Below are positions 1 to 64,000 of a stretch of DNA of 64,000 bases, piece after piece. A program made the translations under genes and the position numbers. The notes under the pieces are model-generated. The model saw only the letters and a list, made by a program, of their open reading frames with translations. It had not been told where the DNA came from and ran no database searches. The DNA is taken from positions 1 through 64,000 of the IMG/VR virus record IMGVR_UViG_3300046170_000519; one strand, 5' to 3'. Positions within the stretch are counted from its first letter, which is position 1. Each line of letters begins with the position of its first letter.

Positions 1-349
1 CCCCGAATTTCGCCATAGCAGAATCCGTAGTTTCCATAACCACCTGGATATCTTTTAGAGACTTCTCGACTTCTGCCGCTGATTGAACTATATTAAAAAA
101 GGCATCAGATATTCCATTGATTACCCCCACTGCCGCACCAAAAGCAAATACTCTTGCAGCAGATGCGTCCATAGATTTTTGAAATTCTGAAGCTGAATTA
201 GTTATTTTTCCTAAAGGTTGAACTATTCCAGCTGGATTAAGAGTTGGAGACATGCGCATGCGATTAACTACCCTCTGAGCAGCAGCAGCTTCAGCAACAA
301 TACTTTCCCTATATCCGCTTGCGGATGTTGGTATATTTACAACACTCAT
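1..349 (-). CDS. Tail tape measure protein, N-terminal part (runs off the window start)
   Basis: Translated by hand from ATG at 349: MSVVNIPTSASGYRESIVAEAAAAQRVVNRMR...SASEFQKSMDASAARVFAFGAAVGVINGIS...AEVEKSLKDIQVV. Ala-rich helical sequence typical of tape measure N-termini; lies downstream of the tail tube and chaperone genes. Confidence 0.8.
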   Translation of the reverse strand, partial: MSVVNIPTSASGYRESIVAEAAAAQRVVNRMRMSPTLNPAGIVQPLGKITNSASEFQKSMDASAARVFAFGAAVGVINGISDAFFNIVQSAAEVEKSLKDIQVVMETTDSAMAKFG

Positions 350-375
350 AATCCTTAAACCTAATTAGGTTTACA

Positions 376-1371
376 CTATTTTTTATGAATTTTCAGTAAA
401 TCTTCCATATTCAACTCTTCTTTGCCTTGTTTTTTTGCTATCTCATGTATATCGACAGAACCTTCGGTATTAACACCCATTCTTTCTAAATCACTACGTT
501 TTGCTCTTGCGAAAGAAAATCCATCAGATGATTTAGATTTCTCTAACAGGTTTTTAGCTTTTTCTTTTTTATTGTTAGATTCCTCTACAAACCTTAATAT
601 AGCTTCAGCATCGTCTTGAATATCTTCTGGTACTTCATAATTTTCAAAAATATTTTGAAACATTTTTGCATAGTTTAATAAATTTACTTGAAAAAAAGTT
701 AACTCTAAAGGGGCGGCTTGAAAAAAATTTGATAAATCTTTATGAAATAAATTAAAATAACTTTTAAATAAAGGGTAGATTGAAACTTTTTTAATGTTTT
801 TATTTGAAAATTTTTCGTTAATAATTGAGTAACTATTGAATAGTTTAGATAATTCTAAATTATCTATATATTCAAAGTCTTCATCTGTAAAAAATAATTC
901 TTTAAGTTCACTATCTTTAAATAAGCTTTTTTTTAAGAAATTTTCATTACTTTTTCTGTCTGAATATTTTTCTGCTGTATTAAAAAATAAACTTTCTTTT
1001 TCTTTTGCTTTGCTATTTAAATCTTCTTCTATTGTTTTTATTTTTTTATCTATATTAGATATATCACTTTCTAAGAAAAGATTTTTTTTTGTTTTTTTTA
1101 AATTTTTTAATTCATTAGTTTTTAACTCTATAAGTACATCTTCATTAGGGCTCCATGCGCCCTGACTTATAAGATCTTGCTCTATTTCTTTTTTTGTTTT
1201 TAAACCCTTTTCTTTAGCTTTTTTTATGAATTTTTTTTTATCGTTTTCTATAAACTCTAAATCATTTATACAAAGATGTTTTATATATAAAACACTATCT
1301 TTATAATTTATTTTTGAAAATCCATTTTTAATATCGATAAATATACTATCAATATCTTCATCAAGCTTCAT
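376..1371 (-). CDS. Probable tail assembly chaperone (331 aa)
   Basis: Lys/Glu-rich coiled-coil ORF immediately upstream of the tape measure; assignment by synteny only. Confidence 0.45.
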   Translation of the reverse strand: MKLDEDIDSIFIDIKNGFSKINYKDSVLYIKHLCINDLEFIENDKKKFIKKAKEKGLKTKKEIEQDLISQGAWSPNEDVLIELKTNELKNLKKTKKNLFLESDISNIDKKIKTIEEDLNSKAKEKESLFFNTAEKYSDRKSNENFLKKSLFKDSELKELFFTDEDFEYIDNLELSKLFNSYSIINEKFSNKNIKKVSIYPLFKSYFNLFHKDLSNFFQAAPLELTFFQVNLLNYAKMFQNIFENYEVPEDIQDDAEAILRFVEESNNKKEKAKNLLEKSKSSDGFSFARAKRSDLERMGVNTEGSVDIHEIAKKQGKEELNMEDLLKIHKK

Positions 1372-2173
1372 CTAAAACTTCTTGATCTTTTTTCATTTCA
1401 TTCATTATTTTATCCACACCCTCCTGGTCTTGAGTGCCACCTATATACCAAATAGTTACTATAGATGATATTTTATCAATACAAGCTTCAAACAAGGGGT
1501 CGTTCATAGATTCTTTATCTAAGTAATCTGAGTATTTTTCTTCAAAACTATCTCCCTCAAAAAAGTCTTCTAGCGGATTATCCTCTTGATCTCCTTCTTG
1601 AAATCTTGATAAATGTAGAATATACCACATAATAGCTCTGTTTCTAGCTTTTACATCTGCCGTATGGTCAAATAAAGAATTTTGCACCATCTCGTATTCT
1701 GTTAGCTCTTTTTTAATGTCAGAAAGCTCTTGAATAAGTATATCTAATTTTTCTTTTTGCCTCTCAGATAATTTAGAGGAATCATTCAATATAGAAAATT
1801 GCTGAATATCTAATTGTTTTTTGTGCATTTTGTATATTAATTCAGCATAGATTTGTTGCTCTTTCTCTGACCAGACTCCACCCTGATTACCGTACTGTTT
1901 TGCGAGCATAGCTTTCGTCATTAAACCCATTTTTATGAATTTATTTAACTCTACACTGTAAAACATATCACCATCTTCCAGAATTGCTCTTCTAGGTTTT
2001 TCTATGATAATTTTAAACGGTACTTCTTTTTTGACCGATACAGTCTCCTTCGAGGTGACTACTTCCATTTTACCTGTTTCTTTATTTTTTCTTTTTGATT
2101 TTTTTTCAACTTCCTCTTCAATTTCTCTTTCTATGTTAATTGAAAAAGAGTATAGTATTTTTTTGTCGTTCAT
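1361..2173 (-). CDS. Probable tail assembly chaperone (270 aa)
   Basis: Helical acidic ORF between tail tube and tape measure; synteny only. Confidence 0.45.
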   Translation of the reverse strand: MNDKKILYSFSINIEREIEEEVEKKSKRKNKETGKMEVVTSKETVSVKKEVPFKIIIEKPRRAILEDGDMFYSVELNKFIKMGLMTKAMLAKQYGNQGGVWSEKEQQIYAELIYKMHKKQLDIQQFSILNDSSKLSERQKEKLDILIQELSDIKKELTEYEMVQNSLFDHTADVKARNRAIMWYILHLSRFQEGDQEDNPLEDFFEGDSFEEKYSDYLDKESMNDPLFEACIDKISSIVTIWYIGGTQDQEGVDKIMNEMKKDQEVLDEA

Positions 2174-2180
2174 ATTTGCC

Positions 2181-2468
2181 TTATTCCTTTTTAAAATTTA
2201 TATCAAAATTATTCATATATAATAATAACTCTCTTCTAGTATCATTTCCACAATCTAATATTTTTTTTCTTATGAAATTTAACCTACCTTCATCTAGATA
2301 TTGAGCTTGTATTAGAAGTTTTTCTTCTTCAGGTAAAGCGTTTTTAAGTTTCTCAAACTGATCGTCATGCTCCAAACTTAACTCTTCAACCATTTGCAAA
2401 AAAACTTTATACAAATTAGTCACAGACCTATGCACTTGAAATTCTAAAACTTCCCTTTCTTTTTCCAT
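2181..2468 (-). CDS. Hypothetical protein (95 aa, start revised to MEKEREV)
   Basis: The longer ORF-track start (2528) lies inside a terminator hairpin; a GTGTAA motif at 2498-2503 precedes the ATG at 2468. Confidence 0.7.
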   Translation of the reverse strand: MEKEREVLEFQVHRSVTNLYKVFLQMVEELSLEHDDQFEKLKNALPEEEKLLIQAQYLDEGRLNFIRKKILDCGNDTRRELLLYMNNFDINFKKE

Positions 2469-2503
2469 TATAATATATGCCTTATACCTATATGTGTTTA
2501 CAC

Positions 2504-2538
2504 AAAAAAACCCCAAGTGTGAAAACACTTGAGGTTTT
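2504..2538 (-). terminator. Rho-independent terminator after the tail tube gene
   Basis: Hairpin aaaaccccaagtgt-gaaa-acacttgaggtttt with a U-tract on the minus strand. Confidence 0.75.
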
Positions 2539-2565
2539 AGAGGGGGGATAATTAGAAATTAATTA

Positions 2566-3813
2566 TCAAATGGTTGGAGTATGCGGCGCACCTGAGTTCT
2601 CATCAACCTTATTGACAGCCTCCTGAATGACAAAAATACCATTTTCTGAATCATTTGCTCCACCAACTTGGGAAGAGAATGTCAGATCAACAGTTTTGTT
2701 ATCGCCAATAGATGCCGAAAATGCTTGAGTATCAAGGATAGCATTTTTCATCACGTATACCAGAGCATTTTTAGCTCCGCATCTTGTGTTTAACACAATA
2801 GCGATGTCTCGTTTTTGCTCACTTCCGCATAGCAATCCATCAAGACTTCCATCAGAAAATTCAGTCATGAGAGCTGAAACACTAAGTGTCATATTTACAG
2901 GAAAGTCAACCTTTCTAGAAAATGGATAAAGACTACCTAATCTATTTAAAGGACTTCTTCCAACAGGAACTTCTAAAGATACATTTTGAACATGAATACC
3001 TGTTTTTGCTTTTGTTTCGTCTACTCCTGGTAAAACAGCTCCACCTACACTTAATTTTCCTGCTTCACCACTACCAAGATAACCTTTAGCATCAAAATCT
3101 ATATAGATATCACCAGGTCTAATAGCAAAAACTTCATCTCCGCCGACCTGAATATCTCCATCATTTGAGGAAACCTGTGTAAGATCGACAGTATTGGCGA
3201 TTCTGCTTCCTGTTGTAGACTCTACATTAATAGCTGGATTATCGAATGCTGATGATATGTCATTTTTGAATACAATATTCGAACCTTCGACAGACAAACT
3301 TGCTGTAGCTAACTCTCCAACAGCAGCAGATATTCCATAACTTGTGATAAAACCGTTTCCAATCCCAATTACACCATGATCAGCTTGACCTACTTTTTCT
3401 GAAGAGTGATGAACATCTTCACCTTCAGGTACAGTTACTACATAGTAATTCTTTTCCTCATTAGTTCCTGAAAGCAAATCTTTAGTAAAGGAATCTGCTC
3501 CTGTGACAGGAAATGTGTTTTTTCCTGTTGTGTTGATATTGAACCCTAAACTTGACTCTTGGGTTCCATCTGTAATATAATATGAAAAATCAAGACTTAC
3601 TGTAGGTGGTTCAGTAACTTCTCTTGAAAGTGCAGCTAATTGACCAAACTCATTAATGTCTGTACGAGACACTTCGAGGTTGTAACTCATATCTTGAACT
3701 CTGTTTATCTCTTTTACATCGGATGCTACAATATTCTTTGCAGCTCCTGATGATCCATTAATATTACTAACGAAAAGAGATTCACTTTGATATATAACTC
3801 TGTCTGTTGCCAT
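2566..3813 (-). CDS. Probable major tail (tube) protein (415 aa)
   Basis: Ser/Gly/Thr-rich beta-type sequence (RVQDMSYNLEVSRTDINEFGQ, PPTVSLDFSYY); followed by a terminator; lies between tail completion and chaperone genes. Confidence 0.6.
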   Translation of the reverse strand: MATDRVIYQSESLFVSNINGSSGAAKNIVASDVKEINRVQDMSYNLEVSRTDINEFGQLAALSREVTEPPTVSLDFSYYITDGTQESSLGFNINTTGKNTFPVTGADSFTKDLLSGTNEEKNYYVVTVPEGEDVHHSSEKVGQADHGVIGIGNGFITSYGISAAVGELATASLSVEGSNIVFKNDISSAFDNPAINVESTTGSRIANTVDLTQVSSNDGDIQVGGDEVFAIRPGDIYIDFDAKGYLGSGEAGKLSVGGAVLPGVDETKAKTGIHVQNVSLEVPVGRSPLNRLGSLYPFSRKVDFPVNMTLSVSALMTEFSDGSLDGLLCGSEQKRDIAIVLNTRCGAKNALVYVMKNAILDTQAFSASIGDNKTVDLTFSSQVGGANDSENGIFVIQEAVNKVDENSGAPHTPTI

Positions 3814-3878
3814 AATTTATAAAATTTTAATTAATAATGCTTATTACAGTAAAAATATAGAAATGTGAAAAAATATTT

Positions 3879-4757
3879 TTATCTTTGAAAAATGGCTCTT
3901 GGGTTTCTGGGCTTAGATAAATCAAAGTCTAGGAAACCTATTTTATAATCTTGTGATGAAGTAATCCTTTCTCTTGACCTGTCTGTAAGTTTAGATGCTC
4001 TAACACATTCAATAAAAACATTTGAGGAAGATCCACTAATAACATCTGAATACTTATAAGGGTGAGATTTAACATGGAAAAACTCTCCAAATGGAAAATT
4101 TTCAAATTCGATTAAAGGAAACATAGTTTTTGCAGAATCTCTAAACATCGAAAGAACTCCATCTAATGTATAATTTGAATCTGCTACTACAACAGATCTC
4201 ATTCTGCATACCGTATTATCTAACCCTCCAAAAGCAAAAGGTTCATTTTCAGAATTTTCCAAAGTGATAAACATTGCTGGTACGGTATATATCGTGTCAG
4301 AAAAACCTCCATTGGTTTGTAAAAAAGTTTGATTTGTTGGCGATATAATAAAATCACTATTAATTATTACATTTTCTTCTGTTTCATCCGTAATATAAAG
4401 GTTTACTGTTTTATAAGCAAATTCTCCAGTTATGTTTAAAGTTTTGCTGGCCCCATGGATGGCGGTATCGACAAGAACCCTTCCATTATTAAAATCAATA
4501 TAAAGCCCATCTGTTTTATCAAATTTTTTTGCTCCATTAATTGATACAAAATTATTAACAGACACTTTGTCTGACGCTGCTACAAATTGCCTGTAAGGGC
4601 TATAATATCCGTGGTAATTCGCAGGAACATCCAGTGTATCAACATACTCAAAAGTGTGGCTAACTGGAGCTTTAAAAGCCTCAGCAAAATAACTCAACCT
4701 ATCGTCACACCAAAGAAAAAAGCTGGATAAAATTTTGTGATCAAAACCTGTTTTCAT
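3879..4757 (-). CDS. Probable tail terminator/completion protein (292 aa)
   Basis: Position directly upstream of the tail tube; synteny. Confidence 0.4.
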   Translation of the reverse strand: MKTGFDHKILSSFFLWCDDRLSYFAEAFKAPVSHTFEYVDTLDVPANYHGYYSPYRQFVAASDKVSVNNFVSINGAKKFDKTDGLYIDFNNGRVLVDTAIHGASKTLNITGEFAYKTVNLYITDETEENVIINSDFIISPTNQTFLQTNGGFSDTIYTVPAMFITLENSENEPFAFGGLDNTVCRMRSVVVADSNYTLDGVLSMFRDSAKTMFPLIEFENFPFGEFFHVKSHPYKYSDVISGSSSNVFIECVRASKLTDRSRERITSSQDYKIGFLDFDLSKPRNPRAIFQR

Positions 4758-5353
4758 TTTATATTCTTAAATATTTTTTCTTTCAAAGAAGAGATGATTT
4801 GTGAGATATACTTTGTATTTCTAAACCCACCACTCCTCACTCTATGATTAGCTTGAATACCCTGACCTGACCTGCTGGAAAATGACATTCTATTTATATA
4901 TTTTGCCAAGCCAGATATACCTCTTTCAATACCTTCAGCCCAACTTCTCCCCTGAATCCAAGGCATAGGGGTAGCTTGAAAAATCTCTTCTTTATCTGGA
5001 ACTTCAACCATGAATTTAATATTATTTGACTTATAGGAGCTAGGAACAGCTTTAACATTTAATTTTCTTTTAAAGAAATATTTTACTACATCTACAGGTC
5101 TCATGCCTTCTTCAAATCCTATAAACGAAAATAAATTGCCATACCCGCCCAATGTTCCACTTTGATTAAAACCATTTGGTCCAGATTCAATTTCTTTAGT
5201 TACTGGATGATCTTCAAGCTCTTGATAAGCCTCTCTTTGAGCCATTTCAGTAGCTTGTATAATTTTTTTTTCAATAACTCTCCCTATTACTGGACCAACT
5301 TGCGTAGCTTCAATTTGTTTTAATTTAGATTGATTGATTGAGATTTTTTTCAC
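4754..5353 (-). CDS. Probable neck/tail-completion protein (HK97 gp10-like position)
   Basis: GTG start; Gly-rich basic motifs (GNLFSFIGF, SWAEGIERGISG, SRSGQGIQ); synteny in the head-tail joining cluster. Confidence 0.45.
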   Translation of the reverse strand: MKKISINQSKLKQIEATQVGPVIGRVIEKKIIQATEMAQREAYQELEDHPVTKEIESGPNGFNQSGTLGGYGNLFSFIGFEEGMRPVDVVKYFFKRKLNVKAVPSSYKSNNIKFMVEVPDKEEIFQATPMPWIQGRSWAEGIERGISGLAKYINRMSFSSRSGQGIQANHRVRSGGFRNTKYISQIISSLKEKIFKNIK

Positions 5354-5800
5354 TTAACTCCTCCTTTTTAATAGTATATTATAATAATTGACGGAAAAAA
5401 TTCCTGATTTAGCTGCATCGGAAGATACATTAAATAATTCTCCATCAACTTCTATATCTGTTGCTTGTTTGATTAAATTATAACCTTGCAAATTAACTTT
5501 TATTCTTATATGGTCTGAAGGAATATCAATTCCAAGAATTTCATTCTCACTATTTTGCCTTAAAAATTCAAAATTCCCAGCATAAGCTATTCTAGCTTTT
5601 ATTTTTATTTCTTCAACTGTTTTACTATTTCCTTTTTCATTTTTAATTCTTGAATATAAGGCATTATAAGTATTATTTGTTGCAATAAAGATCTTTTTTT
5701 CTTTTTTAAATATTGTAATTTCTCTAGCAAAAGTATCATGTATATCATCAAATACTTTATCGTATTTATTCTTATCAGAGTTGGGTATTAAATTTGTCAT
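5354..5800 (-). CDS. Probable head-closure protein (148 aa)
   Basis: ATG at 5800 overlaps the stop of the upstream gene (TAATG coupling); small beta-rich ORF in the stopper position. Confidence 0.45.
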   Translation of the reverse strand: MTNLIPNSDKNKYDKVFDDIHDTFAREITIFKKEKKIFIATNNTYNALYSRIKNEKGNSKTVEEIKIKARIAYAGNFEFLRQNSENEILGIDIPSDHIRIKVNLQGYNLIKQATDIEVDGELFNVSSDAAKSGIFSVNYYNILLKRRS

Positions 5801-8757
5801 TATGTGTAGCAAGGTATAGTCATTTCACAAACCCCAGAAACAATTTTGCAACTAAAGCAAGTTGTAGAGCATGTGCATGCGCAGCACTCACTGCAAGTAT
5901 CAAATTTATCCGAAGATGTAAGTTCGCTATGTCTTGTAACGAACCCGCTGTTATATTCATTTTGATTTTTGAAATTAAAAGCTGAACCTCCGCAGTCTGC
6001 TGCAGAATTAGCCCCGCACAGTTCTGCATTTACGGTAATATCGTTTAAACTATAGCATCTTCCATTAATATAAACTCCATTGGAAGGAAGTTCTCCTTCC
6101 CCTAAAGCTATATAGAATTTCTCCAATTCACTGACTGTTGAAGGACATCTTGACGCATCATTACAGGGGTTATCTTTATATTCGTCAATATCACATAATG
6201 TGTATTCAGCGCACGTACCATAACCGCATGTAGTTTCTGTTGGCGATGATGTATATGTTGGAGGAATATATTCTTGAACTAAATCGAACAAGTTGGGGTC
6301 TGTATTTGCTAATACAACATCGTAACATTGCCCGCCTACATCAATAAAAATTATATGATTATTTTTAATTTTCTTTTTTGTCGTTACGGCGGCATTTAAG
6401 GTAAAAAATTGATTGTTTATATAATATGTTGTTGGGGTTATAGATTCATCTACGGTATCATAACAAATGTTCCAATTTTTCATTGAAACTGTGTTAAAAA
6501 AAGGATTTGTTTGAGTCAATTCTATTTCATTGTTTAACCAAGCCCCATTAACAGTTTCAGTATTAATTACATCTGACACATCTTTATTACTGCAACACAC
6601 GGAATTCCCTGAAGCTACAGACTCCATTGAAAAGCTATGCGCCCCACTTGATTCAAAAAGTTTATCCATATATATGGTTTCACCTTCTAGTGATCCATTT
6701 CCCTCTATAAGCATAAAATCTTTATTATTTACTTTTAATTGTACAGAATAACTTGAAGAGTTTCCTGTAGCTCTCGGCATACACATGCTAGCTCCTACAG
6801 CATCACTATGAATATTTTTTATAGTTGTTTCATTTGAGCTTTCAGAAGATGGTATTGTTATATTAGATTGCGAGCTAATACTTTGGGTTCTAAACCCATA
6901 TTCACAACATGGACCTGCAGGAGAAAATGTAAAACTAGTTGTGATTGTTTCTGTCTGAGTATTAGTCTCTGTCTCTGTTTGAGTCTGAGTATTAGTCTCT
7001 GTCTCTGTTTGAGTCTGAGTATTAGTCTCTGTCTCTGTTTGAGTCTGAGTATTGGTTATAGTCTCTGTTTGAGTCTGAGTATTGGTTATAGTCTCTGTTT
7101 GAGTCTCAGTATTAGTAGATGTCTCTGTTTGAGTCTCAGTGTTGGTAGATGTCTCTGTTTGAGTCTCAGTGTTGGTAGATGTATCTGTTTGAGTCTCAGT
7201 GTTGGTAGATGTATCTGTTTGAGTCTCAGTATTAGTAGATGTCTCTGTTTGAGTCTCAGTGTTGGTAGATGTATCTGTTTGAGTCTGAGTATTGGTTATA
7301 GTCTCTGTTTGAGTCTCAGTGTTGGTAGATGTATCTGTTTGAGTCTGAGTATTGGTTATAGTCTCTGTTTGAGTCTCAGTATTGGTTATAGTCTCTGTTT
7401 GAGTCTCAGTGTTGGTAGATGTATCTGTTTGAGTCTCAGTGTTAGTAGATGTCTCTGTTTGAGTCTCAGTGTTGGTAGATGTATCTGTTTGAGTCTGAGT
7501 ATTGGTTATAGTCTCTGTTTGAGTCTCAGTATTGGTTATAGTCTCTGTTTGAGTCTCAGTGTTGGTAGATGTATCTGTTTGAGTCTCAGTGTTGGTAGAT
7601 GTCTCTGTTTGAGTCTCAGTGTTGGTAGATGTATCTGTTTGAGTCTGAGTATTGGTTATAGTCTCTGTTTGAGTCTCAGTGTTGGTAGATGTATCTGTTT
7701 GAGTCTCAGTATTGGTTATAGTCTCTGTTTGAGTCTCAGTATTAGTAGATGTACCTGTTTGAGTCTCAGTATTGGTTATAGTCTCTGTTTGAGTCTCAGT
7801 GTTGGTAGATGTATCTGTTTGAGTCTCAGTGTTGGTAGATGTATCTGTTTGAGTCTCAGTGTTGGTAGATGTATCTGTTTGAGTCTCAGTATTAGTAGAT
7901 GTATCTGTTTGAGTCTCAGTATTGGTTATAGTCTCTGTTTGAGTCTCAGTATTAGTAGATGTATCTGTTTGAGTCTCAGTATTAGTAGATGTACCTGTTT
8001 GAGTCTCAGTATTGGTTATAGTCTCTGTTTGAGTCTCAGTATTAGTAGATGTATCTGTTTCGGTTTCAGTGTTGGTTTTAACTACAGTTTTTTTTTCCGT
8101 CTCAGTTATCGTTGGAGTGTGACCCTCGTGACACTCATGAGTTTTTGTTGGAGTATAAAATACTGTTTCTGTTTGAGTTTTTGTATAACATTTATATTCT
8201 TCAGTTTCGCATCCATGTTTGTTATTTAAACAAGAAGCTTTTCCTGAAAAACCTTCTTCAAGAACTTGTCTAGGTAAAGATTTATATATATTATAATATT
8301 GAACAAACTCTTTTATTTTTACGTCAGCTTCTGCAGATATGCTTTTATAAGCTTGAGCTGCTTGAATTTTTTGTTGAGGCGTTGAAATTAATGACTGTCT
8401 TTTTATCTGAGAATCTCCTTCTCTCAGTTCAATCCAATCAGACATTGAAAAAGATGATTCGCCAGTACTGACATCGCTTTCTGTAACATTCTTAAGTACA
8501 GCTTGACTTTTTCGCTTATAATATTCTTTTAAATATAACTGAATAAATATAGCTATTTCTTCTGGACCTAACCTAGGACAAACATCAAGGTTTTCAGTAA
8601 CCCGATATTCTGAATGTATTAATATATTAAGCTGGCCTATATTCGTCTCAAGCCAAGCAGAAATAGAGTTGATTAAGTTTTTTCCACCATCTTTAGATGA
8701 ATCGTCATAAAACTCTGTAGAATATATTTTTCGAGCGATATCATGAATTTGACTCAT
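5800..8757 (-). CDS. Putative head-tail adaptor fused to a Thr-rich repeat stalk and a Cys-rich C-terminal domain (985 aa)
   Basis: About 230-aa N-terminal region in the adaptor position (ELREGDSQIKR, YNIYKSLPRQV), then 37 x 10-aa T-rich repeats, then about 385 aa with 24 Cys. Confidence 0.6.
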   Translation of the reverse strand: MSQIHDIARKIYSTEFYDDSSKDGGKNLINSISAWLETNIGQLNILIHSEYRVTENLDVCPRLGPEEIAIFIQLYLKEYYKRKSQAVLKNVTESDVSTGESSFSMSDWIELREGDSQIKRQSLISTPQQKIQAAQAYKSISAEADVKIKEFVQYYNIYKSLPRQVLEEGFSGKASCLNNKHGCETEEYKCYTKTQTETVFYTPTKTHECHEGHTPTITETEKKTVVKTNTETETDTSTNTETQTETITNTETQTGTSTNTETQTDTSTNTETQTETITNTETQTDTSTNTETQTDTSTNTETQTDTSTNTETQTDTSTNTETQTETITNTETQTGTSTNTETQTETITNTETQTDTSTNTETQTETITNTQTQTDTSTNTETQTETSTNTETQTDTSTNTETQTETITNTETQTETITNTQTQTDTSTNTETQTETSTNTETQTDTSTNTETQTETITNTETQTETITNTQTQTDTSTNTETQTETITNTQTQTDTSTNTETQTETSTNTETQTDTSTNTETQTDTSTNTETQTETSTNTETQTETSTNTETQTETITNTQTQTETITNTQTQTETETNTQTQTETETNTQTQTETETNTQTETITTSFTFSPAGPCCEYGFRTQSISSQSNITIPSSESSNETTIKNIHSDAVGASMCMPRATGNSSSYSVQLKVNNKDFMLIEGNGSLEGETIYMDKLFESSGAHSFSMESVASGNSVCCSNKDVSDVINTETVNGAWLNNEIELTQTNPFFNTVSMKNWNICYDTVDESITPTTYYINNQFFTLNAAVTTKKKIKNNHIIFIDVGGQCYDVVLANTDPNLFDLVQEYIPPTYTSSPTETTCGYGTCAEYTLCDIDEYKDNPCNDASRCPSTVSELEKFYIALGEGELPSNGVYINGRCYSLNDITVNAELCGANSAADCGGSAFNFKNQNEYNSGFVTRHSELTSSDKFDTCSECCACTCSTTCFSCKIVSGVCEMTIPCYT
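6961..8070 (-). repeat. Coding tandem repeat, 37 x 30 bp (TETQTDTSTN / TETQTETITN variants)
   Basis: Units such as gttggtagatgtatctgtttgagtctcagt and attggttatagtctctgtttgagtctcagt are directly visible; 1110 bp = 37 units. Confidence 0.95.
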
Positions 8758-8770
8758 CTCATAATTAAGT

Positions 8771-9151
8771 TTAACTTAAGTTAAAAAGTTTTTTTTGCTC
8801 TTTAGATAATTTTGATTTATCTAGAATTGGCGCAGAACTAGAAAAAACCCTACCTTTACCAGAGAATTTTTCTTTCTTAAACTCTTTTTTTAATTTATTT
8901 TTTAACGTTGTTCTGTTCCCAGAAGGGAAAACGCCAGCTCCTACAGCTAAGGATTGAAGCTCTGGTAAAGACATTGATGCTATTTTTTCATCAAACTCTT
9001 CTTCACTTGAGCTTTTAAATTTTTCATATGTGCCTGGTGTGCGCATAAGATCTTCTAAACTCCTCACCCCATTAATTGAGTTACTGTTTTCATGGCTTTT
9101 GCCATCAATGTATTTTAATTCTTTTTTTGTATTGGCTTTTCTTTTTTTCAT
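8771..9151 (-). CDS. Hypothetical basic protein downstream of the major capsid gene (126 aa)
   Basis: ORF with its own GTGTAA motif at 9168-9173; short helical core (SLPELQSLAVGAGVFP). Confidence 0.75.
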   Translation of the reverse strand: MKKRKANTKKELKYIDGKSHENSNSINGVRSLEDLMRTPGTYEKFKSSSEEEFDEKIASMSLPELQSLAVGAGVFPSGNRTTLKNKLKKEFKKEKFSGKGRVFSSSAPILDKSKLSKEQKKLFNLS

Positions 9152-9194
9152 GAAATATTGTATTTGGTTACACTTTTATAATAAATCTGTGAAT

Positions 9195-9225
9195 AAAAAA
9201 ATCCACCCCGAAGGGTGGATTTTTT
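9195..9225 (-). terminator. Rho-independent terminator after the major capsid gene (bidirectional form)
   Basis: aaaaaatccaccc-cgaa-gggtggatttttt perfect hairpin flanked by A/T tracts. Confidence 0.9.
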
Positions 9226-9250
9226 AAATAGCCAGTACTTTTTGTAAGTA

Positions 9251-10471
9251 TTAAACTACAATACCAGTAAGAGCTCTAGAGTCAAGAACCATTCTTCCTT
9301 CCTCAATAGATCCGTAATATCCGATCTTTTGTTGGCGAACGGTGTATTGATCATCAGCAGCAAGTCTGAGTTCTTGACCTGTTTCAGAGTCAAGAGCTAC
9401 AGCTCTCATTAATGATTCTCTAGATCTATCAATACCAATAATAATTTGATCAGTAGCACTCGCAAATGCTGAGCCTCCATGACCAAAGTTTTTACTAGCT
9501 GCAGTAGCTACTGTAGCAAAAACATCATTGAATTTCTGACCATCACCAAGTTCATTCAACTCAGTAAAGGAAACTCCATAAAGCTCAGATGCCCCAGCAT
9601 TAGAATATAACTGATTACGCATCTGCTCAGTTGCAGGAATAACACCTGCGCCAGTACTTGAAACTGTTCCAGCTGTTACTGGATCTGTAGCTGTTCCACC
9701 TCTAGTATCAGCAGTCTGAGGGCTAACTGTTAATGTAGTATCAAGACCACGAGTATTGATGGGGTTGTAAGCCATAGCACGAATTTCACCCATAATTTCA
9801 GGAGAAATAAGTAAGTCTGTAACTCCACGATTTTGAGTTACTGGAGTGCCCTTATTCCAAGCTGTATTAATGCGCTTTGCATGAGTAATCAAACGATTTA
9901 CATCAGCGAGCAAGAATTGGTCAGCATTTACAGATTGAATAACATGATCTTTTTTATTTGAAGATCCACCTGAAGAAAACTCTGATTGAGCATTAGCTAA
10001 AACTCCTAAGATTAAGTTGGCAGATGTTACTTCCTGTTTAAGCATCAATTCTTGAGCTAAACGAGAAAATGTCTTGCTAACCACATCTAGACGAGAGCGA
10101 GCAGCATATCTGCGATCAAAATCCAAAGCGGTTTCCAACCTATAGGTTGTGAATTTCAATTCACTATGTGTTGGAGCAATGTTGTTTGAAGGCAATCCAC
10201 CAGGAGTATTTTGAGTATAAATCTCAATATAATCTTCATCTGTAATGTCATGGTAAAGATCCAATGGAATAGAAGGGTTATCATCCTCATTAAAAGAGAA
10301 ACTATTAAACATGTTACTCAAAGAAGGTGCGTTATTTATAACTTCAGCCAATACTGGGGAAATAAATTCAGCAGCAGCAGCTTGAGCTTCTTGAGCGACA
10401 TTTCTGTTCTTTGAAGCCATAGCTTTAATAAGCTCGACTTGTTCTTGTGTTCTTGTTAAAGTAATATTCAT
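9251..10471 (-). CDS. Major capsid protein (406 aa)
   Basis: Size, strongly biased codon use, position after protease and decoration genes, strong terminator downstream; C-terminal YTVRQQKIGYYGSIEEGRMVLD is consistent with an HK97 fold. Confidence 0.8.
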   Translation of the reverse strand: MNITLTRTQEQVELIKAMASKNRNVAQEAQAAAAEFISPVLAEVINNAPSLSNMFNSFSFNEDDNPSIPLDLYHDITDEDYIEIYTQNTPGGLPSNNIAPTHSELKFTTYRLETALDFDRRYAARSRLDVVSKTFSRLAQELMLKQEVTSANLILGVLANAQSEFSSGGSSNKKDHVIQSVNADQFLLADVNRLITHAKRINTAWNKGTPVTQNRGVTDLLISPEIMGEIRAMAYNPINTRGLDTTLTVSPQTADTRGGTATDPVTAGTVSSTGAGVIPATEQMRNQLYSNAGASELYGVSFTELNELGDGQKFNDVFATVATAASKNFGHGGSAFASATDQIIIGIDRSRESLMRAVALDSETGQELRLAADDQYTVRQQKIGYYGSIEEGRMVLDSRALTGIVV

Positions 10472-10492
10472 TATTGTTATCTTTCTTTTTGA

Positions 10493-11167
10493 TTATCCAA
10501 TTTTAACTAAAGCAACATTCTTGCCTGCATTCTTTCCTGTCGCAAGCACTCTTCCAACTACAGGTTTACCAGAACCAGCAATTCCAAGTTTTCCATCAGC
10601 AGCAGCCTGCAAATTAGCTCCTGGTATAATAGCTGAAGCGCTACCTAACTCTGTTGCATCAACAATTCCAGCTCCACTAGCAGCTAGTCCAACTGTTATT
10701 GTGAAAAATCCACGAGTCGCTACAGGCACAGTTTCTCCAGGGAGAACGGCTTGAAACTCATCTTTCTTTACTGGGTAATAAAGAAGCTTTTCATCATTTT
10801 CATCCCATGCCATTGTAGCACGCAATGTAATTCCTAAAATTTGGGCCTCAGCCGCAGCTACAGTAACATCATGAGCTGCAGTTGGATAAAAACTTCCTTG
10901 CTTTAATGCGTATTCTCCTTGATTGCTTCCGCCGATTTTACCAAGGTAATCATCATATGTGCGGGTAGGCTCGTCGCCTCCAAGGGTTAGTTTAGTACTG
11001 CTGTTATTTACTACAGCTGTTCCACTCCAGTTACCTCCTTTTGAGAAAGTTATGTCATCAGGACTTAAGGCTGTATATTTTGAAGCCTTAACTGAGGACA
11101 CATCTAAATTAAAAAGACCGATAACGTCATTTTCATCATATTGTCTAAATGGTAATAATTTATGCAT
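10493..11167 (-). CDS. Capsid decoration/cement protein (224 aa)
   Basis: Gly/Ala-rich, directly upstream of the MCP; motif ILGITLRATMAWDENDEKLLYYP...VLPGETVPVATRG. Confidence 0.6.
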   Translation of the reverse strand: MHKLLPFRQYDENDVIGLFNLDVSSVKASKYTALSPDDITFSKGGNWSGTAVVNNSSTKLTLGGDEPTRTYDDYLGKIGGSNQGEYALKQGSFYPTAAHDVTVAAAEAQILGITLRATMAWDENDEKLLYYPVKKDEFQAVLPGETVPVATRGFFTITVGLAASGAGIVDATELGSASAIIPGANLQAAADGKLGIAGSGKPVVGRVLATGKNAGKNVALVKIG

Positions 11168-11186
11168 GATTGTGTTTTGTTAAATA

Positions 11187-12758
11187 TTAAAATGTTATTG
11201 TTAAGTTTTCTTTAGCGAATGCTGTTGAAAATTTTTCTCTTAAAGATTGTGGCTCTTCTGAAGATTCAGTGTTGTTATTTGGAATAACTTCTTCTTCTTT
11301 AGCGCTAGCCAAAGCTTCTTCTACATTAACTTCATTCTCAGATTCTTCTGAAGAAGCTTCGCTCTCTCCTGAGATACGTTTTTTAACTTCTTCTTCCAAT
11401 CTTGTTTGAAATTCTTTTTCTTTTGCTTCAATGTACTCTTTATTTTTATGAGCCCACATTACAGAAATTTTTTCTTTATACTCATCAAACGAAGAATCTT
11501 CGATATCGAGAGATCCAACTTCTTTAGCTAAAAGCTCTCTATCCGAATCAGAAAGGTCATAATTCGCTTCAATTTCTTCCATTCTGGAATTGAATGCTGA
11601 ATCCTTTTTCGTTTCTAAAATTTCATTCTTTAGAGACTCAACACTAGCTTCAGAGTTTTCAAGCTGAGTTTTAAGCTCTTCGATATCTTTTTTCATCCGA
11701 GCTTCCGCTTCATCAAGGCTTTTCTTTTGATTAGCAAGATCGGATAATTCTTGTTCATATTGCTCACTTTTGGATTTAATTGCATCTCCAATTACTCTTC
11801 CAATGTTAGCAACAGCCTCTTGAGAAAAGTTATGCTCAGGCATCTTTTCTTCAAGCAAAGCTTTAAAATCTTCCATTAATTCTTTTTTTTCCATAGTTGT
11901 AGAAATTATATTTATAGACTCTGTTACATTATTTTTTTCGCTTTGTGAAATTTTTTTTAATTTTTTTTTATCAGAAGCTTTTTCCTGGTGTAGGTCTTTA
12001 TCTTGATTTTCGTTCTCTTCCGCCAAGATTATACCCTTCACATCTGCAGCTGGATTAGTTGTGAATCCGATTCCTAAAGGATAAACTTCTCCAACAACTA
12101 ACCTGTAAACAGGAGTTCCGTCTTCCATCTTTCCTTCTCCTTCAAAAGAAGTTAGGAATTCTGATAACTCAGATATTACTTTTGGATCTTCAACAATTTC
12201 AGCTTCTTTGAGGTTTTCACTACCAACAGCAATTACATAATCATTAAAACCAAGTTCCCAACTCGCAGAAACACTCATGTATAACTCATCTTGAGGATCT
12301 ATTGATTTTTTAACTATGTCGCCAAAATCTTGATGAGTATGAGTATACAATATAGAGCCGAAAGATAAATTAAAAACATCAAGCCCATAACTATCAATAT
12401 CAGTTATTATTTCATTAGTTTGCAAATCAGAAAAAGCTGAAGAAATGATATGCCCTACGATTTGTTTTTTGTTGTGCTCTATATTTGTTGGTTTATGGAT
12501 AAAATAATCTTTAATTTTTTTAGCTGTAGTGGTATCGATACCATCTCCATTTCTATTAAATTTATTAATCAACGCGCCATTAAAAGCTAAGCCAACAATA
12601 TCAATATTTTTATCATAATCTATATCACCACTTTTGATTAATTCTTTAAGTGGAGACAAATCACTTATTGAAGCTATAGATTCTTGTAAAAATTTATTTT
12701 TTTTAATTTGTGAAGCTTTAACTTCTGAAGAAAACTTTGTTTTATATTTAAAATTCAT
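11187..12758 (-). CDS. Prohead protease with C-terminal scaffold coiled coil (start revised to MNFKYK)
   Basis: N-terminal protease-like region (NIEHNKKQIVGHI; VSASWELGF; GIGFTTNPAADVKG), long acidic coiled-coil C-terminus; GTGTAA at 12775-12780. Confidence 0.75.
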   Translation of the reverse strand: MNFKYKTKFSSEVKASQIKKNKFLQESIASISDLSPLKELIKSGDIDYDKNIDIVGLAFNGALINKFNRNGDGIDTTTAKKIKDYFIHKPTNIEHNKKQIVGHIISSAFSDLQTNEIITDIDSYGLDVFNLSFGSILYTHTHQDFGDIVKKSIDPQDELYMSVSASWELGFNDYVIAVGSENLKEAEIVEDPKVISELSEFLTSFEGEGKMEDGTPVYRLVVGEVYPLGIGFTTNPAADVKGIILAEENENQDKDLHQEKASDKKKLKKISQSEKNNVTESINIISTTMEKKELMEDFKALLEEKMPEHNFSQEAVANIGRVIGDAIKSKSEQYEQELSDLANQKKSLDEAEARMKKDIEELKTQLENSEASVESLKNEILETKKDSAFNSRMEEIEANYDLSDSDRELLAKEVGSLDIEDSSFDEYKEKISVMWAHKNKEYIEAKEKEFQTRLEEEVKKRISGESEASSEESENEVNVEEALASAKEEEVIPNNNTESSEEPQSLREKFSTAFAKENLTITF

Positions 12759-12806
12759 AACAATGTTGTAATTGTTACACAATTTTATTTTTAAAATGAA
12801 AAACTT

Positions 12807-13382
12807 TTATCTTGTAATGTATCGGTATTTATCGTAATCATTATTTAATTCTAATAAATCGATATCATCACTAATCTTTAACATACAGAGCGAGTCTACA
12901 CTCTTAACTATACTAAAATATTTTTTTTCCAAAGTTAATTCAGATAAATACCTTTTAGCATCATGTATTAATACGATTGGGTCTACCCCCATATCTTTAG
13001 AGTATTTTATTGTGGCTAGAGCGCAAGCTATTCTAAACCTTCCATCTATTAATACAACCTCTGGTATATCTTCTGCATTGTTTATCGCTTGACTGTATGT
13101 AGGCCACAAATTTTTTCTTGCCTCATCGGTGGGGTAGCCATACGAATGGGTGGGCCCTAAATCAATATGCTCAAACTTGAATCTTTTTTCATCTTGAATT
13201 ATTTTTTCAACTTTATCCAACCATTTTCTATCAGTATCTATTGTGCGAACCTTTGCCGAAGAATTGTCGTATACAAAAACCGTACTACCTCCACATCCGT
13301 ATTCAAAGTAAGTATTAATGCTTTTTGTCGTTTCTAAAAGAAATTCAATTTCTTTTTCGTTCATTCCAACTTTCAATCGCAT
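12807..13382 (-). CDS. Class I SAM-dependent methyltransferase-like protein (191 aa)
   Basis: Motif I FEYGCGGST, acidic TIDTD, VLIDGRFR and VLIHD motifs, as in small-molecule/glycan O-methyltransferases. Confidence 0.65.
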   Translation of the reverse strand: MRLKVGMNEKEIEFLLETTKSINTYFEYGCGGSTVFVYDNSSAKVRTIDTDRKWLDKVEKIIQDEKRFKFEHIDLGPTHSYGYPTDEARKNLWPTYSQAINNAEDIPEVVLIDGRFRIACALATIKYSKDMGVDPIVLIHDAKRYLSELTLEKKYFSIVKSVDSLCMLKISDDIDLLELNNDYDKYRYITR

Positions 13383-13467
13383 TTTATTTTTTTTCTTTTG
13401 AGTTTTTTTGAGCTTTTTAAAGACTTTTCATCAGGGTAATCTTTATCTCCAGGTTTAGCTGGTTTGT
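13379..13467. repeat. Direct repeat copy A (89 bp)
   Basis: Identical to 14156-14246 except T5 vs T7 in one homopolymer; includes the start codon of the methyltransferase gene. Confidence 0.95.
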
Positions 13468-13484
13468 TAAAGGTTCTCTATGTC

Positions 13485-14159
13485 TCATACTATATCTATG
13501 TTAAAAATATTTCTCATATATTCATTAATCTCATCATTCTTAATGACATCTTTCCATTTATTTGGATTTGACTTTGCAATTGAATGATATCTACCATTAA
13601 CCTCATTAATATTCAGACTACCACCCGTGAATGATGATCCCTTGCCAATACCAGAGTTTGGCAACCCAGTAGGTACTACTTTATGTGACCAACCAAATCT
13701 ATTTTCTACCTTCATTGCATAATCACTATCTGAAACTAATTTATTATATAAAATGAACTTATTAGGGTATTTATCATATAACATACAATACTTTAAATAT
13801 ATTTCATCACACTTACCACCCCAACAAGTATCTCTATTCGATTTTATCCTAGATGCCCATATATTATACCAATCTCTAAGGATAATAATATCATTATCTA
13901 AAATATGTGTAGGTGCGACATCCTCATACGAGGAAATTAAAACATCATATTTCCCATCTGGTGGTTTCTTTAACTCAATTTTACCACCCAACCAAGTAAC
14001 ATGTTGCCCTACTTTACCATTTGTAATTGCATTTTTATGATAACCATATTCAAAATGCGAAAGTATCCATTCTATGATCATGTGATTACCTGATCTCCTC
14101 AATCCATATGTATTATACTCCACCATCTTAATAAACCCCTCTCCAACTTTCAATGGCAT
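13485..14159 (-). CDS. Sulfotransferase-like P-loop protein (224 aa)
   Basis: 5'-PSB-like YGLRRSGNH and 3'-PB-like IIILRDWYNIWAS motifs. Confidence 0.6.
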   Translation of the reverse strand: MPLKVGEGFIKMVEYNTYGLRRSGNHMIIEWILSHFEYGYHKNAITNGKVGQHVTWLGGKIELKKPPDGKYDVLISSYEDVAPTHILDNDIIILRDWYNIWASRIKSNRDTCWGGKCDEIYLKYCMLYDKYPNKFILYNKLVSDSDYAMKVENRFGWSHKVVPTGLPNSGIGKGSSFTGGSLNINEVNGRYHSIAKSNPNKWKDVIKNDEINEYMRNIFNIDIV

Positions 14160-14246
14160 TTTATTTTTTTTCTTTTGAGTTTTTTTGAGCTTTTTTTAAA
14201 GACTTTTCATCAGGGTAATCTTTATCTCCAGGTTTAGCTGGTTTGT
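14156..14246. repeat. Direct repeat copy B (91 bp)
   Basis: Covers the 3' end of ORF 14161-14745 and the ATG of the sulfotransferase-like gene. Confidence 0.95.
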
Positions 14247-14745
14247 AGTTTTTCCCCATCCTTTTTTTCTTTCTTCTAATGTTTTCCCAGAGTCCAGGTT
14301 TATTTTTCTTACCTTCTGATTCGTCCATTTCATCGAGTAAAATATCTTCAAGATCTTGTTCTGTAAATTCCTCTAAAGAACCTTCAACTTTTGAACCTCC
14401 TCGCCATTGCCTGCAAGACCAGTATCTAGCTTTCCATTTTGGCCCAGGGTTTCCGCAGTTATGCCTAGCTCTAAAAGATTTTCTTCTTGCAGGATCATCT
14501 CTTTTAATTTCCATGTTTGGATCTCCGAAGTTCACTTTTACAATATTCCCTTTGTCATTCTTTACATAAACAGAAAATTTCTTAGGCCCCTTTGGAGTTC
14601 TGAATGGCTTATTTAAAGTTTTACCTTTATTCTTTTCTTCAGCCCATATTTCCTCAGAAATCAATTCTTCACTTCCACAATCAGGACAGAATAAACTTTT
14701 AGCATTTATTATTTCAGAAAGATCTATATTTATATATTTTCTCAT
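14161..14745 (-). CDS. Basic Cys/His-motif protein, probably virion-associated (194 aa)
   Basis: Motifs KPFRTPKGPKKFSVYVKN...RKSFRARHNC...ARYWSCRQW and GLWENIRRKKKR; between portal and protease. Confidence 0.7.
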   Translation of the reverse strand: MRKYINIDLSEIINAKSLFCPDCGSEELISEEIWAEEKNKGKTLNKPFRTPKGPKKFSVYVKNDKGNIVKVNFGDPNMEIKRDDPARRKSFRARHNCGNPGPKWKARYWSCRQWRGGSKVEGSLEEFTEQDLEDILLDEMDESEGKKNKPGLWENIRRKKKRMGKNYKPAKPGDKDYPDEKSLKKAQKNSKEKK

Positions 14746-14753
14746 ATTTTATA

Positions 14754-16823
14754 CTACACAGGTTTTTCTCTGCTGTGAAAAAGAATTGCTGACGGGTAAT
14801 CAGATAATTGATGCTTGGCTGATATTTCTAGTATTTCTTGAAGGCTGGTTAACTTGTCAATACTTTCTGGGTCTTTTACGCACGCTTTTATGCTTTCCTC
14901 CCAATCTTCACTTAAGTTGGATACAACAACAGACTCTATTAACTTGTCTAAAATATTGTTTTGATCTTTACTTAATCTTTTAACTTTAAATTTTGATTTT
15001 AATTCTGACAAACCTAAAGATCTTAGTTTTTCTATTGATTGAATGGTAGACTGAATATCTTTCCTTGAATATAGTTGGTTGGCTGTAGCACCCGTTGGTC
15101 TTCCAACTTCTTTCGGTGGGTTATTTTTTTGCTGTTGATCTGTTTTAATCACTTGTTTTTGGTTGGCGGATTTATTAATCTGTTTTTCCTTGAGGTCTCT
15201 CTCTTCTTCAGCTCCAGGAGCTTCAACCAAAGGCACTCCCCCAATTAAGGGATTGTACATACCTTTCTCTCTGTCATCTAAGTATTTTTCTTGAGCTGGC
15301 TCTAATTCATCTGCATGAGGGAAAATACCTGTCCTTATCGCCTGCATACCTTGCTCTGGAGAGAGTACTCCTATTTCCAGAAGTCGTGTTATAACTCTTT
15401 GAAATTGAACTTCGTCTTTAATATCCACTTCTTGAAATTTCACTGTTGGGTATTGTTTAAATCCCATTTTTCGAGAAAGTATTTTTACTTGAGGCATGAT
15501 AAAATCATTAATAAAAGCGTTTCTCGCTTCTTTCAATCTTTCCAAGAAAATTTGAGCTTTAATTTGTGTGCTAGAATAATTTTCTTTACCTACAATAATA
15601 TTTTGCAATCCTTCTCTAATGTCTTGATTTACTATTTCGTATTTATTAGGCCCTAGTATTTTGTTCACATCAGGCATTACGAAATCAGCTTTTGTCGTGT
15701 AGTCGCTAACTAATACTCGACCAACACTTTCATTTTGAAACAAGCACTGCATAGCACTTAAACTATGGGGGTTAATTCCACCTTTATCTGGTTCCGTCCC
15801 CATTGTAATTAACAGTACAACATTTTCTATTGTTCGACTTATAGCCTGATCAATTTTTTTAAGTTCTATTTTCCAGTTCAGATCATCTAACACTGGAAAT
15901 CCAAAAGGGATTGCAAAAGGTTCATAATCTTGTTTTTTATAAAATGAAAAAATTAATTTTTCTGAATCTAATGGCACAAGTATTCCTGTGGTATTGAACT
16001 GCCCTTTTTTAATTGCTTTTTGAGTTTCTAAATCAAAAGAGTTGAATATATCTTGATCTTCTTTTGTGGCGGGATTTCTTAATCTTTCTAACTCATATTC
16101 TGATAATATTTTTTTATAAGCCCCAGAGTCAAAAGATGTTGCTCTGTTTGCTGTTATATCGTATGGATTCAATAATATATATCTAACAGGTATTTTACCA
16201 TCCTCTAAAAACTTATTTCCTTCAGCTCCATAGACTTTATTTAGATTTAACAGATCTTTTTTATTAAACTCTCCATCTATTCGATAAAAAAATATATTCC
16301 CACTTCTATAGTACTCTCTAAAATATTGATCCTTTAATTTCCATAGATTAATTTTTTCAAACCATTTATATATAAACTTTCTTGCAGTTTCACTGCCACC
16401 TTCTAAGTATATTTCAGAATTTGAAAACTCTGACATAACATCGATAGCGTTTCGGAATATTGGTATATTCGCATAAGCTTTTTGGCATAACTCTATAGTT
16501 TCCCTTACATCAATACCATCAACACTTACATTATAAGGTAGTATACCTTCAGATATATTTTTAAATTTATCCGCTTTAATTCTTGAGCCTAATCTCCCTC
16601 TAGATTTACTGCTTGAATCTGCTGATCGAAGAGCATCTGTTATTGGCCCGCCACAACTAGCTTTTGATTCGAACAGCTGAGGTTTTGTTTTACTTGAAGC
16701 TTCGCTAACATAATAATTATCTCCACACATTATAGGCTCAAAAGAACTTTGCTCCTGTGCGACATCTTTTTTTTCAAATCTATTCCAGTAGCTTGATTTT
16801 TTTGTATATTTTCTTTTACTCAT
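14754..16823 (-). CDS. Portal protein (689 aa)
   Basis: Directly after the large terminase; helical core (AYANIPIFRNAIDVMSEF, FYKKQDYEPFAIPFGFPVL). Confidence 0.8.
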   Translation of the reverse strand: MSKRKYTKKSSYWNRFEKKDVAQEQSSFEPIMCGDNYYVSEASSKTKPQLFESKASCGGPITDALRSADSSSKSRGRLGSRIKADKFKNISEGILPYNVSVDGIDVRETIELCQKAYANIPIFRNAIDVMSEFSNSEIYLEGGSETARKFIYKWFEKINLWKLKDQYFREYYRSGNIFFYRIDGEFNKKDLLNLNKVYGAEGNKFLEDGKIPVRYILLNPYDITANRATSFDSGAYKKILSEYELERLRNPATKEDQDIFNSFDLETQKAIKKGQFNTTGILVPLDSEKLIFSFYKKQDYEPFAIPFGFPVLDDLNWKIELKKIDQAISRTIENVVLLITMGTEPDKGGINPHSLSAMQCLFQNESVGRVLVSDYTTKADFVMPDVNKILGPNKYEIVNQDIREGLQNIIVGKENYSSTQIKAQIFLERLKEARNAFINDFIMPQVKILSRKMGFKQYPTVKFQEVDIKDEVQFQRVITRLLEIGVLSPEQGMQAIRTGIFPHADELEPAQEKYLDDREKGMYNPLIGGVPLVEAPGAEEERDLKEKQINKSANQKQVIKTDQQQKNNPPKEVGRPTGATANQLYSRKDIQSTIQSIEKLRSLGLSELKSKFKVKRLSKDQNNILDKLIESVVVSNLSEDWEESIKACVKDPESIDKLTSLQEILEISAKHQLSDYPSAILFHSREKPV

Positions 16824-16874
16824 GGCTGGGTTACTTTATGATTACACGCAAAAGTTTAAAAGTGACTTTTAAAG

Positions 16875-18731
16875 TTACTTTATAAACATTGGGGCAAAAG
16901 TTAAATGATTTTCTTGTTTATAGTTTTTGATGTCATGGTATATTTTAACCATCCAACTACCTAAAACTAAAGCAGAATAACAGTCTTTCCTCGCTTTACT
17001 TGGCCCAGTAGTCTTTTTTAAATTTAATGGCAAATCAAATGTTTGAGTTCCTTGTGGAGATGATCTCACTTCAATCAAAGCGCATTGCCCTTTAGTATAT
17101 GATATCATATCATTTTGATGTTCTATAAAATCAATCATTTTAGCCCCATCTGTTTGGCTAATTTCATCATCATTAAAATTCATAAATCTCAGTTTTTGAA
17201 TCGGGATTTGCTTTCTTCTCTGGGATTGAAAATGTTCATTTATACTTCTTGATGCGAACCAAACTCTTTTATGGTCAAAATTTGCTTGAAGCAATTCGTT
17301 GGCTCTTCGGATCCAATCTGATGTAGGCTTCCTTAAGCAGCAAGGTATTCCTTCGTTAGAAAACTCTCTTTTAGCTTTTGATAGTGATTTTTGGTAATTT
17401 TCTATATCATCAAATTCTGTTTCAATAATATTGATTTTATGTTTTGAGTTTTTGAATTCAATATTTTCTTGTAGAGCGTTAATAAATTGTACACCACCAT
17501 TATAATCGCCTACAATAGCTTTTATATTAAAATTATTTAATATATAATTAAAATATTGTATATGATTTTTTAAACTTTCTCCAGCCATTGCATAAACATG
17601 AACTAATGTACAAGTATTTTTTTCTGGATGTAATTTAAATACCTGCATGGCAAAGTCATCAGAGCTTTCTGATTCAGCCCAACTTGGGTCAAATGCCAAT
17701 AAATATTTAGCACCTTCTTCTCCTTTCACCTCGACACTCGGATGACTACCTTCTTCTACGGTGCAAGCTTTCATTGTTGAAATCTTAAAATAGCCTGAGC
17801 TATCATCAGTAAAAATTGCACCAAATTCTCGATCATATTGACTTTGACTCATGGTTGACTTCGCTTGTTCTACCAAATTCTGATCATATAGTTGTTTTGG
17901 AGCGCAGTCATAAGAGAAGTGCATAATAGATCTAGAAGCGTTATCATTTTCATTTTCTTTTAATATAGATTGCTCAAAGTTTTCGTAAAGCTTATATAGA
18001 TACTCAAATTTATAACTTGCAGACGAAAGCATAATTAGCTTATTGTTAGGCCAAACATATCTATCCTCTTCTTTCATTTCTCCGCTAGCTATTAGCTTTG
18101 TTTCAAGATTGTACATATCTTCTCTTTCTTTTGGATTTTGAACAACAGACAAGAATGGGACGATAACCTCATTATAAACTCTCTCTGGCATAAGTAACAT
18201 CTCATCGATAATAATCCTATGAAACCTAAACCCTCTAAGTTTTGATCCATCTCCCAAAGGTAATGCTCGAATAGAGCTGTCGCCTATTTCCATAACCCAT
18301 TCATCATTTTGCTTGGAAACTCTTGTAATACAATTTGATAAATATTTGGCTTCTGGTTTAGCAGCGATATCTTCAATTTTTTTAAAAATCATTTTTGCTT
18401 GTCGAAATGATTTAGAAAGTATACCAATATCTACCCCTTGATTCATTATTGCATCCATGAAGGCAAAAATTCCAGTAGTCCAGGATTTTGACATACCACG
18501 AGACCATATACCCAAAAAGTAATCGCTCTCAAACATTGCTTTTATAGCCATATGTTGAAATGGAAACAAATCCACCCCTGCAATTAAATTAGTACTGAAA
18601 GTTACATTCTCTTTCAAAAATTTATACAACAATATCTTAGCTTCCCTTTCTTCTAGAAAACCTTGTTTAGATTTTAGGATATCATTGATATCCTCTTTCT
18701 TTTTCTTTTTGTGTGGTTGCTCCCAAGCCAT
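16875..18731 (-). CDS. terL: Terminase large subunit (618 aa)
   Basis: Walker A-like WSRGMSKS, Walker B IIIDE, LRGFR motif, RNase H-like LAFDPS nuclease domain, C-terminal KDCYSAL. Confidence 0.92.
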   Translation of the reverse strand: MAWEQPHKKKKKEDINDILKSKQGFLEEREAKILLYKFLKENVTFSTNLIAGVDLFPFQHMAIKAMFESDYFLGIWSRGMSKSWTTGIFAFMDAIMNQGVDIGILSKSFRQAKMIFKKIEDIAAKPEAKYLSNCITRVSKQNDEWVMEIGDSSIRALPLGDGSKLRGFRFHRIIIDEMLLMPERVYNEVIVPFLSVVQNPKEREDMYNLETKLIASGEMKEEDRYVWPNNKLIMLSSASYKFEYLYKLYENFEQSILKENENDNASRSIMHFSYDCAPKQLYDQNLVEQAKSTMSQSQYDREFGAIFTDDSSGYFKISTMKACTVEEGSHPSVEVKGEEGAKYLLAFDPSWAESESSDDFAMQVFKLHPEKNTCTLVHVYAMAGESLKNHIQYFNYILNNFNIKAIVGDYNGGVQFINALQENIEFKNSKHKINIIETEFDDIENYQKSLSKAKREFSNEGIPCCLRKPTSDWIRRANELLQANFDHKRVWFASRSINEHFQSQRRKQIPIQKLRFMNFNDDEISQTDGAKMIDFIEHQNDMISYTKGQCALIEVRSSPQGTQTFDLPLNLKKTTGPSKARKDCYSALVLGSWMVKIYHDIKNYKQENHLTFAPMFIK

Positions 18732-19172
18732 TTAAATTATTTGTTGTATTGCTTCTTGTGATATTCCAGATGGAGTATGAATTGTTTTTATACCAACTTC
18801 ATTAGCATCGTCAATAATTGTTTGAAGATCATCTATTAATAATATGTTTTTATATTCACAATTAAACTTTTTTTTAGTTTCTTCTATGTGATATCTTTTA
18901 GATGGATAAGAGGGATGAATTACGATAATATCAAAAAATTTTTTTTCAAAGATATATGATAAATAATTTTTACAGATCTCTGCAGCTGGACTTGCTGAAG
19001 CTATTCCTACTTTATAACCTTTATTCTTTAAAGATTTGATTACATCTACAGCATTCGGCATCAACATGCTTTCAACTTGTTGTTTTGATAAAATCTTTGA
19101 AGCCCAACTGTCAAATCTCCATATAGTTCTATCTAGATCTATTAATACTATTTTTATTTCTTTTGTGTTCAT
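18732..19172 (-). CDS. HAD-superfamily phosphatase, MDP-1-like (146 aa)
   Basis: Motif I DLDRTIW, motif II IAS, K in motif III, motif IV LIDD. Confidence 0.75.
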   Translation of the reverse strand: MNTKEIKIVLIDLDRTIWRFDSWASKILSKQQVESMLMPNAVDVIKSLKNKGYKVGIASASPAAEICKNYLSYIFEKKFFDIIVIHPSYPSKRYHIEETKKKFNCEYKNILLIDDLQTIIDDANEVGIKTIHTPSGISQEAIQQII

Positions 19173-20098
19173 ATTTTTAAAATTCTTTTATCTATATAGT
19201 ATTGTATGTCGCAGTGCCACATTTCAGGTCCATATTCAAGAAGTATTGGAATTAGGTTTTCGGATCTTTTTCGCCCCCCTGAAAATATAAACTGACAACT
19301 TCTAGGGAACTCATGAGATAATACTCTCATTTGATGCCATACAAAAGTTAAATTTGATTTATGCGGAGAAAAGGAATTATTTCTAATAATTTTTTCAATA
19401 GAACTTTCCACAACAATATATAAAAATGAGTCGAAAGCTACAGCTCTTTCAAGTTCTTTTTTAAATCTTTCAAACCCTACAGTCATAGTAGATTTAAAAT
19501 CTGTTTCACTTTTCCTGTCAATGTATGTATGTTTATAATCCTCTCCTGATGCCGTGTAGTCTCCAAAGTCTAATTTTTGAAGTCTAGAATTAGGGAACTT
19601 TAATGGAGTTTGCTCTCTAGTGTCAATCAATATCTCTATGTCATTTAAATTTTTATTTTCTTTTAAAAATTTACTTTTAATAATTTTATTTAATAATGGC
19701 TCCACTTGGAGCCTCCTACAGGCTTCGCTGTAGGATTTAAAATATAATTTATATATTTCTATTTCAGGTAAATTAAGTAATTTTAATTCTAAATGATTTG
19801 GCGCGTATTGCAAATTTTTGCTAATTATTCTTTTTTGTAATATATCTAATAATATTTGTTGAACATGTTCATGGTCAGCTGTCGCTGCCCATTTTTCTAA
19901 TTCAACATTATTCGAAAAATAAGTAGAAAAATATTGATCTTTATTTTTAAAAGGAATTAATTCATTAGTATATAAATTATATCTAGGATAATATGTTGTA
20001 TAATATTCAGAAAGCAAAATTCCATGAGCTTTTATATGAGTGTGGAGAGAACGCTCACTTTTAAATTTTGACCCGCATATTTTACATGTTATACTCAA
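19169..20098 (-). CDS. C2H2 zinc finger + ERCC4 (XPF/Mus81-type) nuclease (309 aa)
   Basis: N-terminal CKICGSKFKSERSLHTHIKAH; ERCC4 signature IDTREQ...GDY...IDRKS..DF. Confidence 0.8.
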   Translation of the reverse strand: MSITCKICGSKFKSERSLHTHIKAHGILLSEYYTTYYPRYNLYTNELIPFKNKDQYFSTYFSNNVELEKWAATADHEHVQQILLDILQKRIISKNLQYAPNHLELKLLNLPEIEIYKLYFKSYSEACRRLQVEPLLNKIIKSKFLKENKNLNDIEILIDTREQTPLKFPNSRLQKLDFGDYTASGEDYKHTYIDRKSETDFKSTMTVGFERFKKELERAVAFDSFLYIVVESSIEKIIRNNSFSPHKSNLTFVWHQMRVLSHEFPRSCQFIFSGGRKRSENLIPILLEYGPEMWHCDIQYYIDKRILKI

Positions 20099-20757
20099 CG
20101 TCTAACCCACACTGACTGTTTTAAATTTAATAAACATATATATCCATCACTCTCCAATTGCCTCTTGGCAAGAAGAGTTTGAGAGCCGCCAGGATAATCG
20201 TTTCCTTCGAGTAACACGATAGAATGCTTACTTAGATTTGGTTTAAAGGTATTATACTGCTTTAAAACTCGTTTTTGACAAGGTTCTATTAAGTTACCAA
20301 AATGCTTTACCATGTCTTCTTCTGGATATCCTTTTAACATATTTAGACATTCTAATGTTGTTATATTTTTGTCTATCTTATTTTTAATTTCTTTTATTGG
20401 ATATGTTATATCATTTATTATTAATAAATCTATATTACTTGAATGATTTAATTTTATATCAGTAGATATAGATACTTTATTAATATCATAATTTTTATAT
20501 AATGTTGATTTTATGTTATTTAATCTACTTTGACTAATATTATTAGTATCTAAATAAAATTCATAAGTGCCCATTTCTATGTCTTCAATAAATTCTCCCA
20601 ATACTGAATAAAAATCTATAGGTGAATACTCGAAATCTCTTACCTGACCCCCAACTTGAACAATAGAAGTCAACCCATAGCTTTTAAAGAGATTTAGAGC
20701 TAATTGAGTGGTATAATAACGTTCACCCCACAAACTATAATCAGTTTTAAATTGCAT
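20095..20757 (-). CDS. Hypothetical protein, possibly degenerate methyltransferase fold (220 aa)
   Basis: Weak motif echoes IVQVGG, IDLLIIND, IVLLEG. Confidence 0.5.
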   Translation of the reverse strand: MQFKTDYSLWGERYYTTQLALNLFKSYGLTSIVQVGGQVRDFEYSPIDFYSVLGEFIEDIEMGTYEFYLDTNNISQSRLNNIKSTLYKNYDINKVSISTDIKLNHSSNIDLLIINDITYPIKEIKNKIDKNITTLECLNMLKGYPEEDMVKHFGNLIEPCQKRVLKQYNTFKPNLSKHSIVLLEGNDYPGGSQTLLAKRQLESDGYICLLNLKQSVWVRR

Positions 20758-21796
20758 CTTCTTTACTAATACCTAAAACTCTAGCCTTCCAGCTATCCAT
20801 TCTCTCAAGCGAATCAGCTTCTTCTTTTATTAATAATTTTTGTTTTTCTGCCATCTCTACCATTCTAGTTCTATCTTCTTCATTTTGAAACACCTTCACT
20901 AACGATAATATAGATGCATTATCTTTATGTTTATTTTTGACACGCTCTTTTCTATCACCATTTAAACGCGCGATTAATGTTTCTTGCCTCTTTTCGCATT
21001 GATTATATTCTTCGCTCTTTGTTTTTAATAATTCCGCTAATCTAACAGTCATATCTTGTTGGTCTTCACATTCTTCAAACATGCGATTTAATTTATCTAT
21101 TGCTTTACTGATATTTTTTAAATGTATATAATCCATACAAACATTTATATATAAATTTAATTCATCACTTGTTAAGTCTGGTTTATCCCATACAGATCTT
21201 ATATATTCAGCCTCAAAGAGTTTTCTATCATCTCCAGATGTATAAGTATTAATAACTTGAATAAAACGAGGAGCCGAAAGAAATTTCATCGAACTTTCTA
21301 AATTGTCTAAATCGCCTCTATTTAGCTTTTTTTCATCTAGATCCTCTTGGCAGTATTCATTTACCTTTTTAACTACCCTAGAGATTGATTTAGGGGCAAA
21401 ATATTGGCTATTTAAGGCTGTTTCTGAGGAATGTAATAACCTGAAGTCAACATCTTCGATGAATTTAGCAACCTCGGTAACTTCTTTACTTAAATTAGTT
21501 ACATTTATTTCTGGAAAAATAATTTTTGAAATTTCATAAGCCGTCATTCCTTCTTTCGCATATTGAATCATAAACTCTTTCTGTTCTTGAGAGAATGTTA
21601 TATCTTCTTTTTTTTCTTTTTTTGTTGTATTGTAATTTAACTCTCTATCAACCAAAAATTTTCTAACAGCTCTCCCCTCTTTTGTTCTTCCATCTAAGCT
21701 TTCATCATTGAATGTCAATCGGGTTAATTCTATTAGGTCAGGAACCCTATCATAATTCTCAATTATAAAATTAGCTTGTATTTCTGTAAGTTTCAT
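20747..21796 (-). CDS. Hypothetical helical protein, candidate terminase small subunit (349 aa)
   Basis: HTH-like N-terminus and coiled-coil C-terminus upstream of terL; function is inference only. Confidence 0.5.
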   Translation of the reverse strand: MKLTEIQANFIIENYDRVPDLIELTRLTFNDESLDGRTKEGRAVRKFLVDRELNYNTTKKEKKEDITFSQEQKEFMIQYAKEGMTAYEISKIIFPEINVTNLSKEVTEVAKFIEDVDFRLLHSSETALNSQYFAPKSISRVVKKVNEYCQEDLDEKKLNRGDLDNLESSMKFLSAPRFIQVINTYTSGDDRKLFEAEYIRSVWDKPDLTSDELNLYINVCMDYIHLKNISKAIDKLNRMFEECEDQQDMTVRLAELLKTKSEEYNQCEKRQETLIARLNGDRKERVKNKHKDNASILSLVKVFQNEEDRTRMVEMAEKQKLLIKEEADSLERMDSWKARVLGISKEDAI

Positions 21797-22524
21797 AATA
21801 TATCTTGTTTTTTAATCACTTGTTTTGCAATAATTTTAAATTGTTTTTCTGCATTTTTAATTTGTTTATAACCTGCAGATCTACCTTTTTCATTAGAGAT
21901 ATACCCTAATTTCTTAGCTATTTCATCATGTGGTAGATGAAGAATATAAAGCATTTCGTAAATTTTAAATTGCTTAGGGGTTAACTTGAGCTCCATAGCT
22001 TCATGCAATCTTTGAGCAGATAAATCTAAATTAAAACCATTAGAACATGTAATTCTATCTTCTTTATCTGTTATTGTGGCTGCCAAATTTATATCAAAAG
22101 AGCTTTTTTTTCCTACAAGCCATTTTTTATATAATGGACATGTTTTATCTTGGAGCCCCGATTTTGTCCAGCTGCAAAAATTTTCATTATCATTATAATT
22201 ATCTTGAGCTCCAGAAGAATTAAATGGACATTGAACACAGGGTTTAACAAAATTTCCATAATAATTTCTTAATAAATTTTTAAGCTGATTAGATATGATT
22301 CTATTCAACCATGGCTTCATAGGGCGTTTTTGATCCCACAAAGACCATTTTTTTTCAATATGCACTAATATTATTGACTTTATATCTTCCCACGATATCC
22401 AGCTAATGGCATTTAGAAACCACTTACCCCTCCTTTTCTCTACACAGGCTTCTACTTCTTCAAAACTCTCAATAAATGTTATTTTTCTAGGTCGTCCCCT
22501 CTTCTTCATTCTGTTTTGGCCCAA
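21793..22524 (-). CDS. Phage-encoded RNA polymerase sigma factor (ECF-like; 243 aa)
   Basis: Region-2-like EDIKSIILVHIEKKWSLWDQKRPMKPWLNRIISNQLKNLLR and region-4 HTH LTPKQFKIYEMLY...HDEIAKKLG. Confidence 0.75.
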   Translation of the reverse strand: MGQNRMKKRGRPRKITFIESFEEVEACVEKRRGKWFLNAISWISWEDIKSIILVHIEKKWSLWDQKRPMKPWLNRIISNQLKNLLRNYYGNFVKPCVQCPFNSSGAQDNYNDNENFCSWTKSGLQDKTCPLYKKWLVGKKSSFDINLAATITDKEDRITCSNGFNLDLSAQRLHEAMELKLTPKQFKIYEMLYILHLPHDEIAKKLGYISNEKGRSAGYKQIKNAEKQFKIIAKQVIKKQDIL

Positions 22525-22768
22525 ATATCTCCTCAGCCGAGAATGTTTTTCTTTGCATCGGGGAGACTGTGTAATTTAACTTTCTAATATTTGGGACAAA
22601 ATTAGAATCACTCTCAAAATCATTAAGCTCTTCACTAATTTCTACACTATTGCTTATGTTTTTTGAACTCGTAGCGCTGAAGTTTCCACCACAAAAACTA
22701 CAGAACTTTGGCTCAATTCCAAGGTATTGATTTTTTTTACCACATTTTTTGCAATATTTGTAGCTCAT
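22487..22768 (-). CDS. Zinc-ribbon protein (93 aa)
   Basis: CKKCG...FCSFCG motif. Confidence 0.75.
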   Translation of the reverse strand: MSYKYCKKCGKKNQYLGIEPKFCSFCGGNFSATSSKNISNSVEISEELNDFESDSNFVPNIRKLNYTVSPMQRKTFSAEEIFGPKQNEEEGTT

Positions 22769-22989
22769 TTTATGATATACACAGTTTTTTGTTGAGACCC
22801 TGTAGAGGTTTCTTTAAAGAACGGGCTGCTGTTAGATTCTATAATTACAATTTGACTGTTATCTATATGTAATTTTTTTTGTAAATTTTCTGCCAATAAA
22901 TCTCGCCTTTTATTCTCTCTCTTTTTATTTATTAGCGCAACGCAAATTGCCGAAAATGCTCCTATTAAAGCTGATATTACAATTTCCAT
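22765..22989 (-). CDS. Small protein with an N-terminal hydrophobic segment (74 aa)
   Basis: MEIVISALIGAFSAICVALI followed by a basic stretch. Confidence 0.55.
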   Translation of the reverse strand: MEIVISALIGAFSAICVALINKKRENKRRDLLAENLQKKLHIDNSQIVIIESNSSPFFKETSTGSQQKTVYIIK

Positions 22990-23015
22990 ACATACATTAT
23001 AATATGTACATATGT

Positions 23016-23213
23016 TTATTTTTCAATAATTTTTATTTCAGCAATTTTACAATCTATTACGCATTCAGAAAAAAGCCCCATGCAATTATCAAGAGATATG
23101 ACAGCTTTTTGGAAACCATGGTCAGAAAACCCTATTTGTGTATATATTTTTATTATTCTACCTGAAACTTCAGTATTGTTGTGGTAAAATCTTATATGCT
23201 CACCTTCTCTCAT
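23016..23213 (-). CDS. Hypothetical protein (65 aa)
   Basis: ORF track; co-oriented with neighbours. Confidence 0.55.
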   Translation of the reverse strand: MREGEHIRFYHNNTEVSGRIIKIYTQIGFSDHGFQKAVISLDNCMGLFSECVIDCKIAEIKIIEK

Positions 23214-23425
23214 AACACATTAAAACCAAGAGGTTGGGCATGTATTGTGTAATGGCCCCCCAACCACTGTTAAATTTTCTGCCCAACCTCTTTTGGTTAA
23301 ATTTTTTTTTAAATTTTCGCAAAACTTCCACGTTTATATTTACACTTTTAAAAGGTAAAGGGAAAAAGGACTGTGTTAAAAATATAGTCCACACAGGAAA
23401 TTTTTTTGGACTATTTTAATTTAAT

Positions 23426-24157
23426 TCAAGATTTTAATTCTTCTAGTTTTTTAACTATATATTTTAATATCTCGCTTCTTTTTATATCTTTATGATCAAA
23501 ATCAAAAGTATGTATCCCTTGCCTTTTAGAGCTTTCTTCATCAAAGAGTTCTTTAATTGGAGATAAACCACTCTTTCCGTTTATATCGCTTTGCATTATA
23601 TCTCCGCAAATAAACATTTTTGTGTTTTCTCCTATTCTCGTAATTAAAGTTACTAACTCTTTTAAACTGAAGTTTTGAGCTTCGTCGGCTATTACGATTT
23701 GATCGTTTAAGCTGGCTCCTCGTAAATAGTTGATTGGCATAGCTGTAATTACACCTTTGTCAACTAAATTTTTTGCTGTTGATATTGGTATTAACTCATA
23801 CAGTTTATCATTAAGCGGCATCATAAATGGGCAAAATTTCTCATCAACATTTCCTGGTAATGCGCCCATGCCCCTGTCAGCACTTTCAATGATTGTTCGC
23901 ACATAACTAATACTATAGTTATTATTCATATTAAATAATTGAAGAGCACCGTAAATAGCCATAAACGTTTTACTTGTTCCAGCAGGACCGTTTATAAAAA
24001 TTATCTTAGTATCTCTGTCAAATATTAACTTCAACAACTCTTGTTGTTTATCAGAAAAATCTATTTTTTTGAGCTTCACTTTTGTCTTAGACATGGAGCT
24101 CATGATTTTTTCTATTTCTTGATCGTCTTCTATTTCAGATTTTTTGCGTCTTGGCAT
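23426..24157 (-). CDS. phoH: PhoH-family ATPase (start revised to MPRRKK)
   Basis: GPAGTSKT Walker A, GALPG, YLRGASL, IADEAQN, GDIMQSD, DIKRS motifs. Confidence 0.93.
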   Translation of the reverse strand: MPRRKKSEIEDDQEIEKIMSSMSKTKVKLKKIDFSDKQQELLKLIFDRDTKIIFINGPAGTSKTFMAIYGALQLFNMNNNYSISYVRTIIESADRGMGALPGNVDEKFCPFMMPLNDKLYELIPISTAKNLVDKGVITAMPINYLRGASLNDQIVIADEAQNFSLKELVTLITRIGENTKMFICGDIMQSDINGKSGLSPIKELFDEESSKRQGIHTFDFDHKDIKRSEILKYIVKKLEELKS

Positions 24158-24373
24158 GTCTATCAAAGATATACTATATGATACACAATTAAAATTCAAG
24201 TGTCGCCGATTTTTTTTTGAAAAATGTTATTCACAAAAGATCGAAGCTTTGATTTTTTGAGAAAAACCACCCCCCCGCCAAATCTGTCAAGCTTAATCTG
24301 TAAAAAATTCAAAAAACGGGGGACATCCTTAAATTTTTAAAAATAAAAATAATAGTTTTTTTTTTGAATTAGT

Positions 24374-24408
24374 TTGACGTGAAGCTCTTTTTTGTTTAGT
24401 TTGTATAT
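24374..24408 (+). promoter_or_regulatory. Leaderless sigma70 promoter (type example)
   Basis: TTGACG-N17-TAGTTT-N6-ATG(24409); the same geometry recurs at about 20 genes. Confidence 0.85.
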
Positions 24409-25117
24409 ATGAACATTACTAAAGGATTAAAAGTCGGAAGCCTTTACCACTCAAAGGTTAATAATAAAGTTGTTCGTCTCGTGTCTATCGACAGAGTCGG
24501 ATCTCAACGGATCGCAACGATCAAGCATCATGCGCAAAATCATCTTTTCGAGTCAGAGGTTTTTATCTCTGACCTAATCAAGGCAACTGCCGATCAAGTC
24601 AAGGCTTACTTTAAAAGGTAAGTCTTGACACAACACACAAGGAAAGGTAAAAAAGAAATGATTAAAATACTACGAAACCCTAACTTTTCAAATTGGTTTG
24701 ACATTCGCCTTTTTGGGGAACTAATAGACAACGCAAAATCACAAGCAAAAGCCTTGCAAATTGCAAAACAAATAAAACGAAACAATCCACATTTTCAAAT
24801 CGTAACAGAGGGAGAAACAAATGCGTAAAGTAACAGAAAGAATTAAACAAGCCTTTGAGCAAGGCACTTCTCTAAAGGTCGGCAACACAAGAACAGACGG
24901 CACAAGCGTCTTCTTGCATGGTAACGAGATAATCAAACGAGATGAAAGCGGGCTTGTAATGGCTACGCTTGCAGGATGGAACACGCCAACCACAAGGGAA
25001 AGAATCAACGGCATAACAGGATTGGGCATCTACCAAAAGAACTTTGCTCCTATGCTAAACGGGCAAGAAATTGACGAATACGATTGGGTGACGCATACAG
25101 AGGAGGTGTATGTATGA
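24409..25117 (+). CDS. Three small early genes (24409-24621, 24658-24828, 24821-25117), hypothetical
   Basis: Tightly packed co-oriented ORFs after a leaderless promoter; the third has the motif HGNEI...TLAGWNTPTTRERIN. Confidence 0.7.
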
Positions 25118-25175
25118 CTTGCATAATCCTCTTATCCATTGCATTATACTTCTACTCTAAATAAAATAAGCCGCC

Positions 25176-25248
25176 TAAGTGACTGAATAACAAGCACTTA
25201 GAGCGCGGCGCTGCCGCGTGACCTAAGTACTTAATAAACAACAACTTA
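25176..25248. repeat. Double-arm IHF-consensus element E1 (25+23+25 bp)
   Basis: TAAGTGACTGAATAACAAGCACTTA-gagcgcggcGCTGCcgcgtgacc-TAAGTACTTAATAAACAACAACTTA. Confidence 0.9.
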
Positions 25249-25364
25249 CGAAAGTCTCGTACAGAAATCATGCCAATTCATGTAATAGAATAATGCAATA
25301 AAATAGTTGCCAAATAATTCAAAATAAATTTGACTTTAGTTAATAGATGCTTTAGTTTATATAT

Positions 25365-26273
25365 ATGAAATCAATATACAATACAGACACAGAAGAATTT
25401 ACTTTTAACTTTTTAATGAGCATCGAGGGTGCAACTTATAGAATCGAAGCCGTAGCTTGTCAAGATGACATCTTGCTGAGCGAACAATATCGTCCCGAAT
25501 ATATCGACGTTTATATGGCTAAATTAATAAATGACAAAACAGGTGAATTTATAGAATCAAGCATCTATAAAAACACAGATCTTTTAAAGGTTGTGAGCGA
25601 CAAGCTCACAGAAAGGCTAATTACAAATGCAAGCAAAACTTGGTTTGTTACTGATGCGCCAAGGCTTTTCCGTGAGCAATTCGACACTTGCCTTGAAATA
25701 ATGTTTCAAAAATAATTCAAAATAAATTTGACAAAAGTTAAAAAATAGACGATAGTAAGGTATGACAGAAATAAAAATAGAATTCGACGAAGTAAACAAT
25801 GAAGAGTTTTCCGCCTATGCTGAAGTAGGCGAGGAATACTACGAACTGCAAGGCACAACATGGACAGATGAGCAAGAGTCTCTTTATGGAGATCAAGTCT
25901 CAGCCGTTCACTTAGTGGCTTACTTTGATACTCTTGAAAGCGTGAAGCGCTTCGATGGCAACGGCAAACAAATTGATTCAATGAACTTGGATCTTATCAA
26001 AGCAATTAAAAAAGAACTTAATAAAAACATGGATGAAGAGATAGGATCACACTCTTGCCGTGTTGACTACTCGCCACAATACTACGACCTAATCTAATCA
26101 TGGAATACATAAAAAACACGATCAACAAATTAAGAACTCAAATCATGGCATTGAATAGCGAAAGAATCAAGGCAATGAAATTGAACAATAAAAAGAAGGC
26201 TTCAGACATTGAAGCTATACAAATAGAATTAGACAATCAAATAGCACGATTGGAAGGTCTCGCACACCGATAA
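25365..26273 (+). CDS. Early genes 25365-25715, 25762-26097, 26100-26273, hypothetical
   Basis: Leaderless promoters TTGACT-17-TAGTTT-6-ATG and TTGACA-17-GATAGT-5-ATG, each preceded by the identical 23-mer aaataattcaaaataaatttgac; the last ORF (57 aa) was translated by hand. Confidence 0.75.
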
Positions 26274-26284
26274 GATCAGCCCCC

Positions 26285-26357
26285 TAAGTTACTGATAACC
26301 AAGCACTTAGGTCAGGGCGCCGCGCTGCGCTGTAAGTGCTTAATAAGCAACTACTTA
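26285..26357. repeat. Element E2 (25+23+25 bp)
   Basis: TAAGTTACTGATAACCAAGCACTTA-ggtcagggcGCCGCgctgcgctg-TAAGTGCTTAATAAGCAACTACTTA. Confidence 0.9.
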
Positions 26358-26455
26358 TATAACTCCATAAATCTAGTTTAAAATTGCATAATCCCGCCAC
26401 CACTAAAAAGTTGCACTATTTGACTATTTGGTATTTAAATAAAAAAACAAAAAAA

Positions 26456-27236
26456 ATGAAAATAAATCCGTATTTGCTTGCAAAACACGCACTACTAGTT
26501 TACCTTGTTTTTATGGATAAGATCAGAATCAATCATGTAATCGGAGTCAATGGACTTCTTGAATTTTCACGCGACGAAAAGTCGGGCATATCCCTGTGGG
26601 AAGATGTTGCAAATAATGTTTGGACTTGGGATCAAATAGTCGAAGCATCTAAAGATGTAACAAATAAAGAAATCATCGACGCCATGAAAGTAGATGGACA
26701 CATCACTGAGCCATGCGTAAATGATCTTTTAAATATACTAAAATAAAATTTGCAATTATATCATAACTCGTTTACCTTATATATATGAAAGCTAATACAG
26801 ACACCATCTCAATCGTTGACCTAATCGAAAACGAATCATATAAAAATCACCAAGCTTACAACTTAGCAAAAGCTCTCTTGGACATTGCGGTTCAAGCAAG
26901 ATCCATAAAAAACACAGTTTCAGAAAACATTTCAGGCGATGGAAAAGTGTTCAATGAAAATGTTGATAAATGGATGACCGAAATCAACAACATTGCAAAC
27001 AATGTGGTAAGGGAAGAAATGTTAACCAAATAAGGAGGGAATAAAATATGAATAAACAACAAATACTAGAAAAAATTTCCGCCCTTCACGAAAAACTCAA
27101 GAACTCTGTTCTTGCTCCTGCTGATGCCGTTGCTATCCGCAATGAAATCGGAGAGCTTGAGGATAAGGTCTCTCTTCTCGACTTTTACAACGACGAAGGG
27201 GATTATGATTATGGCTACCACTCCCAATGGGAGTAA
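26456..27236 (+). CDS. Early genes 26456-26746, 26785-27033, 27048-27236, hypothetical
   Basis: 26785 has TTGCAA-17-TACCTT-6-ATG; 27048 has an SD (aggagg). Confidence 0.7.
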
Positions 27237-27305
27237 GCCTTTGATAATCAACTACTTACATCGCCGCGCAGCCAAGCACCTAAGTGCTTGGCAGTCAACA
27301 ACTTA
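27234..27305. repeat. Element E3 (25+22+25 bp) at the convergence point
   Basis: TAAGCCTTTGATAATCAACTACTTA-catcgccgcGCAGCcaagcacc-TAAGTGCTTGGCAGTCAACAACTTA; both ends are stop codons of converging genes. Confidence 0.92.
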
Positions 27306-27716
27306 CTCTTCTAGTAGCCATGCATCGAGAGCTTCTGTGTCGATGTCTGGGTCATCATATTGAGCCCCATCAGGTGTGGACTCGAATCCATATTCAACTT
27401 TAAGATGTTCAACTAAATCTTTATAATATGCAAACCTGCGAGATAAAAAATAAAGATGTTCATCATTCCCTAACCAAAGAGCAACATTCCAGGTCGCCCA
27501 GTTTTTCCAGCCGTTGTAAGTATCCATAATTTAATAAACGAGTTGTGAGTTAATAGCTAATTGATCAATCATATCTTGAATATGTTCTTTTTCATTTTCT
27601 GCATTGATTACTAACTGCATCGAGTTAATACAACCTTGATCTGCGGCATCTGTCTCATTGTTAATAATCTGCTGAAGTTCGTTAATTCTGTTAAATAAAT
27701 CTTTTAATGTTTCCAT
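27303..27716 (-). CDS. Early genes 27303-27527 and 27531-27716, hypothetical
   Basis: Leaderless promoter TTGCAA-17-TATCTT-6-ATG(27716); first has the motif NGWKNWATWNVALW. Confidence 0.75.
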
Positions 27717-27759
27717 GATAGTAAGATAATTAAAAATAGAAATAATTGCAAGAAAAAAA

Positions 27760-27966
27760 TTAAAATTTTAATGCTTTTAGCGATGTGTTTCTTTTTAACC
27801 ATCTACGCAATGGGTGAAATGCTCTTGCACTAAAATGAGCGAGATACTGCTCTCCGTTTTTGGCAAGGATCATATGCCCGCTTGCAGTTTCACGGATCTT
27901 TTCGATTTCAGGGCATTTCCGTAATTGTTTTAACACTTTGCGAGTTCCACTTTCTGAATGTTTCAT
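27760..27966 (-). CDS. Small basic protein, possibly HicA-like (68 aa)
   Basis: Leaderless promoter TTGTGT-17-TAGCTT-6-ATG; RETASGHMIL...H pattern. Confidence 0.6.
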   Translation of the reverse strand: MKHSESGTRKVLKQLRKCPEIEKIRETASGHMILAKNGEQYLAHFSARAFHPLRRWLKRNTSLKALKF

Positions 27967-28027
27967 AAGTACAAGCTAAAGCAAAAAATAAAAATACACA
28001 AGAAAAAAGTGAATAAAAATGCTTTCG

Positions 28028-28100
28028 TAAGTCTTTGATTATAAAGCTTTTAAGGGTTAACGCAGCCGACTGCCCTAAGTGCTTGATAATCAACTACTTA
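28028..28100. repeat. Element E4 (25+23+25 bp)
   Basis: TAAGTCTTTGATTATAAAGCTTTTA-agggttaacGCAGCcgactgccc-TAAGTGCTTGATAATCAACTACTTA. Confidence 0.92.
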
Positions 28101-28300
28101 GGACAGCCACACATGCAGACTACGACAACTAATACGACTAAAAAATTATTTGCGAGTTTTCGTATTTGCTATTTTTAGTTTTAATCTTTTGTATATATAT
28201 ATAATAGTATTGACAAGATAATAATTATTGGAATCATTCTTCTTTTAAATCTTGCCACATTAAGTAAAAAACAAAAAGCCAAGGAGTGAAAAATAATAAT

Positions 28301-28984
28301 TCAACTATCATAATATATTCCTTTCATTTCATCGGATAATCCGATTTCTTCATCTTCCTCATCAACATCTTCAGCGACATCAGTAAGTAAGAATTGAGTT
28401 TCATCTGTAATGTCATCTCTCTCGACATCTTTTAATCCATGCTCGACAACTAATTGTTCTGCTTGTAAGTCTGCGACTAATTCTAATACTGAGGAATCAG
28501 TTGGCAAACCTTTGGATTCACGATGTGCGTTAGCGATAACTGCGAGTCTTTGTTCTTCTGTCATAGTAATAATATAGTTTAGTTTTGTTTAGTCGTCAAG
28601 CCCTAATTCTCTTCTAAATTCTGCTTTGTCTTCAATTAGCTCATCAACCCAAACGCTTCCTTCGACTTGAGCTTTTGCCATTAGGATAGATACTTGAGCA
28701 GGAGATTGCCAACCGACAACATCATCAGAAGGAGAAAGAGGAATCATGCCGTTTTTATCGTAGATTGCAACTTCGTACAAACCTTCTTTTAAGCTTCCAT
28801 ATAATCCTTTATAGTCATCTTTACCTGCAATAACAGAAATTTCTAGTCCGTTGCCAAAGTCAAGTTTTGCATGGACTGCTTCATCATGATAACGATGTGG
28901 TTTAAAATCAAGATCGTCAAAGTCTAGCATTGAAGGTTTTGGTTGAAATTGTGAGATTGAGTTTGGTATGTCGTAGTTAATCAT
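28301..28984 (-). CDS. Early genes 28301-28564 and 28589-28984, hypothetical acidic proteins
   Basis: Each has a leaderless promoter (TTGACG-17-TATATT-6-ATG; TTGCGT-17-TAATGT-6-ATG). Confidence 0.8.
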
Positions 28985-29046
28985 ATAAACACATTAAACT
29001 CTTTTAACAATTAACGCAAGAAAAAACTTAAATAAAAATGCTTTCG

Positions 29047-29118
29047 TAAGTCGTTAACTGTTAGGCAGTTAGCTTTGGCGGCAGCCAGCCACCTAAGTGA
29101 TTGACTATAAAGGATTTA
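29047..29118. repeat. Element E5 (25+22+25 bp)
   Basis: TAAGTCGTTAACTGTTAGGCAGTTA-gctttggcgGCAGCcagccacc-TAAGTGATTGACTATAAAGGATTTA. Confidence 0.88.
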
Positions 29119-29119
29119 C

Positions 29120-29890
29120 CTATCTTAATACTGTTGTCAACTCATTTTGAAATTTTTTTGCTTCAACTAAATCTTTTAAGTCAAAACTAATTGCAACAAG
29201 ATTGTCGTTAATATTCTTCATTACCTTGACAAGGTCGTCCATGTTTGCATAACGTCTATGCTCTAACATCTCATCTGATAATCCGTCAATGGCTTGTTTA
29301 ATTCCTTTTAATTCTTCTTTCATTTTAATGTTTACCTTTCTTTATAAAATTTTCTAAATAATATGCAACCCACTCAATAGCTTCATTTTGTTTTGATGCC
29401 TCCTCTTTCATTTCAGGATCGTCAATAACGTTTTGATTGGCTAGGTCTAATACAATTTCTAATGCTGTTGTGATATTCATGATATATAAGCTGTTACTTT
29501 GTTGTGTGTTAATAAAACTTCGTCCGCATAGTACGCAAACCTTTCGGTGTCCTTCTCAACGAAAGTTTCATACTTGTAGGGATTGTACGTTACCTCGACT
29601 TCCCTAGTGGCAACTTGTGGATTACGAGATACATTTTCTGCATCTTGAAGATACCCTTTGACAAAAGCATGAACATTCTTACGCTTCTCTCGAAGAACTT
29701 TTTCTCTGCCCTTAATATCGACATGAAAATAGCAATCCCATAATCCAATAGCATGATCCTTTGGGATATGAGCTTTGACTAATCCATGTTGCTTAATGCT
29801 CCAACAATCTTTGTGAAGATTCTTGTAAACATAAACAGGGCGATTCTTTTTAATTCTATATCGTGGGTCTTGCTGGTTTCTTAGTATCAT
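29120..29890 (-). CDS. Early genes 29120-29323 and 29477-29890 (a short ORF probably lies between), hypothetical
   Basis: 29890 has TTGCTA-17-TAGTAT-6-ATG; motif VYVYKNLHK...KRKNVHAFVKG...VTYNPYK. Confidence 0.75.
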
Positions 29891-29952
29891 GTAGACATAC
29901 TAAGCCATTTTTTTAATTATAGCAAGAAAAAAGTTTAGTAATTTTACTTACC

Positions 29953-30024
29953 TAAGTATCTTGTATTCAAGTACTTATGTTTTTGCGCAGCCGCCGCCAC
30001 AAGTGCTTGATAATCAAGGCTTTA
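29953..30024. repeat. Element E6 (25+22+25 bp)
   Basis: TAAGTATCTTGTATTCAAGTACTTA-tgtttttgcGCAGCcgccgcca-CAAGTGCTTGATAATCAAGGCTTTA. Confidence 0.9.
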
Positions 30025-30201
30025 GTACCCTAACCACTCAAGAACTTTTTGGGCTGAGTACCCTTCCTTGTCACCCATGTCTTCAAAAAATTCAATAATT
30101 TCCTCACTGGAAGTAATGCCGTGCCTGGCTAATTCCTCTAAGGCACGATCTTGTGAAATGTCAATTCCTTGGGCTGAGTCAAAATAAGTTTCTTCATTCA
30201 T
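30022..30201 (-). CDS. Hypothetical acidic protein (59 aa, below the ORF-track cutoff)
   Basis: MNEETYFDSAQGIDISQDRALEELARHG...QKVLEWLGY*; its stop is the last 3 bp of E6. Confidence 0.7.
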   Translation of the reverse strand: MNEETYFDSAQGIDISQDRALEELARHGITSSEEIIEFFEDMGDKEGYSAQKVLEWLGY

Positions 30202-30216
30202 GGCTTTAATTATAGA

Positions 30217-30942
30217 TTAATGAGCTAAATATGCAATACCTTTTTTGCATCCTTTGATAAAACATAAGTTGCAATTATGAGCTTTACAAGTTGCAAGAAC
30301 CTTGCCGTCTTCGCCCTTAACATAAGTTGCGGGGCAAACAAAATGACCATCTTGCTCGGCTTGCTCTTTTGAGCTATAGACGGAAGTTCCCGCATCTAGA
30401 CCATCGATTTGTGGAGCGGGTTCATCAACATACAAGGCACTTGGTTTTAAGCATACATTCTTTAAACTTGCGAGCTTGCGAAGTGAAGGTAATTGACTAT
30501 CCCTTGCCCACTCACGAGTTGGAAACCAAAAGCGAATGGTGGGAAAGTTTTCGCAAATCTTAATCCACGCCTCAATATACTTTGGGGAAAACAAGTCGCC
30601 TGAATCATGAACGCGAAAAAGATCTGTGTTGACATTCTTTAAAACTTTTTTGTTGCCTTGCTTGTCAAAATACTTTGCGGTAATTTGCTTGGATATCTCA
30701 TTTACAAAAGTTTGCCCATTGTCTCGATGCAAAGACTTGGTGACAAAATTTGCCTTGTCTTGCAAACTTTGTTTAACATTGTTAAACATATAAAAACCTT
30801 TGCAAGCATAACAAGCATCACAAATAAACTTTTTTGCTTTGTCTTTGACTTTTGCCATAAGTTGAGCTGCTGGGCAATACTTGAAAGCGGGAATGTTAAA
30901 GCCTAAGCAAGGCATTTTAGAAGGATTTGATAGTAAGTTCAT
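30217..30942 (-). CDS. Gp88-like phage protein (241 aa)
   Basis: SKMP...CP...CDACYA and FRVHDSGDLF...FWFPTR motifs; leaderless promoter TTGCAT-17-TAGTTT-6-ATG. Confidence 0.65.
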   Translation of the reverse strand: MNLLSNPSKMPCLGFNIPAFKYCPAAQLMAKVKDKAKKFICDACYACKGFYMFNNVKQSLQDKANFVTKSLHRDNGQTFVNEISKQITAKYFDKQGNKKVLKNVNTDLFRVHDSGDLFSPKYIEAWIKICENFPTIRFWFPTREWARDSQLPSLRKLASLKNVCLKPSALYVDEPAPQIDGLDAGTSVYSSKEQAEQDGHFVCPATYVKGEDGKVLATCKAHNCNLCFIKGCKKGIAYLAH

Positions 30943-30969
30943 AATAGTAAACTAAAATAATTTTAACAA

Positions 30970-31170
30970 TTATGCAAGCGAAAAAATAAGATCTTCAAAG
31001 AAATCTGGTTCTAAGCCGAATTCGCTGGTAAATGTCTCTTCCCATTCAAACGGATCTCCGCCCATTGCAATGTCTTCAGACATTTCACGAAAAAAGGTTG
31101 CGGTTTGGTGAATAGCATCTTCACGGGAAAGCCCGTCACGCTCCATAAGTATCTTGATTATTCTTTTCAT
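30970..31170 (-). CDS. Hypothetical protein (66 aa)
   Basis: TTGCGT-17-GATATT-6-ATG; motif ILMERDGLS...EFGLEPD. Confidence 0.75.
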   Translation of the reverse strand: MKRIIKILMERDGLSREDAIHQTATFFREMSEDIAMGGDPFEWEETFTSEFGLEPDFFEDLIFSLA

Positions 31171-31231
31171 GATAACAATATCTCACAAAAAATAATTTAA
31201 CGCAAGAAAAAATGAATTAAAAATACATCCG

Positions 31232-31303
31232 TAAACCCTTGATGCTTAAGCAGTTAGCTCGCGCCGCAGCCGCTTCCATAAGTGCTTAATAATCAAATAC
31301 TTG
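31232..31303. repeat. Element E7 (25+22+25 bp)
   Basis: TAAACCCTTGATGCTTAAGCAGTTA-gctcgcgccGCAGCcgcttcca-TAAGTGCTTAATAATCAAATACTTG. Confidence 0.88.
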
Positions 31304-31322
31304 TGAAACACTAAATCAACCC

Positions 31323-31350
31323 AAAAAAAAAGCCCCCCAATCGGGGGGCT
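31323..31350 (-). terminator. Rho-independent terminator
   Basis: agcccccc-aatc-ggggggct hairpin with a 9-nt U-tract on the minus strand. Confidence 0.9.
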
Positions 31351-31373
31351 AAAACGAAACAACAAACCAATAT

Positions 31374-32246
31374 TTAAACCTCTATCAATTCGCCCTCAGC
31401 AACTTCTATGTCAATAGTATTATCAACATGATTATCTATATCGAAATCGACATAACTATCGAGAACAGAATGAAGAGCGTCTGAACGATTTGGCAAGGCA
31501 ACTAAGTTACCTTTATAAATTTCAGTAAAAGCATTATAGAGAGAATTTACATTACGATCCTTAAATTCTAAATGGTCACTTGACTCCCATTGATCTGCCA
31601 CATCAAGAATTTTTGACTTAGGTAAAGCCCCTGCACGAACTGCTTTGATGATTAAATCATGAGCAAGAACATTCCCGATAGAATGATTTTTATAAGCATT
31701 GATTCTTTCATCTTGTCCATGCCAAAAGCCAAACAATTTACCCAAAGCACGATTGATCATAAAATCAAGATCGTTAAGTATGTTGCGAGTATGTCTACGA
31801 GCAAGTTTAATAGTGTTTGTGAAAATTAAATTATCGCAAACAAATGGAGCATCACCTGCGCAAAGTCCTGCAGGAAAAGTTTTGTCATGAGAATTGCGAA
31901 CTCCTACGACACAACCACGATCTGATTCGTCACGATCAGGATGATCAACAGAGAATAGACCAAAGTAATGTTGGTTATCTCTAGCGAGAGAATGTAATTC
32001 GTCTTGAATAGTAAACCCTCTCTTGACAAGAGAATCTTTAGTACGAACAACAAGCTCGTCATGAGCAATGGGCTGATGAGAAACGGCAAGCTCACCTGTT
32101 CTCTTGTTTGGTTTGTTGCGCATTGTAGGTAATGGAGTTGGTACTGCTTGTACTTGATCAAAATCTACGATTGTGCGATTGCCTCCACAAATGTGTAAAT
32201 CTACGGATTTGCGAGGAGCGGTATTAGTGTTTTCTTCTGTATTCAT
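31374..32246 (-). CDS. DUF932-family protein (290 aa)
   Basis: YFGL...VGVRNSHDKTFPAGLCAG...FVCDNLIF...RRHT motif; TTGACA-17-TATATT-6-ATG. Confidence 0.7.
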   Translation of the reverse strand: MNTEENTNTAPRKSVDLHICGGNRTIVDFDQVQAVPTPLPTMRNKPNKRTGELAVSHQPIAHDELVVRTKDSLVKRGFTIQDELHSLARDNQHYFGLFSVDHPDRDESDRGCVVGVRNSHDKTFPAGLCAGDAPFVCDNLIFTNTIKLARRHTRNILNDLDFMINRALGKLFGFWHGQDERINAYKNHSIGNVLAHDLIIKAVRAGALPKSKILDVADQWESSDHLEFKDRNVNSLYNAFTEIYKGNLVALPNRSDALHSVLDSYVDFDIDNHVDNTIDIEVAEGELIEV

Positions 32247-32284
32247 GATAGTAATATAATAGTTTTAATGTTTTTTGTCAAGAG

Positions 32285-32518
32285 TTAATTTTTAGAATAT
32301 TGGTTTTCTTCTGAGGTTAGCATTTCAAATGCATAAGCTTTTTTAGCTATATCTCGTAAGGCTAAACCAACCCAACTAATTTCATCTAAATCTTCTACGG
32401 AAAGATTTTTAGCATGAGGTGTTACTAGAATATCCCAAATGGATTTCATGCAATCTTTGTTTAGCTCTAAAGAGTTGAAATCGGGCAACTCATCCACATT
32501 TTGTTTAATTACATACAT
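32285..32518 (-). CDS. Hypothetical protein (77 aa)
   Basis: ORF track; SD aaggag upstream. Confidence 0.65.
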   Translation of the reverse strand: MYVIKQNVDELPDFNSLELNKDCMKSIWDILVTPHAKNLSVEDLDEISWVGLALRDIAKKAYAFEMLTSEENQYSKN

Positions 32519-32633
32519 AGTTTAGATTCTCCTTGTGTTTTAGTTTTCTGTGTATCGTTTTAGTTTTGACTTTGTGAGGTCTTGATTTAGTGAAAAGAAT
32601 GGTTTTTCTGATCTTAATGTCTCTCGCTTTCAT
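32505..32633 (-). CDS. Very basic 42-aa peptide, ArfA-like pattern
   Basis: MKARDIKIRKTILFTKSRPHKVKTKTIHRKLKHKENLNYVCN*; dedicated promoter TTGCTA-17-TAGTAT-6-ATG. Confidence 0.65.
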   Translation of the reverse strand: MKARDIKIRKTILFTKSRPHKVKTKTIHRKLKHKENLNYVCN

Positions 32634-32696
32634 GTAAACATACTAAGCTAATTTTTTAATTATAGCAAGAAAAATAACAAATAATTTTAACTTTTT

Positions 32697-32768
32697 TAAT
32701 TCCTTGTGTATCAAGCACTTAGAGCGCGCGGCAGCCAGCCACATAAGTGACTGATAATCAAAAGGTTA
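32697..32768. repeat. Element E8 (25+22+25 bp)
   Basis: TAATTCCTTGTGTATCAAGCACTTA-gagcgcgcgGCAGCcagccaca-TAAGTGACTGATAATCAAAAGGTTA. Confidence 0.9.
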
Positions 32769-32927
32769 TGATCTACCTGAATAAAGCTTATATAATAGAT
32801 TGTCGTGCATCGCTCTTTTTTCCTTATAATCTTTCGATTGGTCCCCCGCTTGCTCTCTAATGGCTAGCATGTGACCTAATTTTCTTACAATTTGCTTTAA
32901 GGTTAAGACTTCTTTATTTTTTTTCAT
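32766..32927 (-). CDS. Hypothetical protein (53 aa, below the ORF-track cutoff)
   Basis: MKKNKESLTLKQIVRN...LYKLYSGRS*; its stop is the last 3 bp of E8. Confidence 0.6.
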   Translation of the reverse strand: MKKNKEVLTLKQIVRKLGHMLAIREQAGDQSKDYKEKRAMHDNLLYKLYSGRS

Positions 32928-32929
32928 AA

Positions 32930-33160
32930 TTAGATTTTATTAAGAGATATAATTTGGTCGTATCGAAAGGATCGTATGCCGTCCCTATTTAGACAAAAAG
33001 ATCTAAAGCCAACAACCCCCCTTCCTTCTTGTTGATTGCCAAACTCATTTTCGTGCTGAGGTTTGGTTATTGTGTACATTTCAGTTCTGCCGTCTTTAGT
33101 CTGATAAACAACTTGATATAACGGATTAAACCAACGATAAATTTTAGTCAATAATTTCAT
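32930..33160 (-). CDS. Small WYL-like (SH3-fold) protein (76 aa)
   Basis: VVYQTKDG...GFRSFCLNRDGIRSFRYDQI resembles the WYL RxFRxDRI signature. Confidence 0.5.
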   Translation of the reverse strand: MKLLTKIYRWFNPLYQVVYQTKDGRTEMYTITKPQHENEFGNQQEGRGVVGFRSFCLNRDGIRSFRYDQIISLNKI

Positions 33161-34205
33161 CTTCGACATCCTCTCTTGCGGGGTTTTGGTTGTAGTGATT
33201 GTAAGCATCGCAAGCTGAATCTGCCGACTCGAAACTCACGGATAGAATATCTCTTGGAATATCGTACGGAAACCAAGGTGTTTCTGATTCTTCAAAAAAT
33301 AATTCCCATTGCTCAGTATCTTCGTTGTATTCAGGTAAATCTAGCGGACTGCCGATGCAGGTTGCTTCTATGTAATTATTCATTTTCATTATCCTCTATG
33401 TTATAGACTCCGAAGTGAGACGCAAGCTCTAAAATCATTTTATCTTTGTTAAAATAACGATAGGCAAAAGAAAGTAAATCCTCTTGTTGTTTTCTCGTAT
33501 GCCCATCTCTAAGTTCATCATAAATCTCAAAGATATTCATGTTCCAATTCCAACTCTCTACTCTCGCTTCTACTTGTGATGCTGTCATTATACTGCCCTT
33601 TCGTTTACTTGTTCTAACATAAGTTTAAATTGATCAAAAACTTTTTGCTTGCTACCTTTGAGACCAAACTCTTGTTTGATGATAGAATAGCAAGATCTGC
33701 CTCGACTCATTTGCATACCTAAAGTCTCAAGCCTTAAACCTCTGAGAAGAGTTTTGTAGCGAAACATTTCGATTTGTTCGGGTGTGTCTAATACTGCTGT
33801 CATAATTTTCCTTGTGTTATAGTTGTGCTGATTGAAAAGATGATTCTATTCTACGTTCATCTTGTAATGCTGTCAAGTCCCTAATGATATCTTCTAAAGA
33901 TTCATCCTCCGATTGGAATGAGCTACCCTTCGGGAACTTGTCAGGGTGGCGTTCGCATTGGTCGAGACAAACTGTTGACATGGGATCCGACCATGCGAGG
34001 TTGCCTCTAACGATATCCATAATTGATTCTGATAATGTCATTGTTTTGCCCTTTCGTTTTGGTCGTCTACAATCTTTGCGAGGCGAAGTAATTCTTGGGT
34101 TACTTCTGCTTTTGCGGTGTTGTTTGCTTGTGGGCTTTTCAACACCTCGACCATAACAGGAACGAGTGCTGACCATGTTGGTGTGATATCTATTGTTTCT
34201 TGCAT
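33144..34205 (-). CDS. Early operon of small hypothetical genes: 34038-34205, 33817-34041, 33588-33803, 33376-33588, 33144-33389
   Basis: Leaderless promoter TTGACA-17-TAGTGT-6-ATG(34205); ATGA overlaps couple the genes. Confidence 0.7.
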
Positions 34206-34266
34206 ATAAACACACTAAGGGAATTTTTAGTTGCTGTCAAATAAAAAGAAAATAAAAATGCTTTTG

Positions 34267-34339
34267 TAAGTTGTTGAATTTTAAGCAGTTAGGGTTTATC
34301 GCAGCGCTCCGCTTTAAGTGCTTGACTATCAACACTTTA
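34267..34339. repeat. Element E9 (25+23+25 bp)
   Basis: TAAGTTGTTGAATTTTAAGCAGTTA-gggtttatcGCAGCgctccgctt-TAAGTGCTTGACTATCAACACTTTA. Confidence 0.9.
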
Positions 34340-34704
34340 TACAATCACCTTGTTCCTAACATTACTTAATAATTCTTCATAATTTTTATTATATTTATAT
34401 TATTTGTTATTTATTATTTGTTATTATTTATACTAATGTTATTTATTATATATCCAGGACTGGGTAGTAATTTATTATTTTGGTAATACATATTATCCCA
34501 TGTACATTCTATTTGATATGCGTCAAGATACCAAGGTATTAACCAATGGTAAGCAAGAAAGAATGCAAAATATATAAAAATAAACATAAAAAAATAATTT
34601 ATTATTTTAAATGAGAATTTAAGAATCATAATCCATAAGTAATTTAAAACCAAGAACGATAGACATTATTATCACTATTTCCATATTATATATTGTTATT
34701 ATTG

Positions 34705-34959
34705 TTATTTGGCTATAGCAAAAACTGTTCTTAAGAGATCCATCTCTCGACCCCTGAAGAAAACATTACGACAGTAATCGATATCGTTTTTTTCTACTTC
34801 AGTGATGCGAGCAGCTGCCCTCCAAGCTTCGATAACCTCTCTCTCCATGGCTCCCCACTTAATAACTACTTTAGTGCAGGGAAAGTGCTCTGCGAGCTCA
34901 GTTAACTGTTTTTTGTTCATATAACCATATGATGATAGAATTTCTTTTATTGTTTCCAT
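34705..34959 (-). CDS. Hypothetical protein (84 aa)
   Basis: TTGACC-17-TAGAGT-6-ATG leaderless promoter. Confidence 0.75.
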   Translation of the reverse strand: METIKEILSSYGYMNKKQLTELAEHFPCTKVVIKWGAMEREVIEAWRAAARITEVEKNDIDYCRNVFFRGREMDLLRTVFAIAK

Positions 34960-34995
34960 AATAATACTCTAGTATAAAATATTAATATGGTCAAA

Positions 34996-35035
34996 CAAAA
35001 AAGCCCCCCTCGATCATCCATGGATCGAGGGGGGC
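34996..35035 (-). terminator. Strong Rho-independent terminator after the candidate ncRNA
   Basis: gcccccctcgatc-atccatg-gatcgaggggggc 13-bp stem, U-tract on the minus strand. Confidence 0.9.
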
Positions 35036-35052
35036 GAGTGTTCAGAGGAAAT

Positions 35053-35240
35053 TGGTGTGGGGAGGGATTACTGTATACCCTCAAGTTTTCGGCGTGAACA
35101 TCAGTTCATGGTGTACCTACTTCCAACCACAAATTAGACATGGTATTTGTCATCGGCTCATTCGATTGAACTCTACCGCCCCACCACAGGGAATTTGCAT
35201 ACCTTAACCCGCTCACGACAGGTTTATTCGGTCACCCACA
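35053..35240 (-). ncRNA. Candidate tRNA-like structured RNA (~188 nt, 3' ACCA)
   Basis: TATAAT 6 nt upstream; 5' GUGGG pairs with 3' CCCAC-A-CCA; T-arm-like GAGGG/CCCUC; several internal hairpins; terminator downstream; no ORF. Confidence 0.65.
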
Positions 35241-35364
35241 GGAAGGATTATAAGCCCTTCCAAAGTGATAAAAAATATTAAAGAACAAAAATTTTGAGGC
35301 TATTTTATTTATTTGAGTCGCCTCTTCTCAATCATGGATGATACTTACTATAATACTAAAAAAA

Positions 35365-36057
35365 TTACCTTTTGTCAACTATTAAATGGTTTCTATCAAA
35401 TATAATTGTATTTTCATCGATTAGTTTTTTATACTTTATTTCCTTTTTAAAATCTTCGAGTAATAAAAATTTGTAACCTAATTTAGATTCTTCTTTTGTT
35501 CTGTAAGCATGATATTCACTTTCCACTATAGGCAAGCTTCTGCACATCAATGCTTCATAAAATCTGAAACTCCAAGTAGCATCACCTGCTGGACACAGGC
35601 AGTATTTACTTTGACACATTATTTGAAGATATTCTTTATCATTTTCTAAGGGGTTGTATCTTAAATTTTGCAAATCTTTAGTGAGGGTGCGATTATTTCT
35701 AGGGTTATATCCTTTACCCGAATTTGTATAATCAAATGAACCTAAACTTTTCCAATTAGGTTCATCATCTGTATTTAAAAAATACGATTTGTTTGTAAAA
35801 TTTTTTTTTGCAAATTCTATAACCCACTGTCTGTTATTTTTAATTCCTTTTGAATTTATTGTCCCCATAAAGCAATAGTCATAAATCTTTTTTCTTGGCA
35901 ATTTGTGGACTTGTTGGTAAAATCTCTTCGAGAATTTAGCTATCGGAGGGTTTGCAACCACATTTTCAGGATTTAACCCCTCTTCCCTTAAAGCTTCTTC
36001 CATCTGATATTTAAACTCTAAATATCCAGAACCTCCTTGAAATTTGCTAGGACTCAT
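35365..36057 (-). CDS. Exostosin-like (GT47) glycosyltransferase (230 aa)
   Basis: MCQSKYCLCPAGD..WSFRFYEAL.C..LPIV signature. Confidence 0.75.
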   Translation of the reverse strand: MSPSKFQGGSGYLEFKYQMEEALREEGLNPENVVANPPIAKFSKRFYQQVHKLPRKKIYDYCFMGTINSKGIKNNRQWVIEFAKKNFTNKSYFLNTDDEPNWKSLGSFDYTNSGKGYNPRNNRTLTKDLQNLRYNPLENDKEYLQIMCQSKYCLCPAGDATWSFRFYEALMCRSLPIVESEYHAYRTKEESKLGYKFLLLEDFKKEIKYKKLIDENTIIFDRNHLIVDKR

Positions 36058-36290
36058 TGAGTTTTTGACCTTATTATCCTTAATGCTCTTGATTTCGCAT
36101 CATCGTTAAATCTATTTGATCCTTCTATATCTTCAAAATAAGGATGGAGATGAGCGAGGTCTTCATCACACAAATAGCAAGGTCCGTGACCTGCCTTCGG
36201 GCAACTATGAGAGGTTGGAGCATGAGGGTCACTATAATCGCAATGGTTGCATCCTGTTAAAAATAATAAGATAAGAGTTATATACTTCAT
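36054..36290 (-). CDS. Putative lipoprotein, Cys/His-rich (78 aa)
   Basis: Lipobox-like MKYITLILLFLTG-C. Confidence 0.55.
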   Translation of the reverse strand: MKYITLILLFLTGCNHCDYSDPHAPTSHSCPKAGHGPCYLCDEDLAHLHPYFEDIEGSNRFNDDAKSRALRIIRSKTQ

Positions 36291-36308
36291 TTATATTAAA
36301 TAGTAATA

Positions 36309-36779
36309 TTATTTATATAATTTTTCAAATTCTTTTGAGAACATTTCTTTAGTATCTTCTATATTTAAAACTAAATCTTGATGTGCCGAATTAGTTTTCA
36401 ATGAAGAACCCAAACCATTATTAAAAGTAGATATATATTCTTCTATACCATTAAAGGGCATTAATACTATTTTAGTTTTATATCTATCTTGATAAATAGC
36501 AAACTTAACTTTATCTTTATCTAATTTTTGTTTAACTATTTTGATGAGTTTTTTTACATCGTAACTTCTTTTAAGCTTAACTCCATTAAGTTCATATCTA
36601 TATTTAGAAACAACTTCCAACTGATATGGTGGATGTTGCTTCCATGTTTTGGGGCAAAGTATTTTTACCTCATTGCCATGTTTGTCAGTATAAAACCTAG
36701 GATTTTTTAACCAAGTTAAATCGCAACAAGCAAAACTTTTAGTTGCAATTAAAAATGTAATAAATGTAATGTATTTCAT
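36309..36779 (-). CDS. Putative exported protein (156 aa)
   Basis: Signal-peptide-like MKYITFITFLIATKSFA-C. Confidence 0.55.
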   Translation of the reverse strand: MKYITFITFLIATKSFACCDLTWLKNPRFYTDKHGNEVKILCPKTWKQHPPYQLEVVSKYRYELNGVKLKRSYDVKKLIKIVKQKLDKDKVKFAIYQDRYKTKIVLMPFNGIEEYISTFNNGLGSSLKTNSAHQDLVLNIEDTKEMFSKEFEKLYK

Positions 36780-37816
36780 AATAGATTATCCTTGTTTAAT
36801 TCGCGTAACTCTTTTAATAATTCTTTTATTTTAAACCAACTTTTATCCGCAGGAAACAATTCTGCATGATAATTACTCTCAGTAGACCTATATAAATCAT
36901 CTGCAAACTCTTCTAGTTTAACTAATTTAATCAACATTAATTCTTTTGGAGTTAATTTCTCGTATAGTTCTTCATTGGTTGCGAAGAGACTAACATCGGG
37001 GTGATCACCGATTTTCTTGATTGATGCGTCCATTATGCTACCCCCTTTGCTAATCTTTTAGCTTGTATTTGTTTCAACCTGCGATCTGCTTCTCGTTGTT
37101 GGGCGAGAATACCTTCTGTCGCCTCATTATAACCTAAGAACCTGCGAGTGAAAGCGAATGGGTCTTTGCCCTTTACTTTATTCATTACTGATGTTGCTCT
37201 TGCGCATTTTGCTATATTAGCCATAATTTTTCCTCCTATTTGAATGTTATGATTACATCCTAGTCTAAATTCTACCCCTTGTCAAACTTTTTTTAATTGA
37301 ATTGTTCTTTTTCCTTCTTCAGTTTGTATTCTAATTAATTCTTGCTTTTGTTTTCTAGCAATTCGAGAGGCTTTTCTTATTGCCATTGCCTCGCCTCGAT
37401 ATTCGTCAACGATTTTGCCGAAATTTAAAACTTGAAAAAATTCTTTAAAATTAGAGTGTTGAATTATTTTAATCATTTTAATTTAATTCTATATTATTTG
37501 GTTGATTATTATTTAGCATATTATTTGTTTCAATTTCAGCGCAAATCTTATCTTGCATAAAATCATTTATATAATATTTATTTGTAAAAATATTTTTAAC
37601 ATTTAATCCGTTATTTGTTATTTGATTTAATTCATTTTTTACTTCATCTATCATACCCTCAACTATTTCTAATGCTTGTTGCTTATTTTGCTTCTCTCCT
37701 GTTTGAATATTACTCAATATTTGATTATCATCTAAATCGTGATCCATACGATTTGCTTCATGGCGAATGAATAATATTTGATCTAATTTTTCATTGATTT
37801 CTTTTGCTAGATTCAT
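36776..37816 (-). CDS. Small hypothetical genes 36776-37033, 37033-37224, 37282-37476, 37478-37816
   Basis: Packed co-oriented ORFs; TTGACA-17-TAGGAT promoter with an SD-containing leader upstream of 37224. Confidence 0.65.
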
Positions 37817-37974
37817 AATTTTCCTTTTTTAACACTTTTCACGCTTTATTTGGCTTTGAATAAGTTCAATCTAAATAAAAATTATTATAAAGTCAAGTGT
37901 AAAATTAAATTATTTATTATTTAATAAAATTTTGTATTAAATTATTTTGCCTTTATAGTGTACTATATGTTGGG

Positions 37975-38252
37975 ATGAATAGAGAAATATATAATTACAT
38001 TATTAAAGATTTAGAGAATTCAAATACTTTTTATTGGGTAAATGGAACTCCCGAAAAAAGATTAATGAGAATAAGAGAGTATGCTTGGCACTTATTAACA
38101 AATATGAGTGATGAAAGATACAAGCATTACGAATTATTAATAGAAACAATTAAAAAAAATAAAAAATGACATTCTTAGAACTTTGGGACGCGTTTTTATT
38201 AACGACAATAATTATTTTAATTATTTTTATTTTACTTCCAGATAAAAATTAA
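37975..38252 (+). CDS. Plus-strand pair: 37975-38169 (64 aa) and 38166-38252 (28-aa hydrophobic peptide)
   Basis: ATGA coupling; GTGTAC 11 nt upstream of the first ATG. Confidence 0.5.
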
Positions 38253-38267
38253 TCAAGTTATTTCGCG

Positions 38268-38477
38268 CTAATTATCTATCGGGGTGAATGGTGGAAATAA
38301 TGCTATTAAGTTATTTGACGATTCATCATTTACATCAAAAAGAGTAGCAACACATCGCGCACCTATTTCCGTATCTATCCAATACATATCTTTAATAAGT
38401 TGCTTCTCCATTACTTTTCTGAATTTATCATCTAAATGACCTTCAATAAAATTGACGCTCTGATCACCAATATCCAT
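38268..38477 (-). CDS. Hypothetical protein (69 aa)
   Basis: ORF track; SD gagg upstream. Confidence 0.5.
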   Translation of the reverse strand: MDIGDQSVNFIEGHLDDKFRKVMEKQLIKDMYWIDTEIGARCVATLFDVNDESSNNLIALFPPFTPIDN

Positions 38478-38989
38478 TTTTATTCCTCTTTTTTTTATTT
38501 TTTATTATTTCGCGCAAATTTAATTCAATTTTTTATGCTTTTAAATTATTTTAAATTATTGCATTATTTTTTATTTTCAATTATTATTTTTTATTTTTTG
38601 CTATTTTTCTTTATTTTGAAGCGAAAAAAATCCATATTTATTTCGCACATATTTTAAATTATTTTGTTTTGAATTATTTTGAATTTGTTTTTCTTTTTTA
38701 TTTAATATAAAATTTTTTATAATTGCAAATATTTTTAATCTCATCTTATTTTTATATAATTAATTCGCGTACTCTACAATTATTATATTTATAATTCATT
38801 ACATTTCAATATATTTATTATTTCTTGTGTTATTTATTATATTATCTCTTATATTCTCTCTCTATATATATTGTATTATGTTATATATACTAATAGATAA
38901 TGATATATAAAGCAAGCACAAAGTAAAAACTATTTGAAATTATCATTTTCCTGTGTGAATTAATGTTTTAAAAGATTATTTGTAATTAT

Positions 38990-39030
38990 AAAAATGATCC
39001 GCTTTTATGTGATTACGGATCGGGTGATGA
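38990..39030 (-). terminator. Probable terminator after the rII block
   Basis: gatccg...cggatc stem followed by a T-tract on the minus strand. Confidence 0.5.
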
Positions 39031-39224
39031 AAGCATTACCAAGGTAAAGAGAAAACCTCGCCACAATACCCAAAATCATTTACTTTTCCCAAGTTTACAA
39101 AGATATTCGCTAATAGCTTTTTGCTCTTTTTTGCTATAAGACCTATAAGGGTTAGCGAAAAGTTTTTTTAAGAAACTCATTTCTTCTACTGATATTTTTT
39201 TATCTTTCTTTTTTTTATCCATTA

Positions 39225-40409
39225 TTAAAAGGGAGTATCTTCAATAACTATTTGACGAGAACCTAAAGGTAAGAGAGAGGCATCATAGCTAGAGTCAACC
39301 ATCACATCGTCTAATTTTGAAACTATTTTAGCGACGCCATTATACCCCACATGATTATTTTTGCATATCCTTAAATCAGCAATTTGTTTAATAGTTGGAT
39401 TTATATTTGATAAATGTTTTTTATTAATATAATTTTTTATAGAAATCTCTACTAAATCTGAATCTTTTACTAAATCATCATCATCATCATCATCATAATT
39501 ATCATGTTCATCAAGATCATATTCAATACCCGAACCATCATCAACATTTGATTCCATATCTACATAATCTGAATCATCATCGTAATTTTCATCATCATTA
39601 TCATCATCTGATCCATAAATAGGCTTATTAGCCTCGTAGACAGGTTTATTTAACTCTTTTCTTGCATCAGTAATATCAGAGATTACCTTATACTTAGAAA
39701 CTCTAAGTTTTTGAAAATCGCAATCAGTTGGTACAGATACTGCATCAGCAGGATCAAACTCTACTAGAAGCAACTTTCCACCTTCTCCTGCCCAACTATC
39801 AGCATAATCAAATGAACCAACATGAAGACCAAAAGAGCAATGATTATCCTTATTATCATCTACACATCTGCGAGCAACTTCAATTGTTGCACCAACCTCA
39901 TTGAGAATTTGATGGCGAGCATTGGTTTTGCCTTGCAATACGATAGTGTCAGCATTGCCTGTTGTACTCCAATAATCGGATTGTACACCTTTGTAGCCCA
40001 AAACTTTACCTTCGGGAGTATTCGCAAGAGACTTATAACTCATAAAAGAATAAAGTTCATTTACTGAATTTGCACTTGGATTAGCTTGTAAGCGAGTAAT
40101 AAAATTGGTGAGGGGGGCAGAATCTTTCATTCCTGCACGAAGCATATCGAGCAATTTATCAACAACAACGCCATGTAAACGATGACCTTTATAATAAACA
40201 ACTTCGTCTTTGACTTCAATATCGCCTTCAACAAAATTTTCAACCGCCTTAACAACATCAATAAGATCACCAAGATCGTCATACCTAGCATCAAGAATAG
40301 CTTTCTTGGCAAGTTGGAAGTTCACATGATCCTTGCGGATTGTGTGGGGTTTACCTTCCCAAAAGATTGTAATTGAATTTTCTGTTAACTGATATGGTAC
40401 TTGATTCAT
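39225..40409 (-). CDS. rIIB: RIIB-like protein (394 aa)
   Basis: FITRLQANPSANSVNELYSF...TPEGKVLGYKGV...RRCVDDNKDNHCSFGLHVG...DAVSVPTD....KLRVSKYKV; adjacent to rIIA. Confidence 0.85.
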   Translation of the reverse strand: MNQVPYQLTENSITIFWEGKPHTIRKDHVNFQLAKKAILDARYDDLGDLIDVVKAVENFVEGDIEVKDEVVYYKGHRLHGVVVDKLLDMLRAGMKDSAPLTNFITRLQANPSANSVNELYSFMSYKSLANTPEGKVLGYKGVQSDYWSTTGNADTIVLQGKTNARHQILNEVGATIEVARRCVDDNKDNHCSFGLHVGSFDYADSWAGEGGKLLLVEFDPADAVSVPTDCDFQKLRVSKYKVISDITDARKELNKPVYEANKPIYGSDDDNDDENYDDDSDYVDMESNVDDGSGIEYDLDEHDNYDDDDDDDLVKDSDLVEISIKNYINKKHLSNINPTIKQIADLRICKNNHVGYNGVAKIVSKLDDVMVDSSYDASLLPLGSRQIVIEDTPF

Positions 40410-40506
40410 CTTTTCTCCTTTTTTTTGTTTAATATATCTATATCTTATATTGATTGTTAGTTATTGTCAAGTTTTTTTTAAAAAAGTTTTGAGGGGAGAG
40501 AATAGC

Positions 40507-42795
40507 TCAATTCTCCCCCCCCTTTACATCACACAAGGAAATATATTCTAAAATAGTTTCGTTGGTTACATTTTTGTCATTGTCTTTTAGACTGACCCAA
40601 TTGCTAACACTACCTGTAACGACTTTAAGTAAAGGGTAATTTTTATCAAGTAATTTAAAATCTTGCATGACCGATTCAGCGTCAACTTTTGTGTCTAATA
40701 CATTATCCAACCATACTTCATCACCCAACTTAACTACATTGATAGCAACACTAAATTTACGATCATCTGTATTCTCTTCCATAAGAAGTTTCCAATTTTC
40801 TGCACAACGAGCAAATAAATGACCATCAAAAAGAGAAAGATCAAATGTATTATTAGTAAACACTTGACCATAAGTCCAACGATATTCAGCGAAATTATTA
40901 TCGGTAGATTTTTTGAATTGAATTATTTTGTATGCTGATTGACATTCTTTTTTATTGTTACGAATGATGTTTTTGCAATAGTCAAGGTAAAAATCAAAGA
41001 ATGATACCCATGTGCTTTTGTCTAATTTTTTGACATCTGCTGAACGCACACCGAATAATTGAAGATTTTTTTCGTCTGAATTATCTTCAGCATTTCTACG
41101 AATACCTTGAGTGATTTTGTAAACTCTGTCAAGATCATAAGATTCACTATCAACTTTGTAGTTCTTGATTGGAACATAAATGATTTTACCATTGACAGAA
41201 CCTTCAACTTCGTCTAGCTCAAGTGAATTGATTGGTTCGTTGACATTTTGCCAATAGTCTGCATTGCGATAAGCATAAGAAGATTTATCCATTCTCATTT
41301 TGAACAATGGAATAGAAGCACGACTTGTACCCGACACTTTACTGCGCACAATCTTTTCTTTCTCTACTAGAGAAGAGTATCTAATATGTTTTGCATCAAC
41401 AAGATCGAATTGCCAATTATCGTAAACTTCTGACTTAGCAGACTCGTTAGTAGGATGAACAATATAAACTCCTTGAAGGTCGGGCAAGTTATTCATTAGA
41501 GTGCGAACTCTAAGATTATTGCCATGAGATGAATCAATATCTTGCATCATCACAAGATAATTCTCTTGACAATAAATACGATTGGTTTTATCTGCTCTTA
41601 CCTTGAATCCATTGCGCGAATCTTTATCTTCAACTTTTTCGTAGTGAGTAATGATAAGATCATCTTGTAATTGATAATCTCTTTGAAATGTCGAATTATC
41701 AATTTTAATACCTTTCCACTCGAAACTATTCTCGAAAACACTTCTTACTTGATAAGGTAAGGCATTAATAACTTGAGCAAAATTTTTCTTAGCTTCCCAC
41801 AAATCTTCACTATCAGCAAGTTTTTCTTTTGCAATAGTTTGAATATCTTGACTAACTTTGTAAAGAATCGCACAAATTTCTTTTTGAGTTGTTTTGTTGT
41901 ATTCTAACGACTCACGACTATGATGCAATCTTACTGCACCAAGAGGCATACGAAAGTAGAAATTACTTTGTTGTAAAAGTTGTTGAATTATATTGCGAGA
42001 TGATTCGTTAGAAATAAAGTTGCTGACATTAATTGCATTTGGATCAATTGGATATGCAACTCTACCCATAAGAACATAAGAATAGTAATGATTATATCCA
42101 TGTCTATTTTCTTCTACAAAGAACCATTCATCAGTTTTACTTGATAAAACTTTTTTAGGAGTTTGAATAAAATCTTCTTCAACTCCAAGAAATTTTGGCA
42201 TATCAGAGTCAGAAAAGAAACGAAAGAAATTTTGCACAACATTTCTAAATTCATCTCTATCATCATCAGAAACTGCAACTTCAATAGATAAACCTGTTGG
42301 TTCATTGCTTGGTTCTTCAAACAACTTTGTGATCTTGGTATCATCATTTTCATCAACAAATACATTGTAAGAAGTTTTTGTACCATCGTGATAAGAAACG
42401 CAAGTAAAGTTATCGCCATAAGAAAGTGGAGCAAACTTACCGATACCAAAAGCACCAATATAATTGTTGGATGTACGTTTAGTTGATTTGCCATACTTAG
42501 AGTAAAGCCCAAAAACATCTTCTTGGCTAAGTCCACCTCCGAAATCACGAACTGCAAAAGTTGGATTCATTGCAGTTGGTAATTTGATCTCTATGGGGCG
42601 AGTGACTCCTGCTTCAGCATTTGCATCTAGTGCATTTGCACTAATTTCGCGTACTACTGCAAGTCTTGTGTTTGAATAATTGTTGCGAAGAAGGGATGCA
42701 ACATAACGCATATCTTCGGCATCAATTGTGCAGTTTACCTGCTCAAAGTCATGCGAGCTAATTACTTCTTTTGATCTTTCTTGTGTGATTATCAT
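40507..42795 (-). CDS. rIIA: RIIA-like protein with GHKL/Hsp90-like ATPase N-terminus (762 aa)
   Basis: YSNTRLAVVREISANALDA, VRDFGGGLS, YGKSTK...IGAFGIG motifs. Confidence 0.88.
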   Translation of the reverse strand: MIITQERSKEVISSHDFEQVNCTIDAEDMRYVASLLRNNYSNTRLAVVREISANALDANAEAGVTRPIEIKLPTAMNPTFAVRDFGGGLSQEDVFGLYSKYGKSTKRTSNNYIGAFGIGKFAPLSYGDNFTCVSYHDGTKTSYNVFVDENDDTKITKLFEEPSNEPTGLSIEVAVSDDDRDEFRNVVQNFFRFFSDSDMPKFLGVEEDFIQTPKKVLSSKTDEWFFVEENRHGYNHYYSYVLMGRVAYPIDPNAINVSNFISNESSRNIIQQLLQQSNFYFRMPLGAVRLHHSRESLEYNKTTQKEICAILYKVSQDIQTIAKEKLADSEDLWEAKKNFAQVINALPYQVRSVFENSFEWKGIKIDNSTFQRDYQLQDDLIITHYEKVEDKDSRNGFKVRADKTNRIYCQENYLVMMQDIDSSHGNNLRVRTLMNNLPDLQGVYIVHPTNESAKSEVYDNWQFDLVDAKHIRYSSLVEKEKIVRSKVSGTSRASIPLFKMRMDKSSYAYRNADYWQNVNEPINSLELDEVEGSVNGKIIYVPIKNYKVDSESYDLDRVYKITQGIRRNAEDNSDEKNLQLFGVRSADVKKLDKSTWVSFFDFYLDYCKNIIRNNKKECQSAYKIIQFKKSTDNNFAEYRWTYGQVFTNNTFDLSLFDGHLFARCAENWKLLMEENTDDRKFSVAINVVKLGDEVWLDNVLDTKVDAESVMQDFKLLDKNYPLLKVVTGSVSNWVSLKDNDKNVTNETILEYISLCDVKGGEN

Positions 42796-43131
42796 TTTGT
42801 TTTTCCTTGTTGTGTGTGAAAATTTAAATTATGATGTTATACTAAATTACACATGAGCTTGTGTCAATACTTTTTTTTGTTTTTTATTCAGAAAGTTCTT
42901 TTGCTACTCTAAGTAACTGATTTAAACAACCAACCTCAAGGATATGAAGTTGCTCTTCTTCTTGTGTTGTGATTGGGTAATTTTTAATGTTTTGAATTTT
43001 TTCTTCAATTAATTGTATTACTTCTTTCATTTTTCTTGTAATTTTTATTTTAACAATTTATTAAATAAATTAATTTGAATATTAAAATTTATTTTAATAA
43101 AGAATTAATTTAAATCTCTAAATATTTTTAT

Positions 43132-45703
43132 TTAATTATAATGTTTTTCGTGTTCTTCTATACCATTTAAAATATCTTCTAAATAATCAGTCATTGTTTC
43201 ACGATCATAAAGCCTTTTACCTTCATCTGTCAAGCTAAAAAGAACAGGCAATTCAATTTTATCGTGATAATCATATCCACTAACTTTATGACATTGTATT
43301 TGGCGAACAGGAGTATGACTCCACTCTACTTTATCTCTAGTATTCATTATTTGCTACCCCCCATTAATATTTTCTAGTCTATTATATTTCACTTCTCTTA
43401 ATTTACTTGCTTTAATTTCTTCCTCAATTAAATTATGTATATTAGTTGTATCTTCTATTGCAGTACCGAAATACATATCAATAAGATCAGCAATTTGATC
43501 AACGCACTCGTACATTCTATATTGATCTCCACCATTTTGTGGAACTCTAAAAGTGACTTTGTCTGTAATGTAATTCATGTCGATATTTTCCTCTTTTGTA
43601 AACATATAGCTATTAATATGTCGATACTCTAAACAGGTTTATTCCATGTGTCAACAACTAAATTCATTTGCTCTGATAAAGTTGCATCTTCACTAATTGG
43701 CTTGAAATGAACGCTAATCTTATCTTCGTAATCAGTATCATCAGTTGGTAAAAAGTGAAGTGTTGACATTTCTCCGTTGAGAATAGCTTCAATGTCGCTT
43801 GGAGTCAAGCCTATTTCTACATTATACTCTTTCGCAGTATTCATTTAAATAAATTCCTTCATTAATTAATTCGTCAGCAGTAAACTCTCTTGGTTCTTCC
43901 CACTCTTCATCTTGCAACCAATAAGTGCCTGTGAAAGAATCATAATCTAACTTATTTAAGTTTTCTTCTATATAATCATCTATGTAATCATTCATATTTG
44001 TACTCTATCTCCTTTTTGTTTTTGTGTCAAGAATTATTTTCGTATGCGTCAATTAAATCTTCTAAATCCCATTCAGTATATTCTTTAATTAATTTTTTTA
44101 AATCTCCATCTACATAAGTTGCTCCACCTGTGCCATCATTGCATATTTGAATATCTTTGATATTAGTTTTGCATTGATAACCAATTCCTTTATTTGTTTC
44201 AAAATATCTAACGCTTGTTACTTTCATAGTTTTAATTCTTTTGTGATTGTTACATCTAGCACTCCATGATTAACTGCACTTTCAACATTAAAACCTAAAT
44301 CAATTAACTTGTCAATAATAGAATGTCTATAATTCCAAATATCTTTATCCCATCCACTATAATCACAAGTAGAAAATGATGATGAGCCTTTTTCGTTTAC
44401 CCTATCTACATGATAGGAAATGTTTTTATTTAATTTTTCTTTAAGTTCTTTCATCTTATATATTCTCTCTCTTGTAAATATTCTTTAAAATTAACTTTAA
44501 ACTCTGCCAACCAATTAGGACATTCCTCTGCTATTTCTGCGACAATCTTCCAAGGATCACCTATAAAGTTATCAATGTCAACATCATAATAGAATTTAAT
44601 TTGCTCTACTAATGGCATATCTTTTATATATTCTTCGTATTTTGGTAAGTCCATGATTACATTATCATAATATTCACACTCATCTTCGTTTGTGCCATCG
44701 TATATTGGTTGTTTCATGTGTTTAAATACTCCTCTCTAACTCTTTCTTTAAATGTCTCAAATTGAGAAACAGATAATTTCAACCATTCCAATTCAAGTTC
44801 TGTATATTTTTCTGCTAAACCCTCATTAAGAACATAATCTTGTAAGAATTTAAGAACATCTTCTAAATTTGTAACATCTTGTTTGTGAATAATCATATTA
44901 GTAAACTAGGTTAATTTGCATGATATGTCAAGCATTTTGATGGTTTTTTAATGAAAAGTTTGTGTTTGTATAGTTAAACAATTATTTTGCATCTTTTATC
45001 ATGCTAAATCTGTTGTGAATCATTTTTGTAATTTTTGATTAACAATTTGATTTATCCATTATCCATGATGCACAAAATGTCTTCTAGGATAGTTTGAAGA
45101 ATGTAAGATGGAATTTCGGGATGATCTTCCACAACTTTATCTATATAATTAATTATTTCGTTTTCTAAGTTCATTGTAATCTACCCCCTGCATCTAATAC
45201 ATTGCGAAGACAACTTGATTGACCTGCTCTTGCAGTAACTTTCTTAGCATGGGCAAACGCACTAGGATCATTAAATGTTTGCATGACCATAGTTGATTTG
45301 TCAAGATAAACATTAAGACCCTTCTTGGGGATCGAGTTTGCTATCTTCTCCGCGCTTGCAATAGACTTTTGTATATCTGCTAAAAATGCTTCTGTTGTGT
45401 TCATGATCGTTACATTAAATTAGTTTTGGTTTTGTGTCAATACTATTTTGAATATTTTTGTAATTCTCCGCTTTTTAAGCCTAACTCTCTTTCTGATTCC
45501 TTTGCAATATTTTCTTTGATTGATATTTCATGGTCTTTGGACAAACAATCTAATAATTCTACAATATTTTTTCCTGTTTTATTTCTATACTCTTCTCCTG
45601 CAAGAAATAAGTTTTCAGTAGTCATTAAAGTAAGATCATCTATTTTTATTAAAATATGATTGACTGCATCTGAACTTCCTCGTAATCCTAATTTTATTTT
45701 CAT
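43132..45703 (-). CDS. Cluster of small hypothetical genes (43132-43347, 43354-43605, 43629-43844, ~43837-43995, 44027-44227, 44224-44454, 44451-44717, 44714-44896, 45171-45404, 45443-45703)
   Basis: Packed ORFs; leaderless promoters at 43995, 44896 and 45404. Confidence 0.65.
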
Positions 45704-45837
45704 AGTTTAAATATTTGCATGGAGAGTATCCATGACTAACTCCGATATAGTAGTAATCGAATTACTTTCTAGTCTTTTTTAGTTGATCAGACAGGGTAGT
45801 TCCGTAGGAATAGGATCAGAAAGAGGTGAACCCAAAA

Positions 45838-45912
45838 TGGACGCATGGATCAGAATCGAACTGACGAATGGGAGTTTTGCAGACTCCTGCCTTACCACTT
45901 GGCTACCATGCG
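45838..45912 (-). tRNA. trnC: tRNA-Cys (GCA)
   Basis: Cloverleaf: acceptor CGCATGG/CCATGCG, U73 plus encoded CCA, D-arm GCC-AAGTGGTAA-GGC, anticodon arm GGAGT-CTGCAAA-ACTCC, T-arm GTCAG-TTCGATT-CTGAT. Confidence 0.95.
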
Positions 45913-45942
45913 AATTAAATTGTTTTGTATTAATATTTGATG

Positions 45943-47007
45943 TTAACTCCCCACTTCTTCTTTCATTTCTTTTTTTATTTCTTCGTATATTTTATATAAT
46001 AAATCTTTTTGAGCATGATAAATCGTCTGTTGTTCCTGCCAAGGTATTTCGTCAAGTTTTCCATGAGTTTCGGGATGCTCTATATTTTTATCAACATTTC
46101 TAACTGCATACAATGCCATGTTAAAACCATGCCTTGCTCCACTATTAAATTCATCGTGTGTCATTATTTATCCCCCCAAAATCCGCAAACACAAGGCTTA
46201 TCGGATACTTTATCAAATAAATTAAATAAAATTTTTTGATTATTAAATATTCTTTTAGCTAATGAATTAATTTGATCGTCACTTAGAACTAAATTATCAT
46301 CACCAATAGGCTCATCTATTTCATAGAGAAAGTTTTGTATTTGTGTTTCTGTAATCATATCAATACCAACAACTATAAAACACTCGATAACCTTTGTCAA
46401 GCATTTTATGAGCTTCTGCGACAAAATTTAAATCTTGTTCTTTGTAATAGTATTCATTTTCGGGGTATGGAACACCTTCTTCTTTTTCCCAAAAATATGA
46501 ATCACTACCCCAAAAGAATCCATTTGATTCGGGTAATTCAAAATTACGAATAGCATCTTCAAGATTATAAAGGTCATCCCTAGTTAGTTGCAACTCAACA
46601 GAGTTAAAGTCACCACTAAAGTCATTTTCGTCTTCAGATGGTTTCCAATTTGGTCTACCCTTACTTTCCCAAAGGTCTTCCATCCAACCTTGCAAGCGGT
46701 TGTGTTTTCTCCAATCGCAAATTGAAACATCTTCGTCACCATTTCTCTTGCGAGGTGGACGAGCATAAGCGTACATATCTAATCCCATAATATTTTCTCC
46801 TTATTTATAATATCCTAATTGTTTTAAGTTGTAATTCATTTTTCCCATTTGAACAACGACTCTATAATTAACCTCTTGTTTTTTTTCTTCAGTTAAATCT
46901 TGAAAATTTTTATATTGTTCTTTAGTCCATTTATCGAAGGCATCCTCGATAGCTTTTGGCATAAGTTTTGGGTCTACTCGATCCGCTCTATTCCATATAT
47001 AAGTCAT
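45943..47007 (-). CDS. Hypothetical genes 45943-46164, ~46164-46424, 46360-46788 (MGLDMY...WRKHN motif), 46801-47007
   Basis: ORF track; TTGACA-17-TAGGAT-6-ATG at 47007. Confidence 0.65.
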
Positions 47008-47038
47008 ATCATTATCCTAATATAAGTTTTAAATTGTG

Positions 47039-47542
47039 TCAAGCACTAAATATTTCATTTACTAATTCCGCTGTTACACGATCTATCTTTTTTTGTTTCT
47101 CGCTAATGAATAAACCAACATGACATTTTGGACAAGAGTAAGATACATTTTTTTTCAACCTATGCCTTTTAAAAGTTAACCCACAACAAGTGTCGATATA
47201 TTTATAGTGGTTGTTTGGATGATTTAATTTTGCCTTTGTGCAAGCCCTTGGTTCTGCACCAATTTCTCTACAAATTGATTTCCAAATTTTACCATGACCA
47301 ATGCCTTTTCGACCATATCTTTCATAAGATAAAGCATGAGCAATTTCATGTAAAATTGTATCTTTTACCTGTGATTGATCATTTAATTCTGTATACCATT
47401 TCGCTAAATAAATTATTTTTTTAACATAACTGCAAGTACCAAGTGAGCGTTTTTTATTATGCCAACGAAATTTCCAATGCCCAAGTAAACCATGCTTGTG
47501 CATTAATATGTGAGTAAGTGCTTGTGCTTTTTTAAGTTCCAT
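47039..47542 (-). CDS. SprT-like zinc metalloprotease (start revised to MELKKAQ)
   Basis: TILHEIAH...GHG..WK motif and C-terminal Cys ribbon; TTGACA-17-TATTGT-6-ATG. Confidence 0.88.
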   Translation of the reverse strand: MELKKAQALTHILMHKHGLLGHWKFRWHNKKRSLGTCSYVKKIIYLAKWYTELNDQSQVKDTILHEIAHALSYERYGRKGIGHGKIWKSICREIGAEPRACTKAKLNHPNNHYKYIDTCCGLTFKRHRLKKNVSYSCPKCHVGLFISEKQKKIDRVTAELVNEIFSA

Positions 47543-47687
47543 AATGAGACAATAAAACACGAATTATGCAATGTCAAGTTTTTAATCAGAATCTATGCTT
47601 AAAATGATTAATATAAATAAAGAAACCAAAACACAACCAATTAAAATATTAAGAGCATAAAAAACATCGGGTAAACTTTCTAATAAT

Positions 47688-49623
47688 TTAATCATCTTTT
47701 ATATTTGTTGGATTTAATTGTTTATTTACATTATGTTGCATACGAAGCATGATGCCATCTACATACCCAAGATTATTAAAATCTGCTTGTTCGATATTTG
47801 CCCCATTTTCCATATCATCTAGTATGGACTCGCAAGAACTAATAATATTATACAAATAAAATTCTTCTTTACTTATGTCTTCTCTATTTACTTCTTCTTT
47901 CATTTCTTTTAATTCTGATTCTTTTAAATAATCTTTATATGATTCTAAAGAATTATCACCAACATATAATAATATATTATCGTTACAATAAATTGGCATT
48001 ATGCTACTAACAAATCTTCTTCAATCAATTCACCATTCTTTGTGGGAATAATAACATCAACAAGAAAATCTCTGATCATTTCTGTTATTTGAACCATCTC
48101 ATGGAATTCGTCAAAGTCTAAAGCATTAGCATCACCTTGTCCACCATAACACATACGATAACCTTCTCGTAATGGTGCAGGATTACCTGTGCTTTTTCTG
48201 ACCCAATTTCCTGTTTGAGGACATTTAACATATTGCCAAGGTTGATGAAAAGAATTTAAATAAACTAAAATATCTAAAGCACCTTTTGGGTTACCAACAC
48301 TATCCTTTCTCTCTGTCCAATCAATAAAGTCAATATTAGCAGATGGAAAATCATCTTTTACATCTTTTAATTGAACCATAATTCCTTTATAGTTTTCTTT
48401 GGTATAATATGTAAATGGTTGTCCACCATGCGGACTATGTTGGATTGCTTTGCAACCTGTCATCTCGCACATTTTTCGGTCACGATCACCTTTACTCTTC
48501 CATGACAAAATATGTTCAGAGGGTAAAACCTTCTTTACTAATTGATTACTTTTAAAGATAACATTTTCGGGCGACCATGTTTTCCAACGGACATTTGTGT
48601 TTGTAAAATAGTTCATTTCATCTCCTTTGTTTAATTATTAAAACTAAATCCTAGGAAACTTTTTCAACATTGTCAACAGAAAAATTTGCAAAATGATGAC
48701 CATGCTCATCGTAAAACGCTTGAACAACTTCAATTGCATCAAGCACATCGCTACCATCATCACCAAGAGCAGAGGTTTCTGCTTCATTTAAAACTAATTC
48801 TATCGCTTTTTCTAATTTCATTATTTTGTCTCCCAATTTTTAAATTCTCCGAAAAGTTGCTCCCATTCTTCTTTTATTTCGATGTCGGGCAAATTGTCTA
48901 ATCCTTCAAATCCATTTATTATATATTCAATAATTTGACTGACATTCATGTTCATTGCCTCATATTCTGCAAGGTCGTATCTCATTTCGTCATAATCGGG
49001 ATTACCTTCTCTTGATTCTCTTCGTGTGGTTCTCATATTTTAATCTCCTTCGTTAGTTGCTACTACCAATAGTTTGACATCTTCACCATCTCCTGTCAAC
49101 CCAAAAACATCAAGACAGGCTTGAAAAATTTCTCCATCTTCGGGAGCAATGCTAATCCATGCACAATTTTCTCCATTTTTAGTTGTGATTACATCCCATT
49201 CGTGTTCAAGTAATCTAGCTTTTTGATATTTAGTTAGTTTCATCTTCTAATTCTTCTAATTGTTTGTATAAATTATCTATATCTTTTTCTAATTGCATTA
49301 TATATTTTATATTATGAGGTTCTTTAGCTTCAATATAATCTAATTCAATCTCTAGTTTACGAATTTCTTTATTTAATTTTTCTTTATTCATATTTTCTAT
49401 CAAAATTTTTGGGATCAATCTTTTTCCAATCAACTTCATTGGATTTTATTTTCCATGCGATTTCTCCATTTGTAGGATCAGCATATTCAATACTAAAATC
49501 ACAATCGTCAAGAGTTTTATATGGATCATACTCTCTGACTATTTGCTCTGCTTCGTCTCGACTTTCTGCCTCTACATAGAACATATTGATGATTTTTATT
49601 CCTACTGCATATTCTTTCTTCAT
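47688..49623 (-). CDS. Small hypothetical genes (47688-47999, 47999-48616, 48651-48836, 48821-49036, 49040-49243, 49230-~49400, 49384-49623)
   Basis: Packed, often overlapping ORFs with SD-like aggag. Confidence 0.6.
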
Positions 49624-50138
49624 TTATTTAATTCTCCTTTATACCATTTTAAAAAAACATTAATATCTGCTAAATCTTTATACTGAACTTCATATCTTGA
49701 TTGATCATATACAAAATTTTGTGTTTTTGTTCCTTTAGGTTTTAATTTAGCAATTTTAAAAAATTTAATTTTTGATATAATCCCACATATCCAAACTTTT
49801 GAAAAATCTTTTTTTACTCTGCTGAATATATAATAATCTGTTTTCCTTTTTTTTTGTTCTTCATAAAGTGTTGCGCTATAATAATCAAGAGGTTTTGAGT
49901 TGCAACCTTGAGCTTTAGAATCTATCGTATTATCATCCAATAAAAAGTCAACATTAAAATGATCACTATATGAAAAATCATTAAAACGATCATTAATGCA
50001 AGCCTCGGCTAAATAACCTGTCATTCTTTGTTCTTTGTTCTCTCTATGAGTTCCACTATTTCCAAACTTAACAAAAAATTCTTGATTGCGAGATTTTGCC
50101 TCATCTAAAATATTTTTATTTACAGAAACTTCAATCAT
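49620..50138 (-). CDS. Putative PD-(D/E)xK nuclease-fold protein (172 aa)
   Basis: GYLAE...DF...IDSK spacing of acidic/Lys residues; TDYYIF. Confidence 0.45.
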   Translation of the reverse strand: MIEVSVNKNILDEAKSRNQEFFVKFGNSGTHRENKEQRMTGYLAEACINDRFNDFSYSDHFNVDFLLDDNTIDSKAQGCNSKPLDYYSATLYEEQKKRKTDYYIFSRVKKDFSKVWICGIISKIKFFKIAKLKPKGTKTQNFVYDQSRYEVQYKDLADINVFLKWYKGELNK

Positions 50139-50421
50139 TTTCTAATGCAATTAGCTTTTCTTTTATTGCTCTCTCGCAAAGCTCATTAAATGTAATATTT
50201 TGCTCATGTGCAAGCATCATATACTTTAATAATTCTTCATTATCAAAATCAAGCTCAATTGTTTCGTATTTCACTTTTTTAATAATAAACGCTTCGTCTT
50301 GCGGGATAAACTTTAGCTCATCCCCCACTTTCCATCCTAATCTATCTAGCAAATCATCGGGTAACCGAAAATACAATTCACCATCAAAACTTTCTTTAAC
50401 TTCTAATTCTGTTACTTTCAT
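50131..50421 (-). CDS. AbrB/MazE-like DNA-binding domain protein (96 aa)
   Basis: GELYFRLPDDLLDRLGWKVGDELKF swapped-hairpin signature. Confidence 0.7.
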   Translation of the reverse strand: MKVTELEVKESFDGELYFRLPDDLLDRLGWKVGDELKFIPQDEAFIIKKVKYETIELDFDNEELLKYMMLAHEQNITFNELCERAIKEKLIALEND

Positions 50422-50438
50422 TATTTTTCTACCTCTGT

Positions 50439-51684
50439 TCAGTTTCTTGATTTAATTGACCTAACAATACATTTTGCTCCATGTTCATTATCTGTCATTA
50501 ATGCCTCACCATTTATAAGCATTATTTTATACATCATTTTCCCCATGTGCATCCTCTCTTTAACATAAATGACTTGCTTCGGATTTATGTGATACTTTTC
50601 TTGATTTGCGTCTTCTATTTGAATCATAATTTTATTCAGTTATGTTCTCCATCAATGTTTTTATACAAGTCATCTTGAAACTTTTCTACTTTTTGATTAT
50701 GGAGAGCATCATCCCAACCTTTTGCATAACCTTCGTTAAATTTGTCGTTTTTAAGATGACCTTGCATATTATCATTTTTTTCTTCTTCCGTGAACCATGT
50801 ATATTCCACATTGAATACATCATCTACATTACTAGGATGAAATCCTGCACATACAAGTAAACCTTTAAACATTTCTACCGCCTCATCGACGCTTGTGGAG
50901 TCGAAACCGAATTCATCTTCCACGCTAAATACTTTATTATTTGTTGTAATTGATATTTTCATGATTTATATACATCTTTCCATATTTTACCATCTTTGTC
51001 AAGTTTAGAACTTAAAATCATTATTTTTTTATAGCAGGGGTACAAAAAACTAAAACAATTAAAATATAAAAATTTACTAATAAAGTTCCCGAAATAAAAT
51101 AACACTTTAGAAAGCAAAATTATCATAAATCTTTATTTAAGTTGTCAAGTTCTGCTTGTTTTAAGTTTTCGTCAAGCAAATGGTCTAGCAAATGAACAAT
51201 GCCCCAACCCATTTCTTGATCAAGTAATCCATAAATACCTTCACCTTTATCATCATGCCATAAAATTGATAGCAAATGATTTCTTTGTTCTTCTAGTAAT
51301 TTGTAATCAATGTTCATTTTTAACTTTACTGCCCCACTCTAATGGTTCGTCATCATTTAAATCGCAAGCAATTTGCACATTAGTAATATTATGCCATGCT
51401 TGTTCAGCAAAGACACTACCATCCTTATTGCGACTTGGTCTTTTAAATCTTTTATTGCAATTATTTTGGATATGCCTGTCGATAATTTCAATATCATCAG
51501 CAATACAAGATAAACGATGTCTAAGTTCAAAATTTTCTTTCATTAATCTTTCGATATTTTGCTTGTTAATCTCATGCTCTACTTCCGTCATGTAAGCATA
51601 AGCTGAATCTTTTTTTTGTTCAGCTAAACTCATGTTTACAGATTCTTCGTAAGTTGGATAATCGTCTCCTATAATTTCTTTCAT
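50439..51684 (-). CDS. Hypothetical genes 50439-50627, 50636-50962, 51123-51317, 51307-51684
   Basis: ORF track; co-oriented. Confidence 0.6.
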
Positions 51685-51698
51685 GTCTATACCTTATA

Positions 51699-52562
51699 TT
51701 AGTCAATTGATGTTGTCAACTCTTTTTTAAAGAAAAAATCAAAACCTAACTTTTCATTAAATTCTTTCAATGATTCTTCATCTAATATGTCATTTAAATA
51801 AGAAATGAAATTATCACCTTTATCTTCGATTAAAGATTTGATATTTTTTATGTTATTTATATTTGCTAAAGCCTCTGATTGAAGATTAGCTTGCCCTTGA
51901 CTAAATTCACCTTCTTGTTTGAAATGAAGACCAACTTGAGTTATTGCGTCAATGTAATACATAATCCAATCCCATACTTCAGATGTTGCAAACATAAGTT
52001 CTACATTTTCTTCGTCAAAAGAATCGACATTCACAGGATTAGGTTTTTTTTTATTAACTAAACGATGAAATTGAAGACTTAATTTAGCTTTTTCTTTAAT
52101 TATATTAAAATCAAAATCTCTTATACCTATTTCTATAACTTTTAAGTTCCAAAAATTTCCTCTTTGCCCTTTTGGGGGATAAGAACCCAACATATTCCAA
52201 TATCCTGCACCATTTTCATTTAAATATTGCTCTAATGATCGTCTTGAATTCTTCATCCAATTAAAAAAATCTTCAGCAGTAGCATTTGATACATTAGGAG
52301 CATCATTATGGCAATCTCTGCATAATAATAATAGATTACTAGGTTCATCTTTTCCCTCTTGAGAATGTGGAATTATATGACATCTTTGAATATTTTTTGT
52401 CGTTCCACATCTCCAACACCTACCCCCATCTACATCTAAATCAGCTTGATCTATTGCCATTCCAACCTCGTCACCATTTGCATATTTTGGCGAATTCATC
52501 CAATATTCTATAATGTCTTTTATAGATGTTTTAATAGAACCTCTTTTCTTTTTCATGCTCAT
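51699..52562 (-). CDS. HNH endonuclease (287 aa)
   Basis: CWRCG...HIIPHSQEG....NLLLLCRDCH. Confidence 0.88.
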   Translation of the reverse strand: MSMKKKRGSIKTSIKDIIEYWMNSPKYANGDEVGMAIDQADLDVDGGRCWRCGTTKNIQRCHIIPHSQEGKDEPSNLLLLCRDCHNDAPNVSNATAEDFFNWMKNSRRSLEQYLNENGAGYWNMLGSYPPKGQRGNFWNLKVIEIGIRDFDFNIIKEKAKLSLQFHRLVNKKKPNPVNVDSFDEENVELMFATSEVWDWIMYYIDAITQVGLHFKQEGEFSQGQANLQSEALANINNIKNIKSLIEDKGDNFISYLNDILDEESLKEFNEKLGFDFFFKKELTTSID

Positions 52563-52747
52563 CCCTTATGTGAATTATTTATTATTGTCAAGCGTTTATT
52601 TTTTCGGTGGAAATCTACCATAGTTTCCCATGCCATCGTAATCCATGAAGTCGCCATTAACTTCACTCATTATTTTATCCATTTTCTTTTTAGATGAACG
52701 AGTATCTTTTCTGCGATAAAACCAATTAATTATTGTGCGAATCATTT

Positions 52748-55508
52748 TCATCTTTTTGCTTCCACTTGTTCTTGCGTCATTTCGCCTCTAATAAATGCAC
52801 CAAAATCATCATTATTTAAATGAGATGTATCGGGTGGAGCAACACCAAACTCTCCACCTATACCTAAAAGTTTTGCTCTGTCATTAAGTCTCTTGTTCAT
52901 CTCCTCTTTTAATTGAAACATTTTTTCCACAAGGTCTTCAATGAGAGGATAACCCGCCAACTCAAAAAGGCGAGTATCTAATCCACTTTCAACTTCAAAC
53001 AAACTATCTATTTTTTGTGCTTCTTCGTATTTATTCATATCTTTACCTTATAAGTCTTGGTTTAATTTGTCAAGCTCCGAATCATCTTTAGGCTTTTCTC
53101 TCTCTTCTATAAAACTAACTTCAGCATTTTGTCTCCATGCTTTGCTTACTTCATAATCAGCATCCATCTCATTAAAAGCTTTAATAACTGCATCATCTTC
53201 CGATTCCGAATCAACAAGATAAGTGCGATAAGTTGTGCTTGCTATTTCTATTTCAAATGTTTTCATAGCTAAAATACTATTATAGCTATTCTAATTTGTC
53301 AAGTATATTTTTAAACTCTTCATAAGTTATAGCTTCGCTTTTTTCAAAGTCTTCACATGGCTTTGCGAATTTTATTTTGCCAAGTTTTAATATTTTTTCC
53401 TCATTAATTTCACACGGAAAGAAATAATTAAAATGTTTTTTTACATCTTTAAGCATTAATTGCAAAGATTCAAGTAAATCTTCGGGGCTTTCACCTATTA
53501 TTTCGGGTTTTTCAGAATGAGCAAAAATTTCTCCATCGTCATTATACATAACTTCATAAAGACCATAGCCATTTTCGTCTTTAATTATTCTGTAATTCCA
53601 CATTAGTTATTCCTCATACATATAAATTGGAGTGTATTCGCCAACATAAGCGCCTTCAATATTAAAATGGAAAAAATCTCTTGCGTCTTCTTCACTCATG
53701 CCTTCATTTATTAATCCCCCTATGATTTGGTCAGTAGAATAAACAACTCTGCCATCGCTAGAATAACCCATAATTGCATGATCATGCCCATCTGCGAGCA
53801 ATGCTTCGGGGTTGAATTCACGAATGTTTTCTTTTAATTGCTCTACTCGTTCAGATCGAATTTTTCTAATTTTATCTATTGTGTCCATATTTTTATTTTT
53901 ATTATCATTACAAACGCAATTCTCATCTTTACAAGCCATATCAAGAATAATTTTCTAACAACCAATTTAAATATATTTTTAATTCATAAAAAAACCTATC
54001 AGAATTATTCTGCTCAAACCAAAAAGAAAGATTTTCAATTAAATCACCCATTCTGTTGGAAACCCTTTGTAATTCTTCAACTGAAAGATTTCCATTATTA
54101 AGCATATCTTCAATGATAAGTATGTTTGCATCAACAATAGACTTTATATGTTCCTCATTCATGAACTTCTCCTACATAATCTCCATTTGATAAAATAATA
54201 TCTTCAACTATTTGCATTGTTTCATTTTGAACAAAAGGCTCTAGTTTGTCAAGTAATTTATTAGCAATCATTTCTTGAGCAGATTCGGATTGCAAATTAA
54301 TTTGACAAGTACCTGTGTTGGCACAAGCTATTTCCTTTAAAGTATTAAGTATTATCTCTTTCATTGTTTATAGGTATTTCAAGGGATTTAACAAATTGAT
54401 TCAATGTCTCTAACCTGCTTTCGGCATCATCTAATAATGATAGAGATTCTTCCGCATTTTTATAAAAATCAGTAGTTGAATGATCTCCAATACCAATTGG
54501 TATTTCCCCTAATAATTTCAAACTTAATTTTGCTTTAGCTATATCAGCTTCCGCTGAAGTTTTTAACATATTATATAATTCTTTATTCATTACCTGTTAG
54601 TATATACTATATTTGAAAGCAAATCAAGAGAAAAAACACCCCTAATGCTCCAAATAGAACTTTTATTTCGTTAATTTTATTTTTCAATTTTTTTTCTACA
54701 CTCCCAATTTGATTTTGCCATTTCTCTTTGCCTTCTAAGTTCATTGCCTTGATTTTTTAATATTGCAATAGCTTTGTTTTCATTCATGTCACCATAAAGA
54801 ACTTTTTGAACGCAAACTTGCACTTCTCTTGCGGTAACTCGATAGGGGAAGTTTCTGTAAAGAAACTTATAAAACTTGCCACTTATTTTGCCGTGCTTTA
54901 ATTTTTTGTGCAAAAATCTTCTGTAATTGCAATTTTTAGTATTATGTAAGGTTTTCATGTTGCGGAAGTATAATATACAAAATATCATACAGAGAGTCAA
55001 GACTTTCTTTTACCTTTATTGTCATACTTACGTTTCCAAAACCTTCCACACTCTCTCAAGGACGAATTAGCTTCTCTAATGTACTCAAGAGTGTCATTTA
55101 CTAATTGTATTTGAGAATCTATTGTTTCTGATTTAGATTTATTTTTTATTTGTTCAAGAACTTCTTGAATGAAATTTATATATGGACACGTATCGGGCGG
55201 TACTTCGGGTTCTCTTTTGTTTGGAAAAAGAGGATTCATTTTTTTATCGGTTGTATTTCCATCCAATATTCCGCTGAATTATCTTTTGAGGGATTTAAAC
55301 CGCAAATAAAATAACCATCTTTTTTGGAATAAAAAACCAAAAGAGAGTTATTTGGTGGAGACTCTTCTTCTGTGGAGCGCCAAAAATAATTAAATTTAAA
55401 ATCTTTGATGATGGAATTATACTTTTTAGAAAGATTTTCTTGAGCGTCGGAATAACCTTTTGAGTAACCTCTTCCAAAGAAAATATCTTCAGACATTTGC
55501 TCAATCAT
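52748..55508 (-). CDS. Cluster of small hypothetical genes (52748-53038, 53048-53266, 53286-53603, 53607-53939, 53941-54162, 54155-54364, 54345-54590, 54677-~54958, 54997-55266, 55236-55508)
   Basis: ORF track; packed co-oriented genes. Confidence 0.6.
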
Positions 55509-56182
55509 AAATTATCATCCATATCAAAAAGATTTTCAAAATTAAAGATTTCAAAATCTTTACTTAGCAGTTTTCTTAAATGTTTTTTAGCCTCTTTGGA
55601 GAAATTAACAGAAGATTTTTTTGTTTTTGTTGTGTTAACCTTCTTCTGTTCCAAATTAATTGGATAACCTAACTCATTAGATATTTTAGCTAAATCTTCT
55701 TGAAGGGTTTTCATTGTTAAGATTCTGTCAACAATCAGATTATCCTTATCATCACAAACAAAAATATGTTGATGAATTGGATTGTAATTAGAGTCTCTTC
55801 TTTTGTTTAAAGGGAAAGAATACTTTGAATAAAAAGTACCATTTTGAAAACCCCAATGATGGGGGCAATCAGCTAAAATCCAATTATTAAAGTTTAAAAT
55901 AGTATAAGGTTTAGCCCCTAATTCTTTATGATAAAGATACCAACTCTTTGCTCTTTCGTAAGGATCACGTATAACACAAAACTTTAAGGAGTTGTCAAAA
56001 TGCACTCCATACCTCTCCTTCATTACAGAAGCTCTGCAATGATTATCTGATATGAAATTTTGCTCTAAAACTTGAGCGATAACTTTTTGTGAGTTTCCAT
56101 CTACTAATGCACAATTTAACATTCTTTGAATAGTTCTTGAGGCATTTTTTGGAATACTAATGAATAGACCTTTTTTTTTCAT
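55505..56182 (-). CDS. Sulfotransferase family 2 protein (225 aa)
   Basis: FISIPKNASRTI (5'-PSB) and FCVIRDPYERAKSWY (3'-PB) motifs. Confidence 0.85.
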   Translation of the reverse strand: MKKKGLFISIPKNASRTIQRMLNCALVDGNSQKVIAQVLEQNFISDNHCRASVMKERYGVHFDNSLKFCVIRDPYERAKSWYLYHKELGAKPYTILNFNNWILADCPHHWGFQNGTFYSKYSFPLNKRRDSNYNPIHQHIFVCDDKDNLIVDRILTMKTLQEDLAKISNELGYPINLEQKKVNTTKTKKSSVNFSKEAKKHLRKLLSKDFEIFNFENLFDMDDNL

Positions 56183-56236
56183 ATATAATATAGTTGTTAT
56201 ATTATATAATAATTAATAAACTTTAAAAATCAAAAT

Positions 56237-58063
56237 TTAATTCCAATCAAAATCCGCTGATATTGCAAAAGCTAATCTATCTTTCCAAGGGTTGCCATAT
56301 TGATCTTTTTGAGTGGGATCAGTAATCTTTACTATAATATTTGCACCCCAATCATTTAACTCTTCTCCATCCGTACAATAATCGCAATCAATATCTAATG
56401 TAGGAGTATCTTCTACATGAGTATCTTCTTTGTAATCAAGAAACCAAACAGGTACGGACAAACCTTCTTCAACTAAATCTTCTCTAATTGTTAAATGACT
56501 ATTTTTTGCACTCATTTTTGTTTACGTTTTTTAAGGTTAATGCAAGTTCTTCTCTAACATATCTTTTCTTTTCGCCATTTAATAATAATTGCTTATTTAA
56601 ATTAAATGCTTCCCATTTTGTTAATAGGATTGGTCTTTTAGGTAAAATTGGATTTGGTTTATCCCAATCAACTGCAATGTAAGAGATAAGACTCATTTTA
56701 CTTCCATTAATTCTTTTATTTTGTCTCTAGCTTCATACCAAAGTTCAGATTCAACTTTCTCATCAAATGCTTGTAATTTCATTACTCCATAACGATACCA
56801 TACATCACATATCTTGTCGATGTTTTTATCATCGGGTTTTACATTATAATGATTCCAATGTTTTTCTCCATCAATAGTTTCTTGCTCTATCCATTCAGCA
56901 GGAAAACCATCGGGAAAATACATAAGAGCATTATCGTTCGCAAACTTTCTAGCAAGAGATACAAAGCTATCTTCTCTCTCATGTGACTCGTAAAGATCAA
57001 CATCTTCATACCAAGACTCACAAACACTAATCTCAAATTGAAAAGTATCTTTGATTGCAACATATTTTTGTTGCCATTTTGGTCGATTATCGTCACCATG
57101 CTCTAATATGTCAACACTATGATCTTTGCCATACCATTTCATGTGCCTAGTGACAAGACTCGCATAGATAATCTTTTGAAACTCTTTAAGAAGTTCTTGA
57201 TTAGACTTTGCAGTCATTGATGTTCTTTTAAAACTTACTGATAAACCTTCTCCGCTCATAACAAACTAAATATTATAGAAAAAATAGAGTACGTCAACAA
57301 AAATATCTTTTAAATACCCGCTTTAATAAGAAAAAAAGTTATAAATAAAATAATAAAAAGCTCAAGAAGGATATAATCATTATAAGAAATAATATAAGCC
57401 AACCTTCCGAATCCATTTTTTAATTTTAATAAAACTTTTATATAATTATATTAATCTTCAAATATAATTTTTCCACTTCCATCTTTATTATAATTAAATA
57501 AATAATTTGTTCTATCTGTATCTATTTGATGATAAGGATTATCTTCAGTTGGTGGATCAACTGCATAGCAAGCAACATCCCAAGACCATTCGCTAGGATC
57601 AGTATATTTATACTCATTATTCCAATTAAATTCTCCAACATTATCACCACAATAAATATTGTAATCTATGTAAGTACCATCTTCTAGTTGGTAACTATTC
57701 CAATAGTCAAAATTATCTCCATCGGTTTCGACTTCGGGATTAGCTTCAACTTTTTTAATATGAGTTAGTGCTAGATCAATTATTGCTAAAGCAACTTCTT
57801 TGGGTGCTTGCCAAGGTTTTTCTAGTTCAATCATTTTGTGTTTCCTTATTTGATATTGTTCCATTTTTAATTAAAGACTCAAATATGCTCCACATTTTTT
57901 GATAGCGAGTTTCGTGCATTTGCTTCATGCCGATCAACATATTTAATAGTTGGTCTTCAGTATGCTTGATAGGGGAGTCCCCAATGGCATATATAATTGT
58001 TTCTATATCTTCACCTATTTGGTGAAGGTCACTCATTGCATCTTCTAAATCAAATCTATTCAT
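56237..58063 (-). CDS. Hypothetical genes 56237-56515, 56499-56696, 56693-57259, 57451-~57835, 57827-58063
   Basis: ORF track; overlapping starts and stops. Confidence 0.6.
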
Positions 58064-58535
58064 GGTATCTAACTATATAGGTTTTAAATTTTCTGTCAAT
58101 CAAAATATCATTTATCATAGAAAAAATTACATTCCAACTTCCCCCTGCAAGTCCACAAGAAATACCCCAAGGTAAACCAAGAGTCTTTTCTGCCCCCTCA
58201 TGCTTGGATTGCCATTCAATATGAACCGCCACTTTACTTAATGCAACATAAAATGCTTCGTAATTAACTGACCTTTCATCTCCAATCTTCGATTGGGTAT
58301 ACATATTATAAATACCTTTATTTTGGGTAGCATCAGTCACCGCAAAACTATAATCTCCTAAAACATTATCGCCTTTCATCATTGCATGGCAATCGGCAGA
58401 GTAAGCATTAGGGTAGCGATATTTTATTTCCCTAGCGATTCCTGCACCCATAACATTATGAGTGTTACATGAATGAGCTATAAAGTCAATACCATTTGGA
58501 AAATCAAGAAGATTGCCATCTATTATTTGCACCAT
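58056..58535 (-). CDS. Macrodomain (ADP-ribose binding/hydrolase) protein (159 aa)
   Basis: IDGNLL...IAHSCNTHNVMGAGIA...NMYTQ...LPWGISCGLAGGSW; TTGACT-17-TAAGGT-6-ATG. Confidence 0.88.
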   Translation of the reverse strand: MVQIIDGNLLDFPNGIDFIAHSCNTHNVMGAGIAREIKYRYPNAYSADCHAMMKGDNVLGDYSFAVTDATQNKGIYNMYTQSKIGDERSVNYEAFYVALSKVAVHIEWQSKHEGAEKTLGLPWGISCGLAGGSWNVIFSMINDILIDRKFKTYIVRYHE

Positions 58536-58573
58536 ACCAACACCTTAATAAATTATTAATCAAGAGTCAAGCA

Positions 58574-61378
58574 TTATTTAAGACTTAAAAAATCATCCCA
58601 ACTTTTCCAAGTACCTAATCTTTCAAAAACCTTTTGAGGCTCTTTAGGGATAAAAGAAGGGAAATTACTTTTATCAAGAGTACGCTTCCAATAATTAGCA
58701 CTAGGACATTTTAATGGAGCAACCCAAATTTTGCATTCTTCATAAGAACCAAATTTTTCATTTCCTAAAAAATAAGTCCATCCTTGCCATTCATTCTTGT
58801 AAACACAATCGGGGTTTTTAGGGACGCCAAGAGGTAATTCTATACTTTTGTATTCCTTATGAGATTTAATTTTCATTGCTCTGACTTTTTTAACGGCAAC
58901 TGAAAAAGGAAGCCATTCTTGGAGTCTATTGGTATAACCCAAGAAATGACCCCAATTTTGCCAACACCCTTGTCTTTTGTAAACACTTTCGGGAGATTTT
59001 GGAAAATCATGTGGAGGAACAAGTAAATCTGGCATTTTACCTCTCACCCATTGCGAGAATTGCTTATTACTTGTAAAATTTAAAGGTTGAACTATCTTCA
59101 TCGCCTCTTCCATACTCATTATTTCTCGCAAATGACTTTCCGTTTTAAGAAAAACATTCCAACCTTGCCATTCTTTTTTATATGTAGAATGAGGAAAGTT
59201 GGGTACATTATCAGGCTTCACAGGAAAACCTTTAAGTTCACCTTTTTTCCATTTTGTAAATTGGGAACTGCTAGTAATGCCAATATTTATTAAATAATTT
59301 TGACATTCCGAGTAGGATAAATAGACAATAGCTTTCTTGCTTAAGAAATCATTCCAACCTTTCCACCCCTTATTTAAATAAGCTATTTGAGGATTTTTAG
59401 GTAAATTAAAATCTAAAGAAAGTGCATTTTCTTGCCACCAAGCTTTATATCCCTCAATACTTTGAAAATTTAAAGTTGCAACAAATTTTTTCGCAAATTC
59501 TATGGACACAAAATCCCCTTCGGCTTTACCTAAAAAATGAGCCGAACTTTTCCAATCGTCATATACCCCATTGGGATGCTTAGGTATATTAATTGGTCTT
59601 GGGGGCAAATGAGGCATATCACCATCCCACCATTTATGATAATCAATCATGCTTTCAAAACCTAAACTACGGACAAGTTTACAAAGCTCTTCAAAATTTA
59701 ACCAATCTTGTCTTTGACTAATATAACCAAAGAAATCTGCCGACCCTTTCCAATCTTTATGCCAAGGATGAGTTTCGGACTTTGGTTGCTCTATATGTTT
59801 AGGTAAACCTTTGGGGTAATTTTCGTCATAGTAATCGTGCCATTCTTTAAGACTTTTAATATTTAAAGGAGCAACATATTCTTTGGCTAAATGAAAAGGC
59901 ATAATACTACTCGCTCTATCAAGGGTAAGCTTAATTAAACCATCTTGGAGAAATTGAGGCAAATTTTGAAACAAAATCGTTTCACGAACTCCATCAAGAG
60001 CACCAACATTATTCATAAAAACATACTGATTAATATTCTCCACAATTCTTTCGTCATGACTCATTATTGCACTAATGACATTCATAACTGACTTATAATT
60101 TTTTTCGTCAACAAGCTCATCTACCAATTGATTATCAGATTGCAATAAGGGGAGCATTATTTGACTAACCTTTTCTCCACCTCTCAATGCTCTACCAATA
60201 CCTTGAACAATATCAACGACTGATTGCTTGGGGTCATTATAAATCACACAATCAATACCTGGAACATCGACGCCCTCAGTCAAACATCTAGCGTTAGTGA
60301 TAATTGCCTTTGGAGCATCTTCAAATCGCTTCAAAATATCACTTTTATTGGGTAAATTTCCATTTATATGAAAGATTTCATAACCCTCTAAATTAATATT
60401 ATCTGAGAAAAATTTAGCTCTCTCAATGCTTTGACAAAAAACAAGAACATGAGAACACCCACTTTCGTAAATAAAGCGTTCCGCAATTTTAATCTTAGCA
60501 TTTTGCTCGTCTTGATCTCCTAACAAACCATCCGCTTTCTTGTGACCACAAATTTGCACTTGAAAATCAGAAAGAAAACCGCTATCAATGCCTTGATTGA
60601 AAGACATATAGGTTAATTCTTCACCATAAATTGCAGGGTCATTCATGGAAGCAAAATCCTCATCATATAATCGACTCATTTTTGGAGTTGCAGTCATATA
60701 TAATCTGCGTTGACATCTAATTTTAGCGTCAAAATGGATGTCAGTTGATTGCTTGTCTATTTTTCCTGCGGTTCTATGTGCCTCATCGCAAATAGCTAAA
60801 TTAAATTGAAAGTTTTTACCTAAATAACTAAACGATTCTGTTATACGAGGCGAACTTTGGTAAGTGGAAATAATAATAAATTTTTGATGACGAGACATAT
60901 AGCCCGATTTACCTCTTCTTTTTTCCATACCTTGCTTTGGAGACTTTATGAAATTAGCTATTTCTTTTGGGTCTGTTGTAGGATTTAAATCATCAATAAA
61001 TTCTTTAGGATTCCATTGGTCAATACCATTGCCTAAATCATCCTTTGAGGAACAAACACATAAAACTTGAATGTTTTTAGGCAAATTTTTAGCAAAGAAT
61101 TTATAAATTTGATTAACCAAAAACAAACTAGGGCAAAGCATTAGTGTAGACTTTGATTGGAGAGCTTCGATTGCCCAAAGAGCTATAGCTGTTTTTCCTG
61201 CACCACAAGGTAGAATCGCTTGACCTCGATCAACTTTATTAACCATGAAGCCATGCATAATTTCATTCAACGCTTTTCGTTGATATGGTCGTGGGAAATA
61301 CTTTTTTTTATCTTCCCCAAAACTAAGTTTACGCAAGCGGTATTTAGGGACTTTTCTGACCTTTTGTTTTTTTGTCAT
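58574..61378 (-). CDS. Superfamily II (DEAH) helicase/ATPase with seven C-terminal P..P...Y..W.GW.DFLG repeats
   Basis: PCGAGKT, DEAHR, MTATP, EGVDVP, QGIGRALR motifs; start revised to MTKKQK from promoter geometry. Confidence 0.88.
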   Translation of the reverse strand: MTKKQKVRKVPKYRLRKLSFGEDKKKYFPRPYQRKALNEIMHGFMVNKVDRGQAILPCGAGKTAIALWAIEALQSKSTLMLCPSLFLVNQIYKFFAKNLPKNIQVLCVCSSKDDLGNGIDQWNPKEFIDDLNPTTDPKEIANFIKSPKQGMEKRRGKSGYMSRHQKFIIISTYQSSPRITESFSYLGKNFQFNLAICDEAHRTAGKIDKQSTDIHFDAKIRCQRRLYMTATPKMSRLYDEDFASMNDPAIYGEELTYMSFNQGIDSGFLSDFQVQICGHKKADGLLGDQDEQNAKIKIAERFIYESGCSHVLVFCQSIERAKFFSDNINLEGYEIFHINGNLPNKSDILKRFEDAPKAIITNARCLTEGVDVPGIDCVIYNDPKQSVVDIVQGIGRALRGGEKVSQIMLPLLQSDNQLVDELVDEKNYKSVMNVISAIMSHDERIVENINQYVFMNNVGALDGVRETILFQNLPQFLQDGLIKLTLDRASSIMPFHLAKEYVAPLNIKSLKEWHDYYDENYPKGLPKHIEQPKSETHPWHKDWKGSADFFGYISQRQDWLNFEELCKLVRSLGFESMIDYHKWWDGDMPHLPPRPINIPKHPNGVYDDWKSSAHFLGKAEGDFVSIEFAKKFVATLNFQSIEGYKAWWQENALSLDFNLPKNPQIAYLNKGWKGWNDFLSKKAIVYLSYSECQNYLINIGITSSSQFTKWKKGELKGFPVKPDNVPNFPHSTYKKEWQGWNVFLKTESHLREIMSMEEAMKIVQPLNFTSNKQFSQWVRGKMPDLLVPPHDFPKSPESVYKRQGCWQNWGHFLGYTNRLQEWLPFSVAVKKVRAMKIKSHKEYKSIELPLGVPKNPDCVYKNEWQGWTYFLGNEKFGSYEECKIWVAPLKCPSANYWKRTLDKSNFPSFIPKEPQKVFERLGTWKSWDDFLSLK

Positions 61379-61476
61379 GTCATGAATATTGCACAAAAAA
61401 TGTCATGAGTCAAGCATTAATAAACAACTAAATGCTACAATCGCTAAAATTAATAAAATATTTATTAAATAATTAA

Positions 61477-62530
61477 TCATACATCAAGTTTTCTTGGTAT
61501 TATTGAATTGCCATGCTCATCTTTATCTAAAGGAAGGACTATTTTAGCTTTAGAAGGGTCGGCAATAAAAATACGAGGATGGTTTTCTTCATCTAGTATT
61601 CTTTTTAAATTATTTGGATTAATCTCAACGCATTCTAGTAAGTCTTTTCCATTATGCTTATGAAGATCATAAGATTTTGGATACAAGCCTTCTTCTTGAT
61701 TGAGATAACAAATTATTCTTCCATATTTATAACGAGTTTTCCCTTTATAATAAATGTAACTTCCAATTTCAAAAGATTTTTTTTCAAACAATTTATGGCG
61801 AGGCACATAATATTTAGTGTTGTCTCTTTTTATTTTAAATGTTTTATATTCTCCATAAAAACTTTCAATAGGCAATAAAGTTTTAGAGTTAACTAAAATA
61901 CATTCTAGTGTTGGATTTTTTTTAACATCATCAAGAATAGATACAATTTGACCTACTCGCCTCTTTAATTTTAAAGATTTTTCTTTTATATAATCTCCTA
62001 TTTCTAATTTGCTATTATTTTTTTTCATTTGCATTTAAATCTTTTTTAAGTTTCTTTTCAATAGAAAAACTGCAAAAGGGGCTATGTCTATATATACCAA
62101 CCATAAAAGATTTTGCTTTATTAGCTTTTGCTCCAAAACTATGTGGGGTTACTCGTGACCCACAATTTCTGCAAGGAGCAAGACCTTTATGCAAAGCCTT
62201 TTTTAAGACGTGGTCTTTAGGAAGATGCCAATCAAGGTAGTTAATAATATACCTCTCTTCTTTTTCAGAAAAAGCATTTGTTTTATTTTTCTTTCTAAAA
62301 TCTAATTTTAATGAGTAAAGTTTTTCATGAAGCTTTGGAAACTCACTATCAATACGCACATCTAAAATCTCATGCATCTCGACCCCAAAGGGCGTTCCAA
62401 AATCTTTACCCCCTTTTCGATCATAAGTTGATTTATGATGTCCATGAGCCAAATTTAAAAAAAGTAACGAAATAAGTATTTTTATAATTTTCATAATAAC
62501 CAAACTAAAAGAAAAGAAAGGAGATGTCAA
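61477..62530 (-). CDS. Hypothetical genes 61477-62034 and 62015-62530 (the second has a signal-peptide-like start)
   Basis: ORF track. Confidence 0.55.
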
Positions 62531-63531
62531 GCTTTTTGGAAATTTTGTTTAAGAAGTCTAATAGCTTTATCTTTCTGCTTAACTTCACACTCCCATTTAA
62601 CTTGTTTGCTTGGCTCTATCGCTATAATAGGCGGAGTGTTACCAAGGGCAAAATAATCGGCATGGGCGCGAGGTTTTTGTGGAGTCCCCTCAGACCAATG
62701 AAACACAGGAGCAATAAAATTGTTATCACCATCTCCTTGATTAACCCACGTGTAGGCACAACGTTCTGCTTGAAATGCGACATTGTGATCTTCTGATGGA
62801 TTGCAAAAATCATGAAGATTATCATAGCAGACAGGGATATTTGCACCAAATGTTTCAAACAAATACTCGCTTAATTTAATGCAATTATCCACATTAAAAA
62901 AACCTTTGTCTTCATTCTCGATAGTAAGACGCTTGTAAACACCTTTATCGCACATAGAAAGATTGCGAAAAAATCTAGTCGCAACTATTTCTAAGCTTTC
63001 ATCCATTTTTGGGGTGTAATTGATATGAATGTTCATTGGCGCAGTATGATCTTGCGGAAGACCTAACATATCAAGAACACTCGCTTGAAAATTTAATTCT
63101 TTAATGGTTCTAGCTACCGCATCTCTATTGGTAGAAGCAAGAACATTGAATTGGTCGGGGTGAGAACCAATTGTAAGATTGAATTTTTTGGCAATTTTAC
63201 CTGCGAATTTTAATTCTTCTTTTATTGAAACTCTATCGGGCAAATCTTCATAGTTGACATCTGTATTATCATCTGTAATGAGCGGAAAAAGAGCAGAACT
63301 AAGACGATAATGTAAAATACCATTGTTAATGCAATGACGAATAATGTAACGAGTGACGCGAGCATTGTGAAGAATTCTGCTAGACAAATCTTTGATAGCT
63401 TGATCTCTGCCATTTTGTAAGGAAAGATCGCTAAATCTTTTTCTAGTCATTGTTCTAAAAGAATACTTTTTTTTATCTTTATCTTTTAATTCTTCGCTAA
63501 TGCAAGTTAAGCCTAGTATTTGATCAGTCAT
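62527..63531 (-). CDS. uvsE: UV damage endonuclease UvsE/UvdE (334 aa)
   Basis: YRLSSALFP, SHPDQF, NIH, TIENED, YDNLH, FHWSEG, AHADY metal-binding motifs. Confidence 0.93.
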   Translation of the reverse strand: MTDQILGLTCISEELKDKDKKKYSFRTMTRKRFSDLSLQNGRDQAIKDLSSRILHNARVTRYIIRHCINNGILHYRLSSALFPLITDDNTDVNYEDLPDRVSIKEELKFAGKIAKKFNLTIGSHPDQFNVLASTNRDAVARTIKELNFQASVLDMLGLPQDHTAPMNIHINYTPKMDESLEIVATRFFRNLSMCDKGVYKRLTIENEDKGFFNVDNCIKLSEYLFETFGANIPVCYDNLHDFCNPSEDHNVAFQAERCAYTWVNQGDGDNNFIAPVFHWSEGTPQKPRAHADYFALGNTPPIIAIEPSKQVKWECEVKQKDKAIRLLKQNFQKA

Positions 63532-63617
63532 AGTATATAATATGACATAAAATTAAAAAACGTCAATAATAAAAAAAGATTTGACTTTCAAAAAAAGATT
63601 TGTAAGATTAAGGCATT

Positions 63618-63863
63618 ATGAAAAGAGGTAGACCAAAAGGATATAGTCCGTACACTGAAATTACTTACGAAGAATTAGCTGATTGGGTCGGGAGGAAGGC
63701 AAAAATACCCGTCTCAAAAAAATGGCTTCAAGCTCTTATGGGCGAAAATACAAATGAGGAATCAAGCGATTTTTTTGTTGACGACAGTTCAATGAAAGAT
63801 TATGATACACCTCAATTAGAATCCAAAATAGAATACACCTTAACCCATTTTGAAAATGAATAA
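63618..63863 (+). CDS. Small protein with an AT-hook-like N-terminus (81 aa)
   Basis: MKRGRPKG; divergent sigma70-like promoter TTGACT...TAAGAT. Confidence 0.7.
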   Translation: MKRGRPKGYSPYTEITYEELADWVGRKAKIPVSKKWLQALMGENTNEESSDFFVDDSSMKDYDTPQLESKIEYTLTHFENE

Positions 63864-64000
63864 TTATTTCTCTCATTTAGTTGGACAACAAGCAGTAAAA
63901 AAGAAATTATCTTTTTATTTAGACGCCTTTAATAAGACTTCTCAAGCTCCTTTTTTGCTCATGTCGGGAGCAAAAGGTTTAGGTAAAACTGAATTTGCGA
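63856..64000 (+). CDS. ruvB: RuvB-like AAA+ ATPase, N-terminal fragment (runs off the window end)
   Basis: MNNYFSHLVGQQAVKKKLSFYLDAF...PFLLMSGAKGLGKTEFA: 'VGQ' and Walker A as in RuvB. Confidence 0.7.
   Translation, partial: MNNYFSHLVGQQAVKKKLSFYLDAFNKTSQAPFLLMSGAKGLGKTEFA

What the first reader, a model, noticed from the sequence alone, without database searches (positions are those of the whole stretch)
27234..32768. Gene stop codons coincide exactly with element termini, like gene cassettes
Seen: at E3 the TAA of plus-strand gene 27048-27236 is the first 3 bp of the element and the stop of minus-strand gene 27303-27527 is its last 3 bp. The stops of 30022-30201 and 32766-32927 are the last 3 bp of E6 and E8. 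The stop of 29120-29323 lies 1 bp outside E5. Established: integron cassette ORFs often end within the attC inverse core. Inference: promoter-gene-element units may be exchanged as modules, or the elements insert at or are built on TAA stops. E3 also separates convergent transcripts with no conventional terminator, so the elements may act as roadblocks.
Basis: partly seen in the sequence, partly recalled or inferred. Interest (0 to 1): 0.68.

Follow-up and report, generated by a model that had tools for sequence, protein, structure and literature searches.

The report
Palindromic linkers that shuffle phage gene cassettes
Nine conserved 72-base palindromic spacers close the early-gene blocks of an uncultured marine giant phage, and related phages carry the same blocks in different orders with the joins inside these spacers, so the spacers mark where self-expressed gene cassettes are swapped.

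Summary
Four of the ten gene ends that face an element in the window stop exactly in its outer TAA, and a fifth lies 1 bp away. In six related genomes, 22 of 48 nearby gene ends do the same.

The elements are nine 72-73 bp dyad-symmetric repeats. Each has two 25-bp palindromes flanking a GC-rich core (GGCWGCC). They occur only at 25.2-34.3 kb of a 206-kb seawater phage genome, always at gene 3' ends. Six of them sit 26-28 bp upstream of a sigma-70-like promoter.

- The blocks between elements stand in at least five different orders in eight related genomes.
- Gene neighbours separated by an element stay neighbours in 8 of 57 comparisons, against 87 of 115 without one.
- Five of six mappable crossovers include the GC core.
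- One seawater DNA contig lacks cassette D exactly, from element core to element core.

No tyrosine, serine or HUH recombinase and no RecA was found. No base-pair covariation supports a hairpin function. The half-sites fit the IHF consensus, which is a lead only.

The closest known system is the PeSL "mobile regulatory cassettes" of T4-like phages. This phage is not T4-like, and its linker differs in architecture and crossover position. The stop-codon coincidence is most simply a by-product of compaction against an invariant TAA.

The parts
25176..25248 (+). Element E1. Palindrome A 25176-25200, GC core with GCTGC at 25210, palindrome B 25224-25248. It follows gene 24821-25117. The next promoter starts at 25330.
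26285..26357 (+). Element E2. It lies 11 nt after the stop of gene 26100-26273. The next promoter starts at 26478.
27234..27305 (-). Element E3, at the convergent junction. Both outer triplets are the stop codons of 27048-27236 (+) and 27303-27527 (-). No promoter is adjacent.
28028..28100 (-). Element E4, the joint between cassettes F and G. It is a hybrid of the two elements that flank an extra mini-cassette in relative G006.
29047..29118 (-). Element E5, the joint between cassettes D and F. The stop of 29120-29323 lies 1 bp outside. Its core GGCAGCC ends at 29086, which is the left end of the natural 914-nt deletion joint.
29953..30024 (-). Element E6, the joint between cassettes C and D. 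Its last triplet is the stop of 30022-30201. Position 30001 is the right end of the natural deletion joint.
31232..31303 (-). Element E7, the joint between cassettes B and C. Its outer triplet is CAA, not TAA. It is preceded by a canonical intrinsic terminator.
32697..32768 (-). Element E8, the joint between cassettes A and B. Its last triplet is the stop of 32766-32927. A contig from an RNA library spans it.
34267..34339 (-). Element E9, the first element of the minus-strand array. It lies upstream of cassette A.
32766..34240 (-). Cassette A. Promoter -35 at 34240-34235, leaderless ATG at 34205. Genes 34038-34205, about 33817-34041, 33588-33803, 33376-33588, 33144-33389, 32930-33208 and 32766-32927.
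31331..32668 (-). Cassette B. Promoter 32668-32631. Genes 32505-32633, 32285-32518 and 31374-32246. Own intrinsic terminator at 31350-31331.
30022..31205 (-). Cassette C. Promoter 31205-31168. Genes 30970-31170, 30217-30942 (Pfam GP88) and 30022-30201.
29120..29925 (-). Cassette D, the most mobile block. Promoter 29925-29888. Genes 29477-29890 (Pfam Phage_L5_gp82), 29325-29480 and 29120-29323. It sits at a different place in each relative and is absent here in one seawater contig.
28301..29019 (-). Cassette F. Promoter 29019-28982. Genes 28589-28984 and 28301-28564.
27303..28001 (-). Cassette G. Promoter 28001-27964. Genes 27760-27966, 27531-27716 and 27303-27527.
24374..27236 (+). Plus-strand island of three blocks separated by E1 and E2. 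Leaderless-type promoters start at 24374, 25330, 26478 and 26750.

Best explanation
**What the elements are.** They are conserved, dyad-symmetric intergenic linkers that close each early-gene cassette in a lineage of uncultured marine giant phages.
- Each has two 25-bp palindromes. Their four half-sites share the consensus TAAGTNNTTGAT, which is the reverse complement of WATCAANNACTTA.
- The palindromes flank a GC-rich mini-palindrome centred on GGCWGCC.
- The elements lie only where a gene ends (tandem or convergent junctions). In the minus-strand array they sit a fixed 26-28 bp upstream of the next sigma-70-like promoter.

**Shown.** The gene blocks between elements are permuted, gained and lost among relatives. 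The recombination joints lie inside the elements, mostly in the GC core. Each element is therefore a mosaic: its 5' half is inherited with the upstream gene and its 3' half with the downstream promoter.

**Inferred.**
- The exchanges arise by recombination between the conserved sequences of different elements. This would be either short-homology recombination or breakage of the palindrome centre followed by ectopic repair. It yields deletions, presumably circles, and re-insertions of self-expressed cassettes, as proposed for the PeSL cassettes of T4-like phages.
- The elements also insulate neighbouring transcription units, or bind a DNA-bending protein.

**The stop-codon coincidence is a by-product.** The outermost triplets of the element are a near-invariant TAA/TTA. 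Loss of spacer DNA brings an ORF to end in that TAA and no further.
For: **Family and location.**
- There are nine copies, only at 25.2-34.3 kb of 206 kb.
- The same family occurs in arrays of 7-13 copies in about eight further distinct viral contigs.

**Cassette order.**
- G000: A B C D F G.
- G006: A D B C F mini G.
- G001: B D A C F G.
- G002 and G010: D A B ...
- G003 and G004 differ again.

**Breakpoints fall on elements.**
- Adjacency is conserved in 8 of 57 gene pairs with an element between them, against 87 of 115 without. Fisher p = 6e-15, though the pairs are not phylogenetically independent.
- Against the closest diverged relative the figures are 3 of 6 versus 15 of 15.
- Three-way alignments show the element of the D|B joint in G006 is the left half of E5 plus the right half of E8. 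The C|F joint is E6 left plus E5 right. E4 is the left half of one G006 element plus the right half of the next.
- Five of six crossover intervals contain GGCWGCC.
- A seawater DNA contig joins 29086 (E5 core) to 30001 (E6), skipping 914 nt, which is cassette D.

**Position relative to genes and promoters.**
- Elements are never found at the divergent junction near 24.3 kb, only at gene ends.
- The spacing from palindrome B to the -35 hexamer is 26-28 nt for E4-E9.
- The outer TAA is near-invariant, and gene stops pile up on it.
Against: - The mechanism is not shown. No circles or back-joints were seen, but only assembled contigs could be laid and they drop rare forms.
- One of six crossovers lies at the 3' border of palindrome B, not in the core.
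- Across the more distant genomes the linkage of element halves to their flanks is weak. The left half gives p = 0.002; the right half is not significant.
- Gene-precise deletions also occur away from elements (27531-27760 and 29325-29475), so elements are not the only route of change.
- No recombination protein of a recognised family (RecA/UvsX, tyrosine, serine, HUH) was found in the genome.
- The insulator/terminator function is untested, and no U-tract follows the stems.
Confidence: 0.7

Rival explanations
1. The elements are primarily binding sites for a DNA-bending or regulatory protein. This would be host IHF, whose consensus WATCAANNNNTTR each half-site fits, or an unknown phage early regulator. 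The protein would organise or regulate the early promoters. Recombination at the elements would then be a side effect of repeated sequence.
For: - The same positions are invariant in all four half-sites: CA of ATCAA 98-100%, TT 98-100%, R 97-100%.
- 12 of the 27 exact WATCAANNNNTTR matches in the 64-kb window lie in the 9 elements, which make up 1% of the DNA. The whole window would give 12.6 matches by chance.
- Departures from the palindrome are not compensated: pairing equals that of column-shuffled controls.
- The two strands fold equally well.
- The distance to the -35 hexamer is fixed.
Against: - The match to IHF is a resemblance to a consensus recalled from the literature, not a binding test.
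- The host is unknown, and no HU/IHF-family gene is in the phage.
- E3 has no promoter next to it. E1 and E2 lie 81 and about 121 nt from the next -35.
- Many promoters inside cassettes work without an element.
- This rival is compatible with the main explanation rather than exclusive of it.
Confidence: 0.3
2. The elements are sites of a dedicated site-specific recombination system, an integron-like cassette array. An unrecognised phage or host recombinase would cut and rejoin in the GGCWGCC core, with the palindromes as protein-binding arms.
For: - Five of six crossover intervals share the invariant core.
- The natural deletion joint runs from core to core.
- The architecture is symmetric arms around a short conserved centre.
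- Cassette D occupies five different slots in eight genomes.
Against: - No Phage_integrase, Resolvase or Y1 transposase domain is present in the 206-kb genome.
- One crossover lies outside the core.
- The crossover intervals are 10-20 nt wide, and the core is also one of the longest stretches of identity between copies, so short-homology recombination predicts the same picture.
- In the natural joint, 8 letters next to the core differ from both G000 parents.
Confidence: 0.12
3. The elements are transcription terminators or RNA 3'-end or processing hairpins, bidirectional at E3. They would insulate the cassettes. Their role in shuffling would be incidental, exactly as in the PeSL stem-loops.
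For: - They are always at gene 3' ends, including the convergent junction, and never at the divergent one.
- Single sequences fold into long hairpins of -14 to -39 kcal/mol, with z-scores mostly between -1.5 and -6 (overall range -0.2 to -8.2).
- The central GC segment folds somewhat better than shuffles, mean z = -0.9.
Against: - No U-tract follows the stems, while canonical terminators do exist in the same region (31350-31331 and 35035-35003).
- E7 lies directly behind such a terminator, here and in three relatives.
- RNAalifold finds no consensus structure.
- There is no covariation beyond column composition.
- There is no sense-strand bias in G-U versus A-C pairs or in stability.
- A contig from an RNA library spans E8 (32426-32901), though DNA carry-over cannot be excluded.
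- No Rfam family matches.
Confidence: 0.2
4. The elements are small mobile elements (MITE-like) that insert at TAA or TA sites, which would explain why stops coincide with their ends.
For: - Terminal inverted symmetry: TAAGT...ACTTA.
- The ends are TAA/TTA.
Against: - They are confined to one 9-kb region of 206 kb.
- They are absent from 185,579 representative prokaryote genomes apart from chance hits.
- The two halves are inherited with different flanks.
- No filled-versus-empty site pair was seen. What varies between genomes is whole cassettes.
- No transposase was found.
Confidence: 0.04

Closest known systems
PeSL (promoter-early stem-loop) mobile regulatory cassettes of T4-like phages (Arbiol et al. 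2010, PMC2839356; Comeau et al. 2014, PMC4122927)
   Same: - A conserved palindromic motif sits directly upstream of an AT-rich tract and a sigma-70-like early promoter.
- It is repeated between small accessory genes in a hyperplastic region.
- Insertions, deletions and replacements between relatives map to the motifs.
- The cassettes are transcriptionally self-contained.
- No dedicated recombinase is known.
   Different: - This phage is not T4-like. It has no Gp23 capsid or T4 portal domain, and its terminase is at most 26% identical to any cultured phage.
- The motif is a 72-bp composite (two 25-bp palindromes plus a GC core) conserved in sequence across diverged genomes. PeSL has a short G-rich stem-loop that acts as a terminator.
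- There is no U-tract.
- Crossovers lie in the centre of the palindromic element. Mapped PeSL crossovers lie in the AT-rich or promoter part, between -10 and ATG.
- The promoters are placed for leaderless mRNAs, whereas PeSLs carry a Shine-Dalgarno sequence.
Integron gene cassettes with attC sites
   Same: - An array of short gene units, each closed by an imperfect palindrome.
- ORFs often end inside the palindrome.
- Units change order and presence between relatives.
   Different: - There is no IntI or any tyrosine recombinase, and no attI/Pc platform.
- The cassettes carry their own promoters.
- The joint lies in the centre of the element rather than at the R' box next to the ORF.
- No strand asymmetry suggests a folded bottom strand.
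BIME/RIP elements (REP palindromes combined with an IHF site) of enterobacteria
   Same: - Composite extragenic palindromes at gene 3' ends.
- GC-rich palindromic DNA is combined with sequences that fit the IHF consensus.
- Copies are dispersed between transcription units.
   Different: - The arrangement is inverted: IHF-like palindromes flank a GC palindrome.
- They are found in a phage, in one 9-kb region only.
- There is no RAYT/Y1 transposase.
- IHF binding is not tested.
Stoperators of mycobacteriophage L5 (repressor-bound intergenic sites that block elongation)
   Same: - Many copies of one conserved site in short intergenic gaps.
- Copies are oriented with transcription.
   Different: - L5 sites are 13-bp asymmetric operators of a known repressor of a temperate phage.
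- Here the sites are 72-bp palindromic composites, no repressor is known, and the link to recombination is the shown property.

Membership tests
PeSL cassettes of T4-like phages | Stem-loop directly upstream of an AT-rich tract and a sigma-70-like early promoter | tested here: met
   E4-E9 end 26-28 nt before TTGNNN-17-TANNNT, with a T-rich tract in between. E1 and E2 lie further away. E3 has no promoter.
PeSL cassettes of T4-like phages | The stem-loop is an effective intrinsic-type terminator (short G/C stem, T-rich tail) | tested here: not met
   No U-tract directly follows the stems. The terminator scan flags none of the elements as terminators for transcription entering from the adjacent upstream gene; its only hit inside an element is a weak 5-pair stem on the minus strand within E1. 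It does find canonical terminators at 31350-31331 and 35035-35003. Function was not assayed.
PeSL cassettes of T4-like phages | Indels and replacements between close relatives map to the motifs | tested here: met
   natural deletion variant
PeSL cassettes of T4-like phages | Host genome is a T4-like myovirus | tested here: not met
   No Gp23 (PF07068) or Portal_T4 (PF07230) match. The structural proteins have no PHROG hits. rIIA/rIIB homologues are present.
PeSL cassettes of T4-like phages | Mini-circles formed by recombination between neighbouring motifs | not testable with these tools
   Only assembled contigs of public runs could be laid. No back-joints were listed.
Integron (attC cassettes) | IntI tyrosine recombinase with attI next to the array | tested here: not met
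   No Phage_integrase match at E <= 1 in 206 kb.
Integron (attC cassettes) | Cassettes are promoterless and are joined at the border of the palindrome (R' core) | tested here: not met
   Every cassette starts with its own promoter. Five of six joints lie in the centre of the element.
REP/BIME with RAYT | Associated Y1 (HUH) transposase | tested here: not met
   No Y1_Tnp match.
IHF binding site | Match to WATCAANNNNTTR | tested here: met
   61 of about 245 half-sites match exactly and 87 have one mismatch. The invariant positions coincide with the core of the consensus.
IHF binding site | Binding and bending by IHF of the host | not testable with these tools
   The host is unknown. The phage has no HU/IHF-family gene.
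Structured RNA element | Base pairs kept by compensatory change | tested here: not met
   RNAalifold predicts no pairs. Paired cells are 67.3% and 73.0%, against 67.1% and 73.5% in shuffles. There is no Rfam match.

The most novel reading that the evidence does not exclude
The array is a phage-borne, integron-like cassette exchange system without a recognisable recombinase. A 72-bp site has IHF-type bending arms and a GGCWGCC crossover core. An unknown phage or host enzyme would cut and rejoin there, or programmed breakage of the palindrome centre would do so. This would let marine giant phages trade self-expressed early (host-takeover or anti-defence) genes as discrete units.
Probability: 0.15. 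Interest if true: 0.85.

Novelty: new variant of a known kind. Interest (0 to 1): 0.62.

Why it matters
Early accessory genes of large phages are where host takeover and counter-defence functions evolve fastest. How they are exchanged is known mechanistically only for the PeSL cassettes of T4-like coliphages and vibriophages.

This case shows the same evolutionary logic in an unrelated, uncultured lineage that is widespread in seawater: self-expressed gene units bounded by a conserved linker. The linker here is much more elaborate and its sequence is conserved. The crossovers can be placed within about 10-20 nt.

That makes one open question directly testable. Is such shuffling a by-product of general recombination at repeats, or a targeted, protein-assisted reaction? 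The case also gives a simple sequence signature for finding exchangeable cassettes in viromes.

Tried and rejected
- **Known RNA families.** An Rfam scan of 24.0-35.5 kb at E <= 1 found nothing at the elements.
- **Consensus RNA structure.** RNAalifold predicts no pairs. Two explicit models, three hairpins or one long hairpin, show no covariation beyond shuffles.
- **Strand test for an RNA or single-strand function.** There is no difference in stability between sense and antisense, and no excess of G-U over A-C pairs.
- **Recombinases and recombination proteins.** Phage_integrase, Resolvase (one sub-threshold hit at E = 0.025, with a stop codon inside the match), Y1_Tnp and RecA were all absent.
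- **An endonuclease VII-like gene next to E9.** The weak PHROG hit (E = 0.0013) rests on an over-extended GTG ORF, 33817-34215. The real gene is about 74 aa, and Pfam finds nothing. Rejected.
- **Restriction-site idea.** The invariant GCWGC core is the site type of some restriction enzymes, but GCWGC is not avoided elsewhere: 150 sites, above expectation. In relatives the centre is GCSGC. Rejected.
- **T4 MotA box.** TGCTT occurs in palindrome B, but it lies near -80, not -30. Rejected by reading the sequence.
- **Origin in bacterial genomes or a host repeat.** A scan of 185,579 genomes gave five single hits, none with a real element.
- **Cultured phages.** blastn with the element plus promoter finds no match. 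The 8-kb region matches only 65 nt in cyanophages.
- **Transcript ends from public RNA runs.** Only contigs were available, and DNA contigs also break at the repeats. Contig ends at elements therefore say nothing.

Full report
**Where the window lies**

The window is the first 64 kb of a 205,857-bp virus record, estimated complete.
- It has about 32% G+C, and nearly all genes are on the minus strand.
- The 5.9-kb stretch 27200-33100 is held almost entirely by at least 16 seawater metagenome runs from 16 studies.
- The genome has a large terminase (16875-18731) and rIIA/rIIB homologues (40507-42795, 39225-40409).
- It has no T4-type capsid or portal domain.
- The other large ORFs scanned in the terminase-proximal part of the window (presumed structural) match no PHROG family, apart from one marginal hit to a family of unknown function.
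- The terminase is at most 26% identical to that of any cultured phage.
- It is therefore an uncultured marine giant phage without close cultured relatives.

**The observation**

There are nine copies of a 72-73 bp element:

| Element | Coordinates | Strand |
|---|---|---|
| E1 | 25176-25248 | + |
| E2 | 26285-26357 | + |
| E3 | 27234-27305 | - |
| E4 | 28028-28100 | - |
| E5 | 29047-29118 | - |
| E6 | 29953-30024 | - |
| E7 | 31232-31303 | - |
| E8 | 32697-32768 | - |
| E9 | 34267-34339 | - |

A profile search of the whole 206 kb finds no other copy.

- Both outer triplets of E3, and the last triplets of E6 and E8, are stop codons of the abutting genes.
- The TAG of 29120-29323 lies one base outside E5.
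- The other five gene ends that face an element are 11 to 199 nt away.

The pattern holds in relatives.
- In six genomes, 22 of 48 incoming ORFs ending within -30..+10 of the outer TAA end exactly on it.
- 22 ORFs that run into the element stop in the TAA frame, against 2 in the next frame.
- This occurs in at least six different gene families.

This is not chance. The TAA is a near-invariant part of the element.

**Anatomy**

Read in the direction of transcription, an element has these parts:
- Palindrome A: TAAGTnnTTGATnATCAAGCACTTA.
- A GC-rich segment of about 22 nt, centred on GGCTGCC. The letters GC.GC are invariant in the 35 aligned copies.
- Palindrome B: TAAGTGCTTGATnATCAACGACTTA.

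The whole unit is itself symmetric about the core. The 3' half of A is the exact complement of the 5' half of B in the consensus. The outer halves differ from each other by one position.

In E4-E9, palindrome B is followed after 26-28 nt by a promoter of the form TTGNNN-17-TANNNT-6-ATG. This interval contains CGAAAGCATTTTTATT and a T-tract.

The same promoter-ATG arrangement precedes many genes inside the cassettes. There are about 16 such gene starts between 24.3 and 35 kb, and 17-20 motif hits per related region where I estimate about 4 by chance. This implies leaderless first codons.

Elements occur at tandem and convergent gene junctions. They never occur at the divergent junction near 24.3 kb.

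**Relatives**

Two pattern scans of IMG/VR, followed by profile searches, found the family in about a dozen viral contigs. These represent about eight distinct genomes besides the window's own. Two further contigs are the same phage. Each genome has 7-13 copies clustered in 10-12 kb, between the rIIB side and the packaging genes.

A scan of one genome per prokaryote species gave only chance hits. Cultured phages gave nothing.

**The decisive result**

The blocks of genes between elements stand in different orders.

| Genome | Order of cassettes |
|---|---|
| Window (G000) | A, B, C, D, F, G |
| G006 | A, D, B, C, F, mini-cassette, G |
| G001 | B, D, A, C, F, G |
| G002 and G010 | D, A, B, ... 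|
| G003, G004 | further arrangements |

In G003 and G004, single genes of D, C or F are combined differently.

Cassette D (29120-29925) carries a homologue of mycobacteriophage L5 gp82. It occupies five different slots.

Breakpoints follow the elements.
- Over all genome pairs, neighbouring conserved genes with an element between them keep their adjacency in 8 of 57 cases.
- Those without an element keep it in 87 of 115 cases (Fisher p = 6e-15). The comparisons are not phylogenetically independent.
- Against the closest diverged relative the figures are 3 of 6 versus 15 of 15.

**The elements are mosaics**

In three-way alignments:
- The G006 element between D and B equals E5 on the left and E8 on the right.
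- The G006 and G001 element between C and F equals E6 on the left and E5 on the right.
- E4 equals the left half of one G006 element and the right half of the next, with a 64-codon mini-cassette missing in between.
- Two further G001 joints behave the same way.

In five of six events the interval between the last left-parent site and the first right-parent site contains the core GGCWGCC. In one event it lies at the 3' edge of palindrome B.

Averaged over the three close genomes, left halves are more alike when the upstream gene is shared: 0.83 against a background of 0.72. Right halves are more alike when the downstream cassette is shared: 0.73 against 0.65. Over all six genomes only the left-half signal is significant.

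**Natural populations**

When contigs of four public runs were laid on 27200-33100, one seawater DNA contig joined 29086 to 30001.
- Position 29086 is the last base of the E5 core. Position 30001 is inside E6.
- The joint skips 914 nt, which is cassette D with its promoter.
- It carries eight differing letters next to the core, which gives an E6-left/E5-right hybrid element.

Other joints remove single genes precisely (27531-27760 and 29325-29475) and are not at elements. No back-joints (circles) were listed, but contigs drop rare forms.

A contig from an RNA library spans E8 (32426-32901). This suggests read-through, if it is RNA at all.

**What the element does besides marking joints is not settled**

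Against a hairpin function in RNA or single-stranded DNA:
- RNAalifold predicts nothing.
- For both explicit models, the share of paired cells equals that of column-shuffled controls.
- The two strands are equally stable.
- No U-tract follows the stems, while canonical terminators exist nearby.
- E7 sits directly behind one of those terminators, here and in relatives.

For some structural constraint:
- Single copies fold into long hairpins.
- The variable GC centre folds slightly better than shuffles, with perfect stems in some copies.

For recognition of double-stranded sequence:
- The same positions are invariant in all four half-sites.
- The half-site fits the IHF consensus WATCAANNNNTTR.
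- 12 of the 27 exact matches in the window fall in the elements.

The IHF match is a lead from a remembered consensus, not a test. The phage has no HU/IHF-family gene.

**Mechanism of exchange**

No tyrosine, serine or HUH recombinase and no RecA/UvsX domain was found.

The clustering of crossovers in the core fits a site-specific reaction. It fits equally well short-homology recombination in the best-conserved stretch, or breakage of the palindrome centre followed by repair from another copy.

I therefore commit to this reading: the elements are conserved linkers at which cassettes recombine. The recombining step itself is marked as inferred.

**The stop codons**

The 5' half of an element is inherited with the upstream gene, and its first triplet is an invariant TAA. 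An ORF that loses its spacer therefore ends in that TAA. It cannot shrink further without damaging either the gene or the element.

This explains the pile-up at offset 0 with a tail of small gaps. It also explains why genes that become last in a cassette in other genomes end the same way (homologues of 29477 and 30970 in G003 and G004).

**Comparison with the known**

The closest system is the PeSL cassettes of T4-like phages: a stem-loop terminator plus an early promoter, linked to indels in hyperplastic regions, with mini-circles shown by inverse PCR.

The logic is the same. Five things differ:
- the phage lineage;
- the size and sequence conservation of the palindromic part;
- the lack of terminator features;
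- the crossover position, which is central here and in the promoter part in PeSLs;
- the leaderless promoters.

Integron attC sites, BIME/RIP elements and L5 stoperators share single traits but fail their defining features.

I rate this a new variant of a known kind.

Noticed in passing
window 35052-35261 (-), followed by 35035-35003 (-): There is a strong match to the Rfam manA RNA motif (RF01745, 88 bits, E = 6.5e-22). A 13-bp intrinsic terminator follows it directly. The short ORFs called there (35052-35207, 35147-35281) are 92-100% conserved in a relative and are probably not genes.
   Followed up: partly
window 24374-35000, e.g. 34994-34957, 32281-32244, 30977-30940, 28599-28562, 27751-27714, 25330-25367, 26750-26787: About 16 gene starts carry TTGNNN-17-TANNNT-6-ATG, so the ATG sits where transcription should start. 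Many early genes, not only the first of each cassette, look individually transcribed as leaderless mRNAs. Other genes, such as 27048, have a clear AAGGAGG ribosome site.
   Followed up: partly
window 27531-27760 and 29318-29476: Seawater DNA contigs lack exactly gene 27531-27716 or gene 29325-29480. The same genes are missing in relatives G006 and G001. These gene-precise deletions are not at elements.
   Followed up: partly
window 28101-28300: A stretch of 199 nt without a convincing gene lies between the stop of 28301-28564 and E4. A similar gap of 182-185 nt is kept in G001 and G006. Its content is unexplained.
   Followed up: no
window 33817-34215 (-) and 26384-26746 (+): Both ORFs are probably over-called. 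The first is likely two genes (34038-34205 and an ORF of about 74 codons starting MTLSES...), as in the relatives. The second probably starts at ATG 26513, behind its own promoter at 26478.
   Followed up: partly
L041 10175-10369 (relative G006): A 64-codon mini-cassette sits between two elements and is absent from the window. Its product resembles the window's 27048-27236 protein (C-terminus ...WGYHAQWDF versus ...YGYHSQWE). Both end in the TAA of an element.
   Followed up: partly
window 35365-36057 (-), 19169-20098 (-), 45838-45912 (-): A GT47/exostosin-like glycosyltransferase domain lies just outside the array. There is also an ERCC4-type nuclease, and the only tRNA gene found in the 64-kb window is a tRNA-Cys.
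   Followed up: no
window 27460-27524: The only DNA similarity of the region to cultured phages is 65 nt at 83% identity. It lies inside gene 27303-27527 and matches a hypothetical gene of 50 Synechococcus myovirus records.
   Followed up: no
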